Origin: Desulfosudaceae bacterium
GTDB taxonomy: Bacteria; Desulfobacterota; Desulfobacteria; Desulfobacterales; Desulfosudaceae
NCBI GenBank assembly: GCA_963674745.2
Contig: CAXXDV010000003.1
Span: 2,496,001-2,560,000, forward strand
Reading direction: 5' to 3'
DNA: 64,000 nt
Shown: one piece after another, positions 1 to 64,000 of the stretch
How positions within the stretch are numbered: the stretch's first letter is position 1
How the letters are laid out: every line of letters starts with the position of its first letter
Translations under genes and position numbers: made by a program
The notes under the pieces: generated by a model
Told to the model about the DNA's origin: nothing
The model's database searches: none
Seen by the model: the letters and a program-made list of their open reading frames with translations, nothing else

Positions 1-506
1 TCTCTTTTACCCAGAACCGGTGAATCTACCGCTAAATAAATACCCTTGTACCCGGATGTTTTGCAGCGGTCTAAAAACCTGTACACCCAGTCCCTGTTAT
101 GCCAGATATATATCTGAAAAAACAAGTCCCCGGTTGATACGGCTGCCGTATCTTCTATAGAAGTAGTAGAAACGGTTGACAGGGTATAGGGAATCTGGGC
201 TTTACTGGCAGCTTTGACAACCGCTTGTTCGCCTTTATAGTGGAAGAGACGGGAAAATCCGGTAGGCGCCAGGATTACAGGCAGCGCGCTATCCCTGCCA
301 TTTATCCTGGTTTGCAGGTTAATTGTCGTAACATCTTTCAATACGCTTGGCCGAAAACCATATGTTCTGAAAACCGAACTGTTCCGCTGCATTGTAATTT
401 CATCTTCAGCCCCGCCGTCAATGTAGTCGAAAGTGATACGTGGAATACTTTTTTTGGCAAGAGTCCGTAAATCATTTATGGAAACACAACGATCAACATT
501 TTTCAC
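1..506 (-). CDS. FMN-dependent alpha-hydroxy acid dehydrogenase (LldD/glycolate oxidase family), 5' part; runs off the window start
   Basis: Manual translation from GTG at 506 (GGAG SD upstream): MKNVDRCVSINDLRTLAKKSIPRITFDYIDGGAEDEITMQRN...PVILAPTG...LSTVSTTSIE...FFQIY...VDSPVLGKR. Absent from the ORF track because it is truncated by the window edge. Confidence 0.9.
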   Translation of the reverse strand, partial: MKNVDRCVSINDLRTLAKKSIPRITFDYIDGGAEDEITMQRNSSVFRTYGFRPSVLKDVTTINLQTRINGRDSALPVILAPTGFSRLFHYKGEQAVVKAASKAQIPYTLSTVSTTSIEDTAAVSTGDLFFQIYIWHNRDWVYRFLDRCKTSGYKGIYLAVDSPVLGKR

Positions 507-523
507 AGCCTGACTCCAGTTTT

Positions 524-730
524 TTATTTATCTTTAATATCCTTTAATACTGAAAAAATGCCGCTGAAATAAGTCACTCCGACAAAAAACCACATAACAC
601 ACAATCCGACAATACTTTTTAGTTCTTCTTTTGGAAATGGTTCCCAGACATGTGTTTCCCACATAAAGTATGTGATAATCGGGGTCGGAATGATGAATAA
701 TAGAAACGGAATCAGGTACTTGAATTTCAT
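524..730 (-). CDS. small two-TM membrane protein
   Basis: 68 aa with two hydrophobic segments; AAGGA SD; co-oriented within the operon. Confidence 0.7.
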   Translation of the reverse strand: MKFKYLIPFLLFIIPTPIITYFMWETHVWEPFPKEELKSIVGLCVMWFFVGVTYFSGIFSVLKDIKDK

Positions 731-885
731 GCTAAAATCCTTTTTATTGGTTGTTTTCGTTGTCTTAGAATTTACGCGAGCGTGTCTTTGGCTGAAGAGG
801 AGATCGTTTCATCAATCGTCAATGTCCCGGATTCATCTATTCTTCTCCGTGTCATCCATTGTGAGAATTACCGGGGGAATAATCT

Positions 886-1500
886 CTAACCTACATCAAT
901 ACTTCTAAAGCCGCTTAACTTCTCCAGTCTTCCAAGAAAATGATAGGCAAACCCGAATGGTTTGAATCGAACACCCAGCATGCTGAAACTGATCAGCTCG
1001 ATAATTGTTTGGGTTTCAGAGAGTGTATCCATATAGGCAAAATCAACAGCAATAGGCCATGTTTGTATTTTCCCTCTTACCCAAGTGGGATACCCTGCTG
1101 CGTTCAAACTTTCCATTTCTTTATCAACATCTTTAACTAAGAGCCCCAGGTGCTGAGCCACTGTCCTGCCTTCAGGATCAAGGCTTTGCTTGTAAAAGTC
1201 TGAGCCTTCACCCGGCTCAAGAAGTTCGAGGTCAACCCCCTGATATTTGGCCAGACCGACCTTCCCGCGAAAGCTTCTCGGTGTACCGTGCTCATCCCAT
1301 CGCGCGAGGCTACCGGCTGAAATGAAAAACGGCCCGATTCCCATCATTTCAAGCCGTTTAGCAGCTTCTTCCACGTCTGGCACTACCAGGCCGAGTTGAT
1401 GTATTTGAGGCAGGCTGTGTTTCTCTCGAAATTCGGCTGCAAGGTTATTGACAGATTTTTTAAAGTTCTCTGCCGCAAGCAGGTCGTCTAAAAGCAACAT
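886..1500 (-). CDS. VOC/glyoxalase family protein (methylmalonyl-CoA epimerase-like)
   Basis: IHQLGLVVPD, LELLEP, QHLGLLVKD and IIELI metal-binding motifs. Confidence 0.8.
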   Translation of the reverse strand: MLLLDDLLAAENFKKSVNNLAAEFREKHSLPQIHQLGLVVPDVEEAAKRLEMMGIGPFFISAGSLARWDEHGTPRSFRGKVGLAKYQGVDLELLEPGEGSDFYKQSLDPEGRTVAQHLGLLVKDVDKEMESLNAAGYPTWVRGKIQTWPIAVDFAYMDTLSETQTIIELISFSMLGVRFKPFGFAYHFLGRLEKLSGFRSIDVG

Positions 1501-1611
1501 TGGTTCCCCTAATTTTTTTTAGTCATTTATGGCGATATGCCCGGAAGCCCCCTGTTTCAGGCGAGAACAATTCATTCAGCAGGGTGTCGGTTGTCTCTTC
1601 TTCAGGGCCTA

Positions 1612-2646
1612 TTAATTTAGGTTCTCCAGAGTCCGGGCGATTATAATATTCACGACCCTGTCGTTTATTTCCCCTTCACTTATTACTAATTCATAGAGTT
1701 CCAGATCATCTATAAGCGCACTGATGAACTTTTCATCTGAAACCGCTTTTGCCAGTATCGTTTTGTCTTTACGGTCTGCAATATGGGTTTCAACAAGTTT
1801 GGCAAACATGGGAGTTTTAACGTATTTTTTTGTAATAGCCCTTGCTGTTTTCTTCGTGCCTTCTTTTGAAGGACCGGATTCAATTGCGATCATCATTAAC
1901 TCGTTATCTGAAGTAAGAAAATCAAGGATCGCTTCATCCTTATATGTCTGCTTTGCACGATTTCGTATGCTCGTTCGGGCCACGTCAATATTATCAGGAT
2001 GTAATGGGTCAGCATTATAATATTTATCGTTTTTAACAAATTCTTCCAGGTTTTCTAATATCTTGCGGGGGATCTTTGCCAGCTCACCATTCACCATAAA
2101 TGCTTTCAGGTTGCCCCCTGTTTCCAAATGGATGGAAAATATAACCTCGGTTTTATCATGGGCTTTATAAGACATGTTAATCTGTTGATACATTTTGGGA
2201 AGGCGCACATATTCCTCTTTATCCGGTATTTCAGGATCAGTAATGAGTTGTGATGTTGTCGTTATGTCACCGGTTTCAAGGGCAACAGAAGTCTTCGCAC
2301 TGATAATGGCATCCCGGTCATCTGCCGGCCAGGGGAAGTCCATGACCATGTACAGATCCATGTCATTCGAGTTGTATTGCCTGAGAACTTTTGAGCTTAT
2401 TACGCCATCCATCCATTCCTTCATTACCGGTGTGTCCCTAAGGACTGCACCGATCGCTGCCATGCTGGCATTGATAACTGCAGTGGCCTTGAATGCCTTG
2501 TATCTCGAGCCTTCAACATCTCGTGAGTAGGTTATGATACCATCATTATCTTTTTCAATTTCCCAATCAACAGCACCTGTTGCCGGCTGCAAAAGAAGCG
2601 CTAAGGTAAAACAAATGATACCTGTGTATACGCTTAAATTTTTCAT
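1612..2646 (-). CDS. secreted START-domain lipid-binding protein with C-terminal helical extension
   Basis: Signal peptide; WEIEKDNDGIITYSR, FKATAVIN and FPWPADDRDAI START signatures. Confidence 0.85.
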   Translation of the reverse strand: MKNLSVYTGIICFTLALLLQPATGAVDWEIEKDNDGIITYSRDVEGSRYKAFKATAVINASMAAIGAVLRDTPVMKEWMDGVISSKVLRQYNSNDMDLYMVMDFPWPADDRDAIISAKTSVALETGDITTTSQLITDPEIPDKEEYVRLPKMYQQINMSYKAHDKTEVIFSIHLETGGNLKAFMVNGELAKIPRKILENLEEFVKNDKYYNADPLHPDNIDVARTSIRNRAKQTYKDEAILDFLTSDNELMMIAIESGPSKEGTKKTARAITKKYVKTPMFAKLVETHIADRKDKTILAKAVSDEKFISALIDDLELYELVISEGEINDRVVNIIIARTLENLN

Positions 2647-2704
2647 AATAGTTCCTTATACTTTTGTGTGGTGGTGCTGATCCTGAAGCAATGGCAGGGG
2701 GTTT

Positions 2705-3547
2705 CTATTTCATAGCTTTTTCGGGTAATCGGATTTTATTCATTACTAACCCTGTTATGATATAATTAAGCACCGGGCTCAGCCTTGACATGATATCCAT
2801 GAATTTCGCGTCCATCCCTACCATAAGTCTTTTTTTATTTTTAATTATCGCTCTTACGATCTTCTCCGCGCATTCTTCAGGTGTTGTTCTGAAAATAATA
2901 TCGGAAGACTTCACAAGATATTCTTTATTCATATTTTCATTAACACCCTTCACAAAACGCATATTTCTGGCAATATTGGTTTTAATCCCCCCGGGGTGAA
3001 CCGACGTGACATGAATGTTACTTGTCCTTAGTTCCTGGACCAGGGTCTCATTAAACCCCCTTACCGCGTATTTAGCACTGTTGTAGGGGCCGTTATGCGG
3101 GAAAGGCACCACGCCGTTAATACTCGAGATATTGACAATATTTGCTTCAGGGCGTTTCCTTAAATGCGGCAGAAACGCCTTGGTGCCATACACCACCCCC
3201 CAAAAAACAATGTTAAAACACCATTCAAAATTTTCATAAGAAATGTCTTCCAGGCTGTCGTGGACAGCTACGCCGGCATTATTGATGATAATATCAACCT
3301 GGCCGTGTTCATGCACAACATAATCAGCCCACTCAACCACCTGTTCTCTGTCTGATACATCGAGGGTAAACGTGCTGACCTTAATACCGCTTACTTTAAT
3401 CATATCAGCCGTCTTTTTCAGTTCATCTTCATTAATATCTGAAATAGCCAGATGGCACCCCCTGGCCGCAAGGTTTAACGCAAGGCACCGGCCGATTCCG
3501 GATCCGGCGCCTGTAATTGCCGCTACTTTATTCTTCAAGTTTTTCAT
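2705..3547 (-). CDS. SDR family oxidoreductase
   Basis: TGAGSGIG, NNAG, YNSAK; start moved to MKNLKNK at 3547 (GGAG SD). Confidence 0.92.
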   Translation of the reverse strand: MKNLKNKVAAITGAGSGIGRCLALNLAARGCHLAISDINEDELKKTADMIKVSGIKVSTFTLDVSDREQVVEWADYVVHEHGQVDIIINNAGVAVHDSLEDISYENFEWCFNIVFWGVVYGTKAFLPHLRKRPEANIVNISSINGVVPFPHNGPYNSAKYAVRGFNETLVQELRTSNIHVTSVHPGGIKTNIARNMRFVKGVNENMNKEYLVKSSDIIFRTTPEECAEKIVRAIIKNKKRLMVGMDAKFMDIMSRLSPVLNYIITGLVMNKIRLPEKAMK

Positions 3548-3569
3548 AATGCTATGGTTCTCCTTTTTT

Positions 3570-4610
3570 TTAAAGCAGCTTGTCACAGAGAAACGACACC
3601 TGGTCCTTGACGATGGTTTCGAAAAACTCGCCCACGTAGATGTCGAAATGGCCGGCGTCGTAAACGCGGACGTCCACGTTGGGCAGGCCTTTCGCAAAGT
3701 CGATGGTGGGACCGGCAGGGGCCACCGAGTCTTTGGAACTCACACAGATGAGGGCGGGACATTTGAGATGGCGCATGTATTTGCCCGGCACGTCGAGACC
3801 GATGCGCAGGGCGAATCTGCCCGCCACGCCATTGGCCGAATGCGTTCCTGTGGGCAGCCGCATGCTCCCCACGAACCGGGTCGTTTTCTCCTGTTCTTCA
3901 AAATCACCAAGTGAAACGTGGGCCGGCAGCTCGATGCGCTTGCTCGCGAAAAGTTTATAAAGTCTTGAGAGCTGCGCTGAAAATGTCGTGCCCGGCGGCA
4001 GCAGCGTGAGAATGCCTTTGACTACATCCGGCGCGGTCATTAATGCCGGTGTACCCGGAGTGCCCACGAGGGGTACGAGCAGCGGCTTGAACCCCACCCA
4101 GGCCATTAGCTGGTCGATGATGGCTATTGTACCGCTTCCCAGCATGCTCATAATTCCCAGTGCGCGCACCGAAGCGGGACCGCTCGTAAAAGGGCATTGG
4201 GAAATCACCGCGGCCACACCTCCGTCCTCGGCCCCCACCTTGATTACATGTCCTCCCGAAAAGGACGTGCCAAACAGGGCGATGCGCTCCGTGTCGATGA
4301 AAGACAGGGAGCGAGCGTATCTCAGCGCCGCGTGCCAGTCCTGCCGTTGCCGTTTGATGTCGAGCAGGTACCGGGGATTTCCCTCGCTGGAGCCGAAATG
4401 CCGATAGTCAAAAACAAGGGCCGCAAAACCCGCCTGGCTGAAACGCTCTGCATAGGCGTCCAACCGCATCTCGCGGATAGAGCCCAGGCCATGGGCCAAA
4501 ATAACCAGCGGCGCCCGCTCTATCCCCTCCGGGCGATAAAGCCAGGCGCTGCACCTAATTCCCAGGGATTCAAACGAAACATCTGTCCTGTTAAAGATAT
4601 GAGAAGACAT
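3570..4610 (-). CDS. alpha/beta hydrolase
   Basis: AHGLG, FDYRHFGSSEG, GTSFSG nucleophile elbow, D and GHF catalytic residues. Confidence 0.88.
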   Translation of the reverse strand: MSSHIFNRTDVSFESLGIRCSAWLYRPEGIERAPLVILAHGLGSIREMRLDAYAERFSQAGFAALVFDYRHFGSSEGNPRYLLDIKRQRQDWHAALRYARSLSFIDTERIALFGTSFSGGHVIKVGAEDGGVAAVISQCPFTSGPASVRALGIMSMLGSGTIAIIDQLMAWVGFKPLLVPLVGTPGTPALMTAPDVVKGILTLLPPGTTFSAQLSRLYKLFASKRIELPAHVSLGDFEEQEKTTRFVGSMRLPTGTHSANGVAGRFALRIGLDVPGKYMRHLKCPALICVSSKDSVAPAGPTIDFAKGLPNVDVRVYDAGHFDIYVGEFFETIVKDQVSFLCDKLL

Positions 4611-4626
4611 GCGATCCCTCTTAAAA

Positions 4627-5451
4627 TTATTCCATCAATTTTTTAAATGCAGCGCCTGTCCACATAACCATTCTAATGGGAAAAATCCGGGAAGCCAGGT
4701 CCATCAGTCGGGCGTCTACGCCCACCATTATTCGTTTTTTATTTTTTTTTATGCCGGCAATAATGATCCTGGCGGCTTTTTCCGGTGAGGTTTTAGCGAT
4801 CCGTGAAAAATTCTCGGCAGCCCCGGCCTGATCCTGGCTGCCGGTTGCTGAGTGGTAGAAACGGGAGTTTGACACGATATTGGTGTTGATACCCCCGGGG
4901 TGAACGCTGCTGACATAAACGCCGGTACCGGCCAGTTCCTGCATCAGGGTTTCGCTGAAGGCCCGCACCGCATATTTAGACATGTTGTAAGGGCCGTTGT
5001 GGGAAAAGGGGATCATGCCGTTGATGCTGGAAATATTGACGATATGACCTTTTCCGCGTTTTTTCAGCAGGGGCAGAAAGGCCCGGGTGCCATACACAAC
5101 GCCCCACATGTTGATGTTGATGAGCCATTCAAAATCTTCGTAAGAGACGTTTTCAAGGGATTCAGTAACAGCGACCCCGGCGTTGTTGATAATCACGTCC
5201 ACTCCGCCGTGATGTGCCGCCGCGTCATCGGCATACCGGTACACCTGTTCCCGGTTTCCCGTGTCCACCAGGTGCGTGCTGATGGATGCGCTCAGCCCGC
5301 CGGCCATCCGGGCGGTTTCCTCGAGCCCTTTTTCGTTGATGTCCGACAACGCCAGCCGGCAGCCTTCCTGCGCCAGCCGCATGGCCAGCGCCCGGCCGAT
5401 CCCCGAACCCGCACCGGTAATGGCAACCACCTTGCTTTCCAGTGATTCCAT
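4627..5451 (-). CDS. SDR family oxidoreductase (paralog of 2705..3547)
   Basis: TGAGSGIG, NNAG, YNMSK. Confidence 0.92.
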   Translation of the reverse strand: MESLESKVVAITGAGSGIGRALAMRLAQEGCRLALSDINEKGLEETARMAGGLSASISTHLVDTGNREQVYRYADDAAAHHGGVDVIINNAGVAVTESLENVSYEDFEWLININMWGVVYGTRAFLPLLKKRGKGHIVNISSINGMIPFSHNGPYNMSKYAVRAFSETLMQELAGTGVYVSSVHPGGINTNIVSNSRFYHSATGSQDQAGAAENFSRIAKTSPEKAARIIIAGIKKNKKRIMVGVDARLMDLASRIFPIRMVMWTGAAFKKLME

Positions 5452-5489
5452 CGTTTATCCTTCTCATTTATTATGTCTAGAGATTTATT

Positions 5490-6332
5490 TTAATTCTGCT
5501 CATGAGTCGATGTTAAATACATCTTAATATTTTCCGCCTTGGAATAAGTTCCATATAAAGGGATTCCTTGTGGTATAAGGTTTTTGCCTGGCTCAGCATC
5601 CCCAATCATAATTCGGATACTTCCTCTTATATTTGTCGTAGAAGGTTGCTTTTGATCTTTAGGATCAGTTCCAGGCCTTCCAGATACAGATCTCACAGTG
5701 ATAACCCTTGGCCCTATTGATGGCGGTTTAAGGAGGAAGAGGGGACCGTCCATTGGCCATTCTTGGGTTATCCATACAGGTGCTGGTATTTGTTCAGGTG
5801 TAAATTCAAGGCGGATTCTTGTTTGGCCCTTATCGACAACTTCTCCTGTCCAGGAATTTCCTGATTGCTTCAGCGTTACGCTATCAGCAAGATATTTGGG
5901 ATGCCCCATGGTACGTCCGGCCCAAACTGGTACCCACTTGCTTTCCGGCATCGTAAGACAATACCAGCCCGCTTCACCTTTATAGGAACATCGGATCTTA
6001 ATATATGCGAGTTGGTAAGGGGTGAGCGGCCATGGCCCGACCTCAATATTATCCAAAACACCTACCATTACCATGGGATGATCGGGCATATTAAATTGCT
6101 CAGGCAGAAGTTTTCTGTAAAGGGTTAAGTCTTTCGGTTCAACCAGAGCAGTTATATTTTGTTGTGCTCTAAAATTATTTTGCGTTGAAGCGGCCATATG
6201 CATAGCTTTTTCTGCAAGATCGCCTTCAATTATCGAATACTGCCCGTTGGCGGTACGATTGTAAAAGAAAATCGATAAACCTAACAATATAATCAAAGAA
6301 AGACATCCCATTACTAATAGCTTTTTTTTCAT
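5490..6332 (-). CDS. acetoacetate decarboxylase-like (ADC superfamily) protein with N-terminal TM/signal segment
   Basis: GRTMGHPK resembles the ADC GRExxGxPK Schiff-base Lys motif; N-terminal hydrophobic helix. Confidence 0.7.
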   Translation of the reverse strand: MKKKLLVMGCLSLIILLGLSIFFYNRTANGQYSIIEGDLAEKAMHMAASTQNNFRAQQNITALVEPKDLTLYRKLLPEQFNMPDHPMVMVGVLDNIEVGPWPLTPYQLAYIKIRCSYKGEAGWYCLTMPESKWVPVWAGRTMGHPKYLADSVTLKQSGNSWTGEVVDKGQTRIRLEFTPEQIPAPVWITQEWPMDGPLFLLKPPSIGPRVITVRSVSGRPGTDPKDQKQPSTTNIRGSIRIMIGDAEPGKNLIPQGIPLYGTYSKAENIKMYLTSTHEQN

Positions 6333-6410
6333 TTTACTTGTCTCCTTTTTTATTAAATATAAAGAACGCCTGATTGAATCAATAACTAAACCATATGTGA
6401 CCGCTAAGTA

Positions 6411-6446
6411 TTGACCATATGTGAATATAATTTGACATTTTGTGAA
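6411..6446 (-). promoter_or_regulatory. tandem-repeat operator, copy 1 (putative AraC site), facing the 6332 to 1 operon
   Basis: Reverse complement reads TTCACAAAATGTCAAATTATATTCACATATGGTCAA. Confidence 0.8.
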
Positions 6447-6560
6447 AATATGAATTTAAAAAATACTGTGCGATACAGAAAAAGCATAAAGTACAAATGT
6501 TTATCGTGGGATTGATGCTGCGGAATACGGGAAGCGAGACGGGAGACGTTTGCAGGAACC

Positions 6561-7610
6561 CTAAAAGGAATGATTCTGCCGGTACTCACCGGGGGTAAAA
6601 CCCGTCCATTTTTTAAATGCCCGGTTAAACGCACTTTGCTCGGAGTAGCCGAGCAGGAATGTAATATCGATAATAGGTATGGGGGATTGTTCGAGCAGCT
6701 GTATGGCGTGCTCTCTTTTTACCTTATCCAGTATGTCCTGATATGTTACGCCTTCTTTGTTTAACTTGATCTGAAGGCTTCTTTTGCTCATGGCAAACTG
6801 ACCGGAAATGGTTTCTATGTCTGTCTTCCCGGAAAGCAAATTCTGAATGATGGCGGTTTCAACCTCTCCGGAAAACAGGTCTTCACGATATATCTTTTTT
6901 TGAAGTTTTTCAGCATATGACTTAAGCGTGTCGAGGATTTCAGCATTGGCGACCAGGACAGGAAGATCCAGATACTTTTTATTAAAGGTCATCTTATTTT
7001 CCGGCTGATTGAACAGCACGGGTATTTTAAAAATACGGTCATGCTCTTTCGTGTCTGTTGGAGACGCATGAATAAACTGAACGCTGTCAAGACTGATCTC
7101 TTCCCCGGTCAGGCGGGTTAACAGATTAATATAATATGCAAAATGGCCTTCAATAAATTGTCGAAGTTCATTCATATCGGTAATTTGATATTGCAATTCA
7201 AGAGACAGGGATGCAGTACTTCCTTTCTCGGAGAACACAGGTATGCATAAATCATGCATCAGGGGGTAATACTTGCAGAAATTGGTCAATGCTTCTCCAA
7301 GGGTTGGAGAGTTAAACGTGATCACATGCATGGCGTCCATAACATAATCGAATACTTCTCCTAGGTGCAGCCCTAAATCGGGGTCATGAATGAGATTCAG
7401 GAGTTCAGTTGCCAAATAGTGACACTTATGGGCGGGTAACCGCTCATTAGGGGCCTTAAGTATATCTGGATCAAAACCCATTCTTTTAAAAAATATCAAG
7501 GGATCAATACCAAACCTGTCTCCCTCCTTGATAAGTATATTAATAAAATCAACCGAAACACTCGGTTCTTTTATGGATCGGGTTCGGCTTTCAGTCAACT
7601 CATTCGACAT
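6561..7610 (-). CDS. AraC-family transcriptional regulator (about 350 aa, OruR/VqsM-type N-terminal ligand domain)
   Basis: C-terminal LLGYSEQSAFNRAFKKWTGFTPGEYR; start set by alignment with the paralog at 41695. Confidence 0.93.
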   Translation of the reverse strand: MSNELTESRTRSIKEPSVSVDFINILIKEGDRFGIDPLIFFKRMGFDPDILKAPNERLPAHKCHYLATELLNLIHDPDLGLHLGEVFDYVMDAMHVITFNSPTLGEALTNFCKYYPLMHDLCIPVFSEKGSTASLSLELQYQITDMNELRQFIEGHFAYYINLLTRLTGEEISLDSVQFIHASPTDTKEHDRIFKIPVLFNQPENKMTFNKKYLDLPVLVANAEILDTLKSYAEKLQKKIYREDLFSGEVETAIIQNLLSGKTDIETISGQFAMSKRSLQIKLNKEGVTYQDILDKVKREHAIQLLEQSPIPIIDITFLLGYSEQSAFNRAFKKWTGFTPGEYRQNHSF

Positions 7611-7706
7611 ATTCGATCTCTTCTTGATGGCATGTTGGTCTGTTTTTCTAAAAATACGCCGCACTTATTATTTTCAGGATATCAATCTATATTTTAAATT
7701 CATTTT

Positions 7707-7742
7707 TTCACAAAATGTCAAATCTTATTCACATTTGGTCAA
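7707..7742 (+). promoter_or_regulatory. tandem-repeat operator, copy 2
   Basis: TTCACAAAATGTCAAATCTTATTCACATTTGGTCAA, divergent from the AraC gene. Confidence 0.8.
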
Positions 7743-7943
7743 TACACAGGGTTCAAATATGCTTTAGATTACTGATTCAACCTGACCTTTTTTAAAAGTA
7801 TTAAACAATTCATAAGCTTCAAACCAGGGCAAAAACAGGAAAACGGGAAAAAAATGAAGCCCATATCAACAGAAAAAACGCCTTTAACACAGAGCCGTTC
7901 GTAACGGCTGCTTGACGCTATAAAAGGATGGCGTCAGGCCCGG

Positions 7944-8744
7944 TTGAAAATCTGGCTGGATATGCATATCGTGGGAAGCCATTTAAGACGGTTGGGCCCT
8001 CTGAGAGTTACCATCGGCGGCGGTTCAATGTATCTGAGTCTGCCCTTGTTTCTGTTCGCTCACCTGGTGTTTATTGAACTGCTTTTAAACCGGATATTAA
8101 CGCCGTTACTGGGCCTTCAGAAGCTGAAAACAACCAATTACATCGTCCTCGACCGCCACCGGACAAAAGGGTTGTCCCGGTTTGACAAATTAAATTGTGT
8201 GTTTTGCGGCTATGCCAACGGTATTTCGGTATTATTGAACGAAAAAATCTGTCAACTTGCTGAACGCAAAAAAGAGCTGGGATCCTTTAGTCCATCATAC
8301 AACATTGTTTTGTTTATAATTGTGGCTGTCTTTCTGCCATTTATGGTAGTTGTGAAATTTGCAGGCATGAACATCATTTACGATATCCTTGTGTCACGTC
8401 CCCTTTACATGCATAGAACCCGGACAAAAGATATCAAGCGTAAAATTCTCAGCACCGGTTCTGCTGATATGTTTAATCAGAACACCTTATTTGATATGCT
8501 GATTCTTCATTCAAAAATAATCGTCATCAGGTTGATAGACGCGCTTGAGCAAATTGAATCAGCATGGTGCCCCCTGAAACATAAGAAAGTCGGAGAAAAC
8601 GTTAAGTATCCGTTACACCACCGGAACTTCTTTGAACCGGATGATCTTGAAGCCATGAGAAGTTCGCTTTATCTGAACGGCACTGTTTCAGACAAAAAAC
8701 CCCTGGTTGAAATTAAAAATCCCGCATATCCTTTAGACAGATAA
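7944..8744 (+). CDS. hypothetical membrane protein with LNCxxCxYANG and WCPxKH motifs
   Basis: Hydrophobic segments and conserved-looking Cys motifs; an upstream in-frame ATG at 7854 is cut off by TAA at 7902. Confidence 0.7.
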   Translation: MKIWLDMHIVGSHLRRLGPLRVTIGGGSMYLSLPLFLFAHLVFIELLLNRILTPLLGLQKLKTTNYIVLDRHRTKGLSRFDKLNCVFCGYANGISVLLNEKICQLAERKKELGSFSPSYNIVLFIIVAVFLPFMVVVKFAGMNIIYDILVSRPLYMHRTRTKDIKRKILSTGSADMFNQNTLFDMLILHSKIIVIRLIDALEQIESAWCPLKHKKVGENVKYPLHHRNFFEPDDLEAMRSSLYLNGTVSDKKPLVEIKNPAYPLDR

Positions 8745-8833
8745 ACGCAGTTTCACGACTGCCCGAACCCGCATATTTCATGAAATAACCGGGCTAAATC
8801 CCGCATCTTCCCAGACTTTCTAAAGCTCATTTA

Positions 8834-8869
8834 TTCACAAAATGTCAAATCATATTCACATCTGGTCAA
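8834..8869 (+). promoter_or_regulatory. tandem-repeat operator, copy 3
   Basis: TTCACAAAATGTCAAATCATATTCACATCTGGTCAA. Confidence 0.8.
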
Positions 8870-8943
8870 TACTTAGAGCTCAAATATGTTCTAGGGTAAT
8901 CATACAACCGAGCTTTTTTACAAATTGGAATAAGGAGAGCCTC

Positions 8944-9765
8944 ATGTTTAAAAACAAAACCATACTCATCACCGGCGGGTCATCCGGGCTTGGACTGGGG
9001 TTGGCTCAGGCACTTTTAGAAAGAGGCGCGCGCCTGATTCTTCTGGCCCGCACGCCAAAAAAACTGGAACAGGCAAAAGAGCGCCTGCTGAAAAACGTTC
9101 CCAACGGAAATGTAGATATCGTCCCCGTGGATGTAAGCGACCGCGAGACGTTGCACGAAGCGCTTGACGATGCTCTGAAAAGGCACCCCTCCCTGGACAT
9201 GGTCATCAACAATGCCGGGATATTAAGGGAAGGTTATTTTGAAAAACTGGCGGTAACGGATTTTGAAGAGATGTTCGGCGCCAACTACTTCGGCTGTCTA
9301 TATATAACGCGGATCACCCTGCCTTACTTGAAAAAATCCCGGGGCCGCCTGATCAACGTTGCATCTGTGGCGGGATTAACCGGCGGATTTGGACTTTCCG
9401 CATACGGCTCATCCAAATACGCGCTTGTTGGATTATCTGAAACATTACGCTGCGAACTAAAGCCACAGGGTGTTACCGTCCAGGTGGTATGCCCCCCGGA
9501 ATTTCTATCTCCCATGGTTGAGGAATTGGATACCTATCGGACACCGGAAAACCTGGCGCATACAATTATGATTCCCAGGCTGTCCCTGGATACTCTGGTG
9601 AAAGATACAGTAAAAGGCATTGAAAAAAACAAATTCAGGATTATCCCCGGCTGGCGGACACGATTGATGCTTCTCGGGGCGCAGCACTTTCCCGGTATCA
9701 GCCGTTTTTTTGCCGACCGGGTAATCAAAAAAGCCTATGTCGGTCCCGACCAGCATAATGGTTGA
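8944..9765 (+). CDS. SDR family oxidoreductase (KDSR-like TGGSSGLG type)
   Basis: TGGSSGLG, NNAG, YGSSK; AAGGAG SD before ATG 8944. Confidence 0.9.
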   Translation: MFKNKTILITGGSSGLGLGLAQALLERGARLILLARTPKKLEQAKERLLKNVPNGNVDIVPVDVSDRETLHEALDDALKRHPSLDMVINNAGILREGYFEKLAVTDFEEMFGANYFGCLYITRITLPYLKKSRGRLINVASVAGLTGGFGLSAYGSSKYALVGLSETLRCELKPQGVTVQVVCPPEFLSPMVEELDTYRTPENLAHTIMIPRLSLDTLVKDTVKGIEKNKFRIIPGWRTRLMLLGAQHFPGISRFFADRVIKKAYVGPDQHNG

Positions 9766-9897
9766 AGCGCCCTCATCAGTCTAACGGAAAAGAGAACCAA
9801 AAGGGTTATATGATCTGGATATATACAGGGGATCTCTAAAAAAGCAATTTTTAGAGGTGCCTTACCGTTTTAATTACAAAAAGGAGATAAGATCACA

Positions 9898-10677
9898 ATG
9901 AAAACGGCACTCATTACCGGCGCGTCAAACGGCATTGGCCTTGAACTGGCCCGATTGTTTGCAAAAGACAAGATCAATGTCATTCTGGTCGCACGCAGTA
10001 AAGACAAATTGAACCGTATTGCCAGTGATTTTGAGCAGCAGTATGGCATCAAGGCGTTACCTGTCTCTGCCGACCTTTCCAGGCCCGGGTCGAGTCATGC
10101 GCTTTTTGAAGAAATCAGCCAGAACAATCATATGGATGTCGAGTTTCTTGTCAATAATGCCGGGGTTGGCATTTGCGGCACCATAAATGACACCAATATT
10201 GAACAAACATCAGCTATGCTTCAGCTCAATATGGTGAGCCTGGCGGAACTGACCATGCTGTTTCTGCCGGGGATGAAAAAAAAGAGAAGCGGTCGTATTT
10301 TAAATATCGGTTCTACTGCCGGTTATGTAATGCCTCACGGCTATGAAGTTGCCTATGCCGCAACAAAGTCCTTTGTGGTCAGCTTTTCAGAAGGCCTGCA
10401 TTTTGAACTGAAAGGGACGGGCGTTTCCTGTACCCATTTGAGCCCCGGCCCTACTCAAAGCAGTTTCTTTGACACGGCCGGTGCGAAAAGCGATGCCCGG
10501 TTACGGAACATGCTGATGGACACGAGGGTTGTGGCGCAAAAAGGGTACCGGGCAATGATGGCCGGGAAAAAGCACACGATCCCCGGCATTACCAATAAAG
10601 TGTTTGCATTTCTGGCCAGCCGGGTATCTCCATCTCGGAGACTGGTTTATACCTTATCCGGTGCGTTTGTAAAGTAG
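9898..10677 (+). CDS. SDR family oxidoreductase
   Basis: TGASNGIG, NNAG, YAATK. Confidence 0.92.
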   Translation: MKTALITGASNGIGLELARLFAKDKINVILVARSKDKLNRIASDFEQQYGIKALPVSADLSRPGSSHALFEEISQNNHMDVEFLVNNAGVGICGTINDTNIEQTSAMLQLNMVSLAELTMLFLPGMKKKRSGRILNIGSTAGYVMPHGYEVAYAATKSFVVSFSEGLHFELKGTGVSCTHLSPGPTQSSFFDTAGAKSDARLRNMLMDTRVVAQKGYRAMMAGKKHTIPGITNKVFAFLASRVSPSRRLVYTLSGAFVK

Positions 10678-10819
10678 TGCCCATCCAGAAATTGCTATTT
10701 TGCCCGATTTCTGTGTCAGGCTCAAATTTTAATCTTCGAAATACGACAAGTATTCCTCCGGTTAAAATTTTCGCCTTCCTTGAACTCGAACAAAATATCT
10801 AATCTCTTGACGGACACTA
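10675..10819. mobile_element. MITE of about 145 bp with TA-flanked terminal inverted repeats
   Basis: Left TAGTGCCCATCCAGAAATT versus right (rc) TAGTGTCCGTCAAGAGATT; no coding capacity. Confidence 0.7.
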
Positions 10820-10854
10820 AAAGGCCAGAGGGGCTGTTTATAGGAGAATAATCT

Positions 10855-11721
10855 ATGTCGCTATTGTTTGTCGAAGAATCTCATCATCCAGGTGTTCCCG
10901 AAATACAGCGTTTTGATGCCACGTCTGTTTATATTATGGTAAAGCGCCCTTCTTTCTCAGGAAGGGAACGGTTTAAAAAAAAATTGTTGTCCGGCTTTGT
11001 GGAACAGGTCAGGTCTGTTGGATCCGCTTTAAATTATACCGCATTTAAGCAGCATCATCTTGTCAGGAGCGGTGCGTTTGCCGCCATTTCCTATATTGCG
11101 ACTCGAAAGCACTTGAATGTCTCATTGCTGAGCCGCATCCGCGGCCTGACACCCCCGAAGCCGTATCATGTTTCCTTGTTTCCATATTATGACGCGGTGA
11201 TAGAATTTCAATTTGCCGACCGGTTGTCAAATAAACAGATAACAACGATCAAAGACCTTGCCCGTTATCTGGCCGGTAAGTGTAAACGGGTTTCCGTCAT
11301 GGAGAGTAATGTCCGCTATCAGGCATTCGACGATAAGAGCCCTGCCAATAAGAATCCTTTTCATATGGTGTTCATTTCACAGGAGCCATCTCATATTGCA
11401 CGTGAAAAAGCGCAAAAACACTGGATAAGTGATCATGCCGCTTTTGTCGTTAATCATGTCAAGTATACAAAAATGATACGCTATCGGATTTCCCATGCAA
11501 CCCTTGATAAAAAAAGCGCATTTGAAAACAGGTATGGCGGAATCGCGTTTGTAGAATTTAAAGGCCTGCCGGCTTTTATGCGTAACATGCTCAATCCCAA
11601 TGCGGTAAGGCTCAACAATTCAATCGTGCTGGATGAAATGAATTTATCGGCAGAGTCCAGAATTATGCTGATGAAAGAATACGATCTCGGGGCTAAAGGG
11701 AGCGGAAAGGAGGACACCTGA
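10855..11721 (+). CDS. EthD-like (dimeric alpha/beta barrel) two-domain protein
   Basis: YDAVIEFQF, HWISDHA, YGGIAFVEF and DEMN are typical EthD motifs. Confidence 0.65.
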   Translation: MSLLFVEESHHPGVPEIQRFDATSVYIMVKRPSFSGRERFKKKLLSGFVEQVRSVGSALNYTAFKQHHLVRSGAFAAISYIATRKHLNVSLLSRIRGLTPPKPYHVSLFPYYDAVIEFQFADRLSNKQITTIKDLARYLAGKCKRVSVMESNVRYQAFDDKSPANKNPFHMVFISQEPSHIAREKAQKHWISDHAAFVVNHVKYTKMIRYRISHATLDKKSAFENRYGGIAFVEFKGLPAFMRNMLNPNAVRLNNSIVLDEMNLSAESRIMLMKEYDLGAKGSGKEDT

Positions 11722-11745
11722 TTCAGGCAAACAAGGGGGTACAGT

Positions 11746-12273
11746 ATGACTGAAGACGCAACCATGAACAATCAGAGCAGGCGATCGTTTTTCAAATCGA
11801 GTTTTAAAATGCTTACCGCCATTGGCCTGGGCGGAATATTTTACAGCGCTGCCAGATTTCTCGGTTCTGATTCGACTCCGGAGACAGGCCATAGCCATGC
11901 TTTTGGTGCCTTTCATCCGGACAATGAACGCATGACCGGATCAGGCGGCGGACTTCGCGCCTCAAAGGCCGCTGACGGTCGATATGAACTTGAGACTGAA
12001 TCCGTCCCCGCAGGCGTTGGCGCCGTTGTGTCTGCAGGAAGCCTGCCCATACTGGTAGTCCACGGGACGAACGGTTTCAGGGTATTTAACGCCACCTGCA
12101 CTCATCTTGGATGCCTTGTGAAATGGGATCCGGCGGCCAACATGTTCATCTGCCCCTGCCACGGCGGAAAATATGATGCAAACGGTCAGGTCATTGCCGG
12201 CCCACCTCCGAGTGCCCTTAAAGAACACACCGTTGCTGAAAAAGACGATATGATCAGAATTGCCATCACATGA
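11746..12273 (+). CDS. Rieske 2Fe-2S protein of a Rieske/cytochrome b complex
   Basis: Tat motif SRRSFFK, CTHLGC, CPCHGGKY, GPPP. Confidence 0.93.
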   Translation: MTEDATMNNQSRRSFFKSSFKMLTAIGLGGIFYSAARFLGSDSTPETGHSHAFGAFHPDNERMTGSGGGLRASKAADGRYELETESVPAGVGAVVSAGSLPILVVHGTNGFRVFNATCTHLGCLVKWDPAANMFICPCHGGKYDANGQVIAGPPPSALKEHTVAEKDDMIRIAIT

Positions 12274-13517
12274 CAAAAAACATAATCGACACCTTTTTAA
12301 ACCGCGTTCGAGTCAGGCTGAAAGCAGCCGGTACTGTAAAAGCGCAGATTTTTTCCCGTTCCACCTTACAGCCGGAGAGCCGGCTTGATTACCTGGCCTA
12401 TTCCGGGACAGTCATTGCGGTACTGCTGGTGATTCAGTTTGCAACGGGCGTGCTGCTTTTACTTCATTATGAACCCTTTCCCTCGCGTGCGTTCTCATCT
12501 CTGCTGACCATCAGGAACGATGTTGAGTACGGACTGTTGTTTTCCAACCTTCATTCCGTGGGTTCCAAGCTGATTATACTGGTGATGTTTATTCACATGT
12601 TCAGGATTATGCTGGTTTCTGCCCACCGCGGCCCACGGTCCCCCCAGTGGTATGTCGGCGTTGGTCTCGCTTTTTTAATGCTTTTTACCGGTTTCTCCGG
12701 ATATCTTCTGCCCTGGTCCCAGCAGTCTTTCTGGGCCTGTGTTGTCGGTACCGAGTCGCTTCGCGTTTTTCCCGTCATTGGAAACACCGCCACATGGCTT
12801 CTACGGGGCGGTTCCGAAGTTAACGGCCTGACCCTGACCAGATTTTACTGGCTTCACATCACCCTGCTCCCCATTTCAATCATATACCTGGCATGGCTGC
12901 ACATAAAAATGGTCTGGAGAACAGGCGTGGCCGGGCCGGCAAAATCTTTTGCGGACGTGGCCACCGAAAATTGCGTGGGCTGCGGCAAATGCCGACAGGT
13001 CTGCTCGTTTAACGCGGTTTCCATGAAAGAGGATGGGGACAAAAAAGACAAACCGCTGATTGATCCTTCCAGATGCAATGGTTGCCGGGCCTGTGTGGAG
13101 GAATGCCCCAACGCCTGCATCTTCCTGTTCAAGGGAACAGAACCGTGCCGGTTGGAGCCCATATTTCCGGATAATATTGTCAGGAGAATGCTTGCGGTCT
13201 TCATTACAGTGGTAGTTCTTTTCGGATTTTCGTATTTCGGCCACGCTTTTCACAAGATCCCGGCCGACCCCATGCTGACACCGGAACGGATAAAGCCCGA
13301 CTGGTATTTCCTGGGGGCGTATCAATTCCTGAAAGCACTGCCAAGCGAAACCTGGGGGATACTGGCAATGCTGGCAATCTGTATCCTGATTGCGATTCTG
13401 CCGATTATTGACAAGTCAGGTTCCAGAAATCCCCGGCGTCGACCTGTATATATGCTGCTTGTTATTGGCGGTATTTCAGGGTTTATCATATTCACCTTCT
13501 GGGGATGGGTTTCCTGA
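12270..13517 (+). CDS. cytochrome b (b6-like N domain plus subunit IV-like C domain) with inserted 2x[4Fe-4S] ferredoxin domain
   Basis: Heme His pairs, GYLLPW, PDWYF Qo motif, CVGCGKCRQVC and CNGCRACVEECP; ATGA overlap with the Rieske gene. Confidence 0.92.
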   Translation: MTKNIIDTFLNRVRVRLKAAGTVKAQIFSRSTLQPESRLDYLAYSGTVIAVLLVIQFATGVLLLLHYEPFPSRAFSSLLTIRNDVEYGLLFSNLHSVGSKLIILVMFIHMFRIMLVSAHRGPRSPQWYVGVGLAFLMLFTGFSGYLLPWSQQSFWACVVGTESLRVFPVIGNTATWLLRGGSEVNGLTLTRFYWLHITLLPISIIYLAWLHIKMVWRTGVAGPAKSFADVATENCVGCGKCRQVCSFNAVSMKEDGDKKDKPLIDPSRCNGCRACVEECPNACIFLFKGTEPCRLEPIFPDNIVRRMLAVFITVVVLFGFSYFGHAFHKIPADPMLTPERIKPDWYFLGAYQFLKALPSETWGILAMLAICILIAILPIIDKSGSRNPRRRPVYMLLVIGGISGFIIFTFWGWVS

Positions 13518-13518
13518 C

Positions 13519-14316
13519 ATGAAAAAATATTTTTTCCTGCTATTCCTCCTGCTCGTCCTGGTTTCAAAAACAACGGCACAGGACAGATTATTTCTGCTCC
13601 AGGACAACTGCATTAAATGCCATCTGTGGTGCGAGACAAAAAGCGGCGAAAACTCGGTTGTCAAATGGAAAAGGAGCGTTCATTTCAGGCCGGATACCGC
13701 CTGCGCCGACTGCCATGGCGGCGATCGGCTTTTATATCTGGATTTTAAAGCCGGACACATGGGAATGCCTGACAGAAACCAATCAGTAGGGATGTGCGAA
13801 CAGTGTCATGAGCAGGCTGTACGTGATTTCATAGGCCGCAAGGTGTCGCAGACAAAAAACAATAAGTGCACGGTAAGCTGCGTTGACTGCCACGGGCATC
13901 ACCAGATTGAAAAACCGGATGCTCCGGCCATGTTCCAAAGAACCTGCCGTAAATGTCATTCTCCGGACAAAGCCGCCGCGATTGCAAACACGATACAAAA
14001 AACAGAATCCCGCCTGGCATTTGTTGAGGCGGAAATAAAGTCCCACGAAACATCCGGACTGCCGGTTCTGACCCCGAAGGAAATGCTGAAAGATATTCAA
14101 CGGCAGTATGCGCGGGGATTTCACAAAAATACGTTTTCAAAACAGGAACCGTTTCTGACTGGAGAATTGTCATATGCAATAGATGATCTTGAAGACCGTT
14201 TGGGCCGTTCAGCCCCGAACCAATGGCATATTCAGGGGTATATGGTCATAGCCTTTCTGGGCCTGATCTGTGTTTTGCTGACGGCCTACTTAGCGACCCT
14301 GAAAAAGAAAGAATAA
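13519..14316 (+). CDS. pentaheme cytochrome c, signal peptide and C-terminal TM anchor
   Basis: CIKCH, CADCH, CEQCH, CVDCH, CRKCH. Confidence 0.9.
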   Translation: MKKYFFLLFLLLVLVSKTTAQDRLFLLQDNCIKCHLWCETKSGENSVVKWKRSVHFRPDTACADCHGGDRLLYLDFKAGHMGMPDRNQSVGMCEQCHEQAVRDFIGRKVSQTKNNKCTVSCVDCHGHHQIEKPDAPAMFQRTCRKCHSPDKAAAIANTIQKTESRLAFVEAEIKSHETSGLPVLTPKEMLKDIQRQYARGFHKNTFSKQEPFLTGELSYAIDDLEDRLGRSAPNQWHIQGYMVIAFLGLICVLLTAYLATLKKKE

Positions 14317-14335
14317 AAAATTTGGGAGGAAAATC

Positions 14336-14674
14336 ATAAACGACACATGCCAAGACAAGACAAACTGCCCCTGGACAGGAAGGATCGCCCTGATCCTCGC
14401 CCTTGTTGCTGTTTTTATGGCGTTTAAGGCCGGGCATTCCTCAAAAATCAACGCCATAACCAGCATCAATGAGATGATAACGGACAAGGTCGTACCCCAG
14501 ATGGCCAGGGCCACCGAAAGGGATGTCATCGGCCATATCTACGATCTGAAACGGACCATGGTTACCCTTGAGGAGATAAAGGAGACCACGGCCAACGAGG
14601 ACGTCAAAGCCATGGTGGACAAAATCCGCAAGGACATTGAGGAACTTAACGTCAAACTCTTTGTGCATGAATAG
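14336..14674 (+). CDS. small single-TM coiled-coil protein, apparent ATA start codon
   Basis: GGAGGA SD 5 nt before ATA at 14336, open in frame to the track ORF 14417..14674; the extension adds TM helix IALILALVAVFMAF. Confidence 0.65.
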   Translation: MNDTCQDKTNCPWTGRIALILALVAVFMAFKAGHSSKINAITSINEMITDKVVPQMARATERDVIGHIYDLKRTMVTLEEIKETTANEDVKAMVDKIRKDIEELNVKLFVHE

Positions 14675-14679
14675 GGGGT

Positions 14680-16545
14680 ATGGCCATGCCTGATAAGGAC
14701 AAGCCGGAAAACATTTTCCAAAAACCGATCAACCGCCGTAATTTTTTAAAAATAAGCGCTGCCGCAGCAGCGGCCGGCGTAATGGGGCCCGGACTTTCAG
14801 GCTGTGCCCCGGAGATTTACCGGGGCCATTACCCGGATGTGCCCGAAAACCATGTCTCGCTTTCGCCCAACGGGAAAAGTGTGCTCATCCTGGGCGGTGG
14901 TTTCGGCGGCATGCACGCGGCCTGCGAACTGCTTGACCGGGGTTTTGAAGTCACGATTATCGAAAAATCAAGCATGCTCGGGGGAAAACTCAAGAGTTGG
15001 CGGGATCCCGGGTTCGGCATCCCGCCCACGGATGATCCCAACTGGAAGGGATATCCCAGGGATCACGGTGCGCACGCGGTGTGGGGGTTTTACAACAACC
15101 TGAGAGAATTCATGGGCAGACACGGCTATAAACTGGCGACCTTCCCCCGGGAATCCACCATGTACAATTTTCTGGATAAAGACGGTTCCCAGGCTGTCAT
15201 GGGTTCTGCACCCACATGGCCCGGCCCCCTGGCAAATCTTCAAAGAGGCCTTGAGACAAAACATGCCATTGAAAAATTAACCGGAGAAGATCCGGGCGCC
15301 ATGCTGTACATGAACAAAATCTTTGGCTTTGACTATGAGAGCAAGAAGCAGCGGGCCTATCTGGACAGCATTTCTTTTCCCGAGTGGGCGCGACTGGTAG
15401 GCATACCGGACAAGCTGATTTATAAGTTCTTCGGTCCCACGTCTGAAATGGCCATGTTCGACCACATCGATAACACCAGCGCGCTCTATATGCTGACAAC
15501 GCTGAGCCTGGGCTCGGGCAGTTATAGGGACATGTGCGTTGATATTTTCACCCACCCTCCCGGCGAAACCTATGCCGAGCCCATTGAGCGCTACATCCTG
15601 GCCAAAGGCGGAAAGATCATTTATGACATGCCGGTCATCAAGGTCAATCATGACGGCAGAAAGATTAAGAGCGTCCTTGCCGGTGATGAAAATTTTGTCC
15701 CGGGTGTGAAAAACTGGAAATGTAATGTCTGCGGATCAACCTTTCCTTCGCCGGCCAAGCCGTTCAGATGCCCGGTATGCGGTGCCCCCATTACCCAGAT
15801 CAGGGCCCTGTCTTCAGGCCCGCCTAAAGAATACCTGGCGGATTATTATGTGGTTGCCATGGACACGCCCGGCGCCAAACAGGTGGTGGCAAAATCGGGG
15901 CTGCTGGGGGACACCTATTTTGACAATATCATGAAGCTGGATGCGACCGGCGTCTATGTTGTCAATTTATGGTATGCCGACTGCAATGCATGGGAGCGCC
16001 GTTTTCCCAAACATGGTGATTTTTTCGCTTCCGGATTCAAGTTTCTGGGCATCACGCTCAACTGGGCGGTTTCTCGAAAATCCAAAGACGGACAAGACAG
16101 ACAATACCTTGTACCGGATTATCAGGGCAAAAACATCAACGTGATTGAAACCCAGATAGCCAATACCGAGCGGGTGGAGAACAAATCAGACGAAGAAATC
16201 GCCCGGCTGGTTCACGAGGAGTTATTGTGCGTGATGCCGGATTTACCCGTGCCGACGGATTTTTATGTCAACCGGTGGGACACCTATTCACCCCAGCGGA
16301 CCGGGTACGAGGCCCTGCGACCCGATATTCAGAGCCCGGTAGACAACCTGTTTTTCATCGGCGACTGGGTTCTGACAAACCATGAAAGCGTTTATATGGA
16401 GAAAACCAACGTGGCCTCAAAAATGGTGACCAACCTGTTACTGGACAAGATCGGACAAAAACAGGGCCGTATGAAAATACTGAAAAGCGGCGATCCCGAC
16501 CTTACGATGAGGGTACTCAAAGCGTTAAACAATCCATACCCGTAA
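14680..16545 (+). CDS. Tat-exported lipoprotein FAD oxidoreductase (amine oxidase/carotenoid desaturase CrtU-PDS-HpnE superfamily) with rubredoxin-like insert
   Basis: RRNFLK...LSGC lipobox, ILGGGFGG, LGGK, DHGAHAVWGFYNNL, CNVC...CPVC insert, NLFFIGDW. Confidence 0.85.
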   Translation: MAMPDKDKPENIFQKPINRRNFLKISAAAAAAGVMGPGLSGCAPEIYRGHYPDVPENHVSLSPNGKSVLILGGGFGGMHAACELLDRGFEVTIIEKSSMLGGKLKSWRDPGFGIPPTDDPNWKGYPRDHGAHAVWGFYNNLREFMGRHGYKLATFPRESTMYNFLDKDGSQAVMGSAPTWPGPLANLQRGLETKHAIEKLTGEDPGAMLYMNKIFGFDYESKKQRAYLDSISFPEWARLVGIPDKLIYKFFGPTSEMAMFDHIDNTSALYMLTTLSLGSGSYRDMCVDIFTHPPGETYAEPIERYILAKGGKIIYDMPVIKVNHDGRKIKSVLAGDENFVPGVKNWKCNVCGSTFPSPAKPFRCPVCGAPITQIRALSSGPPKEYLADYYVVAMDTPGAKQVVAKSGLLGDTYFDNIMKLDATGVYVVNLWYADCNAWERRFPKHGDFFASGFKFLGITLNWAVSRKSKDGQDRQYLVPDYQGKNINVIETQIANTERVENKSDEEIARLVHEELLCVMPDLPVPTDFYVNRWDTYSPQRTGYEALRPDIQSPVDNLFFIGDWVLTNHESVYMEKTNVASKMVTNLLLDKIGQKQGRMKILKSGDPDLTMRVLKALNNPYP

Positions 16546-16687
16546 ACCGGGATGGCACAGTTAGGGCTATGAATAGATTTCCGGACGATTTCCGAGGTCA
16601 GTATATCTAATTCAATCTATTAACAGCGAAAATTAGTCAACTAACAAAGGCTCATTTTTGATTCTTAACATATTTACAGGGGGGATT

Positions 16688-17530
16688 ATGCTTACAGTAG
16701 ATTGGGCCTGGACGTATGCTTTTGGCGCAGGATTCGCGGCCTGCGCGGCAAGACAACTGAAAAAAGAAGAAAAACCGTTTGACAACCAGTGGTATGTTTT
16801 TACGCTTACTTTTTTTTCGGTTTTTTTCGTACCCGCATGTGTTTACCTCTTATGGGAACATCCCCAATGGGAAAGCGCGCAGCTGGCCAAAACGTTTACT
16901 GACCTGCCTGCCTGGCTGGTGACCGGTTATGCGGTCACCAATGTCACGCAGGGGATCCTGGGCTTTTGGGTTTCATTCAAACTGATTAAAAAAGGGAATT
17001 ACTACGCCGCCCACGCCAACTGGATGGCCGCCTGGATCCTCATGTGGTTCCTCGCTTTCTGCGGATGGGATTGTACCGGCTACCAGCGTTGGCTTTATGA
17101 CATGAGTGTAAACAACGGTCAATACTGGACACCCGGCACACACATGGGTGTCCGATTTTTCTATGCCAGCAAGATCTGGTGGACACTGGTGGTCATGGGG
17201 ATCTTTTTCGTCCCCATGCTGATTCACGGCTCTGTCAGCTTCGTCCGCAACGGCTTTAAGGAAGACCCATCCATTCCAGCCGGAACTGCCCCCGGCCCCA
17301 TCAGGATCCTGGCTGTTGTTTTTGGCGCACAATATGTTGTCTGCCTGGGGCTGGCAATCCTGGCCACGCTGTGCGTCATGGGCTTACGGAACCTGACCGG
17401 CAGTACGCTGACCGGTTACCTCATTGGCGTTCCGCTTTTTTCTATAGCAACCTACGTTCTGCTTTTCAGAAGGGGCATGCCCATGAACTTAATTGCCAGG
17501 CAATTGTATGTTAAAGAACCGGGGGAATAG
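16688..17530 (+). CDS. polytopic membrane protein, unknown function
   Basis: About 7 hydrophobic, Trp-rich helices; AGGGGG SD before ATG 16688. Confidence 0.8.
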   Translation: MLTVDWAWTYAFGAGFAACAARQLKKEEKPFDNQWYVFTLTFFSVFFVPACVYLLWEHPQWESAQLAKTFTDLPAWLVTGYAVTNVTQGILGFWVSFKLIKKGNYYAAHANWMAAWILMWFLAFCGWDCTGYQRWLYDMSVNNGQYWTPGTHMGVRFFYASKIWWTLVVMGIFFVPMLIHGSVSFVRNGFKEDPSIPAGTAPGPIRILAVVFGAQYVVCLGLAILATLCVMGLRNLTGSTLTGYLIGVPLFSIATYVLLFRRGMPMNLIARQLYVKEPGE

Positions 17531-17713
17531 CTGCTTGCTGACAGGTCCGAAATAGTAAAAAACCTGTTCCATTTTTTTGAGGTAGGTCTCAGGAGGGCAC
17601 TAGCATGTATGATATAGAGTATATGTACGAAATAAAATATTTAAATATACTATATATAATGCCCGGGCACCATTTATCATGACAAGACACTGTATTTAAA
17701 TGCTATTTCTGTG

Positions 17714-17729
17714 TGGCACAGATATTGCT
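17714..17729 (+). promoter_or_regulatory. sigma-54 promoter (-24/-12)
   Basis: TGGCACAGATATTGCT (GG-N10-GC). Confidence 0.85.
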
Positions 17730-17812
17730 ATTAAGCACTTAATCAGCTTCGACCGTTTCGGTTTTAAAACGCATATCGTAACAACACTATTTTGGGGAAG
17801 GACGAAAAGATC

Positions 17813-19876
17813 ATGAAAGAAAACGTTTTCAGAAGAATGGTAATCCTTACATTTATTACCCTGACATTGCTGTTTCAATCAGCCGCTGTATTTGCAGTTG
17901 CCCCACCACCCCCGCCCCCGACCTATACCCTGACCGTCAACAACGGCAGTGGTGACGGGGCTTATCCGGCTGATGCGGCAATCAATATTGTTGCCGATGC
18001 AGCTCCGGCCGGCCAGGTGTTTGACCGCTGGGAAGTCGTTTCCGGAGGCGCCCGTATCGCTTCTGTCCGGGTTGCCAGCACCACCGTTACGATGCCGTCA
18101 AATAATGCCACTGTGACCGCGACATACATTGAACCGCAACCGCTTGATTTCAGCTGCCACCCCTATTCCCTGTCAACCTGCGCCATGCCGTACCCGAACG
18201 ACCTTTTTACGCCTGAAGAGATGACAGCTACCTTTTCAGAAGATCTTTTGTCACAGCTCCCTGAAAGTCTATTTCCAACAACCATTCTAAAAGACCGCGA
18301 TGGCTGGTCACCGGTAACGGCCGTATTATTTGAGGTACCCTATAAAATAAACGAATGTGCGCTCCCGCTCAATGGGGATAATGTTCTGAAGGTATTTGAC
18401 ATGGACGACCCCTATGCACCGCCTGTTCCTGTCAGGGTTCGACTCAGCCAGCCTGCCGAAGTAGAGAAGCAAAACTGGCAGATATTGAACCCGGGAGCAA
18501 AGACCCACCAGGTGATTGAAGCATTTCCGCGATCCCGCTTCCCCTTCGGGCACCGGATGGCGGCCGTGCTGACCACCGCCCTGAAGGCAGCCGACGGTAC
18601 CATCCCCACAGCGCCGGAGATACCCGAAGCATATGAAGGCCTGGCCTACGAACTGGCGGGTCGCGGCGTTGATCCGGGTACCATTTTATCCTTGACCGAG
18701 TTTACCATTGCCACGGAAGAAAACACCACCGGCAAGCTGTTTGATATGATCGATGTTATAGAAAATCAGGGTCATCCTGTCAAAGACCTTAAAATAGAAA
18801 GATGGTTAGGCCTGGATGTTGATACAGTCGTGAGAGGCAAAGTCCGCCTGACCAGTTTTCGTGATCTGAATGGCGATGGCATGGTTCACTTTGAAGCGGG
18901 AGATACCGGTAAAGAATACTGGGCTGATTTTGACCTCTTTTTTCCCTCTGAAGCCGATTGGGGGTCGGTGCCTGTCTGTATATACGGACACGGGCTGGAT
19001 GGGGATAAGGAAACAGCTGTTGTCTTCGCGGAATTAAATGCCGATGAAGGGATAGCCACATTGGCCATTGACTGGCCCAACCACGGTACCCGTTCATCAA
19101 AAGACGGCGGTCAAATGAAAACGCTGTTTGCCCCTGAAACCGTAAGTTTTATTACCGGCATGGCCGTTCAGGGTGTTCTTGATTTCCATTCTGTGATGGC
19201 CGCCATACGGGGCAGCCTTGCGGACCTGGACGTGATGCCGCCGCATGAGTGGTATAACTCCTTGAGGCCGGGATATGGCAGGCCGGATATTGATACAGAC
19301 AGGATATATTATATGGGCACCTCCCTGGGCGGTGTTTTCGGGAGCGGCTATGTCGGCAGTGCCACCGGCCTTGACGGCGCTTTTCTGCAGGTCTCCGGCG
19401 TGGGTATTATGCGGACACTGGCGCTTTCCGGCCTGTATGAAAGTATGGGATTTTACAAGATGGTGCCCATGGGCGCCACCCCTTCTGAAACGGCACTTCT
19501 CTTTAACTATGTGCAGAACATCGTGGATGTGGCCGATGGCGCCAACCTGATCCACAATATTCAGGATCCGAATGTCGGCGGGCAGAAAACACCGCTGGTG
19601 GTCCAGTATGGCCTGCATGACAGTATTGTTCACAATGACTCGTCTGAGGCAATGGCTGAAATCGCGGGCCTTAAACAGGTTCCGCCCGTTTGGAGAGACT
19701 TGGCTTATATCCCGAACACATGTGACGATGACGCTCCTTTTGCCCTTGTCCAGGGTACTTGGCCGGTCCCGTCCATTGAGGTTCTTGGACTTGACCTGGC
19801 GATGATCCAGCACATCTCCTTTCTTACACCCAGCGCGCTGTACTATTACGAGAACTGGCTGGCAAATATAAAGTAG
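17813..19876 (+). CDS. secreted lipase-like alpha/beta hydrolase with N-terminal InlB B-repeat-like domain
   Basis: Signal peptide plus PPPPPPP; YTLTVNNGSG...FDRW repeat; PYPND; YGHG; GTSLGG nucleophile; D-S-I-V and late His. Confidence 0.82.
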   Translation: MKENVFRRMVILTFITLTLLFQSAAVFAVAPPPPPPTYTLTVNNGSGDGAYPADAAINIVADAAPAGQVFDRWEVVSGGARIASVRVASTTVTMPSNNATVTATYIEPQPLDFSCHPYSLSTCAMPYPNDLFTPEEMTATFSEDLLSQLPESLFPTTILKDRDGWSPVTAVLFEVPYKINECALPLNGDNVLKVFDMDDPYAPPVPVRVRLSQPAEVEKQNWQILNPGAKTHQVIEAFPRSRFPFGHRMAAVLTTALKAADGTIPTAPEIPEAYEGLAYELAGRGVDPGTILSLTEFTIATEENTTGKLFDMIDVIENQGHPVKDLKIERWLGLDVDTVVRGKVRLTSFRDLNGDGMVHFEAGDTGKEYWADFDLFFPSEADWGSVPVCIYGHGLDGDKETAVVFAELNADEGIATLAIDWPNHGTRSSKDGGQMKTLFAPETVSFITGMAVQGVLDFHSVMAAIRGSLADLDVMPPHEWYNSLRPGYGRPDIDTDRIYYMGTSLGGVFGSGYVGSATGLDGAFLQVSGVGIMRTLALSGLYESMGFYKMVPMGATPSETALLFNYVQNIVDVADGANLIHNIQDPNVGGQKTPLVVQYGLHDSIVHNDSSEAMAEIAGLKQVPPVWRDLAYIPNTCDDDAPFALVQGTWPVPSIEVLGLDLAMIQHISFLTPSALYYYENWLANIK

Positions 19877-19906
19877 TATGCTTACCGTTGATTGAGCGTG
19901 ATGAGC

Positions 19907-19950
19907 AAAACAATGGCCGTGGCAATTATGCCACGGCCATTTGTTTTTTT
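19907..19950 (+). terminator. intrinsic terminator
   Basis: AAAACAATGGCCGTGGCA-ATTA-TGCCACGGCCATTTGTTTTTTT. Confidence 0.8.
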
Positions 19951-19992
19951 ACCGTTTTTCAGCCCTTACGTACTCGTAATAAGTATGAATCA

Positions 19993-20133
19993 TGATGGCA
20001 AAGTAAAAAGTTCAAGATCAAGGCGCCGCAAGTCCTGAGGAATGCAGCGTACTTATATGTACGTGAAATTCCGAAGGGTGCAGCGCAACGCAGCCCGCCG
20101 CCTTGCGGCATTGGACTTTTTACGAAGCCATCA
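19993..20133. mobile_element. MITE-like element of about 140 bp
   Basis: Terminal inverted repeats TGATGGCAAAGTAAAAAGT versus (rc) TGATGGCTTCGTAAAAAGT. Confidence 0.7.
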
Positions 20134-20136
20134 GCC

Positions 20137-22227
20137 TTACCTCTTCCAGCCGTAAGGGATACCCAGTTTTTTCATTTTGCTGCGGAGCGTATTGGGTTTT
20201 ATCTGCAGCAGTTCGGCGGCGCCCCCGGGGCCTGCCACTTTTCCATGGGAAAGGGTCAGCGCCTTGTTTATGTGCCTGATAGTGGCTTCTTCCAAACCCG
20301 GGAAATCATCGTCCTGGCTGCCATTTTCCGGGGTGTTTTTATCAGGAGACTGCTGGAAGACATTTTCAAACGATAAGGGCCTTCCCATGCTCAGGATCAG
20401 TTCCCTTTCGATCACATTTTCCAGCTCGCGAACGTTGCCCGGCCACTCATATTCGGTCAATCGCCTCATGGCGCCCGGTGTCAAAGACGGCTTTTCGTGC
20501 AGATTCAGCTCACGGGATCTCTTTTCAATGAAATGATCCACGAGAGCCGGGATATCAGCACGCCTTGCCCGAAGGGGTGGGATTCTGATGGGGAAAACGT
20601 TCAGGCGGAACCACAAATCCTCCCGGAACTCCCTGGATGCAACCAGTTCCTCGAGATTGCGGTGGGTGGCGGCAATGATGCGGATGTTGACCGGTATGGT
20701 GTCCTTCCCGCCGACACGTTGAATAACTTTATGTTCAATCACCCGGAGCAGGCGGACCTGAACCGGGGGAGGCAGTTCCCCGATCTCATCCAGAAAGACG
20801 GTTCCGTTACTGGCCCTTTCAAAGTGGCCTTTTTTCAGGTTTGTTGCGCCGGTAAAGGCCCCTTTTTCGTGGCCGAACAGTTCGCTGTCCACAAGGGTAT
20901 CCGGGATGGCGCCGCAATTGACCTTAATCAAGGGGGCGTCTTTGCGTGAAGATTCCAGGTGAATATAATTTGCCACCACCTCCTTGCCAACACCGGTTTC
21001 GCCCAGCAGCAATACGGGACTGTCCTGCCCGGCAACGAGGCGGGCGTTGTCCACAACCCCTTTCAGGCCAAGGCCGGCCCCGACTATGGTCTGATTCAGA
21101 TTATCCTTCAGTTCTTCGTGCAGGTTTTTATTTTCAGCTTCAATGATGTTCTTCAGCCGGATGACCTCACGGTGTTTGATATTGTTTGAAAGGGCCAGAA
21201 CGAAAGGATCATGGAGCATTTCAAAAAGCTTTTTGTGCTCTGCTTTGTAGCGACCCTTTCCTTCCAGCCCTACCAGCGCAATACCCACAAGCTTTTTCTT
21301 GTGAATGAGGGGCATGGCAATAAGCGAAAAGTCATTTCCGAATATTTTGGTATGTTGATGTGCTACAGGGTGGCGTTCGGGATTGTTTATTATAAGTGTT
21401 TTAGGAGGGTCCCCAACACCCATGAATTGGGGGTCTTCCGAGACATTCAGGACCGGGAGAAGGGAATCCAGCTTTGAAAAAAAGAAGCCATAGTGCTCGG
21501 CCAGCACACGTTCTGACTGCAATTCCGGCTCTGTCTGCCAGACATGGAGCACGTCCGCAGGCAAAAACCGGCTGAGGTATTGAGCGCAATGCGTGACCCC
21601 GGTTTTAAGGTCTAAATGGCCGCACAACCGCCGTGTGACCTGTCGGAAGAATTCGTTTTTATCAGCCACGGGCTCTTTTTGGGAAGGGTGAAGCTTTTTC
21701 CTGTCGTAATCTTTAATGAGTGCGTCCGCCACCAGTTGAAGGGGCTCTCTCACAGGCGTGAGCAGGCGGGTGTGTTCTTCCGTGAATTTATCCTTTTCGT
21801 CAGCGATGATCATTGCGTTGGCATAAGAACCCTCAGCGTTTTTGAAAATAATATACACGGCTGACCAGTCAAACAATCTGGCACGTTCAGAGATTGACGT
21901 CCCGACGATGTCCCTTTCCGGATGATTTATAACCCAGATATCGGGGTTGTCGGCACTGCATGCCAGGTCAATTATCTCCTGGGGTTGTTCGTACATGAAA
22001 TTTGTTTTTTCCGCCCCTGTGCTCACGGCCTGGGCGATAATCCTGACCAGGCGAAGATCATGATGATTATGAAAGATGCTTATTTTCGTCAGAGGAGCGA
22101 ATTCTGAAATATAGTTGAAAATATCAAAAAGCGCTTCTTCGATGTTGCCCTCTTCCAGGACACGCCGCCTGACCTTATTCAATAATTGATCGGAATCCAT
22201 TTTTATCATCGGTGAGTGCTCATCCAT
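20137..22227 (-). CDS. sigma-54 enhancer-binding protein (two GAF-like domains, AAA+, Fis HTH)
   Basis: [31 protein letters not shown]. Confidence 0.95.
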
Positions 22228-22452
22228 AACTTCAAAATATCATAAATGCGTTTTTCTAAACTCTGTCAGGAATCCCTTCCTGCTTTTGGAAATGACTGCA
22301 AAGGCAATTTCAACTTTAAGATTTCAAAGCCCGCGTCAATTTCCAAGTATCATATAAAAAACATATACGAAATACAATATCATCATGCACTTTATTTCGT
22401 ATTCCCTCACCATATATTAAGATAATAATTTGTATTATATCGTTTTTTTTGT

Positions 22453-22468
22453 TGGCACAGAGAATGCT
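22453..22468 (+). promoter_or_regulatory. sigma-54 promoter
   Basis: TGGCACAGAGAATGCT, divergent from the EBP gene. Confidence 0.8.
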
Positions 22469-22578
22469 CTATAGTTTTAAATTAATTAGCGCCGCCGTGC
22501 CGGCTCAAGCCCGGTTATTTCATGAAATATCGGCCAGGGCGCTCAAGACAATCAGCACCAACGAAGAAGGGGGAAAGA

Positions 22579-23649
22579 ATGGAGAAAACAAGAATGGTAA
22601 GTAAAATCATGGTACTGTCATTACTAACCCTGTTTATGCTTGCTCAGTCAGCCATTGTTTTTGGATCGGCCCCGCCGCCGCCTGCACCTACCGGCACCGT
22701 TGAACAACCGGCCACAGGATATGGCTCAAACGGCCCGTATGGCGTCGGCCACAAATCTTTCTGTAACACCAGGGACTTGACCAAGAAAGTGCACATTTTT
22801 TATCCGATTGGCGCAACCCCGGCACCAACGATATTCTTTTCTCATGGTTATACGGGCAGCGACCCGAAATTCTATCAGGCAATGATCGATCATTTTGTCA
22901 GCAACGGGTATTCTGTGGTTTTTCCAAATACGGGTGAAATTGGAATCGTCATATATCCACTCTGGGTTTTTCATACCTACGAGCTTTTCTGGCACGGAAT
23001 GGAACAGGCCGCCAGAAATTACAGCCATCTGATCGACACGGATAAAGTCGGGTTCATCGGGCATTCATTGGGTGCCGGCGCAGTCCCATGGCTTTGCTAT
23101 AAGGGGGCGCAAGAGGGCTGGGGAGACGAAGGGCTATTCATGATTCAATGCGCGCCATGGTACACGTATAATATGAGTGATTGTGAACTGGCCAGCTTTC
23201 CTCCCCACACTAAATATCTGTGCATGAATTATGAAGACGATACAACCAATGACCACCGGATGGGTATCGATATATTTAATCATATAAACATTACCGACCC
23301 GGAAAAAGATTATATCCTGTATCACAGCAGTTCAAATTGTTCTGCCAGCATGGCAGCAGATCACAATTTAATCGTCAGCGAGGATAATGATGGCCCATGC
23401 CTAGATGGCCTGGATTATTATTCGTGGCGGCATATGGATGCCTTAGCCGATTATGCATTTACAGGCAGCCCCGAAGCCTGGGAGATCGCCCTTGGAAATA
23501 ACAGCGATGCCCAAAGATACATGGGGGAATGGACATGTGACGGAACACCTGCAAGAAAGTGCAGCGTAACCGATTACCCGGTCCCATCTAAAGACCAGAC
23601 AGCATATTTGTTCTGGTGGTCCGGTATTTTAAATCCAAGAAATTATTAA
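22579..23649 (+). CDS. secreted alpha/beta hydrolase (chlorophyllase/cutinase-like)
   Basis: Signal peptide plus APPPPAP; GPYGVG, FSHGY, GHSLGAG. Confidence 0.85.
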   Translation: MEKTRMVSKIMVLSLLTLFMLAQSAIVFGSAPPPPAPTGTVEQPATGYGSNGPYGVGHKSFCNTRDLTKKVHIFYPIGATPAPTIFFSHGYTGSDPKFYQAMIDHFVSNGYSVVFPNTGEIGIVIYPLWVFHTYELFWHGMEQAARNYSHLIDTDKVGFIGHSLGAGAVPWLCYKGAQEGWGDEGLFMIQCAPWYTYNMSDCELASFPPHTKYLCMNYEDDTTNDHRMGIDIFNHINITDPEKDYILYHSSSNCSASMAADHNLIVSEDNDGPCLDGLDYYSWRHMDALADYAFTGSPEAWEIALGNNSDAQRYMGEWTCDGTPARKCSVTDYPVPSKDQTAYLFWWSGILNPRNY

Positions 23650-23688
23650 TGAAAAGATAAAAACGCTGATAATCAAAGGAGAAAAGTT

Positions 23689-25035
23689 ATGATTGAATTC
23701 AGCAGAATACGGTTTGGTTTGGTTTTTGCCGTTGTTTTTTGTGTGTTGTTGAGCGGTTGCAAAATCAGCGGTAATGTCAGGGATAACGGGGTTGGTTTAC
23801 AAGGCATCACCGTTACCCTTACCGGCAAGCCGGACAGGCCGACCAATATTGATCATCTCATCACAACAACGGATAGTCGCGGATACTTTGAGTTTGATGA
23901 AATACCGGATGGAGATTATATCGTTACGCCTTCAAAAGAGGGAATGATCTTTGAACCACCACAGCGAAAAGTCTTCTTAACCAATAAAGAACCAGAAGAG
24001 AACCTGACCTTTGAAGCGATCAAAAGCTCGGGCCCCATGAATTTCTACTATGGCAACCTGCATAGCCACTCGAGCTATTCAGATGGTGAGGGTACAGCAG
24101 CCCAGGCTTTTGCCTGGGCAAGGGATAAAGCCGGGCTCGATTTTTATGCCATCACAGATCATGCTTTCATGTTGGTCCACGATACCAACATCGATTTTAA
24201 CCTGGTTGATGAATGGGCTGATGTCAAAAGACAGGCCGATATTTTTTCGCAACAGGATGTATTTGTCGGCATCATCGGCTTTGAATGGAGTCACCCTTTA
24301 CTGGGGCATGTATGTGTTTATGGAACAGAAGATTATACCACTTTTCTCTTAACCGGTGATATGTATTGGTTCTACAGGTGGCTGGCGGAACGGCCCGAAG
24401 CCCTGGCCCAGTTCAATCACCCCGGAAGAGAACCATTGAAATTCAATTGTTTTGCCCTTGAAACAGACGTCCAGGATAATATGTGCGCCCTTGAAACCGG
24501 GAATAAGGATGTCGGCAATAATGACGAAGAATACCTGAACTATTATCACGAGGTGCTTGATAAAGGCTGGAAGGTCGCCCCCACCAGCAACCAGGACAAT
24601 CACAGCCTGGCAACAAATTCTCACCGCACCGTAGTGATTGCACGGGAACTCAGCCGTGATGGAATTTCAGAAGCCATGCGGTCACGCCGCATGTATTCAT
24701 CCGACGATCCCAACATAAAGATTACATATCACTATCAAGACAAATGGATGGGATCGGAAATCGCGGTTGACGCCGCCGCCGTCACGCTCACCATAAACAT
24801 CGAAGACGATGAGCCCATTACCAAAGTTCAACTGATTACCAACGGGGGAAGAATTATTCAGGAAATAACCCCGGCAGCAGGGCAGACAGCCGTGTCCTGG
24901 AATCCGACCGTGATGCTGGGCGGGACAGAATGCTATTTTTATGTTCAGGTTACCGAACAAAATGAGCTTGATGATGATGAGGGCAACACCGAGCAAATTG
25001 CGGTTTCAGCCCCTTTATGGTTCACGCCTATCTAA
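23689..25035 (+). CDS. lipoprotein PHP-domain metallohydrolase (CehA/McbA-like) with N-terminal carboxypeptidase-regulatory-like domain
   Basis: LSGC lipobox; GNLHSHSSYSDG, ITDH, FNHPG, NQDNH. Confidence 0.85.
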   Translation: MIEFSRIRFGLVFAVVFCVLLSGCKISGNVRDNGVGLQGITVTLTGKPDRPTNIDHLITTTDSRGYFEFDEIPDGDYIVTPSKEGMIFEPPQRKVFLTNKEPEENLTFEAIKSSGPMNFYYGNLHSHSSYSDGEGTAAQAFAWARDKAGLDFYAITDHAFMLVHDTNIDFNLVDEWADVKRQADIFSQQDVFVGIIGFEWSHPLLGHVCVYGTEDYTTFLLTGDMYWFYRWLAERPEALAQFNHPGREPLKFNCFALETDVQDNMCALETGNKDVGNNDEEYLNYYHEVLDKGWKVAPTSNQDNHSLATNSHRTVVIARELSRDGISEAMRSRRMYSSDDPNIKITYHYQDKWMGSEIAVDAAAVTLTINIEDDEPITKVQLITNGGRIIQEITPAAGQTAVSWNPTVMLGGTECYFYVQVTEQNELDDDEGNTEQIAVSAPLWFTPI

Positions 25036-25058
25036 TTGTCAATAACCGGTTTAGCAAA

Positions 25059-25095
25059 GGAAAAAGGGCGATGCCAGGCACCGCCCTTTTTTTCC
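25059..25095 (+). terminator. intrinsic terminator-like hairpin
   Basis: GGAAAAAGGGCG...CGCCCTTTTTTTCC. Confidence 0.6.
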
Positions 25096-25103
25096 CTATC
25101 AAT

Positions 25104-25481
25104 ATGACACGGAAACCAATCCGGCAAAAAACCAGATGCATTACCCAGTACGGGATGATTGCCGTTTGTGAAAACCATCCGATGTTTATCGGAGAGGTTC
25201 TTGATATCAGCGCGGAAGGTATGGCCATCAAATGCTTTATTAAACCTGTTGTTAAGCACCGGAACAGGCGTATCCGTCTGATGGGGCCTAAAGGAATAAA
25301 AATTGAGGATATTCCCGCAGAAATCGTATATATTTCAAAAACACCTTTTATTCCTGCCAATAACAAGCAGGATAAAGATCGTTTCTATCGGGTAGGTATA
25401 CGTTTAGCGCCAAAAACAGGACAGGCAGATAAAATCCATCAATTGATTGACGTGATCAGAAAAATGGGCATACCGTCATAA
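25104..25481 (+). CDS. PilZ domain protein
   Basis: RQKTR (RxxxR) and DISAEG (DxSxxG). Confidence 0.7.
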   Translation: MTRKPIRQKTRCITQYGMIAVCENHPMFIGEVLDISAEGMAIKCFIKPVVKHRNRRIRLMGPKGIKIEDIPAEIVYISKTPFIPANNKQDKDRFYRVGIRLAPKTGQADKIHQLIDVIRKMGIPS

Positions 25482-25485
25482 CGGA

Positions 25486-26712
25486 ATGTCGAAACGGTAC
25501 AAACCAATGAGCAGAGAAAACTACAAACTGTTTTCTGAGGGTCGGTTAGGCGGCCTGTCTGTCAAAAATCGCCTGGTCCGATCGGCTACGTATGAGGCGT
25601 GTGCTACTGACGCCGGAAGCGTGACCGAAAAGATGCTCTGCTTGTACAAAGACCTGGCCGCAGGAGGGGTTGGGACGATTATCACCGGTCACATGGCGGT
25701 CTGTCTTTCCGGCAGGGCGATGCCCCGGCAAACCTGCATTCACTCCGATGCTTTTATTGACGACCTGGCCCGGTTGGCTGAAGCGGTTCATAATCAGGGC
25801 GATAACTGCAAGGTGATCGCGCAGTTAAGCCATTGCGGCAGGCAGGTGACCCATCACAACCATGAGGCTGAATGTGTCGGGCCGTCCGAAGTGCCCAGTC
25901 CCCTCCTCAGAAAACAGTGCCGGAAGCTCACCACTAAAGAAGTTAAAAAGGTTATTCAGGACTTCGCAGCGGGTATTGAGCGGGTCAAAAAGGCAGGCTT
26001 TGATGGGGTTCAGCTGCACGCAGCCCACGGCTGGCTGTTGAGTTCGTTTATGTCTCCCTACACAAACCGCCGTAAAGATGAGTACGGCGGTTCTTTAAAA
26101 AACAGGACAAGAATCGTCCGGGAAATTGCGGCCTCGGCCCGAAAAAAAACAGGCGACTTTCCTTTGCTTATCAAGATAAACGCAACCGATTATATAGATG
26201 GCGGGATCAGCGAGAATACTTTTCCGGAACTGGCCCGGGAAGTAAAAGCCTCTGGATTCGACGCCATTGAGGTAAGCGGCGGCATGTGGGATTGCCTTGT
26301 CCGCACAGAAGCGGAACTCGGATTTCGGCCGATGCCCATACCTGAAGCCCACACCAGAATAAGCAGCCCCGAAAAGCAATCCTATTTTTCTAAGGCGGTT
26401 GAATCGCTCCATCTCGACAAACCGGTCATCCTGGTCGGGGGAAACAGAAATGCAGACCGCCTGGAAGAACTGTTGCAAACCAGCGCTGTTGACTTTATTT
26501 CTCTATCCAGACCGTTGATTTCAGAGCCGGATTTGCCCAGGCGCTGGCTTGAAGGAAAAGGCAGTCCCGGCACGGATTGTGTCTCATGCAATTCATGCCT
26601 TCAGACGATATCCGCCGGGGGCAGCCTCGAATGCATGCTTAAACAAAACCGGATTAAACAGGAAATCGTCAGGCGCTTTGCTCCAAAACTCTGGAAATTC
26701 TTATTGAAGTAA
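25486..26712 (+). CDS. NADH:flavin oxidoreductase (old yellow enzyme family)
   Basis: NRLVRSATYE, QLSHCGRQ, GFDGVQLHAAHGWLLSSF, C-terminal CVSCNSC...C. Confidence 0.92.
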   Translation: MSKRYKPMSRENYKLFSEGRLGGLSVKNRLVRSATYEACATDAGSVTEKMLCLYKDLAAGGVGTIITGHMAVCLSGRAMPRQTCIHSDAFIDDLARLAEAVHNQGDNCKVIAQLSHCGRQVTHHNHEAECVGPSEVPSPLLRKQCRKLTTKEVKKVIQDFAAGIERVKKAGFDGVQLHAAHGWLLSSFMSPYTNRRKDEYGGSLKNRTRIVREIAASARKKTGDFPLLIKINATDYIDGGISENTFPELAREVKASGFDAIEVSGGMWDCLVRTEAELGFRPMPIPEAHTRISSPEKQSYFSKAVESLHLDKPVILVGGNRNADRLEELLQTSAVDFISLSRPLISEPDLPRRWLEGKGSPGTDCVSCNSCLQTISAGGSLECMLKQNRIKQEIVRRFAPKLWKFLLK

Positions 26713-26821
26713 AAAATTGCGGCACGACTTTAATATCTCCCGGATTACCTTTAATGCCCCGACCGCGCAAATTTCTTCCGGTACTCCCCGGGGTTAATCC
26801 AGTCCTTTTTACATTTGTTTT

Positions 26822-26857
26822 TTCACAAATTGTCAAATCATATTCACTTATGGTCAA
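26822..26857 (+). promoter_or_regulatory. tandem-repeat operator, copy 4
   Basis: TTCACAAATTGTCAAATCATATTCACTTATGGTCAA. Confidence 0.78.
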
Positions 26858-27099
26858 TACATAGCGCTCAGATATGGTTTAGCCTAATCATTCAGCAGGG
26901 CCATTTATCGACAAATTGGAATAAGCAAAACCCGGTATGAGTAAAAGATAACGGCGGAACTGATGGCCACCCATCAGTTCAGACTTAAAATTATCGTTCC
27001 ATGGTGGAAGTCAATATGAACAAGGGAGAGCATAAGGCCATGAAGACAATCGTGGCCTTTTAATCGTAAAATTCATGAATATAAAAAGGAATTATTGTC

Positions 27100-27453
27100 A
27101 TGAGGTTAAAGATTCTACTGTTGGGCCTGTACTGGTTGCTCTGGTTTTCTTCCAAGACCAACGCCTCTTTTAAGCAGTTTATCCGCAAGGCCAAGGTCCG
27201 GTTTATGATCCGGACAGAAGACGGTCGGTATGCCCGGCTGTTTGTGTTCGACCAGGGCAAAGTCACCACTGCCGTGGGCCCGGACCATCCTTTTGACGCG
27301 GCCCTGACCTGGAAGGACGCCAAAACAGCTTTTTCCACTATGTTAAAGCAGAACATGGAGGCGTTTTTCTACGCTGCCGCAGACGGAAAACTGAGAATAG
27401 AGGGGATGCCTGTGTATGCCCAGTGGTTTGATGCGGCGATGAAGCATATCTGA
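27100..27453 (+). CDS. SCP2 sterol/lipid-binding-like small protein
   Basis: 117 aa; C-terminal ADGKLRIEG resembles the SCP2 GKLKVxG motif. Confidence 0.6.
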   Translation: MRLKILLLGLYWLLWFSSKTNASFKQFIRKAKVRFMIRTEDGRYARLFVFDQGKVTTAVGPDHPFDAALTWKDAKTAFSTMLKQNMEAFFYAAADGKLRIEGMPVYAQWFDAAMKHI

Positions 27454-27500
27454 AAATTCCATATTTAATCATCACAGATAAGAGAGAAGAGGAGAGTCAC

Positions 27501-29168
27501 ATGTCAAAGATGTCCGGCGGTCACCTGGTGGCAAAGTATCTGAAAGAAGCAGAAAGCATAACCCACGTGTTCACCCTGTCAGGTGGCCACATTGAGGCCA
27601 TCCTGGACGGCATGACCGAGTACAACATCACCGCCATCGATGTCCGCCATGAACAGGTTGCCGCCATGATGGCCCATGCCTGGTCGGTTTATACCAATAC
27701 ACCCGGCGTCTGCCTGGTCACGGCCGGGCCGGGGTTCACCAATGCCCTCACCGGCATCGTCAATGCCCACCTGGAAAATGTTCCCCTGGTGGTGCTTTGC
27801 GGCCGGCATCCCATCCGGGACGATCTGAAAGGTGCCCTGCAGGAGATGAATCAGATCGACATGGTCAAGCCCGTTACCAAGTGGAGTGCCACCTGTTATG
27901 ATGTCCGGCGCATACCCGAATATCTGTCCATTGCCTTTCGACAGGCCACCATGGGGCGGCCCGGCCCGGTTTTTCTGGAGCTGCCGCCGGATATCCTGTT
28001 TGCTGAAATCGACAGCAGCAGTGCGTCCATACTTCCCAGGCGAAAGCACAAAACCGCAGTTCAGCCGGTAGCAAACGACCTGGAAGCTGCCGCCCGAATC
28101 ATCAACAGCGCTAAAAAGCCGGTTTTTCTGGGGGGCAGCGGCATTGGTTTGAGTGATTGCGGTCCGGCTATGCAGGCGTTTATTGAAAAAACCGGCATTC
28201 CTTTCGGCTTGATCAACTACGGCCGGGGGATGCTGCCGGATGATCATCCGCTTTCCTTGAGCGAAAGCGGGTTTACGGGCATTGCTTCGGGCCTGCCGGT
28301 GGCCGATGTTGTTGTCGCCGCGGGTGTCCGGTTCAACTGGGTGATGCAGTCGGGACAGCTGTTCCCGGATGCGAAGGTTGTCAGGATCGACATCGATCCC
28401 CATGAGCTTGATCGCAACCAGACCGCCACAGTCGGGCTGGAAGGCGACGCCGGGGTAGTGCTGGATCAGCTGCTGCCGCTGGTGGAAAAAAAAGACCATA
28501 CCGAATGGGTGGATACCTTCAAGCGGGCTTCGGCCGCCTTCATGGTCACGGAACTTGAGAAACGGCAGAAACCGTCCGACCCCATTCATCCCTCGCGCCT
28601 GGTGGAACAGGTCATGAGTGTGTTCGGCACTGATGCCTATTATGTGGCTGACGGCGGTGACACCACCTATTACGGCCTGTCCGGGTTTTCTTCCGTCCAC
28701 CGGGCAGGTGTTCTTATCCCTGCCGGCGGCCTGCTGGGCTGTCTCGGTACCGGTATCCCGTTCGCCCTGGCCGCGAAACTGGCCCATCCGGACAAGCCGG
28801 TCATTGTGCTGAACGGGGACGGTTCCTTTGGATTCAACGGCATGGAATTTGACACGGCCGTGCGCCACAATATTCCCATTATCTGTGTGGTCAATAATGA
28901 CTGTGCCTGGGGTATGATCAAACACGCCCAGGAAATCAGCCTGGGCCATGACCGTTGCACCTGCACTGATCTGGGAATGCGTCATTATGAAAAAATGGTG
29001 GAAGGCCTGGGCGGTTACGGTGAACTGGTCACCAAAGACGAGGAGATCGTTCCCGCTCTTAAGCGGGCCGCGGCATCCGGAAAACCGGCCTGCATCAACG
29101 TGGTCACCGATCCGACCGTGACCAGCCAGGCCACCATCATGTTTTATCAGAGTTTTGGTGAGTTGTAA
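27501..29168 (+). CDS. thiamine pyrophosphate-dependent enzyme (2-hydroxyacyl-CoA lyase/IlvB-like)
   Basis: FTLSGGHI, RHEQVAAMMA, TAGPG, GCLGTGIPFA, GDGSFGF...NN. Confidence 0.9.
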   Translation: MSKMSGGHLVAKYLKEAESITHVFTLSGGHIEAILDGMTEYNITAIDVRHEQVAAMMAHAWSVYTNTPGVCLVTAGPGFTNALTGIVNAHLENVPLVVLCGRHPIRDDLKGALQEMNQIDMVKPVTKWSATCYDVRRIPEYLSIAFRQATMGRPGPVFLELPPDILFAEIDSSSASILPRRKHKTAVQPVANDLEAAARIINSAKKPVFLGGSGIGLSDCGPAMQAFIEKTGIPFGLINYGRGMLPDDHPLSLSESGFTGIASGLPVADVVVAAGVRFNWVMQSGQLFPDAKVVRIDIDPHELDRNQTATVGLEGDAGVVLDQLLPLVEKKDHTEWVDTFKRASAAFMVTELEKRQKPSDPIHPSRLVEQVMSVFGTDAYYVADGGDTTYYGLSGFSSVHRAGVLIPAGGLLGCLGTGIPFALAAKLAHPDKPVIVLNGDGSFGFNGMEFDTAVRHNIPIICVVNNDCAWGMIKHAQEISLGHDRCTCTDLGMRHYEKMVEGLGGYGELVTKDEEIVPALKRAAASGKPACINVVTDPTVTSQATIMFYQSFGEL

Positions 29169-29204
29169 GCAGTTCATATATACATGACGCCTGGAGGACG
29201 AGAC

Positions 29205-30032
29205 ATGCCGGGAGTAAAAGATTTGCGGGATAAGGTGGTGGTGGTGACCGGCGCCGGCAGCGGGATCGGCCGTGCTACGGCCAATGCTTTTGCCGGTGAA
29301 AAGGCCAGGCTGGTGATTGCCGACATCAACCGGGAACGGCTGGACGATACGGAAAAGGAACTACAGGAAAAGGGTGTTCAGGTATCGATCTTTGAAATTG
29401 ATGTTTCTGACAAGTCACAGGTGGCCGATCTGGCGCAGTTCACCCTGGATACATACGGCCGGGTGGACATTATTCATAACAATGCCGGAATCGGCTGGGG
29501 CGGCCCCATGGAAGTTTATCCCCTGGAAAACTGGGAGAAGATTGTGGGGGTCAATTTCTGGAGCGTGGTTTACGGGGTGCATTATTTTTTACCGCATCTG
29601 ATCAGGCAGCGCTCGGGTCATATCGTCAATACCTCCAGCGCGGCCGGTTACTGGGGGGGGCCTGGTTTGAGCGCCTACACCGCCACCAAGCACGCCATTG
29701 TCGGCCTTTCAGATGTGCTGCGTGCGGAAGTCCGGCGATACAATATCGGCGTTTCCACCATTTGCCCTGGGATTATCAAGACCAGCATCGTGCATGACGG
29801 CAAACAGACGTTGCTGCCGACCGCCAAGCTTGACCAGAAAAATATGGCTGCGTTTTACGACCGTTTCGGCTGGTCTCCGGACCGGGTGGCCCGGGCAGTG
29901 ATAAAAGCGGTCAAAAAAAACCGGGGACTGGTGCCTGCCGGGCCGGAAGCCTGGCTGATGTGGTATTCCAAGCGGCTTTCCGAAACCGCCTATAACCTTT
30001 TTCTGCGGTTCGGTGCCCGGACCGCCTGGTAA
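29205..30032 (+). CDS. SDR family oxidoreductase
   Basis: TGAGSGIG, NNAG, YTATK; GGAGGA SD. Confidence 0.92.
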   Translation: MPGVKDLRDKVVVVTGAGSGIGRATANAFAGEKARLVIADINRERLDDTEKELQEKGVQVSIFEIDVSDKSQVADLAQFTLDTYGRVDIIHNNAGIGWGGPMEVYPLENWEKIVGVNFWSVVYGVHYFLPHLIRQRSGHIVNTSSAAGYWGGPGLSAYTATKHAIVGLSDVLRAEVRRYNIGVSTICPGIIKTSIVHDGKQTLLPTAKLDQKNMAAFYDRFGWSPDRVARAVIKAVKKNRGLVPAGPEAWLMWYSKRLSETAYNLFLRFGARTAW

Positions 30033-30054
30033 TCAGGGCAGCCTGTTCGATAGG

Positions 30055-30089
30055 TGTAGCGGAGGGCTTCACAGGCTGTCCAATAACTC
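30055..30089. mobile_element. REP-like half-site fused to an orphan IS1182-type inverted repeat
   Basis: TGTAGCGGAGGGC-TTCA-CAGGCTGTCCAATAACT; matches the IS1182 ends and TGAA target at 49397/51160. Confidence 0.65.
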
Positions 30090-30301
30090 AGAACATTCGT
30101 CATTCCTGGCCCAAAAAGCGTCCAGCGTCCTGGCAATGCCTGAAGAAACGCACCCTTTTTCCGCTAAAATAACAATGTCCACCATGATTCACCTTTTATA
30201 TCGCCGAATGTTTTTTTTGACATGAAATATGTCAATCTCTCCCCTTTTGAGAACTTCTGTCATGGGCTATTTTTTTACAACCTGTTTTGAGGAGGGATGC
30301 G

Positions 30302-30459
30302 ATGGACTATCAATCAAAGGTGACAGACCTTATCAGAAACCGCTGTTCCTGGCGCAGTTTTGGGGACCGGGCCGTAGAAACGGAAAAAAGAAAGAAACAG
30401 AACCGGATTTAGCATTGCCCAAAAGATGTGAGTATCTGGTGAGCTGGAAGGGGATTTGA
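30302..30459 (+). pseudogene. nitroreductase remnant with large internal deletion
   Basis: MDYQSKVTDLIRNRCSWRSF (RxSxRxF) joined to a C-terminal-like EYLVSW in another frame. Confidence 0.55.
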
Positions 30460-30782
30460 ACAGTACGGCGACAATGCCTGAACTTCGGGAGCAAGAAAAA
30501 ATGCCTTTGGAAAAAAAACATGTCGTATGCAGCATGTGTGATCAGGCCTGCAGTCTGGAAACGCATGCCAGGGACGGACGGTTGGAAAAACTGCGCGGGT
30601 TTGCAGACCATCTGTTGATGCCCAAGACCATTTGCTGCAAACCCGGGGAGGCTGCTAAATGGTTTTACAATGAACATCGCCTGCTATACCCCTTGAAACG
30701 AACCGGAGAAAGAGGCAGCGGTATGGTCAGGCGGTTATCCGTTTCCAGATCAAGGAAAGGCATCTATATTAAAAGGGAATAA
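30456..30782 (+). pseudogene. molybdopterin oxidoreductase N-terminal Fe-S fragment (acetylene hydratase-like N-terminus)
   Basis: KKHVVCSMCDQAC...ICCK...RLLYPLKRTGERGSG, then the frame degrades. Confidence 0.75.
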
Positions 30783-30974
30783 ACCCTTTTTGACCTTAAA
30801 ACGGGCCTTCTAAGCTGTTCCTTTGTCTGGCTCACGCCTTGAGACTATTTTTAAGCCCCCAAAAGCCCCTTATAAGTCGGTTTTCCCCTCATTTTTTGAT
30901 ATATTTCATCAACTTTTCAAAACGTTAGCCTGGTCCGACCCTGAAAGGGGCCTGTCCCGGACCTGATCCGGGAA

Positions 30975-31448
30975 AGAAGATCCGCTATTGTATCCCAAGT
31001 GCCAGGGGCAAATGAAAATCATCAGTTTTATCGAAGAGCAGGCCGTCATCAAACAGATACTGCAACATCTGGGATTGTGGGAAATCCGCAACACCGGCCC
31101 GCCGCCAACCCCGAACCTGAATATTGTCCGGGAACTGACGTATCAGCCGATGCCTGATCAGGTATCGGCTGATGACGGGTTCTTTTCTCAGGTTCCCGAT
31201 TATGGCTACTGGGCTGAATAATCCCAAAATCCTCCAGCCGGGTGACCACAGCAGAGCGGACTCAAAAATCCCGTTTTTTTCTTTATTTTTCACTGCCCTG
31301 ACATTTTTTCTGTTTTTTTTATCTCTTTGATAATGTTCTGTCGAACCCCGCCTGAAGGCTTCGTCAACATGTGGTGACCTCACAAACATTGACACACAAG
31401 ACCGATCTTGCTATAGATAATGGCCATAAAAGCAAGTTCTTATCCCTA
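30975..31448 (+). mobile_element. IS91-family remnant: transposase C-terminus and oriIS end
   Basis: EDPLLYPKCQGQMKIISFIEEQAVIKQILQHLGLWE; ends in AAAGCAAGTTCTTATCC. Confidence 0.75.
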
Positions 31449-31600
31449 ATAGGTGTTGACAAACTCCTCCAGTTTATTTTACTTTCCTTCATAGTCTTTA
31501 CCCCGAACATTGTTTTAAACGGCCGTTTTTTTTAACTCCCAGCGAGAAAGGACGCCCCTTTTTCTCACAGCAATCTGTGGAAAGTTTAGTTAAATAAATT

Positions 31601-33853
31601 ATGTCTGTTCCCCGGAAGGCCAGCAATACACCTGAAAAACTTCCAGCAGGCGACTTACAGCTTGTTTTTTCGCTTTTTTTTATGGGGCTGGGATATGCCC
31701 TCCTCTCATTCTGTCTCTTCAGGATGCTCTGTTTTATAAACTTCAGCGCGCCCTTTTTCGTTCTTTATATAGGGATAGGATTCCCTGCCGGTGCGTTACT
31801 TGTTTCTTTTTTCATCCGCGACCTTTATACCGGCTTAAAGCTCGTCATTATGGCACTCCCTCTTGCTTCCGCCGGAGTCCTTGCTGTTGGTGTGCTGGCG
31901 ACCTCATTGTGGGGCAACGCGTTAGAGCAAATTTCTTTAGATGTTAATTTCTCCCTTCTGTTTCTCGCAATAGTGGGGGTATCCATCATCTCTATTCCCT
32001 TCTTCGTTCTATGGGGTGCTGCTGAATTCATTGGATTTAAAGTAGTACTGGCCAACAGCCGGTTAAGGCATTTTTTTTATGTAATTACTATCTGCGCTCT
32101 TTTAGCATCTTTCATCATTGGAAACTGGAGTGTACCTGAGCTGGGAATACTAAAAACAGCTGCCGTTGTACCCTTTTTCTCATTACTGGCAGCCGCACTA
32201 TTTTTCCGTCGTAGACATTTTTTAAGATTTATCCTACTACTCTGTTGTTTTTCAGCTTTATGGGTACTCGCGGGAACGTTTGAAACAGCATATTCCAAAA
32301 AATTATTTCTATCCAACGCACTCAATACAATCAAACAGCACCACAACATTAATGATGATTCCAGTTGGTCTCCTATCCTTTTGAAGTCTCTCTGGGGAAA
32401 ATACTGCCATATATCAATCTTTCACTGGCGGGATGAGAGCAACCCTTATGCAATGGACACTATCAGGTGCTGTTATGACGGTTCACCCATGTGGGTGACA
32501 TCTCTGGTTAAAGGCAACGATATCTTTGATTATGCGATCTTTGATGGCCTTAAGAAGAATGCTGATATCTGCATTATTGGATCAGGGGGGGGCAAGCAGA
32601 TTGGCCACGCGATTGAGACAGAACCCCGAAGTATAGTGGCTGTAGATATTGTTCCGGAAATATTTAATGAATTAAAAGGCGAGTTGTCATGGGTAAATGG
32701 CAGCATGTATAATCTGCCTGTTGTTGAAACAGTTTCAATGGATGGGGTCAGTTATATAGAAACGTGTAATAGAAAATTTGACTTAATTGCTCTTCCTGGG
32801 ACTGAATCATTTTCAATGATTCTTAAATCTTTTTTTGAGTACGGCCAGAGGCTTCACACACTGGAATCATTCACACTGTTCAGCGACCACTTGAAGCCCG
32901 GCGGAAAAATTGTCATTTTTAAGAACCTCGATATAGACAGGAATCTCTTTTATTCTTTTGCCAAAACCCTTAAGGCTGCGGGCCTCAATGTTTCAGGGTT
33001 CACAATTGAAGGGTTTCCCTTTGACCATCTTCTTTTATTCGGGTCAAAGGAGACACCGCCGCATATATACAGTGAAAAAACGCTTTCTGGTTTATGGCAA
33101 TTCAGGGGCAGCTTTGTAGACTTCCAGCGGGTCTCCGCCCCTGGTGTTGTGTTAACAGAAAACTCCCCATGGTCCCATGGCATTTTAGGAAATATCGCCC
33201 CTATAAAAACACTGAATACGCTCTTTCTTGTACTGATCTTTTTATTAATTGGCTCTGTTGCAGTCCTTGCATTTCTTCCCTTTACATTTGGTAACAGGGA
33301 GAGCAGTACTTCTGCTCGCAGTAAAACGCTATATGCCTTCGCGGGATGTTTCGTGGGGATAAATGCTATTTATCTGGAGAACGGCATTATCTTCTGGTTT
33401 ATCAGCAACCTTACTAACCCGCTTGCCGCTTTTTTTATAGGTTCTTCAGTTTTTCTCGTGCTGTGGGGCACCTCAAACCTGAAAGAAACGTCGTGGAAAT
33501 ATCTGACGGCCATCGCGATAGTTGGTGCTCTGGGACTACTATTCTCTCATCAGTGGAGCAATCATCTGGCATTTACCTGTATTTTGCTGATCGCGGCCGG
33601 AAGCGGGTTCTGCTTTTCCCATTTAACGCTTCGGTTTGAAACACAACTGTTGAACCTGTTTATCTTTGACGCCCTGGGTTCGTTTATCGGGGGAGTACTC
33701 GGTATCGGTATACCGTTTTTTTATGGATTCAACTACTACTTTACCCTTCTCCCCCTGCTGGCCCTGGCAACACTGGCAACCGCCCTCTGGGCCGGGGCTG
33801 CCGCAAAACAGCTACCCGATATTACGCATCCAGAATCGTATTCCATCAATTAA
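31601..33853 (+). CDS. polytopic membrane protein with central spermidine-synthase-like class I SAM domain
   Basis: TM blocks at both ends; ICIIGSGGG, AVDIVPEI, DG..YI...RKFDLI, LKPGG. Confidence 0.8.
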   Translation: MSVPRKASNTPEKLPAGDLQLVFSLFFMGLGYALLSFCLFRMLCFINFSAPFFVLYIGIGFPAGALLVSFFIRDLYTGLKLVIMALPLASAGVLAVGVLATSLWGNALEQISLDVNFSLLFLAIVGVSIISIPFFVLWGAAEFIGFKVVLANSRLRHFFYVITICALLASFIIGNWSVPELGILKTAAVVPFFSLLAAALFFRRRHFLRFILLLCCFSALWVLAGTFETAYSKKLFLSNALNTIKQHHNINDDSSWSPILLKSLWGKYCHISIFHWRDESNPYAMDTIRCCYDGSPMWVTSLVKGNDIFDYAIFDGLKKNADICIIGSGGGKQIGHAIETEPRSIVAVDIVPEIFNELKGELSWVNGSMYNLPVVETVSMDGVSYIETCNRKFDLIALPGTESFSMILKSFFEYGQRLHTLESFTLFSDHLKPGGKIVIFKNLDIDRNLFYSFAKTLKAAGLNVSGFTIEGFPFDHLLLFGSKETPPHIYSEKTLSGLWQFRGSFVDFQRVSAPGVVLTENSPWSHGILGNIAPIKTLNTLFLVLIFLLIGSVAVLAFLPFTFGNRESSTSARSKTLYAFAGCFVGINAIYLENGIIFWFISNLTNPLAAFFIGSSVFLVLWGTSNLKETSWKYLTAIAIVGALGLLFSHQWSNHLAFTCILLIAAGSGFCFSHLTLRFETQLLNLFIFDALGSFIGGVLGIGIPFFYGFNYYFTLLPLLALATLATALWAGAAAKQLPDITHPESYSIN

Positions 33854-34073
33854 TGTATTTTTTTATAACTGACAGGCTTTTGTGAACTCCTTTTCCGGGC
33901 GTGTTCATCATGATGACATACTGGAACGAGTCGCCGTCACTGTTTTCGTCAATGGGTATTTTCTATCCCAAAGCGGCTGCGGCCGTGGTTTTCTCGGCCG
34001 GCGGCGTGGTGGCGGTCCAGACCTTCGGGTAAAATGTAGCGGAGTCCTTCAGATCCTTTCCCGCACTTGATGC

Positions 34074-34539
34074 GGGCGTTACTACAGCAACAAGAGCTGG
34101 GGACAACGGAAAAAGGCGAACCAGGATGAAGACATCGCCCATATTATCGATACCGGCCTGTCGAACAAGGCCTTCAGAAAATCCTGGGCGCGGCTGATAC
34201 AAAAGGTTTATATATTGTCCGGGAACTGACGTATCAGCCGGTGCCTGATCAGGTATCGGCTGATGACGGGTTCTTTTCTCAGGTTCCCGATTATGGCTAC
34301 TGGGCTGAATAATCCCAAAATCCTCCAGCCGGGTGACCACAGCAGAGCGGACTCAAAAATCCCGTTTTTTTCTTTATTTTTCACTGCCCTGATATTTTTT
34401 TTGTTTTTTTTATCTCTTTGATAATGTTCTGTCGAACCCCGCCTGAAGGCTTCGTCAACATGTGGTGACCTCACAAACATTGACACACAAGACCGATCTT
34501 GCTATAGATAATGGCCATAAAAGCAAGTTCTTATCCCTA
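34074..34539 (+). mobile_element. second IS91-family remnant (transposase fragment and oriIS end)
   Basis: GRYYSNKSWGQRKK...KSWARLIQKVY; 34212..34539 is near-identical to 31121..31448. Confidence 0.75.
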
Positions 34540-34540
34540 T

Positions 34541-34640
34541 CCCTTCTACGAATCCTTTCAGAATAAGGAAGATCTGCTGGTGGCCGTTTACCGGAAGTTG
34601 ATCCAGGACATCGAGGCGGATGCCATGGACATCCTTAACT
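34541..34640 (+). pseudogene. TetR-family regulator fragment
   Basis: PFYESFQNKEDLLVAVYRKLI matches the end of a TetR HTH; it starts at the IS91 end. Confidence 0.6.
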
Positions 34641-34814
34641 TTTCAAAACGTTAGCCTGGTCCGACCCTGAAAGGCACCTGAAAGGAGCCAGGCGTCCCTC
34701 AGTGAGCTATACTATTAGGCAGAAATTCCGTATTTGGTAACCGGGTCTTCCTTAATTGGCAACCTTTTGGGTGACAAAAACTGTAACATCTTGAAAATTA
34801 AAGATAAAATATTT

Positions 34815-34830
34815 TGGCATGGTTAGTGCA
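34815..34830 (+). promoter_or_regulatory. sigma-54 promoter
   Basis: TGGCATGGTTAGTGCA (GG-N10-GC). Confidence 0.72.
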
Positions 34831-34929
34831 CTGTTATTATAAATGTTTTGACGATGTTTATGCTTATAAAATGGAAAACCGTTATTTTAAATGGTTCAAA
34901 ATGCCGGCCTAACAGGAATGGGAGGAAAC

Positions 34930-36018
34930 ATGAGAACGGGTAATCTGGTTATGAAAACGCTGGTCGCTATGTTACTTGCAATGGCAGTCTCAGGAATGTT
35001 CGTAACGACGGCCCCCGCCAAGATAGCGGGATACGATGTCCTCTTTCTTCACGGATTCGTCCCGGAAGATCTGATAACCAACCCCAGTGATCAAGAAATC
35101 TACGCCAGGCGGACACATTCGTCCTACTTTCGTGACCGGTCTGAAGGCTTTTTAAACTGGTCCAGCGCCGAACGCGTGGAAGGCAAAATTTCCCAGCAAC
35201 TGTTTGAACAGGCCAAGGTCTATTCCGCCCAGGGGATCGGCGTAGAGGGGTGCGTTCTGGTGACGGTCAGCACCGGTGACCAGGTTGCCCGGCATTTCAT
35301 AGAAAACCAGGCAACGTGGCTGGAAAACGCAGGGTACCAACCGCTGAACATTATCGCGACGCTCGATTTTGTCGGTGCCGGCGGCGGTACGGATATGGCG
35401 GATCTTGCCGTTGGGGCGGCTTTTCTGCCGGCGGCAACGAAAACAATTGTCGCCCTGGCATTTGGTCTGAGCCAGGATTTAGACAACTATAACAACCTCG
35501 GTGTGATTAACGATCTTACCTATAACGGCGCCAGGAGTCTTTCAATGCAGCCCAATGACGTCCCCCGCCTTCGTTTTTCAGCAGGCGGCAACGAAGGCAT
35601 TGATACGCTCAACCCGATGAGCCAGTTGATCCGGGGCGAAGACGATACCTTAATTCCGGCTTCATCAACCTGCGGTGCATCATCTCCGGCAGGCATTGAA
35701 AGCTGCTCAGCCTATGTTAATTATGAAGGCAAACAGGGGCGTTATAACGGCCCGGACGGTCTGCTCCATAATCACTTTCCGGTCCTGATGGCCAATGGCT
35801 ATAGCCATTACACCCTTGCCGATGATGCGAATAAGGGCAAGGCGACGTATGTGTATAACAATTTTAATGCCGGCCTGAATGTTGATTTTGATACCTATAC
35901 CAAAACCGTGACCCGGAGATGGTGGCAGTTCTGGATAGAAACCGGCACCTGGCAGTATGTAACGGATTCCGACACGAAATCCGTTGTGCGGCTGGTTTAT
36001 GAAACGCTTAATGAATAA
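34930..36018 (+). CDS. secreted alpha/beta hydrolase-like (lipase-like) protein
   Basis: Signal peptide; FLHGF, TVSTGD elbow, GAGGGT, DDTLIP, YSH; GGAGGA SD. Confidence 0.75.
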   Translation: MRTGNLVMKTLVAMLLAMAVSGMFVTTAPAKIAGYDVLFLHGFVPEDLITNPSDQEIYARRTHSSYFRDRSEGFLNWSSAERVEGKISQQLFEQAKVYSAQGIGVEGCVLVTVSTGDQVARHFIENQATWLENAGYQPLNIIATLDFVGAGGGTDMADLAVGAAFLPAATKTIVALAFGLSQDLDNYNNLGVINDLTYNGARSLSMQPNDVPRLRFSAGGNEGIDTLNPMSQLIRGEDDTLIPASSTCGASSPAGIESCSAYVNYEGKQGRYNGPDGLLHNHFPVLMANGYSHYTLADDANKGKATYVYNNFNAGLNVDFDTYTKTVTRRWWQFWIETGTWQYVTDSDTKSVVRLVYETLNE

Positions 36019-36049
36019 GCAATAACACATGAAAAGATGACCCTTTTAT

Positions 36050-36087
36050 GCTGCCCTGCAACGCCTGTTGCAGGGCAGCTTTTTTTC
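36050..36087 (+). terminator. intrinsic terminator between hydrolase and partner gene
   Basis: GCTGCCCTGCAAC-GCCT-GTTGCAGGGCAGC-TTTTTTT. Confidence 0.85.
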
Positions 36088-36257
36088 AGGTACGTTGAAT
36101 ACCGGACCAGACAGTCTGAATGTACCGTTGGGGCAGTCTGACTTACAGGATGATGCAAAGACCGAACCCGAATATTTCACGAGTCGATTTGGCCTTGTCG
36201 AAAATTTTCATGAAATATCCGGGCTAATCCGGAGGAGATTTAAGGAAAGGATCAAGT

Positions 36258-37382
36258 ATGCCCCCCCGAAAGTTTGTACTCTATGCCCTGCCTGCGCTTG
36301 CCCTGCTTGTCGTTGTCGTGAGCCTCCTGATGAGGTCCCCCCAGCCAGAAGTCCGGATCAATGAAACCGCCAGCCCGGCGAAGGACGCGGCTGAACCGTC
36401 AAAAATCATTACCCGACAGGGAACCCCGGTCGCTAAAGCGGTTCCCGAGCCGGAGAAGGATGAAATTGAGATACCCGAAGGCATGCGATACCAGATGGCG
36501 GATATCGCGGAGGCATACAGAAAAAACATGCAATATCCAAAATATTCCAAACCGCTTAACGAAAATGACTGGAACCTGCTCAACCCGCGGGCATTCATCC
36601 CCAGAGAAACCCCTCTTAAAAACGGTATGTCAGCCTCAATGGTTCTTGACCGTTATATTGTCAACCGTGGCGCTGACCTGCCCGTCAAAGTCATTATCCG
36701 CGGTGGCCAGGAAGACGGTAACTTTGCTGTCGGGGTTGACCTTTCCCTGTCTGATAAGGGGGAAACACGGCCGCTGATCAGCCTGACCGAATCTGACGGG
36801 GATGAAAACACCAGCATTTACACCGGGACCATCCCCGCAGGCATGCTCAAAGAAGCCGGTCCGGGCGAAGTGGCCCTAATCGCCGGGATATCCTTTGCAA
36901 ACGGCGATCAGGCCAGCACTTCCGCCGCTGTAAAGGTATATGAGAACACGGCCACTCTGACGCGCCTGGGCGAACCCTATGTTGACGGGGCGGACCTGGT
37001 CATACCGGCCTACCTGGACGTCGAAAAACCGGGGAGATACCGTTTCCGGGCCAATCTGTTTGACGAATCCGGCGGTCAGCCGATCAGCCACCTGAATTCG
37101 GTGTTCACCCTGACCCGGGAAGACAATGAAGGCCTGGTCCGGGTTCATGCCGCCACCCTGAGGGCCAAGGGCAGTCCCGGCCCCTACCTGTTAAAAGACA
37201 TCAATATCACCATGCCTCCCCCAGGCCCCGGGGATACGACAGGGTATGCGTCCTCGACAGCGGAATCGTTCATCATCCGGGGCTGTGACCTGGACCGTTA
37301 CAGCGACGAACCCTATGAAAATCCGCAAAACAACCAGCGGCTTGAGTTCCTGCAGAAGATGGCGGCAGGAGGTAATTCATAA
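36258..37382 (+). CDS. single-TM anchored periplasmic protein, conserved partner of the lipase-like gene
   Basis: N-terminal TM, Pro/Ala linker, beta-rich domain; paralog at 54913. Confidence 0.8.
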   Translation: MPPRKFVLYALPALALLVVVVSLLMRSPQPEVRINETASPAKDAAEPSKIITRQGTPVAKAVPEPEKDEIEIPEGMRYQMADIAEAYRKNMQYPKYSKPLNENDWNLLNPRAFIPRETPLKNGMSASMVLDRYIVNRGADLPVKVIIRGGQEDGNFAVGVDLSLSDKGETRPLISLTESDGDENTSIYTGTIPAGMLKEAGPGEVALIAGISFANGDQASTSAAVKVYENTATLTRLGEPYVDGADLVIPAYLDVEKPGRYRFRANLFDESGGQPISHLNSVFTLTREDNEGLVRVHAATLRAKGSPGPYLLKDINITMPPPGPGDTTGYASSTAESFIIRGCDLDRYSDEPYENPQNNQRLEFLQKMAAGGNS

Positions 37383-37536
37383 ACAGGTCTGTGAAACCTT
37401 GCGGTCTGAACCCGGGTCGGTTCTGAGCTTTTCCTTTGTCTGGCTCACATCTTAAAGCTATGTTTTTACGCCCAAAAGGCCCTTTTAAGCCTGTTTTCCC
37501 CATGTTCTTTGGCAAAATAAGGCTTAAGAGGAAGGC

Positions 37537-38796
37537 CTATTGCTCAATAGAATAGGGGTTTAGAAACTGCCGTCTCCAAAGAAGATTCTTGTCCACTTCA
37601 TTCAACCTGGCTTCTTCACAGACGGCTTCCCAATGCTGTTCGATAGCGGCAGTCAGGCTACCGAATGTTTCGCGGGCTTCTTCCTCAGAAAGAAGGAAGT
37701 TGTGCGCGGCCTCAAGGCACGTTTTGAGTCGGCTCAGATTGTTGTCGCCGGAAATGAGCATAGCCTGTGAAGCCTCATTGCCTGTGCGGCCTTGCGGGCA
37801 AATATCATAAGCAGGCGTCAGGGTCAGTGCGTTGCCGTCCCAAAACGCCGCGTGGTTTCGCGCATGGTCGTCGGTATTGCCGCACAGAATATTAAAGACG
37901 AGCCGGGAGAACAGCTCTTTTAAGGTATGCTTCGGGTCGGTAAAACGGTGGCGGATAATTTCGGATAACGTTTCATAGCTGGCGTACCGCGCCCTCATGT
38001 CATCTAAGCCAAGCAGCGTCAGAGCGGAGACCATGGCCTTTCGTGCCCACTGGTCACCTTTTGGCACACGGTCAAAGCGTTCGATCAAGAGAACGTCTTT
38101 GTTTGCCGCTTTGGCAAGCTTTACCGGCGCGGCATTCAGCCCGGCCAATTGGGCCAACCGCATGGCGATGAATTCAGCTTTAACGACGCTGTACAGATCG
38201 GTGCTGGATGAAAATTTGGCTACGTACTTTTTGCCCTGGTCTTGAATTAAGGCTTTAGGACGAGCGCCGCCGATAGAGCTGCCATGGAACAACGCCTGAT
38301 CCAACTCCGGTGTGAGAGGCATGCCTTTTTCGACCCGTTCCGCGGATTCCATTAATTCTTCCAGGCTGACGATATTAGCGGTACGCGGCACGTACGCTAT
38401 AGGGGAGCGCTGAAAATCAAGCGCACCGATCCGGTCCGAGCCAGACTCCAGCAGGTAGGTCAGTTCATCCAGTTCTGCTGTATCTGTTCCCGCACCCTTA
38501 AGCCCCAACGTTTTGTTGATAATCACACGCCGTCCCCACGCGTCGGGCGCGGCATCCCTGATACAGCCGGGCATGGTCAAGTCATCGATCAAGGGCAACA
38601 GCCCGGCCTTTAGCGGCAATTCGGGTTCGTAAATCGCAATCGCCGGTTTGCTGTCACCGATACGATCCAGGTAGCTTTTACCATAGTTGAACAGGATTTT
38701 ACCGTTATCCGCTTCAAGCCGTCCGGCCACGACAGGCTCGGTTTCGTCCGGCAGCCATATCCAGACAAAGGCTTCTTTCTCCGTATTAGAAGTCAT
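37537..38796 (-). CDS. hipA: HipA-family kinase toxin
   Basis: PDAWGR, GSSIGGARPK, LLIERFDR, GNTDDHARNH, LTPAYD. Confidence 0.92.
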   Translation of the reverse strand: MTSNTEKEAFVWIWLPDETEPVVAGRLEADNGKILFNYGKSYLDRIGDSKPAIAIYEPELPLKAGLLPLIDDLTMPGCIRDAAPDAWGRRVIINKTLGLKGAGTDTAELDELTYLLESGSDRIGALDFQRSPIAYVPRTANIVSLEELMESAERVEKGMPLTPELDQALFHGSSIGGARPKALIQDQGKKYVAKFSSSTDLYSVVKAEFIAMRLAQLAGLNAAPVKLAKAANKDVLLIERFDRVPKGDQWARKAMVSALTLLGLDDMRARYASYETLSEIIRHRFTDPKHTLKELFSRLVFNILCGNTDDHARNHAAFWDGNALTLTPAYDICPQGRTGNEASQAMLISGDNNLSRLKTCLEAAHNFLLSEEEARETFGSLTAAIEQHWEAVCEEARLNEVDKNLLWRRQFLNPYSIEQ

Positions 38797-39124
38797 CGCG
38801 CATCACTTTGGATTTCTTGCGAACGGATTTTGGCAGGAGCACCAGCTTTTCCCTGGTTTGACGTAAGTATTGCGTCAGTCTGTTTTCGTCTGCATCAAAC
38901 AGCTTGACGCCAACAATGGTTGCCACTTCGAACACGGCTCCGATTTCGCATTTGAGGTTGCCTTTTTCGATGCGTTGCAGCAGCCCTCTGGAAATACCAG
39001 CGCGATCGGCTAATTCCTGAGCGGTGAGCTTGCGCTCGTTACGGGCTTCTCGGATCAACGCGCCGATCAAAGCAGCCGCATCGCGGCTATAGCGTGAGTA
39101 GGTGCGTGTGATGGACTTTGGCAT
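38786..39124 (-). CDS. hipB: XRE HTH antitoxin (HipB-like)
   Basis: LTAQELADRAGISRGLLQRIEKG; overlaps the hipA start. Confidence 0.85.
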   Translation of the reverse strand: MPKSITRTYSRYSRDAAALIGALIREARNERKLTAQELADRAGISRGLLQRIEKGNLKCEIGAVFEVATIVGVKLFDADENRLTQYLRQTREKLVLLPKSVRKKSKVMRDDF

Positions 39125-39228
39125 CGCCTCTCCATTGATTCACATATAGACCATAAAACAACTTAATGATCTTTATATGAACCAAAGATAGGGGGCGCTT
39201 ATCAGTTTGTCAAGAGAAAAAAGATAAA

Positions 39229-39500
39229 GATAAGAACTTGCTTTTATGGTCATTATGTATAGCAAGGACGGCCTTGTGCGTCAATATTTTTTAGGGCACC
39301 ACATGTTGATGGGCCTTTCAGGCGGGATTCGACAGAACATTATCAAAGCGATCACAAGACCCAAAAAAATGTCATGGAAGTGAAAAACAAGGAAAAGCGA
39401 GGGATTTTCAAGACAGCTCTACTGTGTCAGGCGGCCGAAAATATTGGGATTATTCCGCCCAGTAACCATAGTTGGGAACCTGCGACCAAAATCCGTCATC
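39229..39500 (-). mobile_element. third, inverted and diverged IS91-family oriIS end
   Basis: GATAAGAACTTGCTTTTATGG... is the reverse complement of the 31121..31448 repeat. Confidence 0.7.
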
Positions 39501-39653
39501 AGGCGCTTTTCACTTTTTCTGTTTTTTATCTCTTTGATAATGTTCTGCCATATCTCTACCAGGCATCACTTGCCTGCCGCGAATTTCGCAGTCGCAGCCA
39601 TATACCATGAAAAAACGTCTTAACATGACTGATTTTCATGGTATAAACAGCGT

Positions 39654-40556
39654 ATGCTGCCTCGAAAATCCTTACATGATAACCTGAAAAAAGCACTGGC
39701 CCGGTTTCTCATCCTGGGCAGCGCTTCAGGAAATCTCTTACGTCAGACCTCGGAAAGCCTTGCCGGAAGAATGGAGAGAGTCACCATGAGCGGCTTTTCG
39801 CTGGCGGAAATCAGCGAACAAAAAGAGGAACGATTGTGGCTGCGGGGTGGGTTCCCGCTTTCTTATCTGGCCCGGGATGATGCCGACAGCCTGGCTTGGC
39901 GTAAAAATTTTATTCAAACCCTGCTGGAGCGGGATTTTCCGCAATGGGGGGTGCGTGTACCGGCTACGACCCTGCTGCGGTTCTGGTTGATGACAGCACA
40001 TTATCATGGTCAGGTGTGGAAAGCGACCGAACCGGCCCGGGCGCTTGGTGTCAGCGAATCAAGCGTTCGCCGTTACCTGGACATCCTGACCGATGCCCTC
40101 ATGATCCGTCAGTTGCAGCCATATTACGCCAATTTAAGAAAGCGACAGGTCAAGTCCCCCAAAATTTATATCCGGGACAGCGGACTTTTGCATCAATTGC
40201 TCGGTATTGATTCCATGAAGGCCGTGCTCACTCATCCGAAAATTGGTGCATCCTGGGAAGGATTTGTTATTGAACAGATACTGCAATCCGAACCCCATGA
40301 CGAAGCCTTTTTCTGGGCTACCCACCAGGGCGCTGAAATTGACCTGGTCTTACGACGTGGGGGTGACCTTTATGGAATTGAATGCAACCGAACGGATACG
40401 CCCCGAATGACGCCGTCCATAAGGAATGCCATTGCGGACCTGGGATTGAAACATGTACTTATTCTCTACCCGGGAGTGCAGCGGTTTCCGTTATCCGACC
40501 AGGTAGAGGCGGTTCCGGTTCATGACCTCGCCAAAGACAGGCCACTGTTCGTTTAG
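39654..40556 (+). pseudogene. AAA+ ATPase/DUF4143 protein with internal deletion of the Walker A/B region
   Basis: The N-terminus joins directly to RFLILGSAS; LRGGFP, KSPKIYIRDSG and EIDL are present but no GxxxxGKT or DE motif. Confidence 0.75.
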
Positions 40557-40639
40557 CATCATATGTATATAAGACCGGGCACAGCAAATACACACGATCA
40601 TCATTGCAATAGCCTGCTTAACGGATCTTTTTCTTATGG

Positions 40640-41695
40640 TTACAAAAGAGACAAATAATTCTGACGGTACTCACCGGGGGTAAAACCCGTCCATTTTTTA
40701 AAGGCCCGGTTAAAAGCGCTTTGCTCGGAGTAGCCGAGCAGGAAGGTGATATCGACGATAGGTATCTGGGATTGTTCAAGCAGTTGTATGGCGTGCTCTC
40801 TTTTTATCTTATCCAGTATGTCCTTATACTTTACCCCTTCTTTGCTTAGCTTGATCTGCAGGTTTCTTTTACTCATGGCCAGCTGACTGGAAATGGTTTC
40901 GATATCCGTCTTTCCGGAAAGTAAATTGTCAATTATCGCGGCTTCAACCTGTTCGGAAAACAGGTTTTCATGAAATATCTGTTTTTGAAGTTTCTCGGCA
41001 TGGGCCTTAAGTGTATCCAGGATTCCAGCGTTGGCAACCAGCACCGGCAGCGCCACGTATTTTCTATTAAAAGTCATCTTGTTTTCCTGCTGGTTAAACA
41101 GGACAGGACTTTTAAAAATACGATCATGCTCTTTTGTGCTTGCCGGTTGCGGATGAATAAACTGAACGCTGTCAAGCCTGATATGTTTACCGGTCAGACG
41201 GGTTAACAGATTATCATAATAAGCAAAATGGCCTTCGATAAAATGTCGGAGTTCATTCATATCTGTAAGTTCATATTGCAATTCAAGACAGATGGATGCG
41301 GTGCTGCCTTCCTCTGTAAAAACAGGTACGCAGACATCATGTATCAGGGGATAATACTTGCAGAAATTTGTTAATGCTTCACCCAGGGTGGGTGAGTTAA
41401 AGGTGATCACATGCATGGCATCCATAAAGAAATCAAATGCTTCACCCAGGTGCAGCCCGATATCGGGGTCATGAATGAGTTTCAGAACGGCTCTTGCCAG
41501 GTCATGCCCCTGCTCGGCGGGTAACCGCCCATTAGGGGCCTTGAGTAAATTTGAATCAAAACCCACTGTTTTTAAAAACCATTCGGGATCAATACCAAAT
41601 CGATCCCCCTCTTTGACAAGCATATTAATGAAGTCGACCGAAAAACTGGGATTTTTTATGATTTTGGCCTGGCGTCTGGTCAGCTCATTCGTCAT
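40640..41695 (-). CDS. AraC-family regulator (close paralog of 6561..7610)
   Basis: Shared segments such as MHVITFNSPTLGEALTNFCKYYPL and a near-identical HTH. Confidence 0.94.
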   Translation of the reverse strand: MTNELTRRQAKIIKNPSFSVDFINMLVKEGDRFGIDPEWFLKTVGFDSNLLKAPNGRLPAEQGHDLARAVLKLIHDPDIGLHLGEAFDFFMDAMHVITFNSPTLGEALTNFCKYYPLIHDVCVPVFTEEGSTASICLELQYELTDMNELRHFIEGHFAYYDNLLTRLTGKHIRLDSVQFIHPQPASTKEHDRIFKSPVLFNQQENKMTFNRKYVALPVLVANAGILDTLKAHAEKLQKQIFHENLFSEQVEAAIIDNLLSGKTDIETISSQLAMSKRNLQIKLSKEGVKYKDILDKIKREHAIQLLEQSQIPIVDITFLLGYSEQSAFNRAFKKWTGFTPGEYRQNYLSLL

Positions 41696-41765
41696 ATTCG
41701 GTCTCTATTTTATGGTGTGTTGATCGGCTTTCATAAGATACTCTAATGTTTTTTAAATTCATTTT

Positions 41766-41801
41766 TTCACAAAATGTCAAATCATATTCACATTTGGTCA
41801 A
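41766..41801 (+). promoter_or_regulatory. tandem-repeat operator, copy 5, upstream of the GRE operon
   Basis: TTCACAAAATGTCAAATCATATTCACATTTGGTCAA. Confidence 0.8.
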
Positions 41802-42142
41802 GACATAGTGCTCGAATATAATTTAAAATATATATTTAACCGGGCCTTTTCTTTACAAACTGGGATAAGGAATGGAACTCTACTCTCGTGTGATCAGGCA
41901 CCTCGGCACAAACTGCATCGGCGTTTCCAGTGTTCAGAATAGAGCTGTTTAATAACACGACCTTGATTGTTTTTATTTGAATTTAGGAAACGGGGAACAT
42001 TGTTGTTGCCTTAGATTGTTTTATGTGCATAATCAAATATATAGACCGTTTCACGGCAGAAGTGTTTTTTAGAAAGCAGGATGCCGTAAAAGCTTCGTTC
42101 AGGCAAAGCGAATAGTTTGCGACTGCAAATAAGGAGGGTATC

Positions 42143-44863
42143 ATGAGTGTCGGCGCGCAGTCACTTAATGTGGCGAGGACGCCTACCCAAAGGTTGAATG
42201 AGGACAGGATCTACAAAATTGTTCAGCTCAGGGAGGCCGAAGAACCGTCCGTCCATGAACCGGCCAAACAGACACTCAACCCTGATGTCAAGATCTGCCT
42301 TGAGCGGGCCGAACTGGTAACCGCGTCATACCGGCAGACCGAGGGCGAACCCTGGATTATTCGCCGCGCCAGGGCGCTCGCCCACCTCCTGGACAACATG
42401 ACCATTTACATCCTGGACAATGAACTGATCGTCGGAAATTACGCCAGCACGCCTGACAGCCTTCCCACATACCCGGAATTTTCTCACATGTGGCTGGAAA
42501 AGGGCCTGGACAATGAATTCAAGCACACCCTGGACGAGGAAGGAAAGAAGCGGCTGAAGGAGATCAACAGATATTGGGTCAACCACGATGTTGAGCACGT
42601 TCTGTACGAGGTGGTGCCCGATGAGCTGAAAAATCATCTCCACTGGAACGGGGTTGTCACAGGGCCCTGGTTCTGGCCTCTGGGGCACATGGTGCCCAAC
42701 TATCAGGACCGGGTGTTCCCGCTCGGCATCAAGGGCATGCTGGACGAGGTTGACCATTATCGTTCAAAGATATCCGAAACCGACCCCGAATACAGGGAAA
42801 AACTGGATTTTTATGAAGCCTGCGAAATCAGCGCCAGAGCGGTAACAGCCTGGATACTCCGTTATGCGAAACTGGCGCAGGAAAAGGCCGCCCGGGCCAA
42901 TGATGCCAGGCTCAAAGCCGACTTTTTGAAAGTGGCCGGGGTCTGTTCAAACATAGCCGAAAACCCGCCGCAAAATTTTCATGAAGCATTGCAGGCCTTC
43001 TGGTTCTTTCACCTGCTCACAACCCAGATCACCTGGAGTTCAGTGGGTTTGGGGCAACGATTTGACCAGCTCTTTTATTCATATTACCGGAAAGACAAAG
43101 AAGCAGGCCGGCTCACCTATGAGGGTGCGGTTGAACTGTTCGAGCACCTCTGGATCAAGCTTGACGACCTGGGCCAGATCAATCCGACGGAATCCTGTTA
43201 CATCCAGGTGGGCGGGACCAAATTCCAGAACGTAACCATCGGGGGAACGGACGAGTTTGGCAACGACGCCTCCAATGAATTGTCTTTTGCATGTGTCGAT
43301 GCCACCATGAACGTGCGCACCCTTCAGCCGGCACTCTGCCTGCGCTACCACGACAAAATCGACCCCAAACTGGTTGACAAGTCAATAGACTGCATTGTTT
43401 CCGGAATGGGTATGCCCTCGATTTTTAATGATAAAGCCGCCATTAAATACCTTTTAAGCTTGAGCTCCAGCGTATTCAAAGAATTTGAACCCGACCGGGT
43501 GACGTTGGACATGCTGGGGGTAAAGGTGTCGGGTTCCACGCAGGTACTCAGCAGGTCCGGCAGAATGGCAAGAAGGCTTGTCGAAAAAGCCCTGCCGGTT
43601 GCTGTTAAGGAAAAACTCGATAATACGCTTCGTGAGCTGCCATACTTCCTGCTGACCGATGGCGGGAAAACCGGGGCCTTTATTCGAAGCGGACTGAAAA
43701 AGATCGGGATGGATCTTGACCGGTTGCTGGTCATTCCCCGCAGCTGGGCCAGTGTGGCCTGTGTAGGCGCCGGCTTCCCCAACGGCCTGGTTATCCAGGG
43801 GACCCTGACCACAATCATTACCGCCGGCGTATTGAACTTTTTAAAATGCCTGGAGTACGTCCTGTACCAGGGGGTTGATCCGGCAACCGGCAACCAGCTG
43901 GGAATCAGGACGCCCGACCCCAGGACATTTCAGTCCTATGATGAATTTTTGGCCGCCTTTCTCGAACAGCTTAAACACCAGATAAACATGACCGGAAAAA
44001 TTTTCGAGATCGCGGACAGGCTTTACGCGGAAAGGACCCCGCGCCCACTGGAATCCCTGCTCATGAACACACCGGTCATCCGGGGCAAAGATGCGACCCG
44101 TAAAGGTGATTTTGCGGACAGTGAGATATTCACAATGGGGCCGGTAAATGCGGCTGATTCCCTGACAGCCGTAAAAAAACTCGTGTTTGACGACAAATCG
44201 GTTTCCATGGACGAGTTGATTAACGCCTGCCTTGCCGACTGGGAAGAATACGAAGACCTTCACCGTAAATGCCTCGACGTCCCCAAGTTCGGTAATGATA
44301 ACGACTATGCGGATCAGGTATTAAACCAGATGTACATTAAGGCAAACAGAGCGGTTTCCGGTATTAACAATCACCTTGGTGTGCCTTTCCGGCTGGAAGC
44401 GACCCTGGCCGGCGGGTACTTCATCGGCGGCATTTCATGCGGCGCGACGCCTGACGGGAGAAAGAAAGGGGAGACCGTAGCTGACGGTCAGCTCTCGCCC
44501 ATGCATGGGATGGACATGAACGGACCGACCGCGGTCCTCAAATCATGTTCCAAGGTCGATCCCGCCCAAAGCTGGAACCAATTGTGCAATCAAAAGATAC
44601 AGCCCGGGTTTATGAAAGGGAAAAACAGGGAGATGTTCACCCAGTATTTGAAAACCTGGGCTTCTTTCAATAACTGGCATATTCAATTCAACTGCCAGGA
44701 CGCCGAAGCGCTCAAGGACGCGCAGCTGCATCCGGAAAAGCACAAGAACCTTGTGGTCCGCGTTGCCGGTTACAGCGCTCATTTTGTTGACCTTACGCCC
44801 GGCCTGCAGAAAGACATCATCAGGCGCACGGAGCAGGACCTGGGCAGCTTCCGAAGCTGTTAA
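42143..44863 (+). CDS. glycyl radical enzyme (PFL superfamily, unassigned subclass)
   Basis: C-terminal RVAGYSAHF (Gly876), ATPDGR, PKFGND, Cys loop SVACVG (Cys540). Confidence 0.93.
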   Translation: MSVGAQSLNVARTPTQRLNEDRIYKIVQLREAEEPSVHEPAKQTLNPDVKICLERAELVTASYRQTEGEPWIIRRARALAHLLDNMTIYILDNELIVGNYASTPDSLPTYPEFSHMWLEKGLDNEFKHTLDEEGKKRLKEINRYWVNHDVEHVLYEVVPDELKNHLHWNGVVTGPWFWPLGHMVPNYQDRVFPLGIKGMLDEVDHYRSKISETDPEYREKLDFYEACEISARAVTAWILRYAKLAQEKAARANDARLKADFLKVAGVCSNIAENPPQNFHEALQAFWFFHLLTTQITWSSVGLGQRFDQLFYSYYRKDKEAGRLTYEGAVELFEHLWIKLDDLGQINPTESCYIQVGGTKFQNVTIGGTDEFGNDASNELSFACVDATMNVRTLQPALCLRYHDKIDPKLVDKSIDCIVSGMGMPSIFNDKAAIKYLLSLSSSVFKEFEPDRVTLDMLGVKVSGSTQVLSRSGRMARRLVEKALPVAVKEKLDNTLRELPYFLLTDGGKTGAFIRSGLKKIGMDLDRLLVIPRSWASVACVGAGFPNGLVIQGTLTTIITAGVLNFLKCLEYVLYQGVDPATGNQLGIRTPDPRTFQSYDEFLAAFLEQLKHQINMTGKIFEIADRLYAERTPRPLESLLMNTPVIRGKDATRKGDFADSEIFTMGPVNAADSLTAVKKLVFDDKSVSMDELINACLADWEEYEDLHRKCLDVPKFGNDNDYADQVLNQMYIKANRAVSGINNHLGVPFRLEATLAGGYFIGGISCGATPDGRKKGETVADGQLSPMHGMDMNGPTAVLKSCSKVDPAQSWNQLCNQKIQPGFMKGKNREMFTQYLKTWASFNNWHIQFNCQDAEALKDAQLHPEKHKNLVVRVAGYSAHFVDLTPGLQKDIIRRTEQDLGSFRSC

Positions 44864-44898
44864 CCCGAATATTTACCGTCCCTAAAAAACCGTTTACG

Positions 44899-45888
44899 AT
44901 GTTCGACAAATTAAAACGCTTTTCCGGTAATTTTATAAGAACGTCTTCGGGCAAATCCCGTGAACCCGATGTCGCAGGCCGTATTTTTAATATCCAGAAG
45001 TTCAGTATTAACGATGGCCCGGGAATCAGGACCACTGTTTTTTTTAAAGGGTGCCCGCTGCACTGTGCCTGGTGCTCCAACCCGGAATCGATCAATCCCA
45101 ACCCCGAACTGATAACCAACTTTCAGGTCTGCGTCCACTGCAACCAATGCGTCGAGGCATGCACGCAAAACGCCATCATTGTAGAAAATTCCGAAAACAG
45201 CAGACCGGTGAGATCGATCAACCGCGAGAAGTGCAACGCATGCATGGATTGCGTCAAAAACTGTACCTCGGGTGCCCTGCGCTCTACAGGAAGTACTGTC
45301 TCTGCAAAAGCGGTTCTGGAAAAGGTCGAGCAGGACGTACCTTTTTACAACAACAGCGGTGGCGGGATCACCCTCTCCGGAGGCGAGCCCTTGCTTCAGC
45401 CTGAGTTTGCCCTTGCCATCCTGAAGCTCAGCAAGAGAAAAAAAATTCACACGGTTCTGGATACCAGCGGCTACGCTCAGAAAGAAGTCTTCAAAACCGT
45501 GCTGCCGTTTCTTGACCTGGTCATGTTTGACGTTAAGCATATGGATCCGGGAATTCACAAAAAATATACCGGGGTGGACAACAGGATAATTCAGGAAAAT
45601 CTCGGGTACCTGAACGGGAAAGTCAATATCTGGCTGCGCGTGCCTTTGATTCCGGGGTTCAACGATGACCAAGAAACGATTATCAAAATACTGGACCTGG
45701 CCGGGGATCTTTGTATAGAAAAGCTCTTTTTCCTGCCTTACCATCAATGGGGGATCGGTAAGTATTCGGGTTTGGGAAGAACATATACATTATCTGGTTT
45801 GGAGTCCATCCCTGATGAGAAAATTGAAGTTATAAGACATTTATGTAAATCCAGGAAAATCCGCAATTATGATATCGAACAGGGATAA
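44899..45888 (+). CDS. GRE-activating radical SAM enzyme with 2x[4Fe-4S] insert
   Basis: DGPGIRTTVFFKGCPLHCAWCSNPES, CVHCNQCVEAC, CNACMDCVKNC, GGITLSGGEP. Confidence 0.95.
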   Translation: MFDKLKRFSGNFIRTSSGKSREPDVAGRIFNIQKFSINDGPGIRTTVFFKGCPLHCAWCSNPESINPNPELITNFQVCVHCNQCVEACTQNAIIVENSENSRPVRSINREKCNACMDCVKNCTSGALRSTGSTVSAKAVLEKVEQDVPFYNNSGGGITLSGGEPLLQPEFALAILKLSKRKKIHTVLDTSGYAQKEVFKTVLPFLDLVMFDVKHMDPGIHKKYTGVDNRIIQENLGYLNGKVNIWLRVPLIPGFNDDQETIIKILDLAGDLCIEKLFFLPYHQWGIGKYSGLGRTYTLSGLESIPDEKIEVIRHLCKSRKIRNYDIEQG

Positions 45889-46127
45889 TCCGGGCCCCTA
45901 TCATATCTCATTTTTTTACATTCATTTTTTCGCAAGAAGTACAGGGTAATGCAGATAAAAAATTTGCACGACAAAAAGGAATAGCAAAAGTGGCCGTCAG
46001 CAGATCTTTTTTTTGAAGATGATGTCGGAACGGCATGGATAAAATGGTTCATAAATAGTTATTTCCTGCGTTACAGGTAATTTTTTAGGGTAAAAAGAGA
46101 ACCAGAAAACCATTATGCGAAAGGCCT

Positions 46128-47207
46128 ATGACCAGCAAAGCCGAAAAATTACCTTCACCTGAAAAAAATAACGGGTTAAAGACGGATTCACCGAAAACCA
46201 GCGGCGCTTTTCAATCGGGGATAAAAAGAGCCCTGCCCCTGGTCGTGAGCGGCCTGCTCCTTTATTATTATTTTCGCGACCAGGACTGGGGTTCCCTGCT
46301 GGCCGCCGCCGGCAGGGCGGAAATAACAACGGCTGTCCTGGCCATCCTGATCCCCCAGTTAATCATCTGGATTTTTGACGTGTTGATAATCGATCGTCAC
46401 TTTCGCTGGTTCCACGCCCCATTTGACTGGCGCGCTTTCTTCCGGGTGCGCGGCGCCTTCTACATCATCCTTCTCGTCAACTACACCATCGGCGGCGGAG
46501 GGCTGCTGCTTTACCTGAAGCGCAAAACAGGCATGACCTGGGCAAGGTTGATGGGGATCGGCCTGTTCCGTTTCGGGCTGACCATGTTCGGCCTCTGCCT
46601 GCTCCTGATCCCGGCCACACTGGCCATGCAGTATTACGGCCTGGCAGCCAGGGCCCGGCTCAACATGCACCTCTGGTGGGCGGGGCTGATATTCAGCACC
46701 CTGTGGATGATTGAATCATGGACGTACTGGCACCACAAGCGCGGCGCCGGTCTCAGCAGCCTGCTCGCCGGCAACCGGGAAAGCGAGTTCTGGACAGCGT
46801 TTCAGAATGCATCCAAAAGGCAGTGGTTCCTTACCTGGGCCATGGGGCTGCCGCCGATTTTCATCATGCTCTCCGGTGTCTATATTCTGGCACTGGCGTT
46901 CAACATCCGCATTCCCTTGCCGGAATATATTGTCGTTGCGCCACTGATGTTTGTGATTGCAGACCTGCCGGTTTCATTCGGCGGGTTCGGCACCATGACC
47001 ATGGCCTGGTTCCTGTTCTTTGGTGATTACGGGGCAAGCGAAAATATCGCGGCACTGACCCTTTTTCTGCCGACCGTTCGCGCGATCATCAGGGCCGCCA
47101 TAGGGATGGTTTCACTGCCGTTCGCCATGAAAGACATCCCGACGCTGCTCAACGGCGGTATGCAGGGAACAGCGGATCAACCACAGCCGGAACCCGGAGA
47201 AGCATGA
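46128..47207 (+). CDS. LPG-synthase TM/flippase-like membrane protein
   Basis: About 8 TM; LPVSFGGFG resembles the PxxxGGxG family motif. Confidence 0.65.
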   Translation: MTSKAEKLPSPEKNNGLKTDSPKTSGAFQSGIKRALPLVVSGLLLYYYFRDQDWGSLLAAAGRAEITTAVLAILIPQLIIWIFDVLIIDRHFRWFHAPFDWRAFFRVRGAFYIILLVNYTIGGGGLLLYLKRKTGMTWARLMGIGLFRFGLTMFGLCLLLIPATLAMQYYGLAARARLNMHLWWAGLIFSTLWMIESWTYWHHKRGAGLSSLLAGNRESEFWTAFQNASKRQWFLTWAMGLPPIFIMLSGVYILALAFNIRIPLPEYIVVAPLMFVIADLPVSFGGFGTMTMAWFLFFGDYGASENIAALTLFLPTVRAIIRAAIGMVSLPFAMKDIPTLLNGGMQGTADQPQPEPGEA

Positions 47208-47230
47208 GCCGGGCCGGCGTTCCATTTATC

Positions 47231-49294
47231 TTATCTCTTGCTGCCATAAGGGATACCCAGTTTGTTCATCCTGTTCCGGAGGGTGCCGGGTTTTATTTTC
47301 AGCATTTCAGCAGCGCCCCCGGGGCCGTTTATCTTGCCGCCTGCAAGGGCCAGCACTTTTGTGATATGCTTGATATATACCTTATCCATTTCCAGGTCCT
47401 CATTTTCAGCATTCTCGCTGTCCGGTGAAGCGTTAATCGGCAGCCGGAGGCCAATGTTCTGAAAAGAGAGTGCTCCCCCCTTGCAAAGAATCAATTCCCT
47501 TTCAATAATATTCTCCAGTTCTCTTACGTTACCCGGCCATTCATAATTGAACAGCCTGTCAATGGCATCGGGAGAGAGAGATGGTTTGTTTTTGAGATTC
47601 AGTTCCCGGGATTTCTTCTCAATGAAATGATTCACCAGGGCCGGAATATCCGAACGCCTCAATCTCAGAGGCGGAATCCGGATGGGGAAGACGTTCAGGC
47701 GGAACCACAGGTCCTCCCTGAACTGCCCGGATGCCACCAGTTCTTCCAGGTTGCGATGGGTGGCGGCGATGATGCGGACGTCAACAGGTATGGTTTCCGT
47801 TCCGCCAACACGTTCGATGACTTTATTCTGAATCACCCGGATCAGACGGACCTGGGCCTGGAGGGTCATTTCTGCGATTTCATCCAGAAAGATCGTTCCG
47901 CCATTGGCCCGTTCGAAGCGGCCAATTCCCCGGGATTCAGCGCCGGTGAACGAGCCCTCCTCATGACCGAACAGTTCGCTGTCCACCAGCGTTTCCGGTA
48001 TGGCGCCGCAATTGACCTTGATCAAGGGACCGTCCCTTCTGAATGATTTCCAGTGGATGAAATTAGCAATCATTTCCTTGCCCACGCCGGTTTCACCCAG
48101 CAGCAAGACCGGGCTGTCCTTATTGGCAACGAGACGGGCATTTTCCACAACCGTTTTAAGACCCGAGGTTTCACCGACAAGAATATCCTCCCTGGTCTCC
48201 TGCAGTTCTTCCTGAAGTGCCGCCCTCTCTTGTTCGAGGATATTCTTCAGCTCGATGATTTCGCGGTTCTTGATATGATTTGAAAGCGCCAGGGCAAAAA
48301 GATCATGGAGCATTGAAAACCAGTGCCTGTGTTCTTCCGTATAGGCGTTTTTTCCTTCGGTAATGACGGAAGCGATGCCCAGCGGCTCCCTGTCATGCAT
48401 AAGGAACATGGTAAGCGCCGACCAGTTGGCACCGTACATTTCCACATAACGGTTCAGGGCGGGGAATCTTTCGGGTTGATTGATAATAACAACTTTGGGA
48501 GAAGTTGTCTTTCCCTCGGGACTCAGATGTTCTGTATACCGGGTCAACAGCTCAGTATTGAAATAGTCAAAAACCCCGTTCGGACTGACCCCGATAAAAC
48601 CGTCCATCGGGTTTGTAAAATGCTTGTGAACGGTAAGCATGGCAACCGGCATAAACCGGCTGAGGTATTGCAGGCAGTGCAAAACACCGGCTTCAAGATC
48701 AAGATGACCGCATAACCGTTTGGTGACCTGGCGGAAGAATTCATATTTATCGCCCACAGGTTCTTTCTGACCGGGTCCGGCGGATTTTCCGGCATAATCC
48801 TCAATGACGGCATTCAGAAACCATTTATGCTCATTATACAAACCAAAAACCTGGCGGGCATGGTTTTCTGTAAACCGGTTCCTGCCTCTGGCAACAAAAA
48901 AGATTGCCCCGTAAGCGACAGATCGTTTTTTAAAGACTGTACCCAGCGCAGACCAGTCCGAAAAGCTGAATCCTGTCGCGATATAGTTCCCGATCGGGTC
49001 CATTTCCGGTTCATTAATAATGTATGTGTCTGGCAAGCTCCGGGTTTTCGATAGCTGATGGATTTCTTCGGGAACCGAAAATAAAAAATTTGTTTTCTCA
49101 CAACCTGTGTCAGCGGCCTGGGCAATGAACCGTACCACATGCCGGTCAGAATCATATTGAAACATGTTCATCCGATCAACAGGCAGTATCTGGCGAAGAT
49201 AACCATAGAACGCGTATAGCGCCTCGTAGATGTCCCCGCCCGAGGCTGCATGCCGCATTATCCGTTTCAAATCACTGTCTGGTTTGTTTTTCAT
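47231..49294 (-). CDS. sigma-54 enhancer-binding protein (GSFTGA variant)
   Basis: [31 protein letters not shown], Fis HTH. Confidence 0.93.
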   Translation of the reverse strand: MKNKPDSDLKRIMRHAASGGDIYEALYAFYGYLRQILPVDRMNMFQYDSDRHVVRFIAQAADTGCEKTNFLFSVPEEIHQLSKTRSLPDTYIINEPEMDPIGNYIATGFSFSDWSALGTVFKKRSVAYGAIFFVARGRNRFTENHARQVFGLYNEHKWFLNAVIEDYAGKSAGPGQKEPVGDKYEFFRQVTKRLCGHLDLEAGVLHCLQYLSRFMPVAMLTVHKHFTNPMDGFIGVSPNGVFDYFNTELLTRYTEHLSPEGKTTSPKVVIINQPERFPALNRYVEMYGANWSALTMFLMHDREPLGIASVITEGKNAYTEEHRHWFSMLHDLFALALSNHIKNREIIELKNILEQERAALQEELQETREDILVGETSGLKTVVENARLVANKDSPVLLLGETGVGKEMIANFIHWKSFRRDGPLIKVNCGAIPETLVDSELFGHEEGSFTGAESRGIGRFERANGGTIFLDEIAEMTLQAQVRLIRVIQNKVIERVGGTETIPVDVRIIAATHRNLEELVASGQFREDLWFRLNVFPIRIPPLRLRRSDIPALVNHFIEKKSRELNLKNKPSLSPDAIDRLFNYEWPGNVRELENIIERELILCKGGALSFQNIGLRLPINASPDSENAENEDLEMDKVYIKHITKVLALAGGKINGPGGAAEMLKIKPGTLRNRMNKLGIPYGSKR

Positions 49295-49400
49295 AAATTG
49301 TTCCCGTAATTATTTCAGCCGGGATATCTCATCTTCAGGCCGTCCTGGCACAATTTAATGTAGCGGAGGGCTGCGCCCTCCAAAATTATGGAAGGCTGAA

Positions 49401-51159
49401 CAGGCTGTCCAACAACCTGTTGTTTGAGCCCCCGCGTTCATGTTTGAAAATTGTAAATTTTTCCTTTAAAGATAGCTAAAAAATTAAATTATATACTTGA
49501 TTTTATTGAAAAAATATTATATTTATAACTCCAAGTCAATCTTATTTCGAGGAGTTTATTTTGAGCGTCCGTGAACCCAAAAACGTCAGGCCTTATTGCC
49601 AAAACCAAAGTCTTTTGTTTCCTCCCAACCTGCTGGACTTTATCCAACATGATGACCTCTGCATGGTTGTCGATGATGTCGTCAACACGCTTGATCTCTC
49701 CTGTCTTTACCGCAAAACATCTTATGAAGGGAACATGTCGTATCATCCTAAAATGATGTTGAAAGTCCTGTTCTATTCCTATGCCAGCGGGATCTTCAGT
49801 TCTCGCCGCATTGCCAAAGCGTTGGGTGAAAATATCGCCCTTATCTATCTGGCCGCCTGGCAACGGCCGGACTTCCGCACGGTTAATAACTTCAGGCGCA
49901 ACAATTTAAGCGAGCTTGAGGATTTATTTATTCAAATTGTCCGTCTCTGCCAGCAGCTTAAAATGGTTACACTCGGCCATATATCTATCGATGGTTCCAA
50001 GTTCAAAGCCAATGCCGCGGATCGGCAGTCATATGACCGGGCCCGCATTGAAAAAGAGATGAAGCGTCTTCTGGAAAAGGCGACGGAAAAAGATCGTGAA
50101 GAAGACGCTCTTTACGGTTCGGATAAATCCGGAGATGAACTTCCCGAGGATATCCGGAACCGGAACCGCCGTATCGAAAGATTAAAAAAACTTCGGCAGC
50201 AACTGGATCAGGAAGACAAGAAAAAACTCAATGCTACTGATCCAGAGGCGGTGTTCATGAAAACAAAAAATCGTTTTCAAACATCATACAACGCGCAGGC
50301 CTCGGTCGACGAAACATCTCAGATTGTCATTGCCGCCAAGGTGATCAATACCAACGACCGGGATCAGTTGTTGCCGATGATTGAACAGACAGCACAAAAC
50401 ACACAGGCGTCGGTCCGTATCGTAAGCGCTGATGCCGGTTACAGTTCAGTCAATAACCTTGAAAAACTGGAAGGCATCGAAGGCCTAGACGCTTACATCC
50501 CGGATGATACCTACCAGAGCCACAGCCGCGGGCATAAAGACACGTCTTTTGATAAAAGCAAGTTCATTTATGACGAATCGGCTGATGTGTTTACCTGCCC
50601 TGCCGGCAAGGCCTTAGCGTTCTGGCAAAGCAAGCAGGACAAATGCGCCGACTATCGGGTTTATCGCTGCCGGGAGTGCAAAGTCTGTCCGCATTTTGGA
50701 GAGTGCACCAAAAACAGACGAGGACGGACCATCTGGCGGATGGTGGGAGAAGAACGGATCAAAGCCATGCGCTCAAAGCTGGACAGTGACACCGGCAAGG
50801 CCATTTACGCTAAGCGAAAGCATATAGTCGAGCCTGTCTTCGGGCACATAAAAACAGTCATCGGTTTTACCGGGTTCCACCTGCGGGGGTTACACAAGGT
50901 CAATGGGGAGTTCATGTTGGTGGCCATTGCCCACAATCTGAAAAAAATATCAAAAAAAGGTTACAAAAAAGGGATTGGCCTTACCCCAATGACAGTAAAA
51001 ATGTAATACGGAGGCAGAGGAGCCTGGTTTTATGCTTCCAGCGACAAAAAAGCTTGGCGTCGAGATATTTAAATAAAATTTTCAAAGAGCAGGCGATCAA
51101 CTAACGAAATCGGACCGCATAAAAATCAAAAACATATAGGAAGGCTGCGGGACAGCCTG
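49401..51159 (+). mobile_element. IS1182-family insertion sequence, 1759 bp, 4-bp TGAA target duplication
   Basis: IRL CAGGCTGTCCAACAACCT, IRR (rc) CAGGCTGTCCCGCAGCCT; TGAA at 49397..49400 and 51160..51163. Confidence 0.9.
49561..51006 (+). CDS. IS1182-family transposase
   Basis: YHPKMMLK...SSRRI, PDFRT, IDGSKFKANA, SYNAQ, ADAGY, RKHIVEPVFGHIK, AHNLKK. Confidence 0.93.
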   Translation: MSVREPKNVRPYCQNQSLLFPPNLLDFIQHDDLCMVVDDVVNTLDLSCLYRKTSYEGNMSYHPKMMLKVLFYSYASGIFSSRRIAKALGENIALIYLAAWQRPDFRTVNNFRRNNLSELEDLFIQIVRLCQQLKMVTLGHISIDGSKFKANAADRQSYDRARIEKEMKRLLEKATEKDREEDALYGSDKSGDELPEDIRNRNRRIERLKKLRQQLDQEDKKKLNATDPEAVFMKTKNRFQTSYNAQASVDETSQIVIAAKVINTNDRDQLLPMIEQTAQNTQASVRIVSADAGYSSVNNLEKLEGIEGLDAYIPDDTYQSHSRGHKDTSFDKSKFIYDESADVFTCPAGKALAFWQSKQDKCADYRVYRCRECKVCPHFGECTKNRRGRTIWRMVGEERIKAMRSKLDSDTGKAIYAKRKHIVEPVFGHIKTVIGFTGFHLRGLHKVNGEFMLVAIAHNLKKISKKGYKKGIGLTPMTVKM

Positions 51160-51209
51160 TGAAGCCTTCCGCTACATTGTTTTCTGCATATGGAAAGCGC
51201 AGCATTTTG

Positions 51210-53279
51210 CTATACACGCTTTTTCCGACCATAGGGAATACCCAGTTTCTTCATCCTGTTGCGGAGCGTGCTGGATTTAATATTCAATAATTCCGCAGCA
51301 CCGCCCGGGCCTTCAATCTTCCCGTTTGCAAGCCTCAGGACTTTCTTTACATGCCGGACAAAGACTTCATCCAGCCCTAAGACATCATTGCCCGTGAGCG
51401 CCTCTTCCGGAGCGATTTCATCCGGCTGTTTCAGGCCGATGTCATGGAACGCAAGCGTTTTGCCCCTGTTCAGGAGCAGTTCCCGTTCAATCACATTTTT
51501 CAGTTCGCGTATGTTCCCCGGCCAATCATAAGCGGTCAGCCGCCTCATCGCATCGGGCGACAGAGTCGGTGTGTCATGGAGTTTCAATTCACGGGATTTC
51601 TGTTCAACAAAATAATCCACAAGGGCCGGGATATCCATCTTGCGCGATCTCAGCGGGGGAACCAGGATCGGAAACACATTCAGGCGAAACCACAGGTCTT
51701 CCCTGAACCGGCCGGTCACGACCATTTCATCCAGGTTGCGGTGCGTAGCGGCGATAATACGGACGTCAACGGGCACTATATCGGTACCGCCCACGCGTTC
51801 GATTACCTTGCCCTGCAGAACCCGGAGGAGGCGGACCTGAGCCTGGAGGGGCAGCTCGCCTATTTCATCCAGAAAAATCGTCCCCTTGTCGGCCCTTTCA
51901 AAGCGCCCTTTTTTCTGCTTCACTGCACCTGTGAAGGCGCCCTTCTCATGGCCGAACAGCTCGCTGTCCACCAGCGTATCCGGTATGGCGCCGCAATTCA
52001 CTTTGATAAAGGGCATATTGTTTCGTAACGATTTCCGGTGGATGAAATTCGCTATAAGTTCCTTTCCAACGCCGGTTTCACCTGACAGCAACACCGGGCT
52101 GTCCTGGCCGGATACCAGGAGTGCATTTTCCATCACACCTTTGAGACTGCCCAGATTACCGCCGATAATAGCATCTTCGCTGTTAATATCTAACGCTCTT
52201 TCAAGGTCTTTCTTTTCCTGTTCGATAAGGTTTTTCAGCTGGACGGCTTCGCGGTATTGAATCGTGTTGGAAAGCGCCAGTGCAAACGGGTCGTGAAGCG
52301 ATGAAAATAACGCTTTATGATTTTCATTATAGCGGTTTCGCCCTTCCAATCCGATTCCCGCTATACCGAACAACTCATTCTCGCGAATAAGCGGCATCGT
52401 CATTCCCGAAATGAGCCCGTACAACTCTATATAAGGGCGAAACTCAGGATGATGTTCAGGCTGATTGATAATAAAGGTGGAAAATCGCCCCCTGCTGTCA
52501 AGCGGCAGCAGCGCATCCGGTGTCCAGGGGATAAGCGGCTCCGACCGTTGATGCAAAATCCCCTCGCTCTGCGCCATAACACGGTTTGCCTGCAACCCGG
52601 GTTCAAGCTTCAAAATTAGAAGTACGTCAGCCGGCAGAAAACGGCTGAGATACTGAAGACATCGGGTAGCACCTGTTTGCAGATCCAGATGACCGCAGAG
52701 CCTTAAAGTGACCTGGTGAAAAAATTCATTTTTGCTTTTCACGGGTTCTTTCAGGATGGAAGGGCAGGTATTCTTTTCATCTTCTGAAATAATGGCGTCC
52801 AGAACCCGTTGAAAGGGTTTTCTCAAGGATGTCAGCAGGCGGGTATGTGTTTCGGTCAGTTGATCCCTGCCGGGAGCCCAGAACATTACCGATCCATAGA
52901 TCCTTTTTTCATCTTTAAAGTTCAAGAACAGGGTTGACCAGTCTAAAATCCTGGACCGCTCGCCGAACTCTTTCAATAAAGGTGAAGGGTCGGTTTCCGG
53001 TTGATTTACAATGAGGTTTTCAGGCCACTGCACTCCGGCATCCGGCATTAATTTTTCCGGAACGTCGTACATGAAGCCGGTTTTGCCGCTTCCCCGGGCA
53101 GTAGCCTGTGCGACAACCCGCAACAGCTTTCTGGAATAATCAAATTTGATGATGTTTATTTTGGTTATGGGGGTCACACCTGAAATAGAATGATAAATTT
53201 CAGACAACCCTCCCTCAAGATCGCCTTCCGCGACAGTGCGTCGTACCGATTGCAAAAGAGCGTCGGGATTGATTGTCAT
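51210..53279 (-). CDS. sigma-54 enhancer-binding protein
   Basis: [24 protein letters not shown]; paralog of 20137 and 47231. Confidence 0.95.
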   Translation of the reverse strand: MTINPDALLQSVRRTVAEGDLEGGLSEIYHSISGVTPITKINIIKFDYSRKLLRVVAQATARGSGKTGFMYDVPEKLMPDAGVQWPENLIVNQPETDPSPLLKEFGERSRILDWSTLFLNFKDEKRIYGSVMFWAPGRDQLTETHTRLLTSLRKPFQRVLDAIISEDEKNTCPSILKEPVKSKNEFFHQVTLRLCGHLDLQTGATRCLQYLSRFLPADVLLILKLEPGLQANRVMAQSEGILHQRSEPLIPWTPDALLPLDSRGRFSTFIINQPEHHPEFRPYIELYGLISGMTMPLIRENELFGIAGIGLEGRNRYNENHKALFSSLHDPFALALSNTIQYREAVQLKNLIEQEKKDLERALDINSEDAIIGGNLGSLKGVMENALLVSGQDSPVLLSGETGVGKELIANFIHRKSLRNNMPFIKVNCGAIPDTLVDSELFGHEKGAFTGAVKQKKGRFERADKGTIFLDEIGELPLQAQVRLLRVLQGKVIERVGGTDIVPVDVRIIAATHRNLDEMVVTGRFREDLWFRLNVFPILVPPLRSRKMDIPALVDYFVEQKSRELKLHDTPTLSPDAMRRLTAYDWPGNIRELKNVIERELLLNRGKTLAFHDIGLKQPDEIAPEEALTGNDVLGLDEVFVRHVKKVLRLANGKIEGPGGAAELLNIKSSTLRNRMKKLGIPYGRKKRV

Positions 53280-53463
53280 ATCATCTCCATGGTGGGTTTA
53301 TCCTATAGGAAAACTGACAGTATATTACACCAATCTTCCATATCCGGCAACAGCTTTCCGTATTTGACAGCGCTTGTTTCATATTCGGCAGAAAATCGTT
53401 TGCATTTGCAACCCAAACGCAAGTAAAAATCATAAAATATTGAATTTATTTATTTTATTTTTT

Positions 53464-53479
53464 TGGTACGATTAATGCA
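53464..53479 (+). promoter_or_regulatory. sigma-54 promoter
   Basis: TGGTACGATTAATGCA, divergent from the EBP gene. Confidence 0.72.
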
Positions 53480-53567
53480 TTTCAGAAAGCAATAAAATTG
53501 AATTTGAGTTTTCCAAACGCGGGCTCAAATTGTTTGTTACAAACACCATTGCAAGAGGGGAGAGAAA

Positions 53568-54749
53568 ATGAAGAAAAGTTGCGTATTAAGAAAAACACTG
53601 GTTGTTTCAATATTAACCCTGTTTTTTGTCCTGCCGTCAGCAGCTGTATTTGCAGCAGGGTCTGAGCCGCCGCCGCCACAGGAAAAAGTGTATGACGGAA
53701 AAATTGCGGGGCATAATGTTATTTATGTGCATGGTTTCGACATTAGTGATCTGGCCACTAAACCCTCTGACGAGGATATTTATAATTCTGACAGGCTGGG
53801 TGGTTTCTGGACCGAAGACGAAAGTAAAATACGCCGCATGAACTGGTCGGCCGCCCATCGCGTGGAAGGCCATATCAGCGAACAGATTATGCACCAGGCC
53901 ATCGAGATTGCCGATGAGGGTTTCTGTGACGGGGGATGTGTCATTGTCTCTGAGAGCACGGGAGACCAGGTTACGCGTCATTTTCTGGCCAACCAGGAAA
54001 GATGGATGAGGAATGCCGGTAGAGAACCGCTGAACATCGTTGCCACCATTGATTTTGTCGGTGCCGGCGGCGGCACGGAAGTTGCGAACCTGATCACTGA
54101 TCTTGCAAACTGCTGTTTTATACCCCAAATTTTGAAAGATGCTGCCGGGTTTGTCGTCGGGATGGTTTTAGACTTTGACATAAGTGACTTAAGCGGTTCC
54201 GGTATTGATCCAGAGAACCTCGGCGTTGTTAACGATCTGACCTTTTGCGGTGCCAGGAACCTAGCCACGGCAAACAATGACGTTCCCCGGCTCCGTGTTT
54301 CCGCCGGGAAATTTGCCAATCCAATACTTGAACCTCATCTTGCGGTAATAAATGCTTTTCTGCAGGGCGCTGATGACACCCTTATTCCCGCACACTCTTC
54401 CTGCGGTGCTTCCTCCCCGGACCCTATTGACAGCTGTTCGAGTTGTGTTACCTACCAGGGCAAGCGGACAAATGTGAAAGGCCCGGCCGGTTTGATGATG
54501 AATCATTTTCCGGTCCTGATGGCAAACAACTATGGACACGGTGATGTTACAAATAATAATCCACTTGGTGAGGTGACGTATGTCAATAACGATTTCTCTG
54601 CCGGCCTGGATGTGAGCTTTGACACGTATACGAAACAAGTGACGAGGAACTGGTGGGAGCTCTGGATAGAAGACGGTACCTGGCAGTATGTAACGGACTG
54701 GGACACCAAGTCCCTGTCAAGGCTGGTTTTCGAAAATCTGGATGAGTAA
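53568..54749 (+). CDS. secreted lipase-like alpha/beta hydrolase (paralog of 34930)
   Basis: Signal peptide plus EPPPP; YVHGF, SESTGD, GAGGGT, DDTLIP, YGH. Confidence 0.78.
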   Translation: MKKSCVLRKTLVVSILTLFFVLPSAAVFAAGSEPPPPQEKVYDGKIAGHNVIYVHGFDISDLATKPSDEDIYNSDRLGGFWTEDESKIRRMNWSAAHRVEGHISEQIMHQAIEIADEGFCDGGCVIVSESTGDQVTRHFLANQERWMRNAGREPLNIVATIDFVGAGGGTEVANLITDLANCCFIPQILKDAAGFVVGMVLDFDISDLSGSGIDPENLGVVNDLTFCGARNLATANNDVPRLRVSAGKFANPILEPHLAVINAFLQGADDTLIPAHSSCGASSPDPIDSCSSCVTYQGKRTNVKGPAGLMMNHFPVLMANNYGHGDVTNNNPLGEVTYVNNDFSAGLDVSFDTYTKQVTRNWWELWIEDGTWQYVTDWDTKSLSRLVFENLDE

Positions 54750-54780
54750 TTCGAAAAGTGCCGGAAGTTTCGACATGTAA

Positions 54781-54817
54781 GGCTGCCCTGCAATGTCCGT
54801 TGCAGGGCAGCCTTTTT
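54781..54817 (+). terminator. intrinsic terminator, homologous to 36050
   Basis: GGCTGCCCTGCAA...TTGCAGGGCAGCC-TTTTT. Confidence 0.8.
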
Positions 54818-54912
54818 CCTGGTTCTGTAAATCCATTGCTGTCAGCCAAACCCGATTACCTGGTTGAGCCGGAAACGTCCATTCTTTTGCCAGACTCTGG
54901 AAAGGTCAATAA

Positions 54913-56046
54913 ATGAACAAACGAAAGATAGCCTTCTATTCATTGCCGGCACTTGCCCTGTTTGTTATTGCTGTCGGCGTGGCCCTCTGGTTGGGCAGAT
55001 CCCGGCCTGAAATCCATGCTACGGAGACACCCCGTCCGGCAGCTGCCGTAGAACAACAGCCTGCCCTACAGGCAAAAGAGCCCTCGCTCCCCAAAGCGCC
55101 GCCGGCTGCTGAAAAACCGGAAACCGATGTATTTGATATGCCCGACGCCATGCGCTTTCAGATGGCCGACGTCGCCGAAGCGTACAGGGAAAACATGCGT
55201 TACCCGAAGTACTCGATACCACTTAAAGAAACCGATTGGGACCTGCTTAATCCGCGGCCGTTCATTCCCAGGGAATCTCCCCTGAAAAACGGGCTGTCGG
55301 CCACAATGATCCTTGACCATTATATCGTCAGCCGGAGCAGGGACCTGCCCGTAAAACTCATTATCAGAGGCGGGCAGGAAGACGGAAATTATGCTGTCGA
55401 TGTGGCCCTTTCCCTTTCTGACAAGGGGAAGACACGGCCTTTGATCAGTCTTAATGAATCCGACTGGAATGAGAATACCGTTACTTACACCGGGACCATC
55501 CCCGCAGACAAGCTAAAAGACGCGGGACCGGGCGAGGTGATCATCAACGCCGGGATATCCTTTGCAAATGGCGAAGACGAAAAGGTCGTCACCGTTGTCA
55601 AGCTGTTTGATAATGCAGCGACCCTGACCGATCTTGGCGAACCCTATATTGACGGGGCAGACCTGGTGATACCGGCACACCTGGACGTTCAAACTCCCGG
55701 GCATTACCGTTTCCAGGCCAACCTGTATGACGAATCCGGCCAGCAACCGATCAGTCATTTGAATTCGGAATTTGAGTTGTCCGAAGGGAGCAGTTCCGGG
55801 TTGGTCAGGGTGCATGCCGCCACCTTGAGAAACGGCGGTGATCCGGGTCCGTATCTGCTGAAAGATATCAATGTTACCAAGAGTCCGGAAAACCCGGGTG
55901 AGAGAACGGGTTACGGCTCATCTGCGTCAGATTCTTTCCTTGTTCAGGGGTTTCACTTAAACAGCTACAGCGAGGAGCCCTATGAAAACCCCCAGACCAA
56001 ACAACGGCTGGAATTCCTCCAGAGGTTAGCCGCAGGCAGTGACTAG
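54913..56046 (+). CDS. single-TM partner protein (paralog of 36258)
   Basis: Shared MADxAEAYRxNMxYPKYS and QPISHLNS...LVRVHAATLR. Confidence 0.8.
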   Translation: MNKRKIAFYSLPALALFVIAVGVALWLGRSRPEIHATETPRPAAAVEQQPALQAKEPSLPKAPPAAEKPETDVFDMPDAMRFQMADVAEAYRENMRYPKYSIPLKETDWDLLNPRPFIPRESPLKNGLSATMILDHYIVSRSRDLPVKLIIRGGQEDGNYAVDVALSLSDKGKTRPLISLNESDWNENTVTYTGTIPADKLKDAGPGEVIINAGISFANGEDEKVVTVVKLFDNAATLTDLGEPYIDGADLVIPAHLDVQTPGHYRFQANLYDESGQQPISHLNSEFELSEGSSSGLVRVHAATLRNGGDPGPYLLKDINVTKSPENPGERTGYGSSASDSFLVQGFHLNSYSEEPYENPQTKQRLEFLQRLAAGSD

Positions 56047-56442
56047 CCATTATCTACTATTGTGAATCAATCCGTTATTTTCAGTGGTCATGGCTTGCTG
56101 TGCCGGTTGATCCGGGCAATACCCGGTTTTGCGCGGCTTCAGAAAGATTTTCCAGAATTTCATGAAGCGCTTACCAATGCTGGACACCGCCTGATGAAGA
56201 AACGGAACATTCGAACCACTTGTTTTTCTTAACGCCCGGAAACCGTTGTCCATAATGCCTATGACCGGCAAATTCGAAAAAGATGACGGGTTAAAGACGG
56301 ATTTCCTTTATGCCCCCCCGCCCCGGGCGAGGTGTTTTCCTGCCGGGCAGAAGGCGCTTTTCAAACCATACGTACCATTTTTATCAGCGCCACGATTTTC
56401 GATTCATCCGGGAATGTCCCGGCCATTTTTTAAATTCATTTT

Positions 56443-56478
56443 TTCACAAAATGTCAAAGCATATTCACATATGGTCAA
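56443..56478 (+). promoter_or_regulatory. tandem-repeat operator, copy 6
   Basis: TTCACAAAATGTCAAAGCATATTCACATATGGTCAA. Confidence 0.8.
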
Positions 56479-56552
56479 TACATAACCCTCGAGTATGGCT
56501 TAAATTACTTATTCAACAGGACATTTATTACACACGGGATAAGGAGAGCGGC

Positions 56553-57374
56553 ATGTTTAAAAACAAGACCATACTGATTACCGGCGGATCATCCGGGCTT
56601 GGACTGGGGCTGGCTCAGGCGCTTTTAAAACGGGGCGCGCGCCTGATTCTTCTGGCCCGCACACCTGAAAAACTGGAACAGGCAAAAGAACGCCTGTTAA
56701 AAAACGTTCCCAATGGAAGTATAGATATCGTCCCCGTGGATGTAAGCGACCGCGAGGCGTTACAGGAAGCGCTTGACGATGCCCTGCAGCGGCAACCCTC
56801 CCTGGACATGGTCATCAGCAATGCCGGGATAATAAGGGAAGGTTATTTTGAGAAACTGACAGCAACGGATTTTAAAAAGACATTCGACGCCAACTATTTT
56901 GGCTGTCTTTATGTGGCGCAGATCGTCTTGCCGTATTTAAAAAAGTCACGGGGCCGCCTTATCAACGTTTCATCTGTGGCGGGATTAACCGGGGGGTTTG
57001 GACTTTCCGCCTACGGCTCATCAAAGCATGCGCTGGTAGGACTGACGGAAACATTATGCTACGAACTGAAGCCACAGGGTATCACGGTTCAAATGGTGTG
57101 TCCCCCGGAATTCCTATCTCCCCTGGTTGAGGAACTGAACACCTATCGGACACCGGAAAACCTGGCGCATACACTTATGATACCCAGGCTGTCTCTGGAT
57201 ACGCTGGTAAAAGATACAATAAAAGGCATTGAAAAAAACAAATTCAGGATTATCCCCGGCCGGCGGACACGCCTGATGCTTCTCGGGGCACAGCACTTTC
57301 CCGGTATCAGCCGTCGTATTGCCGACCAGGTAATCAAAAAAGCCTATGTCGGTCCCGATCAACATAACAGTTGA
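56553..57374 (+). CDS. SDR oxidoreductase (close paralog of 8944..9765)
   Basis: Identical start MFKNKTILITGGSSGLG and near-identical end KKAYVGPDQHN. Confidence 0.92.
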   Translation: MFKNKTILITGGSSGLGLGLAQALLKRGARLILLARTPEKLEQAKERLLKNVPNGSIDIVPVDVSDREALQEALDDALQRQPSLDMVISNAGIIREGYFEKLTATDFKKTFDANYFGCLYVAQIVLPYLKKSRGRLINVSSVAGLTGGFGLSAYGSSKHALVGLTETLCYELKPQGITVQMVCPPEFLSPLVEELNTYRTPENLAHTLMIPRLSLDTLVKDTIKGIEKNKFRIIPGRRTRLMLLGAQHFPGISRRIADQVIKKAYVGPDQHNS

Positions 57375-57418
57375 CCCCCCCACAGTGTTTATTCAAACAA
57401 GAGAATCAGGAGGGCTAT

Positions 57419-58261
57419 ATGTCGATATTATTTGTCGAAGGATCTCAACATCCAGGTGTTCCTGAAATACAGCGTTTTGATGCTGCGTCTGTTTATATTA
57501 TGGTAAAACATCGTCCGTTTTCAGGGATTGGAAGGCTTAAGCGGGCCCTGTTGACAGACTTTTCCGAGAAAGTTAAGTCCGTTAGCGATACGTTGAATTA
57601 TACAGCATTTAAGCAACATCATCTTGTCAAGGGCGGTGCTTTCGCCGCCCTTTCTTATATTGCCACACGAAAGCATGTAAGTGTGTCAATGCTAAGCCGC
57701 CTCCGCGGCCTGACACCCCCGAAGCCTTATCATATTTCATTGTTTCCATACTATGACGCGGTGATCGAATTTCAATTTGCCGGACAGTTGTCAAACGAAC
57801 AGATAACAACGATCAAAGACCTTGCCCATTCTCTGGCCGGCATGTGTAAAAGGGTTTCCGTCATGGAGAGTAGTGTCCGTTATCAGGCATTCGATGATAA
57901 GAGCCCCGCAAAAAAGAATCCTTTTCATATGGTGTTCATTTCACAGGAACCCTCTCATATTGAACGTGAGCAGGCGCAAAAGCACTGGGCAAATGCGCAT
58001 GCCGCTTTCGTCGTCAATAATGTCAGGTTTACCAGAATGAAACGTTACCGGATTTCGCATGCAACGCTTGATAAAAAAAGCCTATTTGAAAACAGGTATG
58101 GCGGCATTGCATTTTGCGAATTTAAAGGCCTGCCGGCGTTTATGCTTAACATGCTTAATCCTAATGCGGTAAGACTCAACAACTCAATCGTGCTTGACGA
58201 AGTGAACCTGTCGGCAGATTCCAGAATTATGCTGATGAAAGAATACGACCTGGGGGACTGA
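57419..58261 (+). CDS. EthD-like protein (close paralog of 10855..11721)
   Basis: Collinear high identity; GGAGG SD before ATG 57419. Confidence 0.8.
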   Translation: MSILFVEGSQHPGVPEIQRFDAASVYIMVKHRPFSGIGRLKRALLTDFSEKVKSVSDTLNYTAFKQHHLVKGGAFAALSYIATRKHVSVSMLSRLRGLTPPKPYHISLFPYYDAVIEFQFAGQLSNEQITTIKDLAHSLAGMCKRVSVMESSVRYQAFDDKSPAKKNPFHMVFISQEPSHIEREQAQKHWANAHAAFVVNNVRFTRMKRYRISHATLDKKSLFENRYGGIAFCEFKGLPAFMLNMLNPNAVRLNNSIVLDEVNLSADSRIMLMKEYDLGD

Positions 58262-58312
58262 CAAACGCCCTCCGGTGGGAGCTTTTTGGTTCCGATGCGA
58301 CCCTAAAAAAAA

Positions 58313-59779
58313 TTATTTTGAGGATTCGATCGCCTCGGCCAGCAGCCTGTCCACGGTTGCAAGAGGTTCGGCTTCCACATAAATCTGATAGGAAAACATG
58401 GTCGGCCAGAGCCTGACCAGAAATGTACTCACCGACATCATGATACGACTGATCAGGTTGTCGCCCAGTGCTTTGGGGAATGGCGGCGGGATGCCTTTCA
58501 CTTTCAGAACCCGGTACCCCTCCTGTTCAAGCAGCCGCCTGATGGACCCGAATGTAAACAATCGCTTATGGGTCAGGTCAAGAATCCCCTCTGTCCCGTA
58601 ATTAAATTGTCCGAAAAGCAGCCCCATCCGGGTGACGACAAAGCCGATATTGGGCGTGGTCAGAATCAGCCTCGTTTTTTCCGCGTAACATTTGTGGCGT
58701 AATGCCGCCGCCAGGCGTTCCGGCGCATTCACATGTTCGATACAGTCAAGGGCCAGAACGATATCGTATGTTTCGATTCCATCGGGCAGTTCGCCGTCGT
58801 CCAGGTCATGAAGAATAAATTTCTTAAAAGAATCCGCGGCTGGAGGGGATCTGTCCACACCGGTCACGTGACATTGTTTTGCGACCAGTTCCGAGGCCAC
58901 ATAACCGGGGCCGCAGGCCAGATCCAGAACCGTGGAACCGGGAGGCGTCGCATCAATGGCCAGGGAATGAGAAGAGACATAACCGGTTTTCAAGGTATAG
59001 TCGGCATTTCCGGACCGCATATCAAATTTTCGCTGAAAAAGCAGGCCCATGCCGTGAATCCGGCTGGCGACGGTGGCCCGGAAAACATTCCAGGCATAGG
59101 CCATGCCATTCACATAGCAGATCTCGTCACCATAATAAGTCGGGATCGCCAGCTCCCTGATCCGTAAACCGGCCATCAGGAACTGGATGATGATTTCCGT
59201 GTCGAAATGAAAGTCATTGGTATTGTAACGGAACGGGACCTGTTCGAGGGCCGCCACCGAATAAATCCGGTAGCCGGAGTGAAATTCCGTCAGGCTGGCC
59301 TTAAGAACCAGGTTCTGGAATGTCGTCAGAATGCGGTTGCCGACATATTTATACAGGGGCATGCCCTGCCGTACAGCCGCGCCCTTTTCCATCATGCGTG
59401 AGCCGAAACAGGCGTCAGCCTCACCGTCAATGACCGGTTTAATTAAATCCGGTAATTTCTCGGGTGCATACTGGCCGTCTCCATGAACCAGGGCGACCAC
59501 ATCAAAGCCTTGTTGAATGGCGAACTCATACCCCAGTTTCTGGTTACCGCCGTAACCCTGGTTGACGGGGTTTTTTAAGATGGTAATCCTGGGCAGAGCG
59601 CATTCCCCCACGCTCTCTCTCGCCATGCTAAAGGTATTGTCGGCGGAAGAGTCATCGATGATCAGCACTTCGGTCCCGACCGGCAGCCTGTCCACGGGGA
59701 TGCGCCTTAAAACAGACGCGATCGTCTTTTCCGCATTGTAGGCGACAATGAATATGAGAACTTTCTTTTCCACCATCAT
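58313..59779 (-). CDS. GT2 glycosyltransferase fused to class I SAM methyltransferase
   Basis: IIDDSS, GYGGNQK, VHGDGQY, VLDLACGPG, GILDLTH. Confidence 0.9.
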   Translation of the reverse strand: MMVEKKVLIFIVAYNAEKTIASVLRRIPVDRLPVGTEVLIIDDSSADNTFSMARESVGECALPRITILKNPVNQGYGGNQKLGYEFAIQQGFDVVALVHGDGQYAPEKLPDLIKPVIDGEADACFGSRMMEKGAAVRQGMPLYKYVGNRILTTFQNLVLKASLTEFHSGYRIYSVAALEQVPFRYNTNDFHFDTEIIIQFLMAGLRIRELAIPTYYGDEICYVNGMAYAWNVFRATVASRIHGMGLLFQRKFDMRSGNADYTLKTGYVSSHSLAIDATPPGSTVLDLACGPGYVASELVAKQCHVTGVDRSPPAADSFKKFILHDLDDGELPDGIETYDIVLALDCIEHVNAPERLAAALRHKCYAEKTRLILTTPNIGFVVTRMGLLFGQFNYGTEGILDLTHKRLFTFGSIRRLLEQEGYRVLKVKGIPPPFPKALGDNLISRIMMSVSTFLVRLWPTMFSYQIYVEAEPLATVDRLLAEAIESSK

Positions 59780-60033
59780 TCATAAACCCTTAAATCGTTT
59801 TTATCAAATATACCAGCAAGCCCCTTTGTTGGCAAGTACCATGGGCGCCCCGGCGATCATAACGTGTTCAACAGCCGCCATGACACCTGCAGCCGGAACC
59901 TTGACATTTGCGGTCTTGCGGTCCTATACTTTTCCAAAAGCCGATTCTGATGATCGTCTTGATCGTTCCCGGATGATCCATTATCGCTGCGACAATTGCC
60001 TCCGTCATCCATGCTATGACATAATAGAGTAAT

Positions 60034-61602
60034 ATGAACACATCCGGCCGAAAAAGCATTGAAGCACTGTCCATCGGCATCATCCTGGGCGTTGTCCTGG
60101 CCTGGTCCTCCAGAAGTTTTGGCCTGACCTGGGATGAAACCATTTATTTTCAGTATGCCGACACCATCCGCGACTGGTTTGTAAACAACCGCTCGTTTGA
60201 TGCCTCAGCACTGACGTCTTACTGGAATTACAGCAGCTACCATAACCCCCATCCGCCGTTCATGAAAATTGTCAACGCTTTTTCTTCGACCCTGTTTTCC
60301 GGCCACATCCCCTTTCCCGCCAGTTACCGCATGGGCAACACCATTTATATTGCCGCTTGTGTTGCCCTGTCCTGGCGGCTGCTCAGGTCCTCTTTTTCAG
60401 GGCTGATGACAGCCGCGGCCGTCTGTTTTATCTGCCTGCAACCCAGGGTATTCGGCCATTTGATGATCGCCGCCACCGATTCCCCGATAGCCATGAGCTG
60501 GCTGGTCTTGACGCTCATTGCCTGGCGGCTTGATCAAACGCCGGCACCCGCTCATCGACCGATCTTAAGGTTACTGCTGTTTGCCTTTCTGGGAATGGCC
60601 AGCGCCACCAAAATCACCGGTTTTATGGCCATCATACCGTTGGCCGCCTATTTTCTGTTTCAAAAAAATTTCCGCGAATTACGGTGGCTGTCGGCAGCAG
60701 CCCTGTTCGCTCTGTTTTTCGTACTGTTGAGCGCTCCCTATCAATGGGCCCATCCCCTGACCGCCATCGGTCATTACCTGTTTTACCCCTTTCTCCGCTC
60801 ACAACAAGCCATCAGTTCTTTTTATCTCGGCCGCGTGTATACGTTCTACCTGCCCTGGCACTATTTTTCCGTCATGACCTTCGCAACCTATCCGGTTATA
60901 TTGTGGGTATTGCTGAGCGGATTGATAAACGCCTGTCAGATAAAGGGGCACGGCCTCCTACCGGCCGTCCTCGTTCCCCTGGTATTCTGGCTGATCATTG
61001 TCCATTTACCGACAACCCCCAAACACGACGGAATTCGGCAGATGCTCTGTGTTTACCCCTTCCTCGGGCTACTCTCCTGGTTTGGCCTTATGGGCTGGCT
61101 GACCGCCCTGAGACAACGCCTGGACTTACGCCGGCAAGGGCTGTTGCAAATAATTGGCGTACCGGTTATTCTTATCTTACTGGTGGCCGGGGTTTATCGC
61201 AGCCACCCCTTTGAACTGAGTTATTACAACTGTCTGATCGGCGGTATCCGGGGGGCGGAGAAAAAAGGCTTTGAAATGACATACTACCTGGAAGCGGTTA
61301 CACCAAAGTTGCTCAAGCGCCTGAATCCCTGTCTGGATAAGGGTAAAACATTATGCATGATGCCCCCCTGGCCCCTGTTACTGGAACAGTATGCCCAACA
61401 CGGCGTGTTGACCGGAGACTTCTCCGTATCACGGCTCGGCAGCGGGAAAAAGATGGACTATCTGCTGATCCTGAGACGCAGGGGGTATGTAAATGACGCT
61501 TTATACAACGCCGTTGAGCCGCTGTTCGAAGTCACCCATAAAGGCGTGTCCCTGGTCAAGTTCTACGAATCACCCGGCCGGGATAAACTGCAGGAGAATT
61601 AA
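60034..61602 (+). CDS. GT-C (ArnT/family 39-like) membrane glycosyltransferase
   Basis: TWDE, HPPF, ATDSP and ATK motifs with multiple TM helices. Confidence 0.8.
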   Translation: MNTSGRKSIEALSIGIILGVVLAWSSRSFGLTWDETIYFQYADTIRDWFVNNRSFDASALTSYWNYSSYHNPHPPFMKIVNAFSSTLFSGHIPFPASYRMGNTIYIAACVALSWRLLRSSFSGLMTAAAVCFICLQPRVFGHLMIAATDSPIAMSWLVLTLIAWRLDQTPAPAHRPILRLLLFAFLGMASATKITGFMAIIPLAAYFLFQKNFRELRWLSAAALFALFFVLLSAPYQWAHPLTAIGHYLFYPFLRSQQAISSFYLGRVYTFYLPWHYFSVMTFATYPVILWVLLSGLINACQIKGHGLLPAVLVPLVFWLIIVHLPTTPKHDGIRQMLCVYPFLGLLSWFGLMGWLTALRQRLDLRRQGLLQIIGVPVILILLVAGVYRSHPFELSYYNCLIGGIRGAEKKGFEMTYYLEAVTPKLLKRLNPCLDKGKTLCMMPPWPLLLEQYAQHGVLTGDFSVSRLGSGKKMDYLLILRRRGYVNDALYNAVEPLFEVTHKGVSLVKFYESPGRDKLQEN

Positions 61603-61605
61603 CCC

Positions 61606-62595
61606 GTGGAAGACCCAAAAATTGCCATTGTCATTCCGCTTTATAATGACTGGGAAAATCTGCCCCCGCTTCTAGACCGCATCGATCAGTCCCTGTCCGG
61701 CCAACAGAGCACCGTCAGTATTTTCATCGTTGATGATTGTTCCACATCCGGCGCCGGGACGTTCCTTGACAATTGCCGTCAAAAAGACTTTTCGCATATC
61801 TCTCGCATTTTCAAGATCAGACTGAGCCGGAACATGGGCCACCAGGGGGCCATCGTGGTCGGTATCTGCCATGTCATCAAGAAAGCAATCGCGGACTGTA
61901 TCGTGATAATGGATGCCGACGGCGAAGACAGGCCGGAAGATATCGAAAAACTGCTGGAGAAGATGGAAAAGACCGGGCGCCGATCCCTTATTTTTGCCAG
62001 GCGGCGGAAACGGAAGGAAGGGGCCTGGTTCAAAACCATGTACTCGCTGTTTAAATTCCTGCACTATTTCTTAACCGGTCATCCCATGGATTTCGGTAAT
62101 TTCTCCGTCATTCCCGCAGCCATGGCGGAGTCGCTCATCTCCTTTCACGAAATGTGGAATCATTACCCGGCAACGGCGGTCAAGTCGAAGCTGCCGCTGG
62201 AAAAAGTTTCCTGTGACCGCGGCCGGCGAATTGACGGAAAGTCAAAAATGTCGGTTACCGCCCTTCTACTGCACGGCCTGGGGAGTATCGCCGTTTTCGC
62301 GCCGGAAGTAGGCACCCGCATGCTGCTGGTGTTCACCGGCTCCACCTTGCTGTTCATCGCCGGTATTTTCTGTATCTTCGGGATCCGGTTTTTCACGGAG
62401 CTGGCCATTCCGGGTTGGGCCACATACACCACCGGCATTTTAGGCCTGCTGATCTTTCAGTCATTGAGCCTTTCTCTGCTCTTTATCTTTTTCATCTTAA
62501 ACAGCAGAAACCCGTTTCAGTTCGTACCCAAGCAGAATTATCAACTCTTTATCGATGATGTCCACAAAGCCTGGGATCAACATGAAACCTTATAA
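61606..62595 (+). CDS. GT2 polyprenyl-phosphate glycosyltransferase
   Basis: IPLYND, VDDCS, NMGHQGA, MDADGED; two C-terminal TM helices with PGW. Confidence 0.88.
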   Translation: MEDPKIAIVIPLYNDWENLPPLLDRIDQSLSGQQSTVSIFIVDDCSTSGAGTFLDNCRQKDFSHISRIFKIRLSRNMGHQGAIVVGICHVIKKAIADCIVIMDADGEDRPEDIEKLLEKMEKTGRRSLIFARRRKRKEGAWFKTMYSLFKFLHYFLTGHPMDFGNFSVIPAAMAESLISFHEMWNHYPATAVKSKLPLEKVSCDRGRRIDGKSKMSVTALLLHGLGSIAVFAPEVGTRMLLVFTGSTLLFIAGIFCIFGIRFFTELAIPGWATYTTGILGLLIFQSLSLSLLFIFFILNSRNPFQFVPKQNYQLFIDDVHKAWDQHETL

Positions 62596-63304
62596 GTACC
62601 AGGGGGCGGAGCTTGATGTTTTCAGCCTGGCGGTCAACTGGAAACAATACTGGGCAAATCTGATTTTGCCCTATATAAAAGGGCACGTTTTAGAAGTCGG
62701 GGCCGGGACCGGAAACAATACGGACGTGATTCAGACACTGTGCCGGGACCGGTTCAGCAACTGGACATGCCTCGAGCCGGACCATGACCAGATGGATCGC
62801 CTGAAGCAGACCATGATCGAGGGGCAGCCATCAACGCCGATCGACTTTTTTCAGGGGACCATCACTGACCTGCCCGTTTCTTCTGGCTATGATACGGTAT
62901 TATATATTGATGTACTTGAACATATCGCGGATGACCGCTCAGAAATTGAAAAGGCAACGGCATTGCTTTCGGCAAACGGCTGCCTGGTCGTTCTTTCACC
63001 GGCCCACGGGTTTCTCTACACGGCATTTGACCGCGAAATCGGCCATTTCCGTCGTTATACCGTCAGCGCCCTGAAACGACTGACGCCGCCGGGCCTGACG
63101 CCCGTTTTGGCCAGGTATATCGATTCCGCAGGCTTGCTCGTTTCTCTGGCCAATCGGTTACTGTTGCGGCAGTCTCTGCCCACGGCCCGACAGATCCGGA
63201 TATGGGACGGCATATTTGTCCCTGTGTCGCGCTGGCTGGATGCAATGACCATCGGCAAACTGGGCAAATCCGTCCTTGTCGTTTGGCAGAAAACGTGCCT
63301 ATAA
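62582..63304 (+). CDS. class I SAM methyltransferase
   Basis: VLEVGAGTG, DVLEHI, GHFRRY. Confidence 0.88.
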   Translation: MKPYKYQGAELDVFSLAVNWKQYWANLILPYIKGHVLEVGAGTGNNTDVIQTLCRDRFSNWTCLEPDHDQMDRLKQTMIEGQPSTPIDFFQGTITDLPVSSGYDTVLYIDVLEHIADDRSEIEKATALLSANGCLVVLSPAHGFLYTAFDREIGHFRRYTVSALKRLTPPGLTPVLARYIDSAGLLVSLANRLLLRQSLPTARQIRIWDGIFVPVSRWLDAMTIGKLGKSVLVVWQKTCL

Positions 63305-63381
63305 ACAACCCGGAGGGAACATCGAAACCGATTAAAAGACTTTCCCGTATTGGCGTTTTAACCTGTTAAAAAAATATTCGC

Positions 63382-63579
63382 ATGGAACTGATCAAAACAG
63401 AAGAAAAACCGGCCGACTGCCGATCCTGCCGCCATTATTTCTTCCGGCCCGATGAGCGCTTATCCCATGGTTGCCTGGCCATGGACTACGTCGGAAAAAA
63501 TCCGGCCTTCGAAACGGTTCTCAATCCCGACGAAAGGCCCTGTCCCCTGTTTATCCCTGTCACAAGTGCACTGCCATGA
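63382..63579 (+). CDS. small Cys-rich hypothetical protein
   Basis: CRSCRHYF...HGC...CPLF; stop overlaps the queE ATG (ATGA). Confidence 0.6.
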   Translation: MELIKTEEKPADCRSCRHYFFRPDERLSHGCLAMDYVGKNPAFETVLNPDERPCPLFIPVTSALP

Positions 63580-64000
63580 CCTTGAAAGTAAATGAAATAT
63601 TTTACAGCCTGCAAGGCGAATCGCTTTACGCCGGCCTGCCCTGCGTTTTCGTCCGGCTGACCGGTTGCAACCTCCGCTGCGCCTGGTGCGATACCCGTTA
63701 TGCCTATGAAGCAGGTCGGGACATGGCTCTGGCCGACATCATCGGCCGCGTCAACGAATATGGATGCCCGCTGGTGGAAATCACCGGTGGAGAGCCGCTT
63801 CTTCAGGATCAGACCCCGGCCCTGATCCATGAGCTGATAGACGGCGGATATCAGGTGATGCTGGAAACAAACGGCACCCGGGACATTTGCAACCTGCCCG
63901 AAGCATGTATCAGCATCGTCGATATCAAATGTCCCGCAAGTGGCGAGAACAACCGTCACCGACCGGACATCATACATCAATTGCGACCGGACGATCAGGT
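63576..64000 (+). CDS. queE: 7-carboxy-7-deazaguanine synthase (radical SAM), 5' part
   Basis: Manual translation MTLKVNEIFYSLQGESLYAGLPCVFVRLTGCNLRCAWCDT...EITGGEPL...ETNG; runs off the window end. Confidence 0.92.
   Translation, partial: MTLKVNEIFYSLQGESLYAGLPCVFVRLTGCNLRCAWCDTRYAYEAGRDMALADIIGRVNEYGCPLVEITGGEPLLQDQTPALIHELIDGGYQVMLETNGTRDICNLPEACISIVDIKCPASGENNRHRPDIIHQLRPDDQ

Follow-up and report, generated by a model that had tools for sequence, protein, structure and literature searches.

Within the window (the whole stretch of DNA that was analysed, 64 kb), a gene for a glycyl radical enzyme (GRE; P0001) is followed by genes for a radical SAM activase (P0002) and a polytopic membrane protein (P0003), and is preceded by a promoter/operator cassette and a divergently transcribed regulator (Table 1). 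The reading frame of P0001 is intact and has a good ribosome-binding site, and its product matches the Pfam profiles PF02901 (PFL-like) and PF01228 (Gly_radical) with 532.9 and 90.8 bits, respectively. The fingerprint of GREs comprises two finger loops, one carrying the motif RVxG[FWY] with the radical Gly, the other a conserved Cys (available sections of PMC13450708). Both parts are present in P0001: the Gly loop RVAGYS with G876 is intact at residues 873–878, as an earlier note on this DNA had claimed, and C540, contained in WASVACVGAGFPNG, is invariant in all 30 aligned sequences. In the AlphaFold2 model of P0001 (pLDDT 84.4, pTM 0.88) DSSP places G876 at the tip of a hairpin (strands 871–874 and 877–880) and C540 at the tip of a β-hairpin (536–538 and 542–544), and Foldseek aligns the model to solved GREs with target-side TM scores of 0.85–0.92. 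Judged by sequence and predicted fold, P0001 is a genuine GRE, an oxygen-sensitive radical enzyme equipped with an activating partner. This partner, P0002, starts 36 nt past the end of the GRE gene, passes the cut-off of TIGR02494 (342.6 bits, cut-off 174.35) and contains a CX3CX2C motif plus two ferredoxin-type Cys clusters, in agreement with the cognate activase predicted before.

Table 1. Features of the GRE locus and its upstream region (positions in the window).
Feature	Position	Strand	Basis
AraC-family regulator (Arabinose_bd + HTH_18), divergent from GRE operon	40640..41695	-	Pfam
Conserved promoter/operator cassette	41744..41840	+	Copy comparison, 87% column identity over 97 nt
Operator, two direct TTCACA...GTCAA half-sites	41764-41801	+	Repeated copies
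Predicted sigma-70-like -35/-10 (TGGTCA, 16 nt, TATAAT), overlaps operator 3' end	41795-41822		Promoter scan
GRE P0001, 906 aa	42143..44863	+	Translation, profile matches, AlphaFold2 model
Insert, residues 440-533 of P0001	43460..43741	+	AlphaFold2 model, alignments
C540 codon, predicted thiyl-radical Cys	43760..43762	+	Translation
G876 codon, predicted glycyl-radical site	44768..44770	+	RVAGYS = residues 873-878
Radical SAM GRE activase P0002, 329 aa	44899..45888	+	TIGR02494, Pfam Radical_SAM/Fer4_12/Fer4
P0003, polytopic membrane protein, LPG_synthase_TM-like (MprF flippase-domain-like), 359 aa	46128..47207	+	Pfam, ESM Atlas

A flippase-like downstream gene had also been proposed, and P0003 appears LPG_synthase_TM-like, albeit at a Pfam score below the gathering score (PF03706, 23.9 vs 33.4 bits). 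Its residues 36–312 span profile positions 3–287 of 302, and its ESM Atlas feature score to PF03706 clusters is 0.97; no NCBIfam match was obtained for the protein. Since the 240-nt gap between the activase gene and P0003 contains no terminator-like site, P0003 may be co-transcribed; such a site is located 3' of P0003 at 47275–47290. A search of 17 related loci (157,650 bases) found no P0003 homologue, and none of 62 neighbouring ORFs scanned matches PF03706. By this comparison P0003 is specific to the host locus and outside the conserved module, and it was probably added behind the activase in the island described below.

The operator upstream of P0001 is shared with other genes, as the earlier note had recognized: six copies occur in the window, where none would be expected, and the whole 5.55-Mb genome has seven, confined to a 63-kb segment (C3:2489722-2552478). 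The adjacent AraC-family regulator has a paralogue at 6561–7664 on the minus strand (78%, 271/347 identities by BLASTP), and the two proteins, together with the repeated promoter cassette, are predicted to control this 63-kb island of oxidoreductase operons. The leader of ~320 nt between the predicted promoter and the GRE start codon yielded no Rfam match. To call the island a lipid regulon overstates its content, which is mostly SDRs, hydrolases, a TPP enzyme, an FAD oxidoreductase, an OYE and a START-domain protein; a specific name was obtained for none of these.

The most conspicuous feature of P0001 is a helical insert ahead of the Cys loop. F428 of the FND motif and C540 are 112 residues apart, the spacing stated earlier, whereas the equivalent Tyr406 and Cys433 of glycerol dehydratase (1r8w) are separated by 27 residues (HMMER alignment) and the Asn-to-Cys spacing is 26–27 in ~800-aa relatives (see below) and in the AssA orthologue of the host genome. 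The excess therefore amounts to about 85 aa, close to the ~80 aa claimed. It is predicted to form a bundle of short helices (452–457, 464–483, 486–497, 499–504, 509–520 and 525–533; pLDDT about 63–81), which is absent from all solved GREs (Foldseek TM ~0.8 normalised to the query, ~0.9 to the target). The insert was described as rich in Lys/Arg/Leu and amphipathic in appearance, and its 94 residues do include 17 Lys/Arg (net charge +6). The hydrophobic moments of its helices (0.24–0.64) are little above those of three core helices of P0001 (0.32–0.43), and no hydrophobic stretch was found in it; by its composition, the insert is amphipathic and basic like any surface helical bundle.

Among the 24 aligned members of the P0001 clade, which come from several phyla, 21 carry the insert, with net charges of +1 to +15. 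The three members without most of it are nested within the clade, and monophyly of the insert-bearing rows to the exclusion of these short forms was rejected (p-AU 0.003), indicating that the insert was lost secondarily. Pairwise identity within the clade is 32% in the insert and 62% in the remainder of the protein. When the best 150 of 11,670 representatives are compared, only P0024 and the fragment P0028 have matches spanning the insert, and in the remaining 148 the match is interrupted at profile positions ~430–510. Based on these alignments, the insert is a trait conserved in the clade and not a defect of one copy, a possibility that had been raised earlier.

The clade itself is sharply separated (support 100/100, stem of 0.56 changes per column) and small, comprising 1–2 clusters at 50% identity among 2,509 strong GRE representatives. 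P0001 shares 25–30% identity with every solved GRE, does not group tightly with any characterised one, and reaches none of the NCBIfam equivalog cut-offs, all of which agrees with the new GRE subclass postulated before. Nor does it fit any characterised class listed in the available sections of the 2026 review (PMC13450708). One branch (100/99.9) unites the clade with the AssA of the host and the ~800-aa group, but a position of AssA outside this group is not rejected by an AU test (p 0.123), and the pairwise scores of P0001 are higher with the glycerol and propanediol dehydratases (GDH and PD, 412 bits) than with TutD (338) and MasD (327).

P0001 has the Cys loop ACVGAG (C540-V-G542), and as the earlier note had read from the sequence, it contains neither a Glu at Cys+2 nor the adjacent Cys pair of PFL. 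None of the 24 clade members has a Glu at Cys+2. The CXE motif is kept by all GRE eliminases and isomerases (available sections of PMC13450708), and it is found in GDH, PD, HypD, CutC, IslA, HpsG, HplG, YbiW and PflD, in place of the ACVG of P0001. Foldseek finds its closest matches among GDH- and PD-type CXE enzymes (target-side TM 0.90–0.92), which also give the top whole-protein scores (1r8w and 5i2g, 28–30% identity), and the CXE eliminases share with P0001 a stand-alone alpha subunit with an adjoining activase. Residues 440–560, however, could not be aligned to GDH/PD by HMMER, P0001 scores far below every cut-off of the eliminase and isomerase equivalog models, and unlike in the glycerol/propanediol dehydratase type, the neighbourhood has no genes for aldehyde processing or for a microcompartment. 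Formate lyases (PFL, TdcE) possess two adjacent Cys where P0001 has one, and the TIGR01255 score of 62.8 bits is far from the cut-off (994). Of the GRE decarboxylases HPAD, IAD, AAD and PAD (PhdB), the comparison took in the first three. HPAD has Glu505 at Cys+2 as well as a small gamma subunit, and IAD has Glu502, in contrast to the Glu-less loop of P0001, which scores 301.7 (cut-off 1150) on the HPAD large-subunit profile and 370.3 (cut-off 1100) on that of IAD, and shares 26% identity with AAD (7e7l).

The X-succinate synthases (MasD/AssA, TutD/BssA; PDB 9o8u, 4pkc) have the GRE fold in common with P0001 and likewise lack the Glu at Cys+2. The loop is literally not the CMSP of Bss/Ass, but among known classes it is most like that of alkylsuccinate synthase, MasD being the best alignment partner for loop and flanks alike (R-x-W-x3-A-C-[VM]-[GS] ... 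P-N ... G-T). An activase with two ferredoxin clusters is a further common trait. Overall identity is 27–34%, and compared with these enzymes P0001 has three additional residues in the loop, besides the insert, which they lack. In the X-succinate synthases the distal carboxylate of fumarate is bound by an Arg ~15 residues past the Cys (BSS R508, MASS R492; accessible part of PMC12358834). Pairwise alignment places I558 of P0001 in this column, which holds Ile, Leu, Val or Ser and never Arg in the 24 clade members. Clade-specific invariants include E752, K360 (within an invariant GGTKFQ), Q305, Q355, Q783, W178 and G553. The pocket residues were mapped by pairwise alignments at ~30% identity; on this basis E752 lies two residues ahead of the column of BSS Gln707, MASS Glu690 and GDH Tyr640, which in the clade is Thr/Ser/Ala. 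X-succinate synthases have small Fe-S accessory subunits (beta, gamma and, in MASS, delta) whose genes adjoin that of the alpha subunit. Such genes are missing from the P0001 locus: as claimed earlier, the gaps of 41696-47230 contain no plus-strand ORF of at least 30 aa for a Bss/Ass-type small subunit. At related loci none was seen among ORFs of at least 100 aa, a scan by which smaller genes could be missed. With neither small subunits nor the Arg that binds fumarate, P0001 is not a canonical X-succinate synthase.

Nearest outside the clade (40–47% identity) is a group of ~800-aa proteins from Chloroflexota, Desulfobacterota and Asgard archaea (P0030-P0123), among which the clade is nested. 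These uncharacterised enzymes, whose best PDB match is GDH (473–509 bits), also miss the Glu at Cys+2, but have no insert, an Asp where the clade has E752, and a loop of the type C-[MV]-x-W..PGK with an Arg ~13 residues past the Cys (27/47 in the column of G553 of the clade). Because the Glu-less loop is common in such unstudied relatives, it is by itself no proof of new chemistry.

Taken as a whole, the data are probably best explained by P0001 and P0002 forming a functional pair of a rare, uncharacterised subfamily, which by its sequence would fall within the PFL2-type GREs, on the side that lacks the Glu and includes the X-succinate synthases. As expected from family membership, P0002 would cleave SAM and take a hydrogen from G876, and the resulting glycyl radical would generate a thiyl radical on C540. 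Elimination of the 1,2 type, canonical addition to fumarate and formate lyase activity are all improbable for an enzyme with no Cys-loop Glu, no fumarate Arg and no second Cys. The invariant polar barrel residues E752 and K360 may replace the missing loop residues, and we tentatively suggest, as the likeliest chemistry but with low confidence, radical C-C cleavage or formation, e.g., decarboxylation, on a carboxylate-bearing, partly hydrophobic substrate. The insert would be a fast-evolving peripheral helical domain serving as lid, oligomerisation or docking surface, presumably not catalytic and dispensable. GntR/FCD regulators respond mostly to small carboxylates, and one is encoded at 7 of the 12 related loci with upstream flank; the neighbours of clade members otherwise vary from locus to locus, so that the genomic context yields no coherent pathway.

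Proximity to alkylsuccinate synthase would also fit a divergent hydroalkylase that activates a hydrocarbon or alkyl group by abstracting hydrogen and adds it to an acceptor that is bound in a new way, with the insert doing the gating in place of small subunits. In addition to the MasD-like Cys loop and the common branch with AssA, this idea is favoured by an aromatic W-x-W-P motif at the position of the MASS gating Trp185, by AssA orthologues (68% identity or more) in 4 of the 8 clade-bearing genomes, the host included, and by a family III CoA-transferase, acyl-CoA dehydrogenases, enoyl-CoA hydratase and a MaoC protein near some members, an assemblage that we take to resemble benzylsuccinate beta-oxidation. 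Yet AssA was not found in the other four genomes and its co-occurrence is confounded by shared lineage and habitat, the CoA-ester enzymes (L005, L016, L080, L139 and L079) are not conserved, and the clade invariants are largely polar (E752, K360, Q305, Q355 and Q783). Together with the absent Arg and subunit genes and the AU result for AssA, this makes a hydroalkylase unlikely. We regard it as similarly improbable that the clade catalyses an as yet undescribed GRE reaction, neither elimination or isomerisation by a Glu, fumarate addition by an Arg nor a known decarboxylation, with E752/K360 and the large Gly-rich Cys loop as a new catalytic set; the basic helical insert would then take over from the small subunits known in X-succinate synthases, acting as an internal gate, or would dock a hydrophobic substrate carrier or the membrane.

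Membrane association and a long-chain lipid substrate, as proposed in the earlier note, are not supported. Docking via the basic, amphipathic insert, with a long-chain lipid or alkyl substrate presented, or a product exported, by P0003, would accord with the Lys/Arg content and the helical moments of up to 0.64, with the possible co-transcription of P0003, with an island containing a START-domain protein, secreted hydrolase-like pairs and SDRs, and with the AssA orthologue, by which the host probably handles alkanes. It is very unlikely given that the insert has no hydrophobic segment, is only slightly more amphipathic than core helices and has largely been lost in three natural members, that P0003 has no homologue at the 17 related loci, that no lipid-specific family could be named in the island, and that relatives occur under GntR/FCD, MarR or other regulators with soluble-enzyme neighbours. 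That P0001 is a decaying or non-catalytic paralogue, marked by its insert and Glu-less loop, appears extremely improbable: one relative seems interrupted (L008, an ORF of 688 aa with a tblastn match running to residue 902) and the host encodes nine other GREs, but 24 sequences from several phyla agree throughout in the Gly, the Cys and 150+ further columns, identity outside the insert remains high, the P0001 frame is intact, and the activase adjoins the GRE at most loci.

GREs catalyse difficult anaerobic chemistry, and to our knowledge each newly characterised GRE clade has so far stood for a new reaction. The P0001 clade is of interest for its intact radical machinery, a loop outside the known classes and a conserved insert that can be compared with natural forms lacking it, and additionally for tandem paralogues with one activase between them (three copies in L016, two in L076). 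Should the chemistry be new, it would add a GRE class and possibly a new route of anaerobic hydrocarbon or organic-acid degradation. The host genome (99.96% complete, 3 contigs), in which the GRE of the insert clade is single-copy, may offer the most practical access to the clade, and its AraC-type promoter cassette could act as a reporter for the inducer and hence the substrate. The sequencing runs holding the locus are labelled as organism and not as 'metagenome', which suggests that a culture or enrichment may exist.

The earlier note described a glycyl radical enzyme (GRE) with recognizable loops, an insert and a cognate activase, and this sequence observation was confirmed as a whole (see the table below). 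P0001, a GRE of 906 aa, has G876 in its Gly loop RVAGYS and C540 in its Cys loop WASVACVGAGFPNG, both loops being at the positions that the note had assigned. Both residues are located at the tips of beta-hairpins in an AlphaFold2 model computed from 24 clade sequences (pLDDT 84.4, pTM 0.88), which matches the two finger loops expected of a GRE. An Rfam scan of 41600–47400 (E ≤ 1) gave no match, and the leader of about 320 nt preceding the GRE gene thus contains no known riboswitch. Among the sequencing data sets listed as containing the locus, none was of RNA.

Features of the GRE operon and its surroundings (window coordinates)
Feature	Coordinates	Strand	Remarks
GRE P0001, 906 aa	42143-44863	+	Pfam PFL-like 532.9 bits (two stretches), Gly_radical 90.8 bits
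Radical SAM activase P0002	44899-45888	+	TIGR02494 342.6 bits (cut-off 174.35)
Polytopic membrane protein P0003	46128-47207	+	240-nt gap after the activase gene
AraC-family regulator	40640-41695	-	Divergent, upstream of the GRE operon
Operator copy	6411-6448	-	A seventh copy lies ~6 kb before the window
Operator copy	7705-7742
Operator copy	8832-8869
Operator copy	26820-26857
Operator copy	41764-41801
Operator copy	56441-56478
HipA/HipB-type toxin-antitoxin pair	37537-39124	-	Flanks the GRE operon
DUF4143 ATPase	39654-40556		Flanks the GRE operon
DDE transposase	49561-51006		Flanks the GRE operon

The GRE classes named in the available excerpts of Imrich et al. (2026; PMC13450708) are formate lyases, decarboxylases, X-succinate synthases, 1,2-eliminases, isomerases and aminoacyl radical enzymes. 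According to the same excerpts, all eliminases and isomerases keep the CXE motif, with Glu at Cys+2. In contrast, the loop of the P0001 clade (P0001 and its insert-type relatives, 24 aligned sequences) is mostly C-V-G, with C-V-A or C-V-T in three members, and never contains this Glu. PFL and TdcE differ by possessing two Cys, whereas P0001 has only one. P0001 also scored far below the cut-off of every NCBIfam equivalog (score/cut-off: HypD 459/1100, HpsG 419/1000, CutC 380/1050, IAD 370/1100, HPAD 302/1150). When residues 520–700 were searched alone, only the X-succinate synthase alpha subunits MasD (9o8u) and TutD (4pkc) aligned through the Cys loop. These proteins and P0001 have in common R-x-W-x3-A-C before the loop tip and P-N...G-T after it, but the loop of P0001 is longer by three residues. 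Moreover, the fumarate-binding Arg, which defines the X-succinate synthase active site according to excerpts of PMC12358834 (BSS R508, MASS R492), corresponds to I558 in P0001, and none of the 24 clade members has Arg in this column. Genes for small Bss/Ass-type subunits, of which the earlier note had seen no trace, are indeed lacking at the P0001 locus. Judged by its sequence, P0001 is X-succinate-synthase-like around the Cys, yet it lacks two features by which this class is defined, and the proposal of a new GRE subclass is supported. Structure 8iof, which was deposited as 'benzylsuccinate synthase alpha subunit', was dropped as a sign of X-succinate synthase kinship, as it is the eliminase HpzG in the excerpts of PMC13450708.

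Phylogenetic placement was based on a quick 83-row and a careful 41-row tree, with the nine other GREs of the same genome (including the AssA/MasD orthologue L148) and E. coli PflB, YbiW and PflD as references. Both trees recover a monophyletic clade (100/100), set off by a long stem (0.56) and nested among a group of uncharacterised, Glu-less GREs of ~800 aa without the insert. A well-supported branch (100/99.9) places the clade and the ~800-aa group with AssA, opposite the Glu-bearing GREs. However, an AU test did not reject AssA outside this assemblage (p 0.123), whole-protein scores are higher for GDH and PD (412 bits) than for TutD (338 bits) and MasD (327 bits), and both trees were built without GDH, PD, CutC, HypD and any decarboxylase. 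For these reasons, the kinship to X-succinate synthases is favoured but not settled. The ~800-aa group itself (P0030–P0123; loci L009–L074 and L082–L141) is large and widespread in metagenome-assembled genomes of Chloroflexota, Desulfobacterota and Asgard archaea. It is characterized by a C-[MV]-x-W..PGK loop with an Arg ~13 residues after the Cys, and its best PDB match is GDH (473–509 bits).

The enlarged distance between the FND motif and the Cys was likewise verified: F428 and C540 are 112 residues apart, compared to 27 for the equivalent landmarks in glycerol dehydratase 1r8w (HMMER alignment) and an Asn-to-Cys spacing of 26–27 residues in the ~800-aa relatives and the AssA of the same genome. 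HMMER gave no alignment of residues 440–560 to eliminase structures, and the extra ~85 residues (440–533) are predicted to form a bundle of short helices (pLDDT 63–81 in the AlphaFold2 model). Comparison of this model with every solved GRE by Foldseek yielded TM scores of ~0.9 when normalised to the target and ~0.8 when normalised to the query, at 25–30% identity, which indicates that the insert domain is present in no solved GRE. The insert is rich in Lys/Arg, as had been noted (17 per 94 residues). Its helices have hydrophobic moments of 0.24–0.64 (three P0001 core helices: 0.32–0.43), and it contains no hydrophobic stretch.

The insert is not unique to P0001; 21 of the 24 aligned clade members have it, with a length of 86–97 residues and a net charge of +1 to +15, and three short forms (P0006, P0011, P0019) retain only 23 insert residues. 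With a mean pairwise identity of 32%, compared to 62% for the remaining protein, it is fast-evolving. Searched alone against a collection of 5.8 billion proteins, residues 436–536 shared words with 352 candidates, but no match reached E ≤ 0.01, a result that reflects the poor conservation of the insert and the word-seeded search and is no proof of absence; insert-bearing relatives were recovered by both whole-protein and profile searches. When the insert columns are left out of the tree, the short forms fall inside the insert-bearing clade (support 100/99); a monophyletic group of insert-bearing sequences to their exclusion is rejected by the AU test (p 0.003). The insert was thus gained once and largely deleted once, which makes it dispensable in at least one lineage.

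The clade is small. Searching the 5.8 billion proteins with P0001 retrieved ~25 relatives of 873–911 aa (54–73% identity, 96–99% query coverage). A profile of the 24 clade sequences searched against 1.84 billion cluster representatives yielded 11,670 GRE-like proteins at E ≤ 0.001 (2,509 at E ≤ 1e-30). Of the best 150 of these 11,670, 148 have alignments that break at profile positions ~430–510; the insert is spanned only in the matches to P0024 (1,506 bits, one stretch, positions 8–885) and to the fragment P0028. At 50% identity, the whole clade therefore amounts to one or two clusters. The metagenome-assembled genomes that encode its members carry the labels Smithella, Desulfosudaceae, Desulfobacterales, Nitrospirae and Geothermincolia. 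One member is apparently interrupted (L008:9920-11986, an ORF of 688 aa whose tblastn match reaches query residue 902), perhaps as a pseudogene or through misassembly. Literature searches, with paywalled journals outside their scope, found no description of this clade among the papers listed; an Atribacteria study describes, in its available part, a BssA-like enzyme with small subunits that is different (PMC6776118). The value of the present window lies in a near-complete genome, a defined inducible promoter and the evidence for a single gain and a single loss of the insert.

In the alignment, 31 conserved positions qualify as clade-specific, i.e., with the same residue in at least 95% of the clade (24 sequences), but in at most 15% of 47 ~800-aa relatives and at most 20% of 10 CXE enzymes. 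Their mapping to the pocket used alignments at ~30% identity, and the candidates are thus placed by sequence only. E752, whose column contains Asp in 42 of the 47 ~800-aa relatives and Gly in 9 of the 10 CXE enzymes, precedes by two residues T754, which aligns with BSS Gln707, MASS Glu690 and GDH Tyr640. K360 lies within an invariant GGTKFQ, where the neighbouring F361 aligns with GDH Tyr339; both GDH tyrosines contact the substrate. W178-P179 are found beside W176, aligned with the gating Trp185 of MASS, and G553 occupies a column with Arg in 27 of the 47 ~800-aa relatives. Q305, Q355 and Q783 are clade-specific as well. This combination of polar with aromatic side chains speaks against a purely hydrocarbon pocket. 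The most defensible mechanism for P0001 is the standard GRE radical relay, which would proceed from the activase P0002 via G876 and C540 to a substrate, probably a carboxylate-bearing one. In this scheme, the roles of the loop Glu and Arg, both lacking in P0001, would fall to barrel residues, with the insert as a dispensable peripheral domain.

Across 14 related loci examined, the conserved context consists of the GRE and its activase and nothing else. Apart from L077, every locus with enough flanking sequence has an activase next to the clade GRE; the neighbour in L008 has matches to Fer4 families only. A divergent GntR/FCD regulator is encoded at 7 of the 12 loci with upstream flank (L003, L006, L007, L008, L016, L077, L139), and L075 has a MarR regulator. 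Tandem clade GREs with one activase per set occur in L016 (three; L016:5436-14675) and L076 (two; L076:865-7323). The tandem GREs of L016 adjoin a DUF4125 gene and acyl-CoA dehydrogenases, with HGD-D also nearby, and other CoA-ester enzymes are scattered among the loci (family III CoA-transferase in L005, an HpaB/4-hydroxybutyryl-CoA-dehydratase-type fragment in L079, enoyl-CoA hydratase in L080, MaoC in L139). The closest relative, L075 (72% identity), encodes an additional 585-aa radical SAM protein between GRE and activase (L075:4846-6603); a metallophosphoesterase and a macro-domain protein then follow. No homologue of P0003 was detected in 17 clade loci (157,650 bases) or anywhere in 1.86 Mb of compared sequence, so the membrane protein is a local addition. 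This result and the lack of a hydrophobic stretch in the insert leave the suggested membrane association and lipid substrate unsupported.

The GRE operon belongs to an island of oxidoreductase operons with a repeated 38-bp operator consisting of two direct TTCACA...GTCAA half-sites. Six copies are found in the window, where none is expected, and all seven copies of the 5.55-Mb genome are confined to 63 kb (contig CAXXDV010000003.1, 2489722-2552478). The six cassettes of the window share 87% column identity across 97 nt and include a -35/-10 pair overlapping the operator 3' end, which is the usual layout of promoters activated by AraC/XylS-type regulators; two AraC paralogues (78% identical) are encoded beside two of the operator copies. 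Downstream of the cassettes lie mainly SDRs, but also genes for an acetoacetate-decarboxylase-like protein, an alpha/beta hydrolase, a START-domain protein, a TPP enzyme and a TAT-exported HpnE/phytoene-desaturase-like flavoprotein with a Rieske/cytochrome b module. No specific names for the island proteins came from NCBIfam or, for nine unnamed ORFs, from a Pfam scan with permissive settings. Of the "lipid regulon" proposed earlier, the regulon is borne out, but "lipid" is a guess. The 97-nt cassette could serve as a ready reporter to find the inducer of the island.

Segmental duplications within the island (8842–11721 vs. 56310–58261; 34891–37382 vs. 53568–56046) comprise ORF pairs without Pfam family (starting at 10855/57371, 36258/54913 and 34891/53568; 82, 62 and 48% identity, respectively), and ORFs 34891 and 53568 have signal-peptide-like N-termini. 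A lipase/foldase identity of the pairs 34891/36258 and 53568/54913 was based on an HGF-type motif only and was dropped as unsupported. The toxin-antitoxin pair, the ATPase and the transposase around the GRE operon fit a mobile or recently rearranged island. Moreover, genome G003 (locus L006) encodes an AssA 91% identical to that of the genome studied here, but its clade GRE is merely 54% identical to P0001, which suggests that the GRE copy of the window was acquired laterally with the island.

The genome encodes 10 PFL-like GREs (L142–L151). L148 (contig positions 114649-116544), which scores 1,259 bits to 9o8u and has both the Arg and an ACMSP loop, is an orthologue of AssA/MasD, and the host is therefore probably an anaerobic alkane degrader. 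AssA orthologues (at least 68% identity) were found in three of five clade-bearing genomes in one set and in none of three in another, in which G008 is a doubtful clade holder. Counting the own genome, four of eight firm clade holders have one. In view of the incompleteness of these genomes and their common lineage and habitat, this association of the clade with alkane degraders is a lead and not evidence of function. None of the other GREs of the genome attains an NCBIfam equivalog cut-off. Three of them (L144, L145, L146) are ~1,000-aa proteins with ~190-aa N-terminal extensions, a GCVEPT Cys loop and RISGYNAYF in place of RVxGY, and form one clade (100/100).
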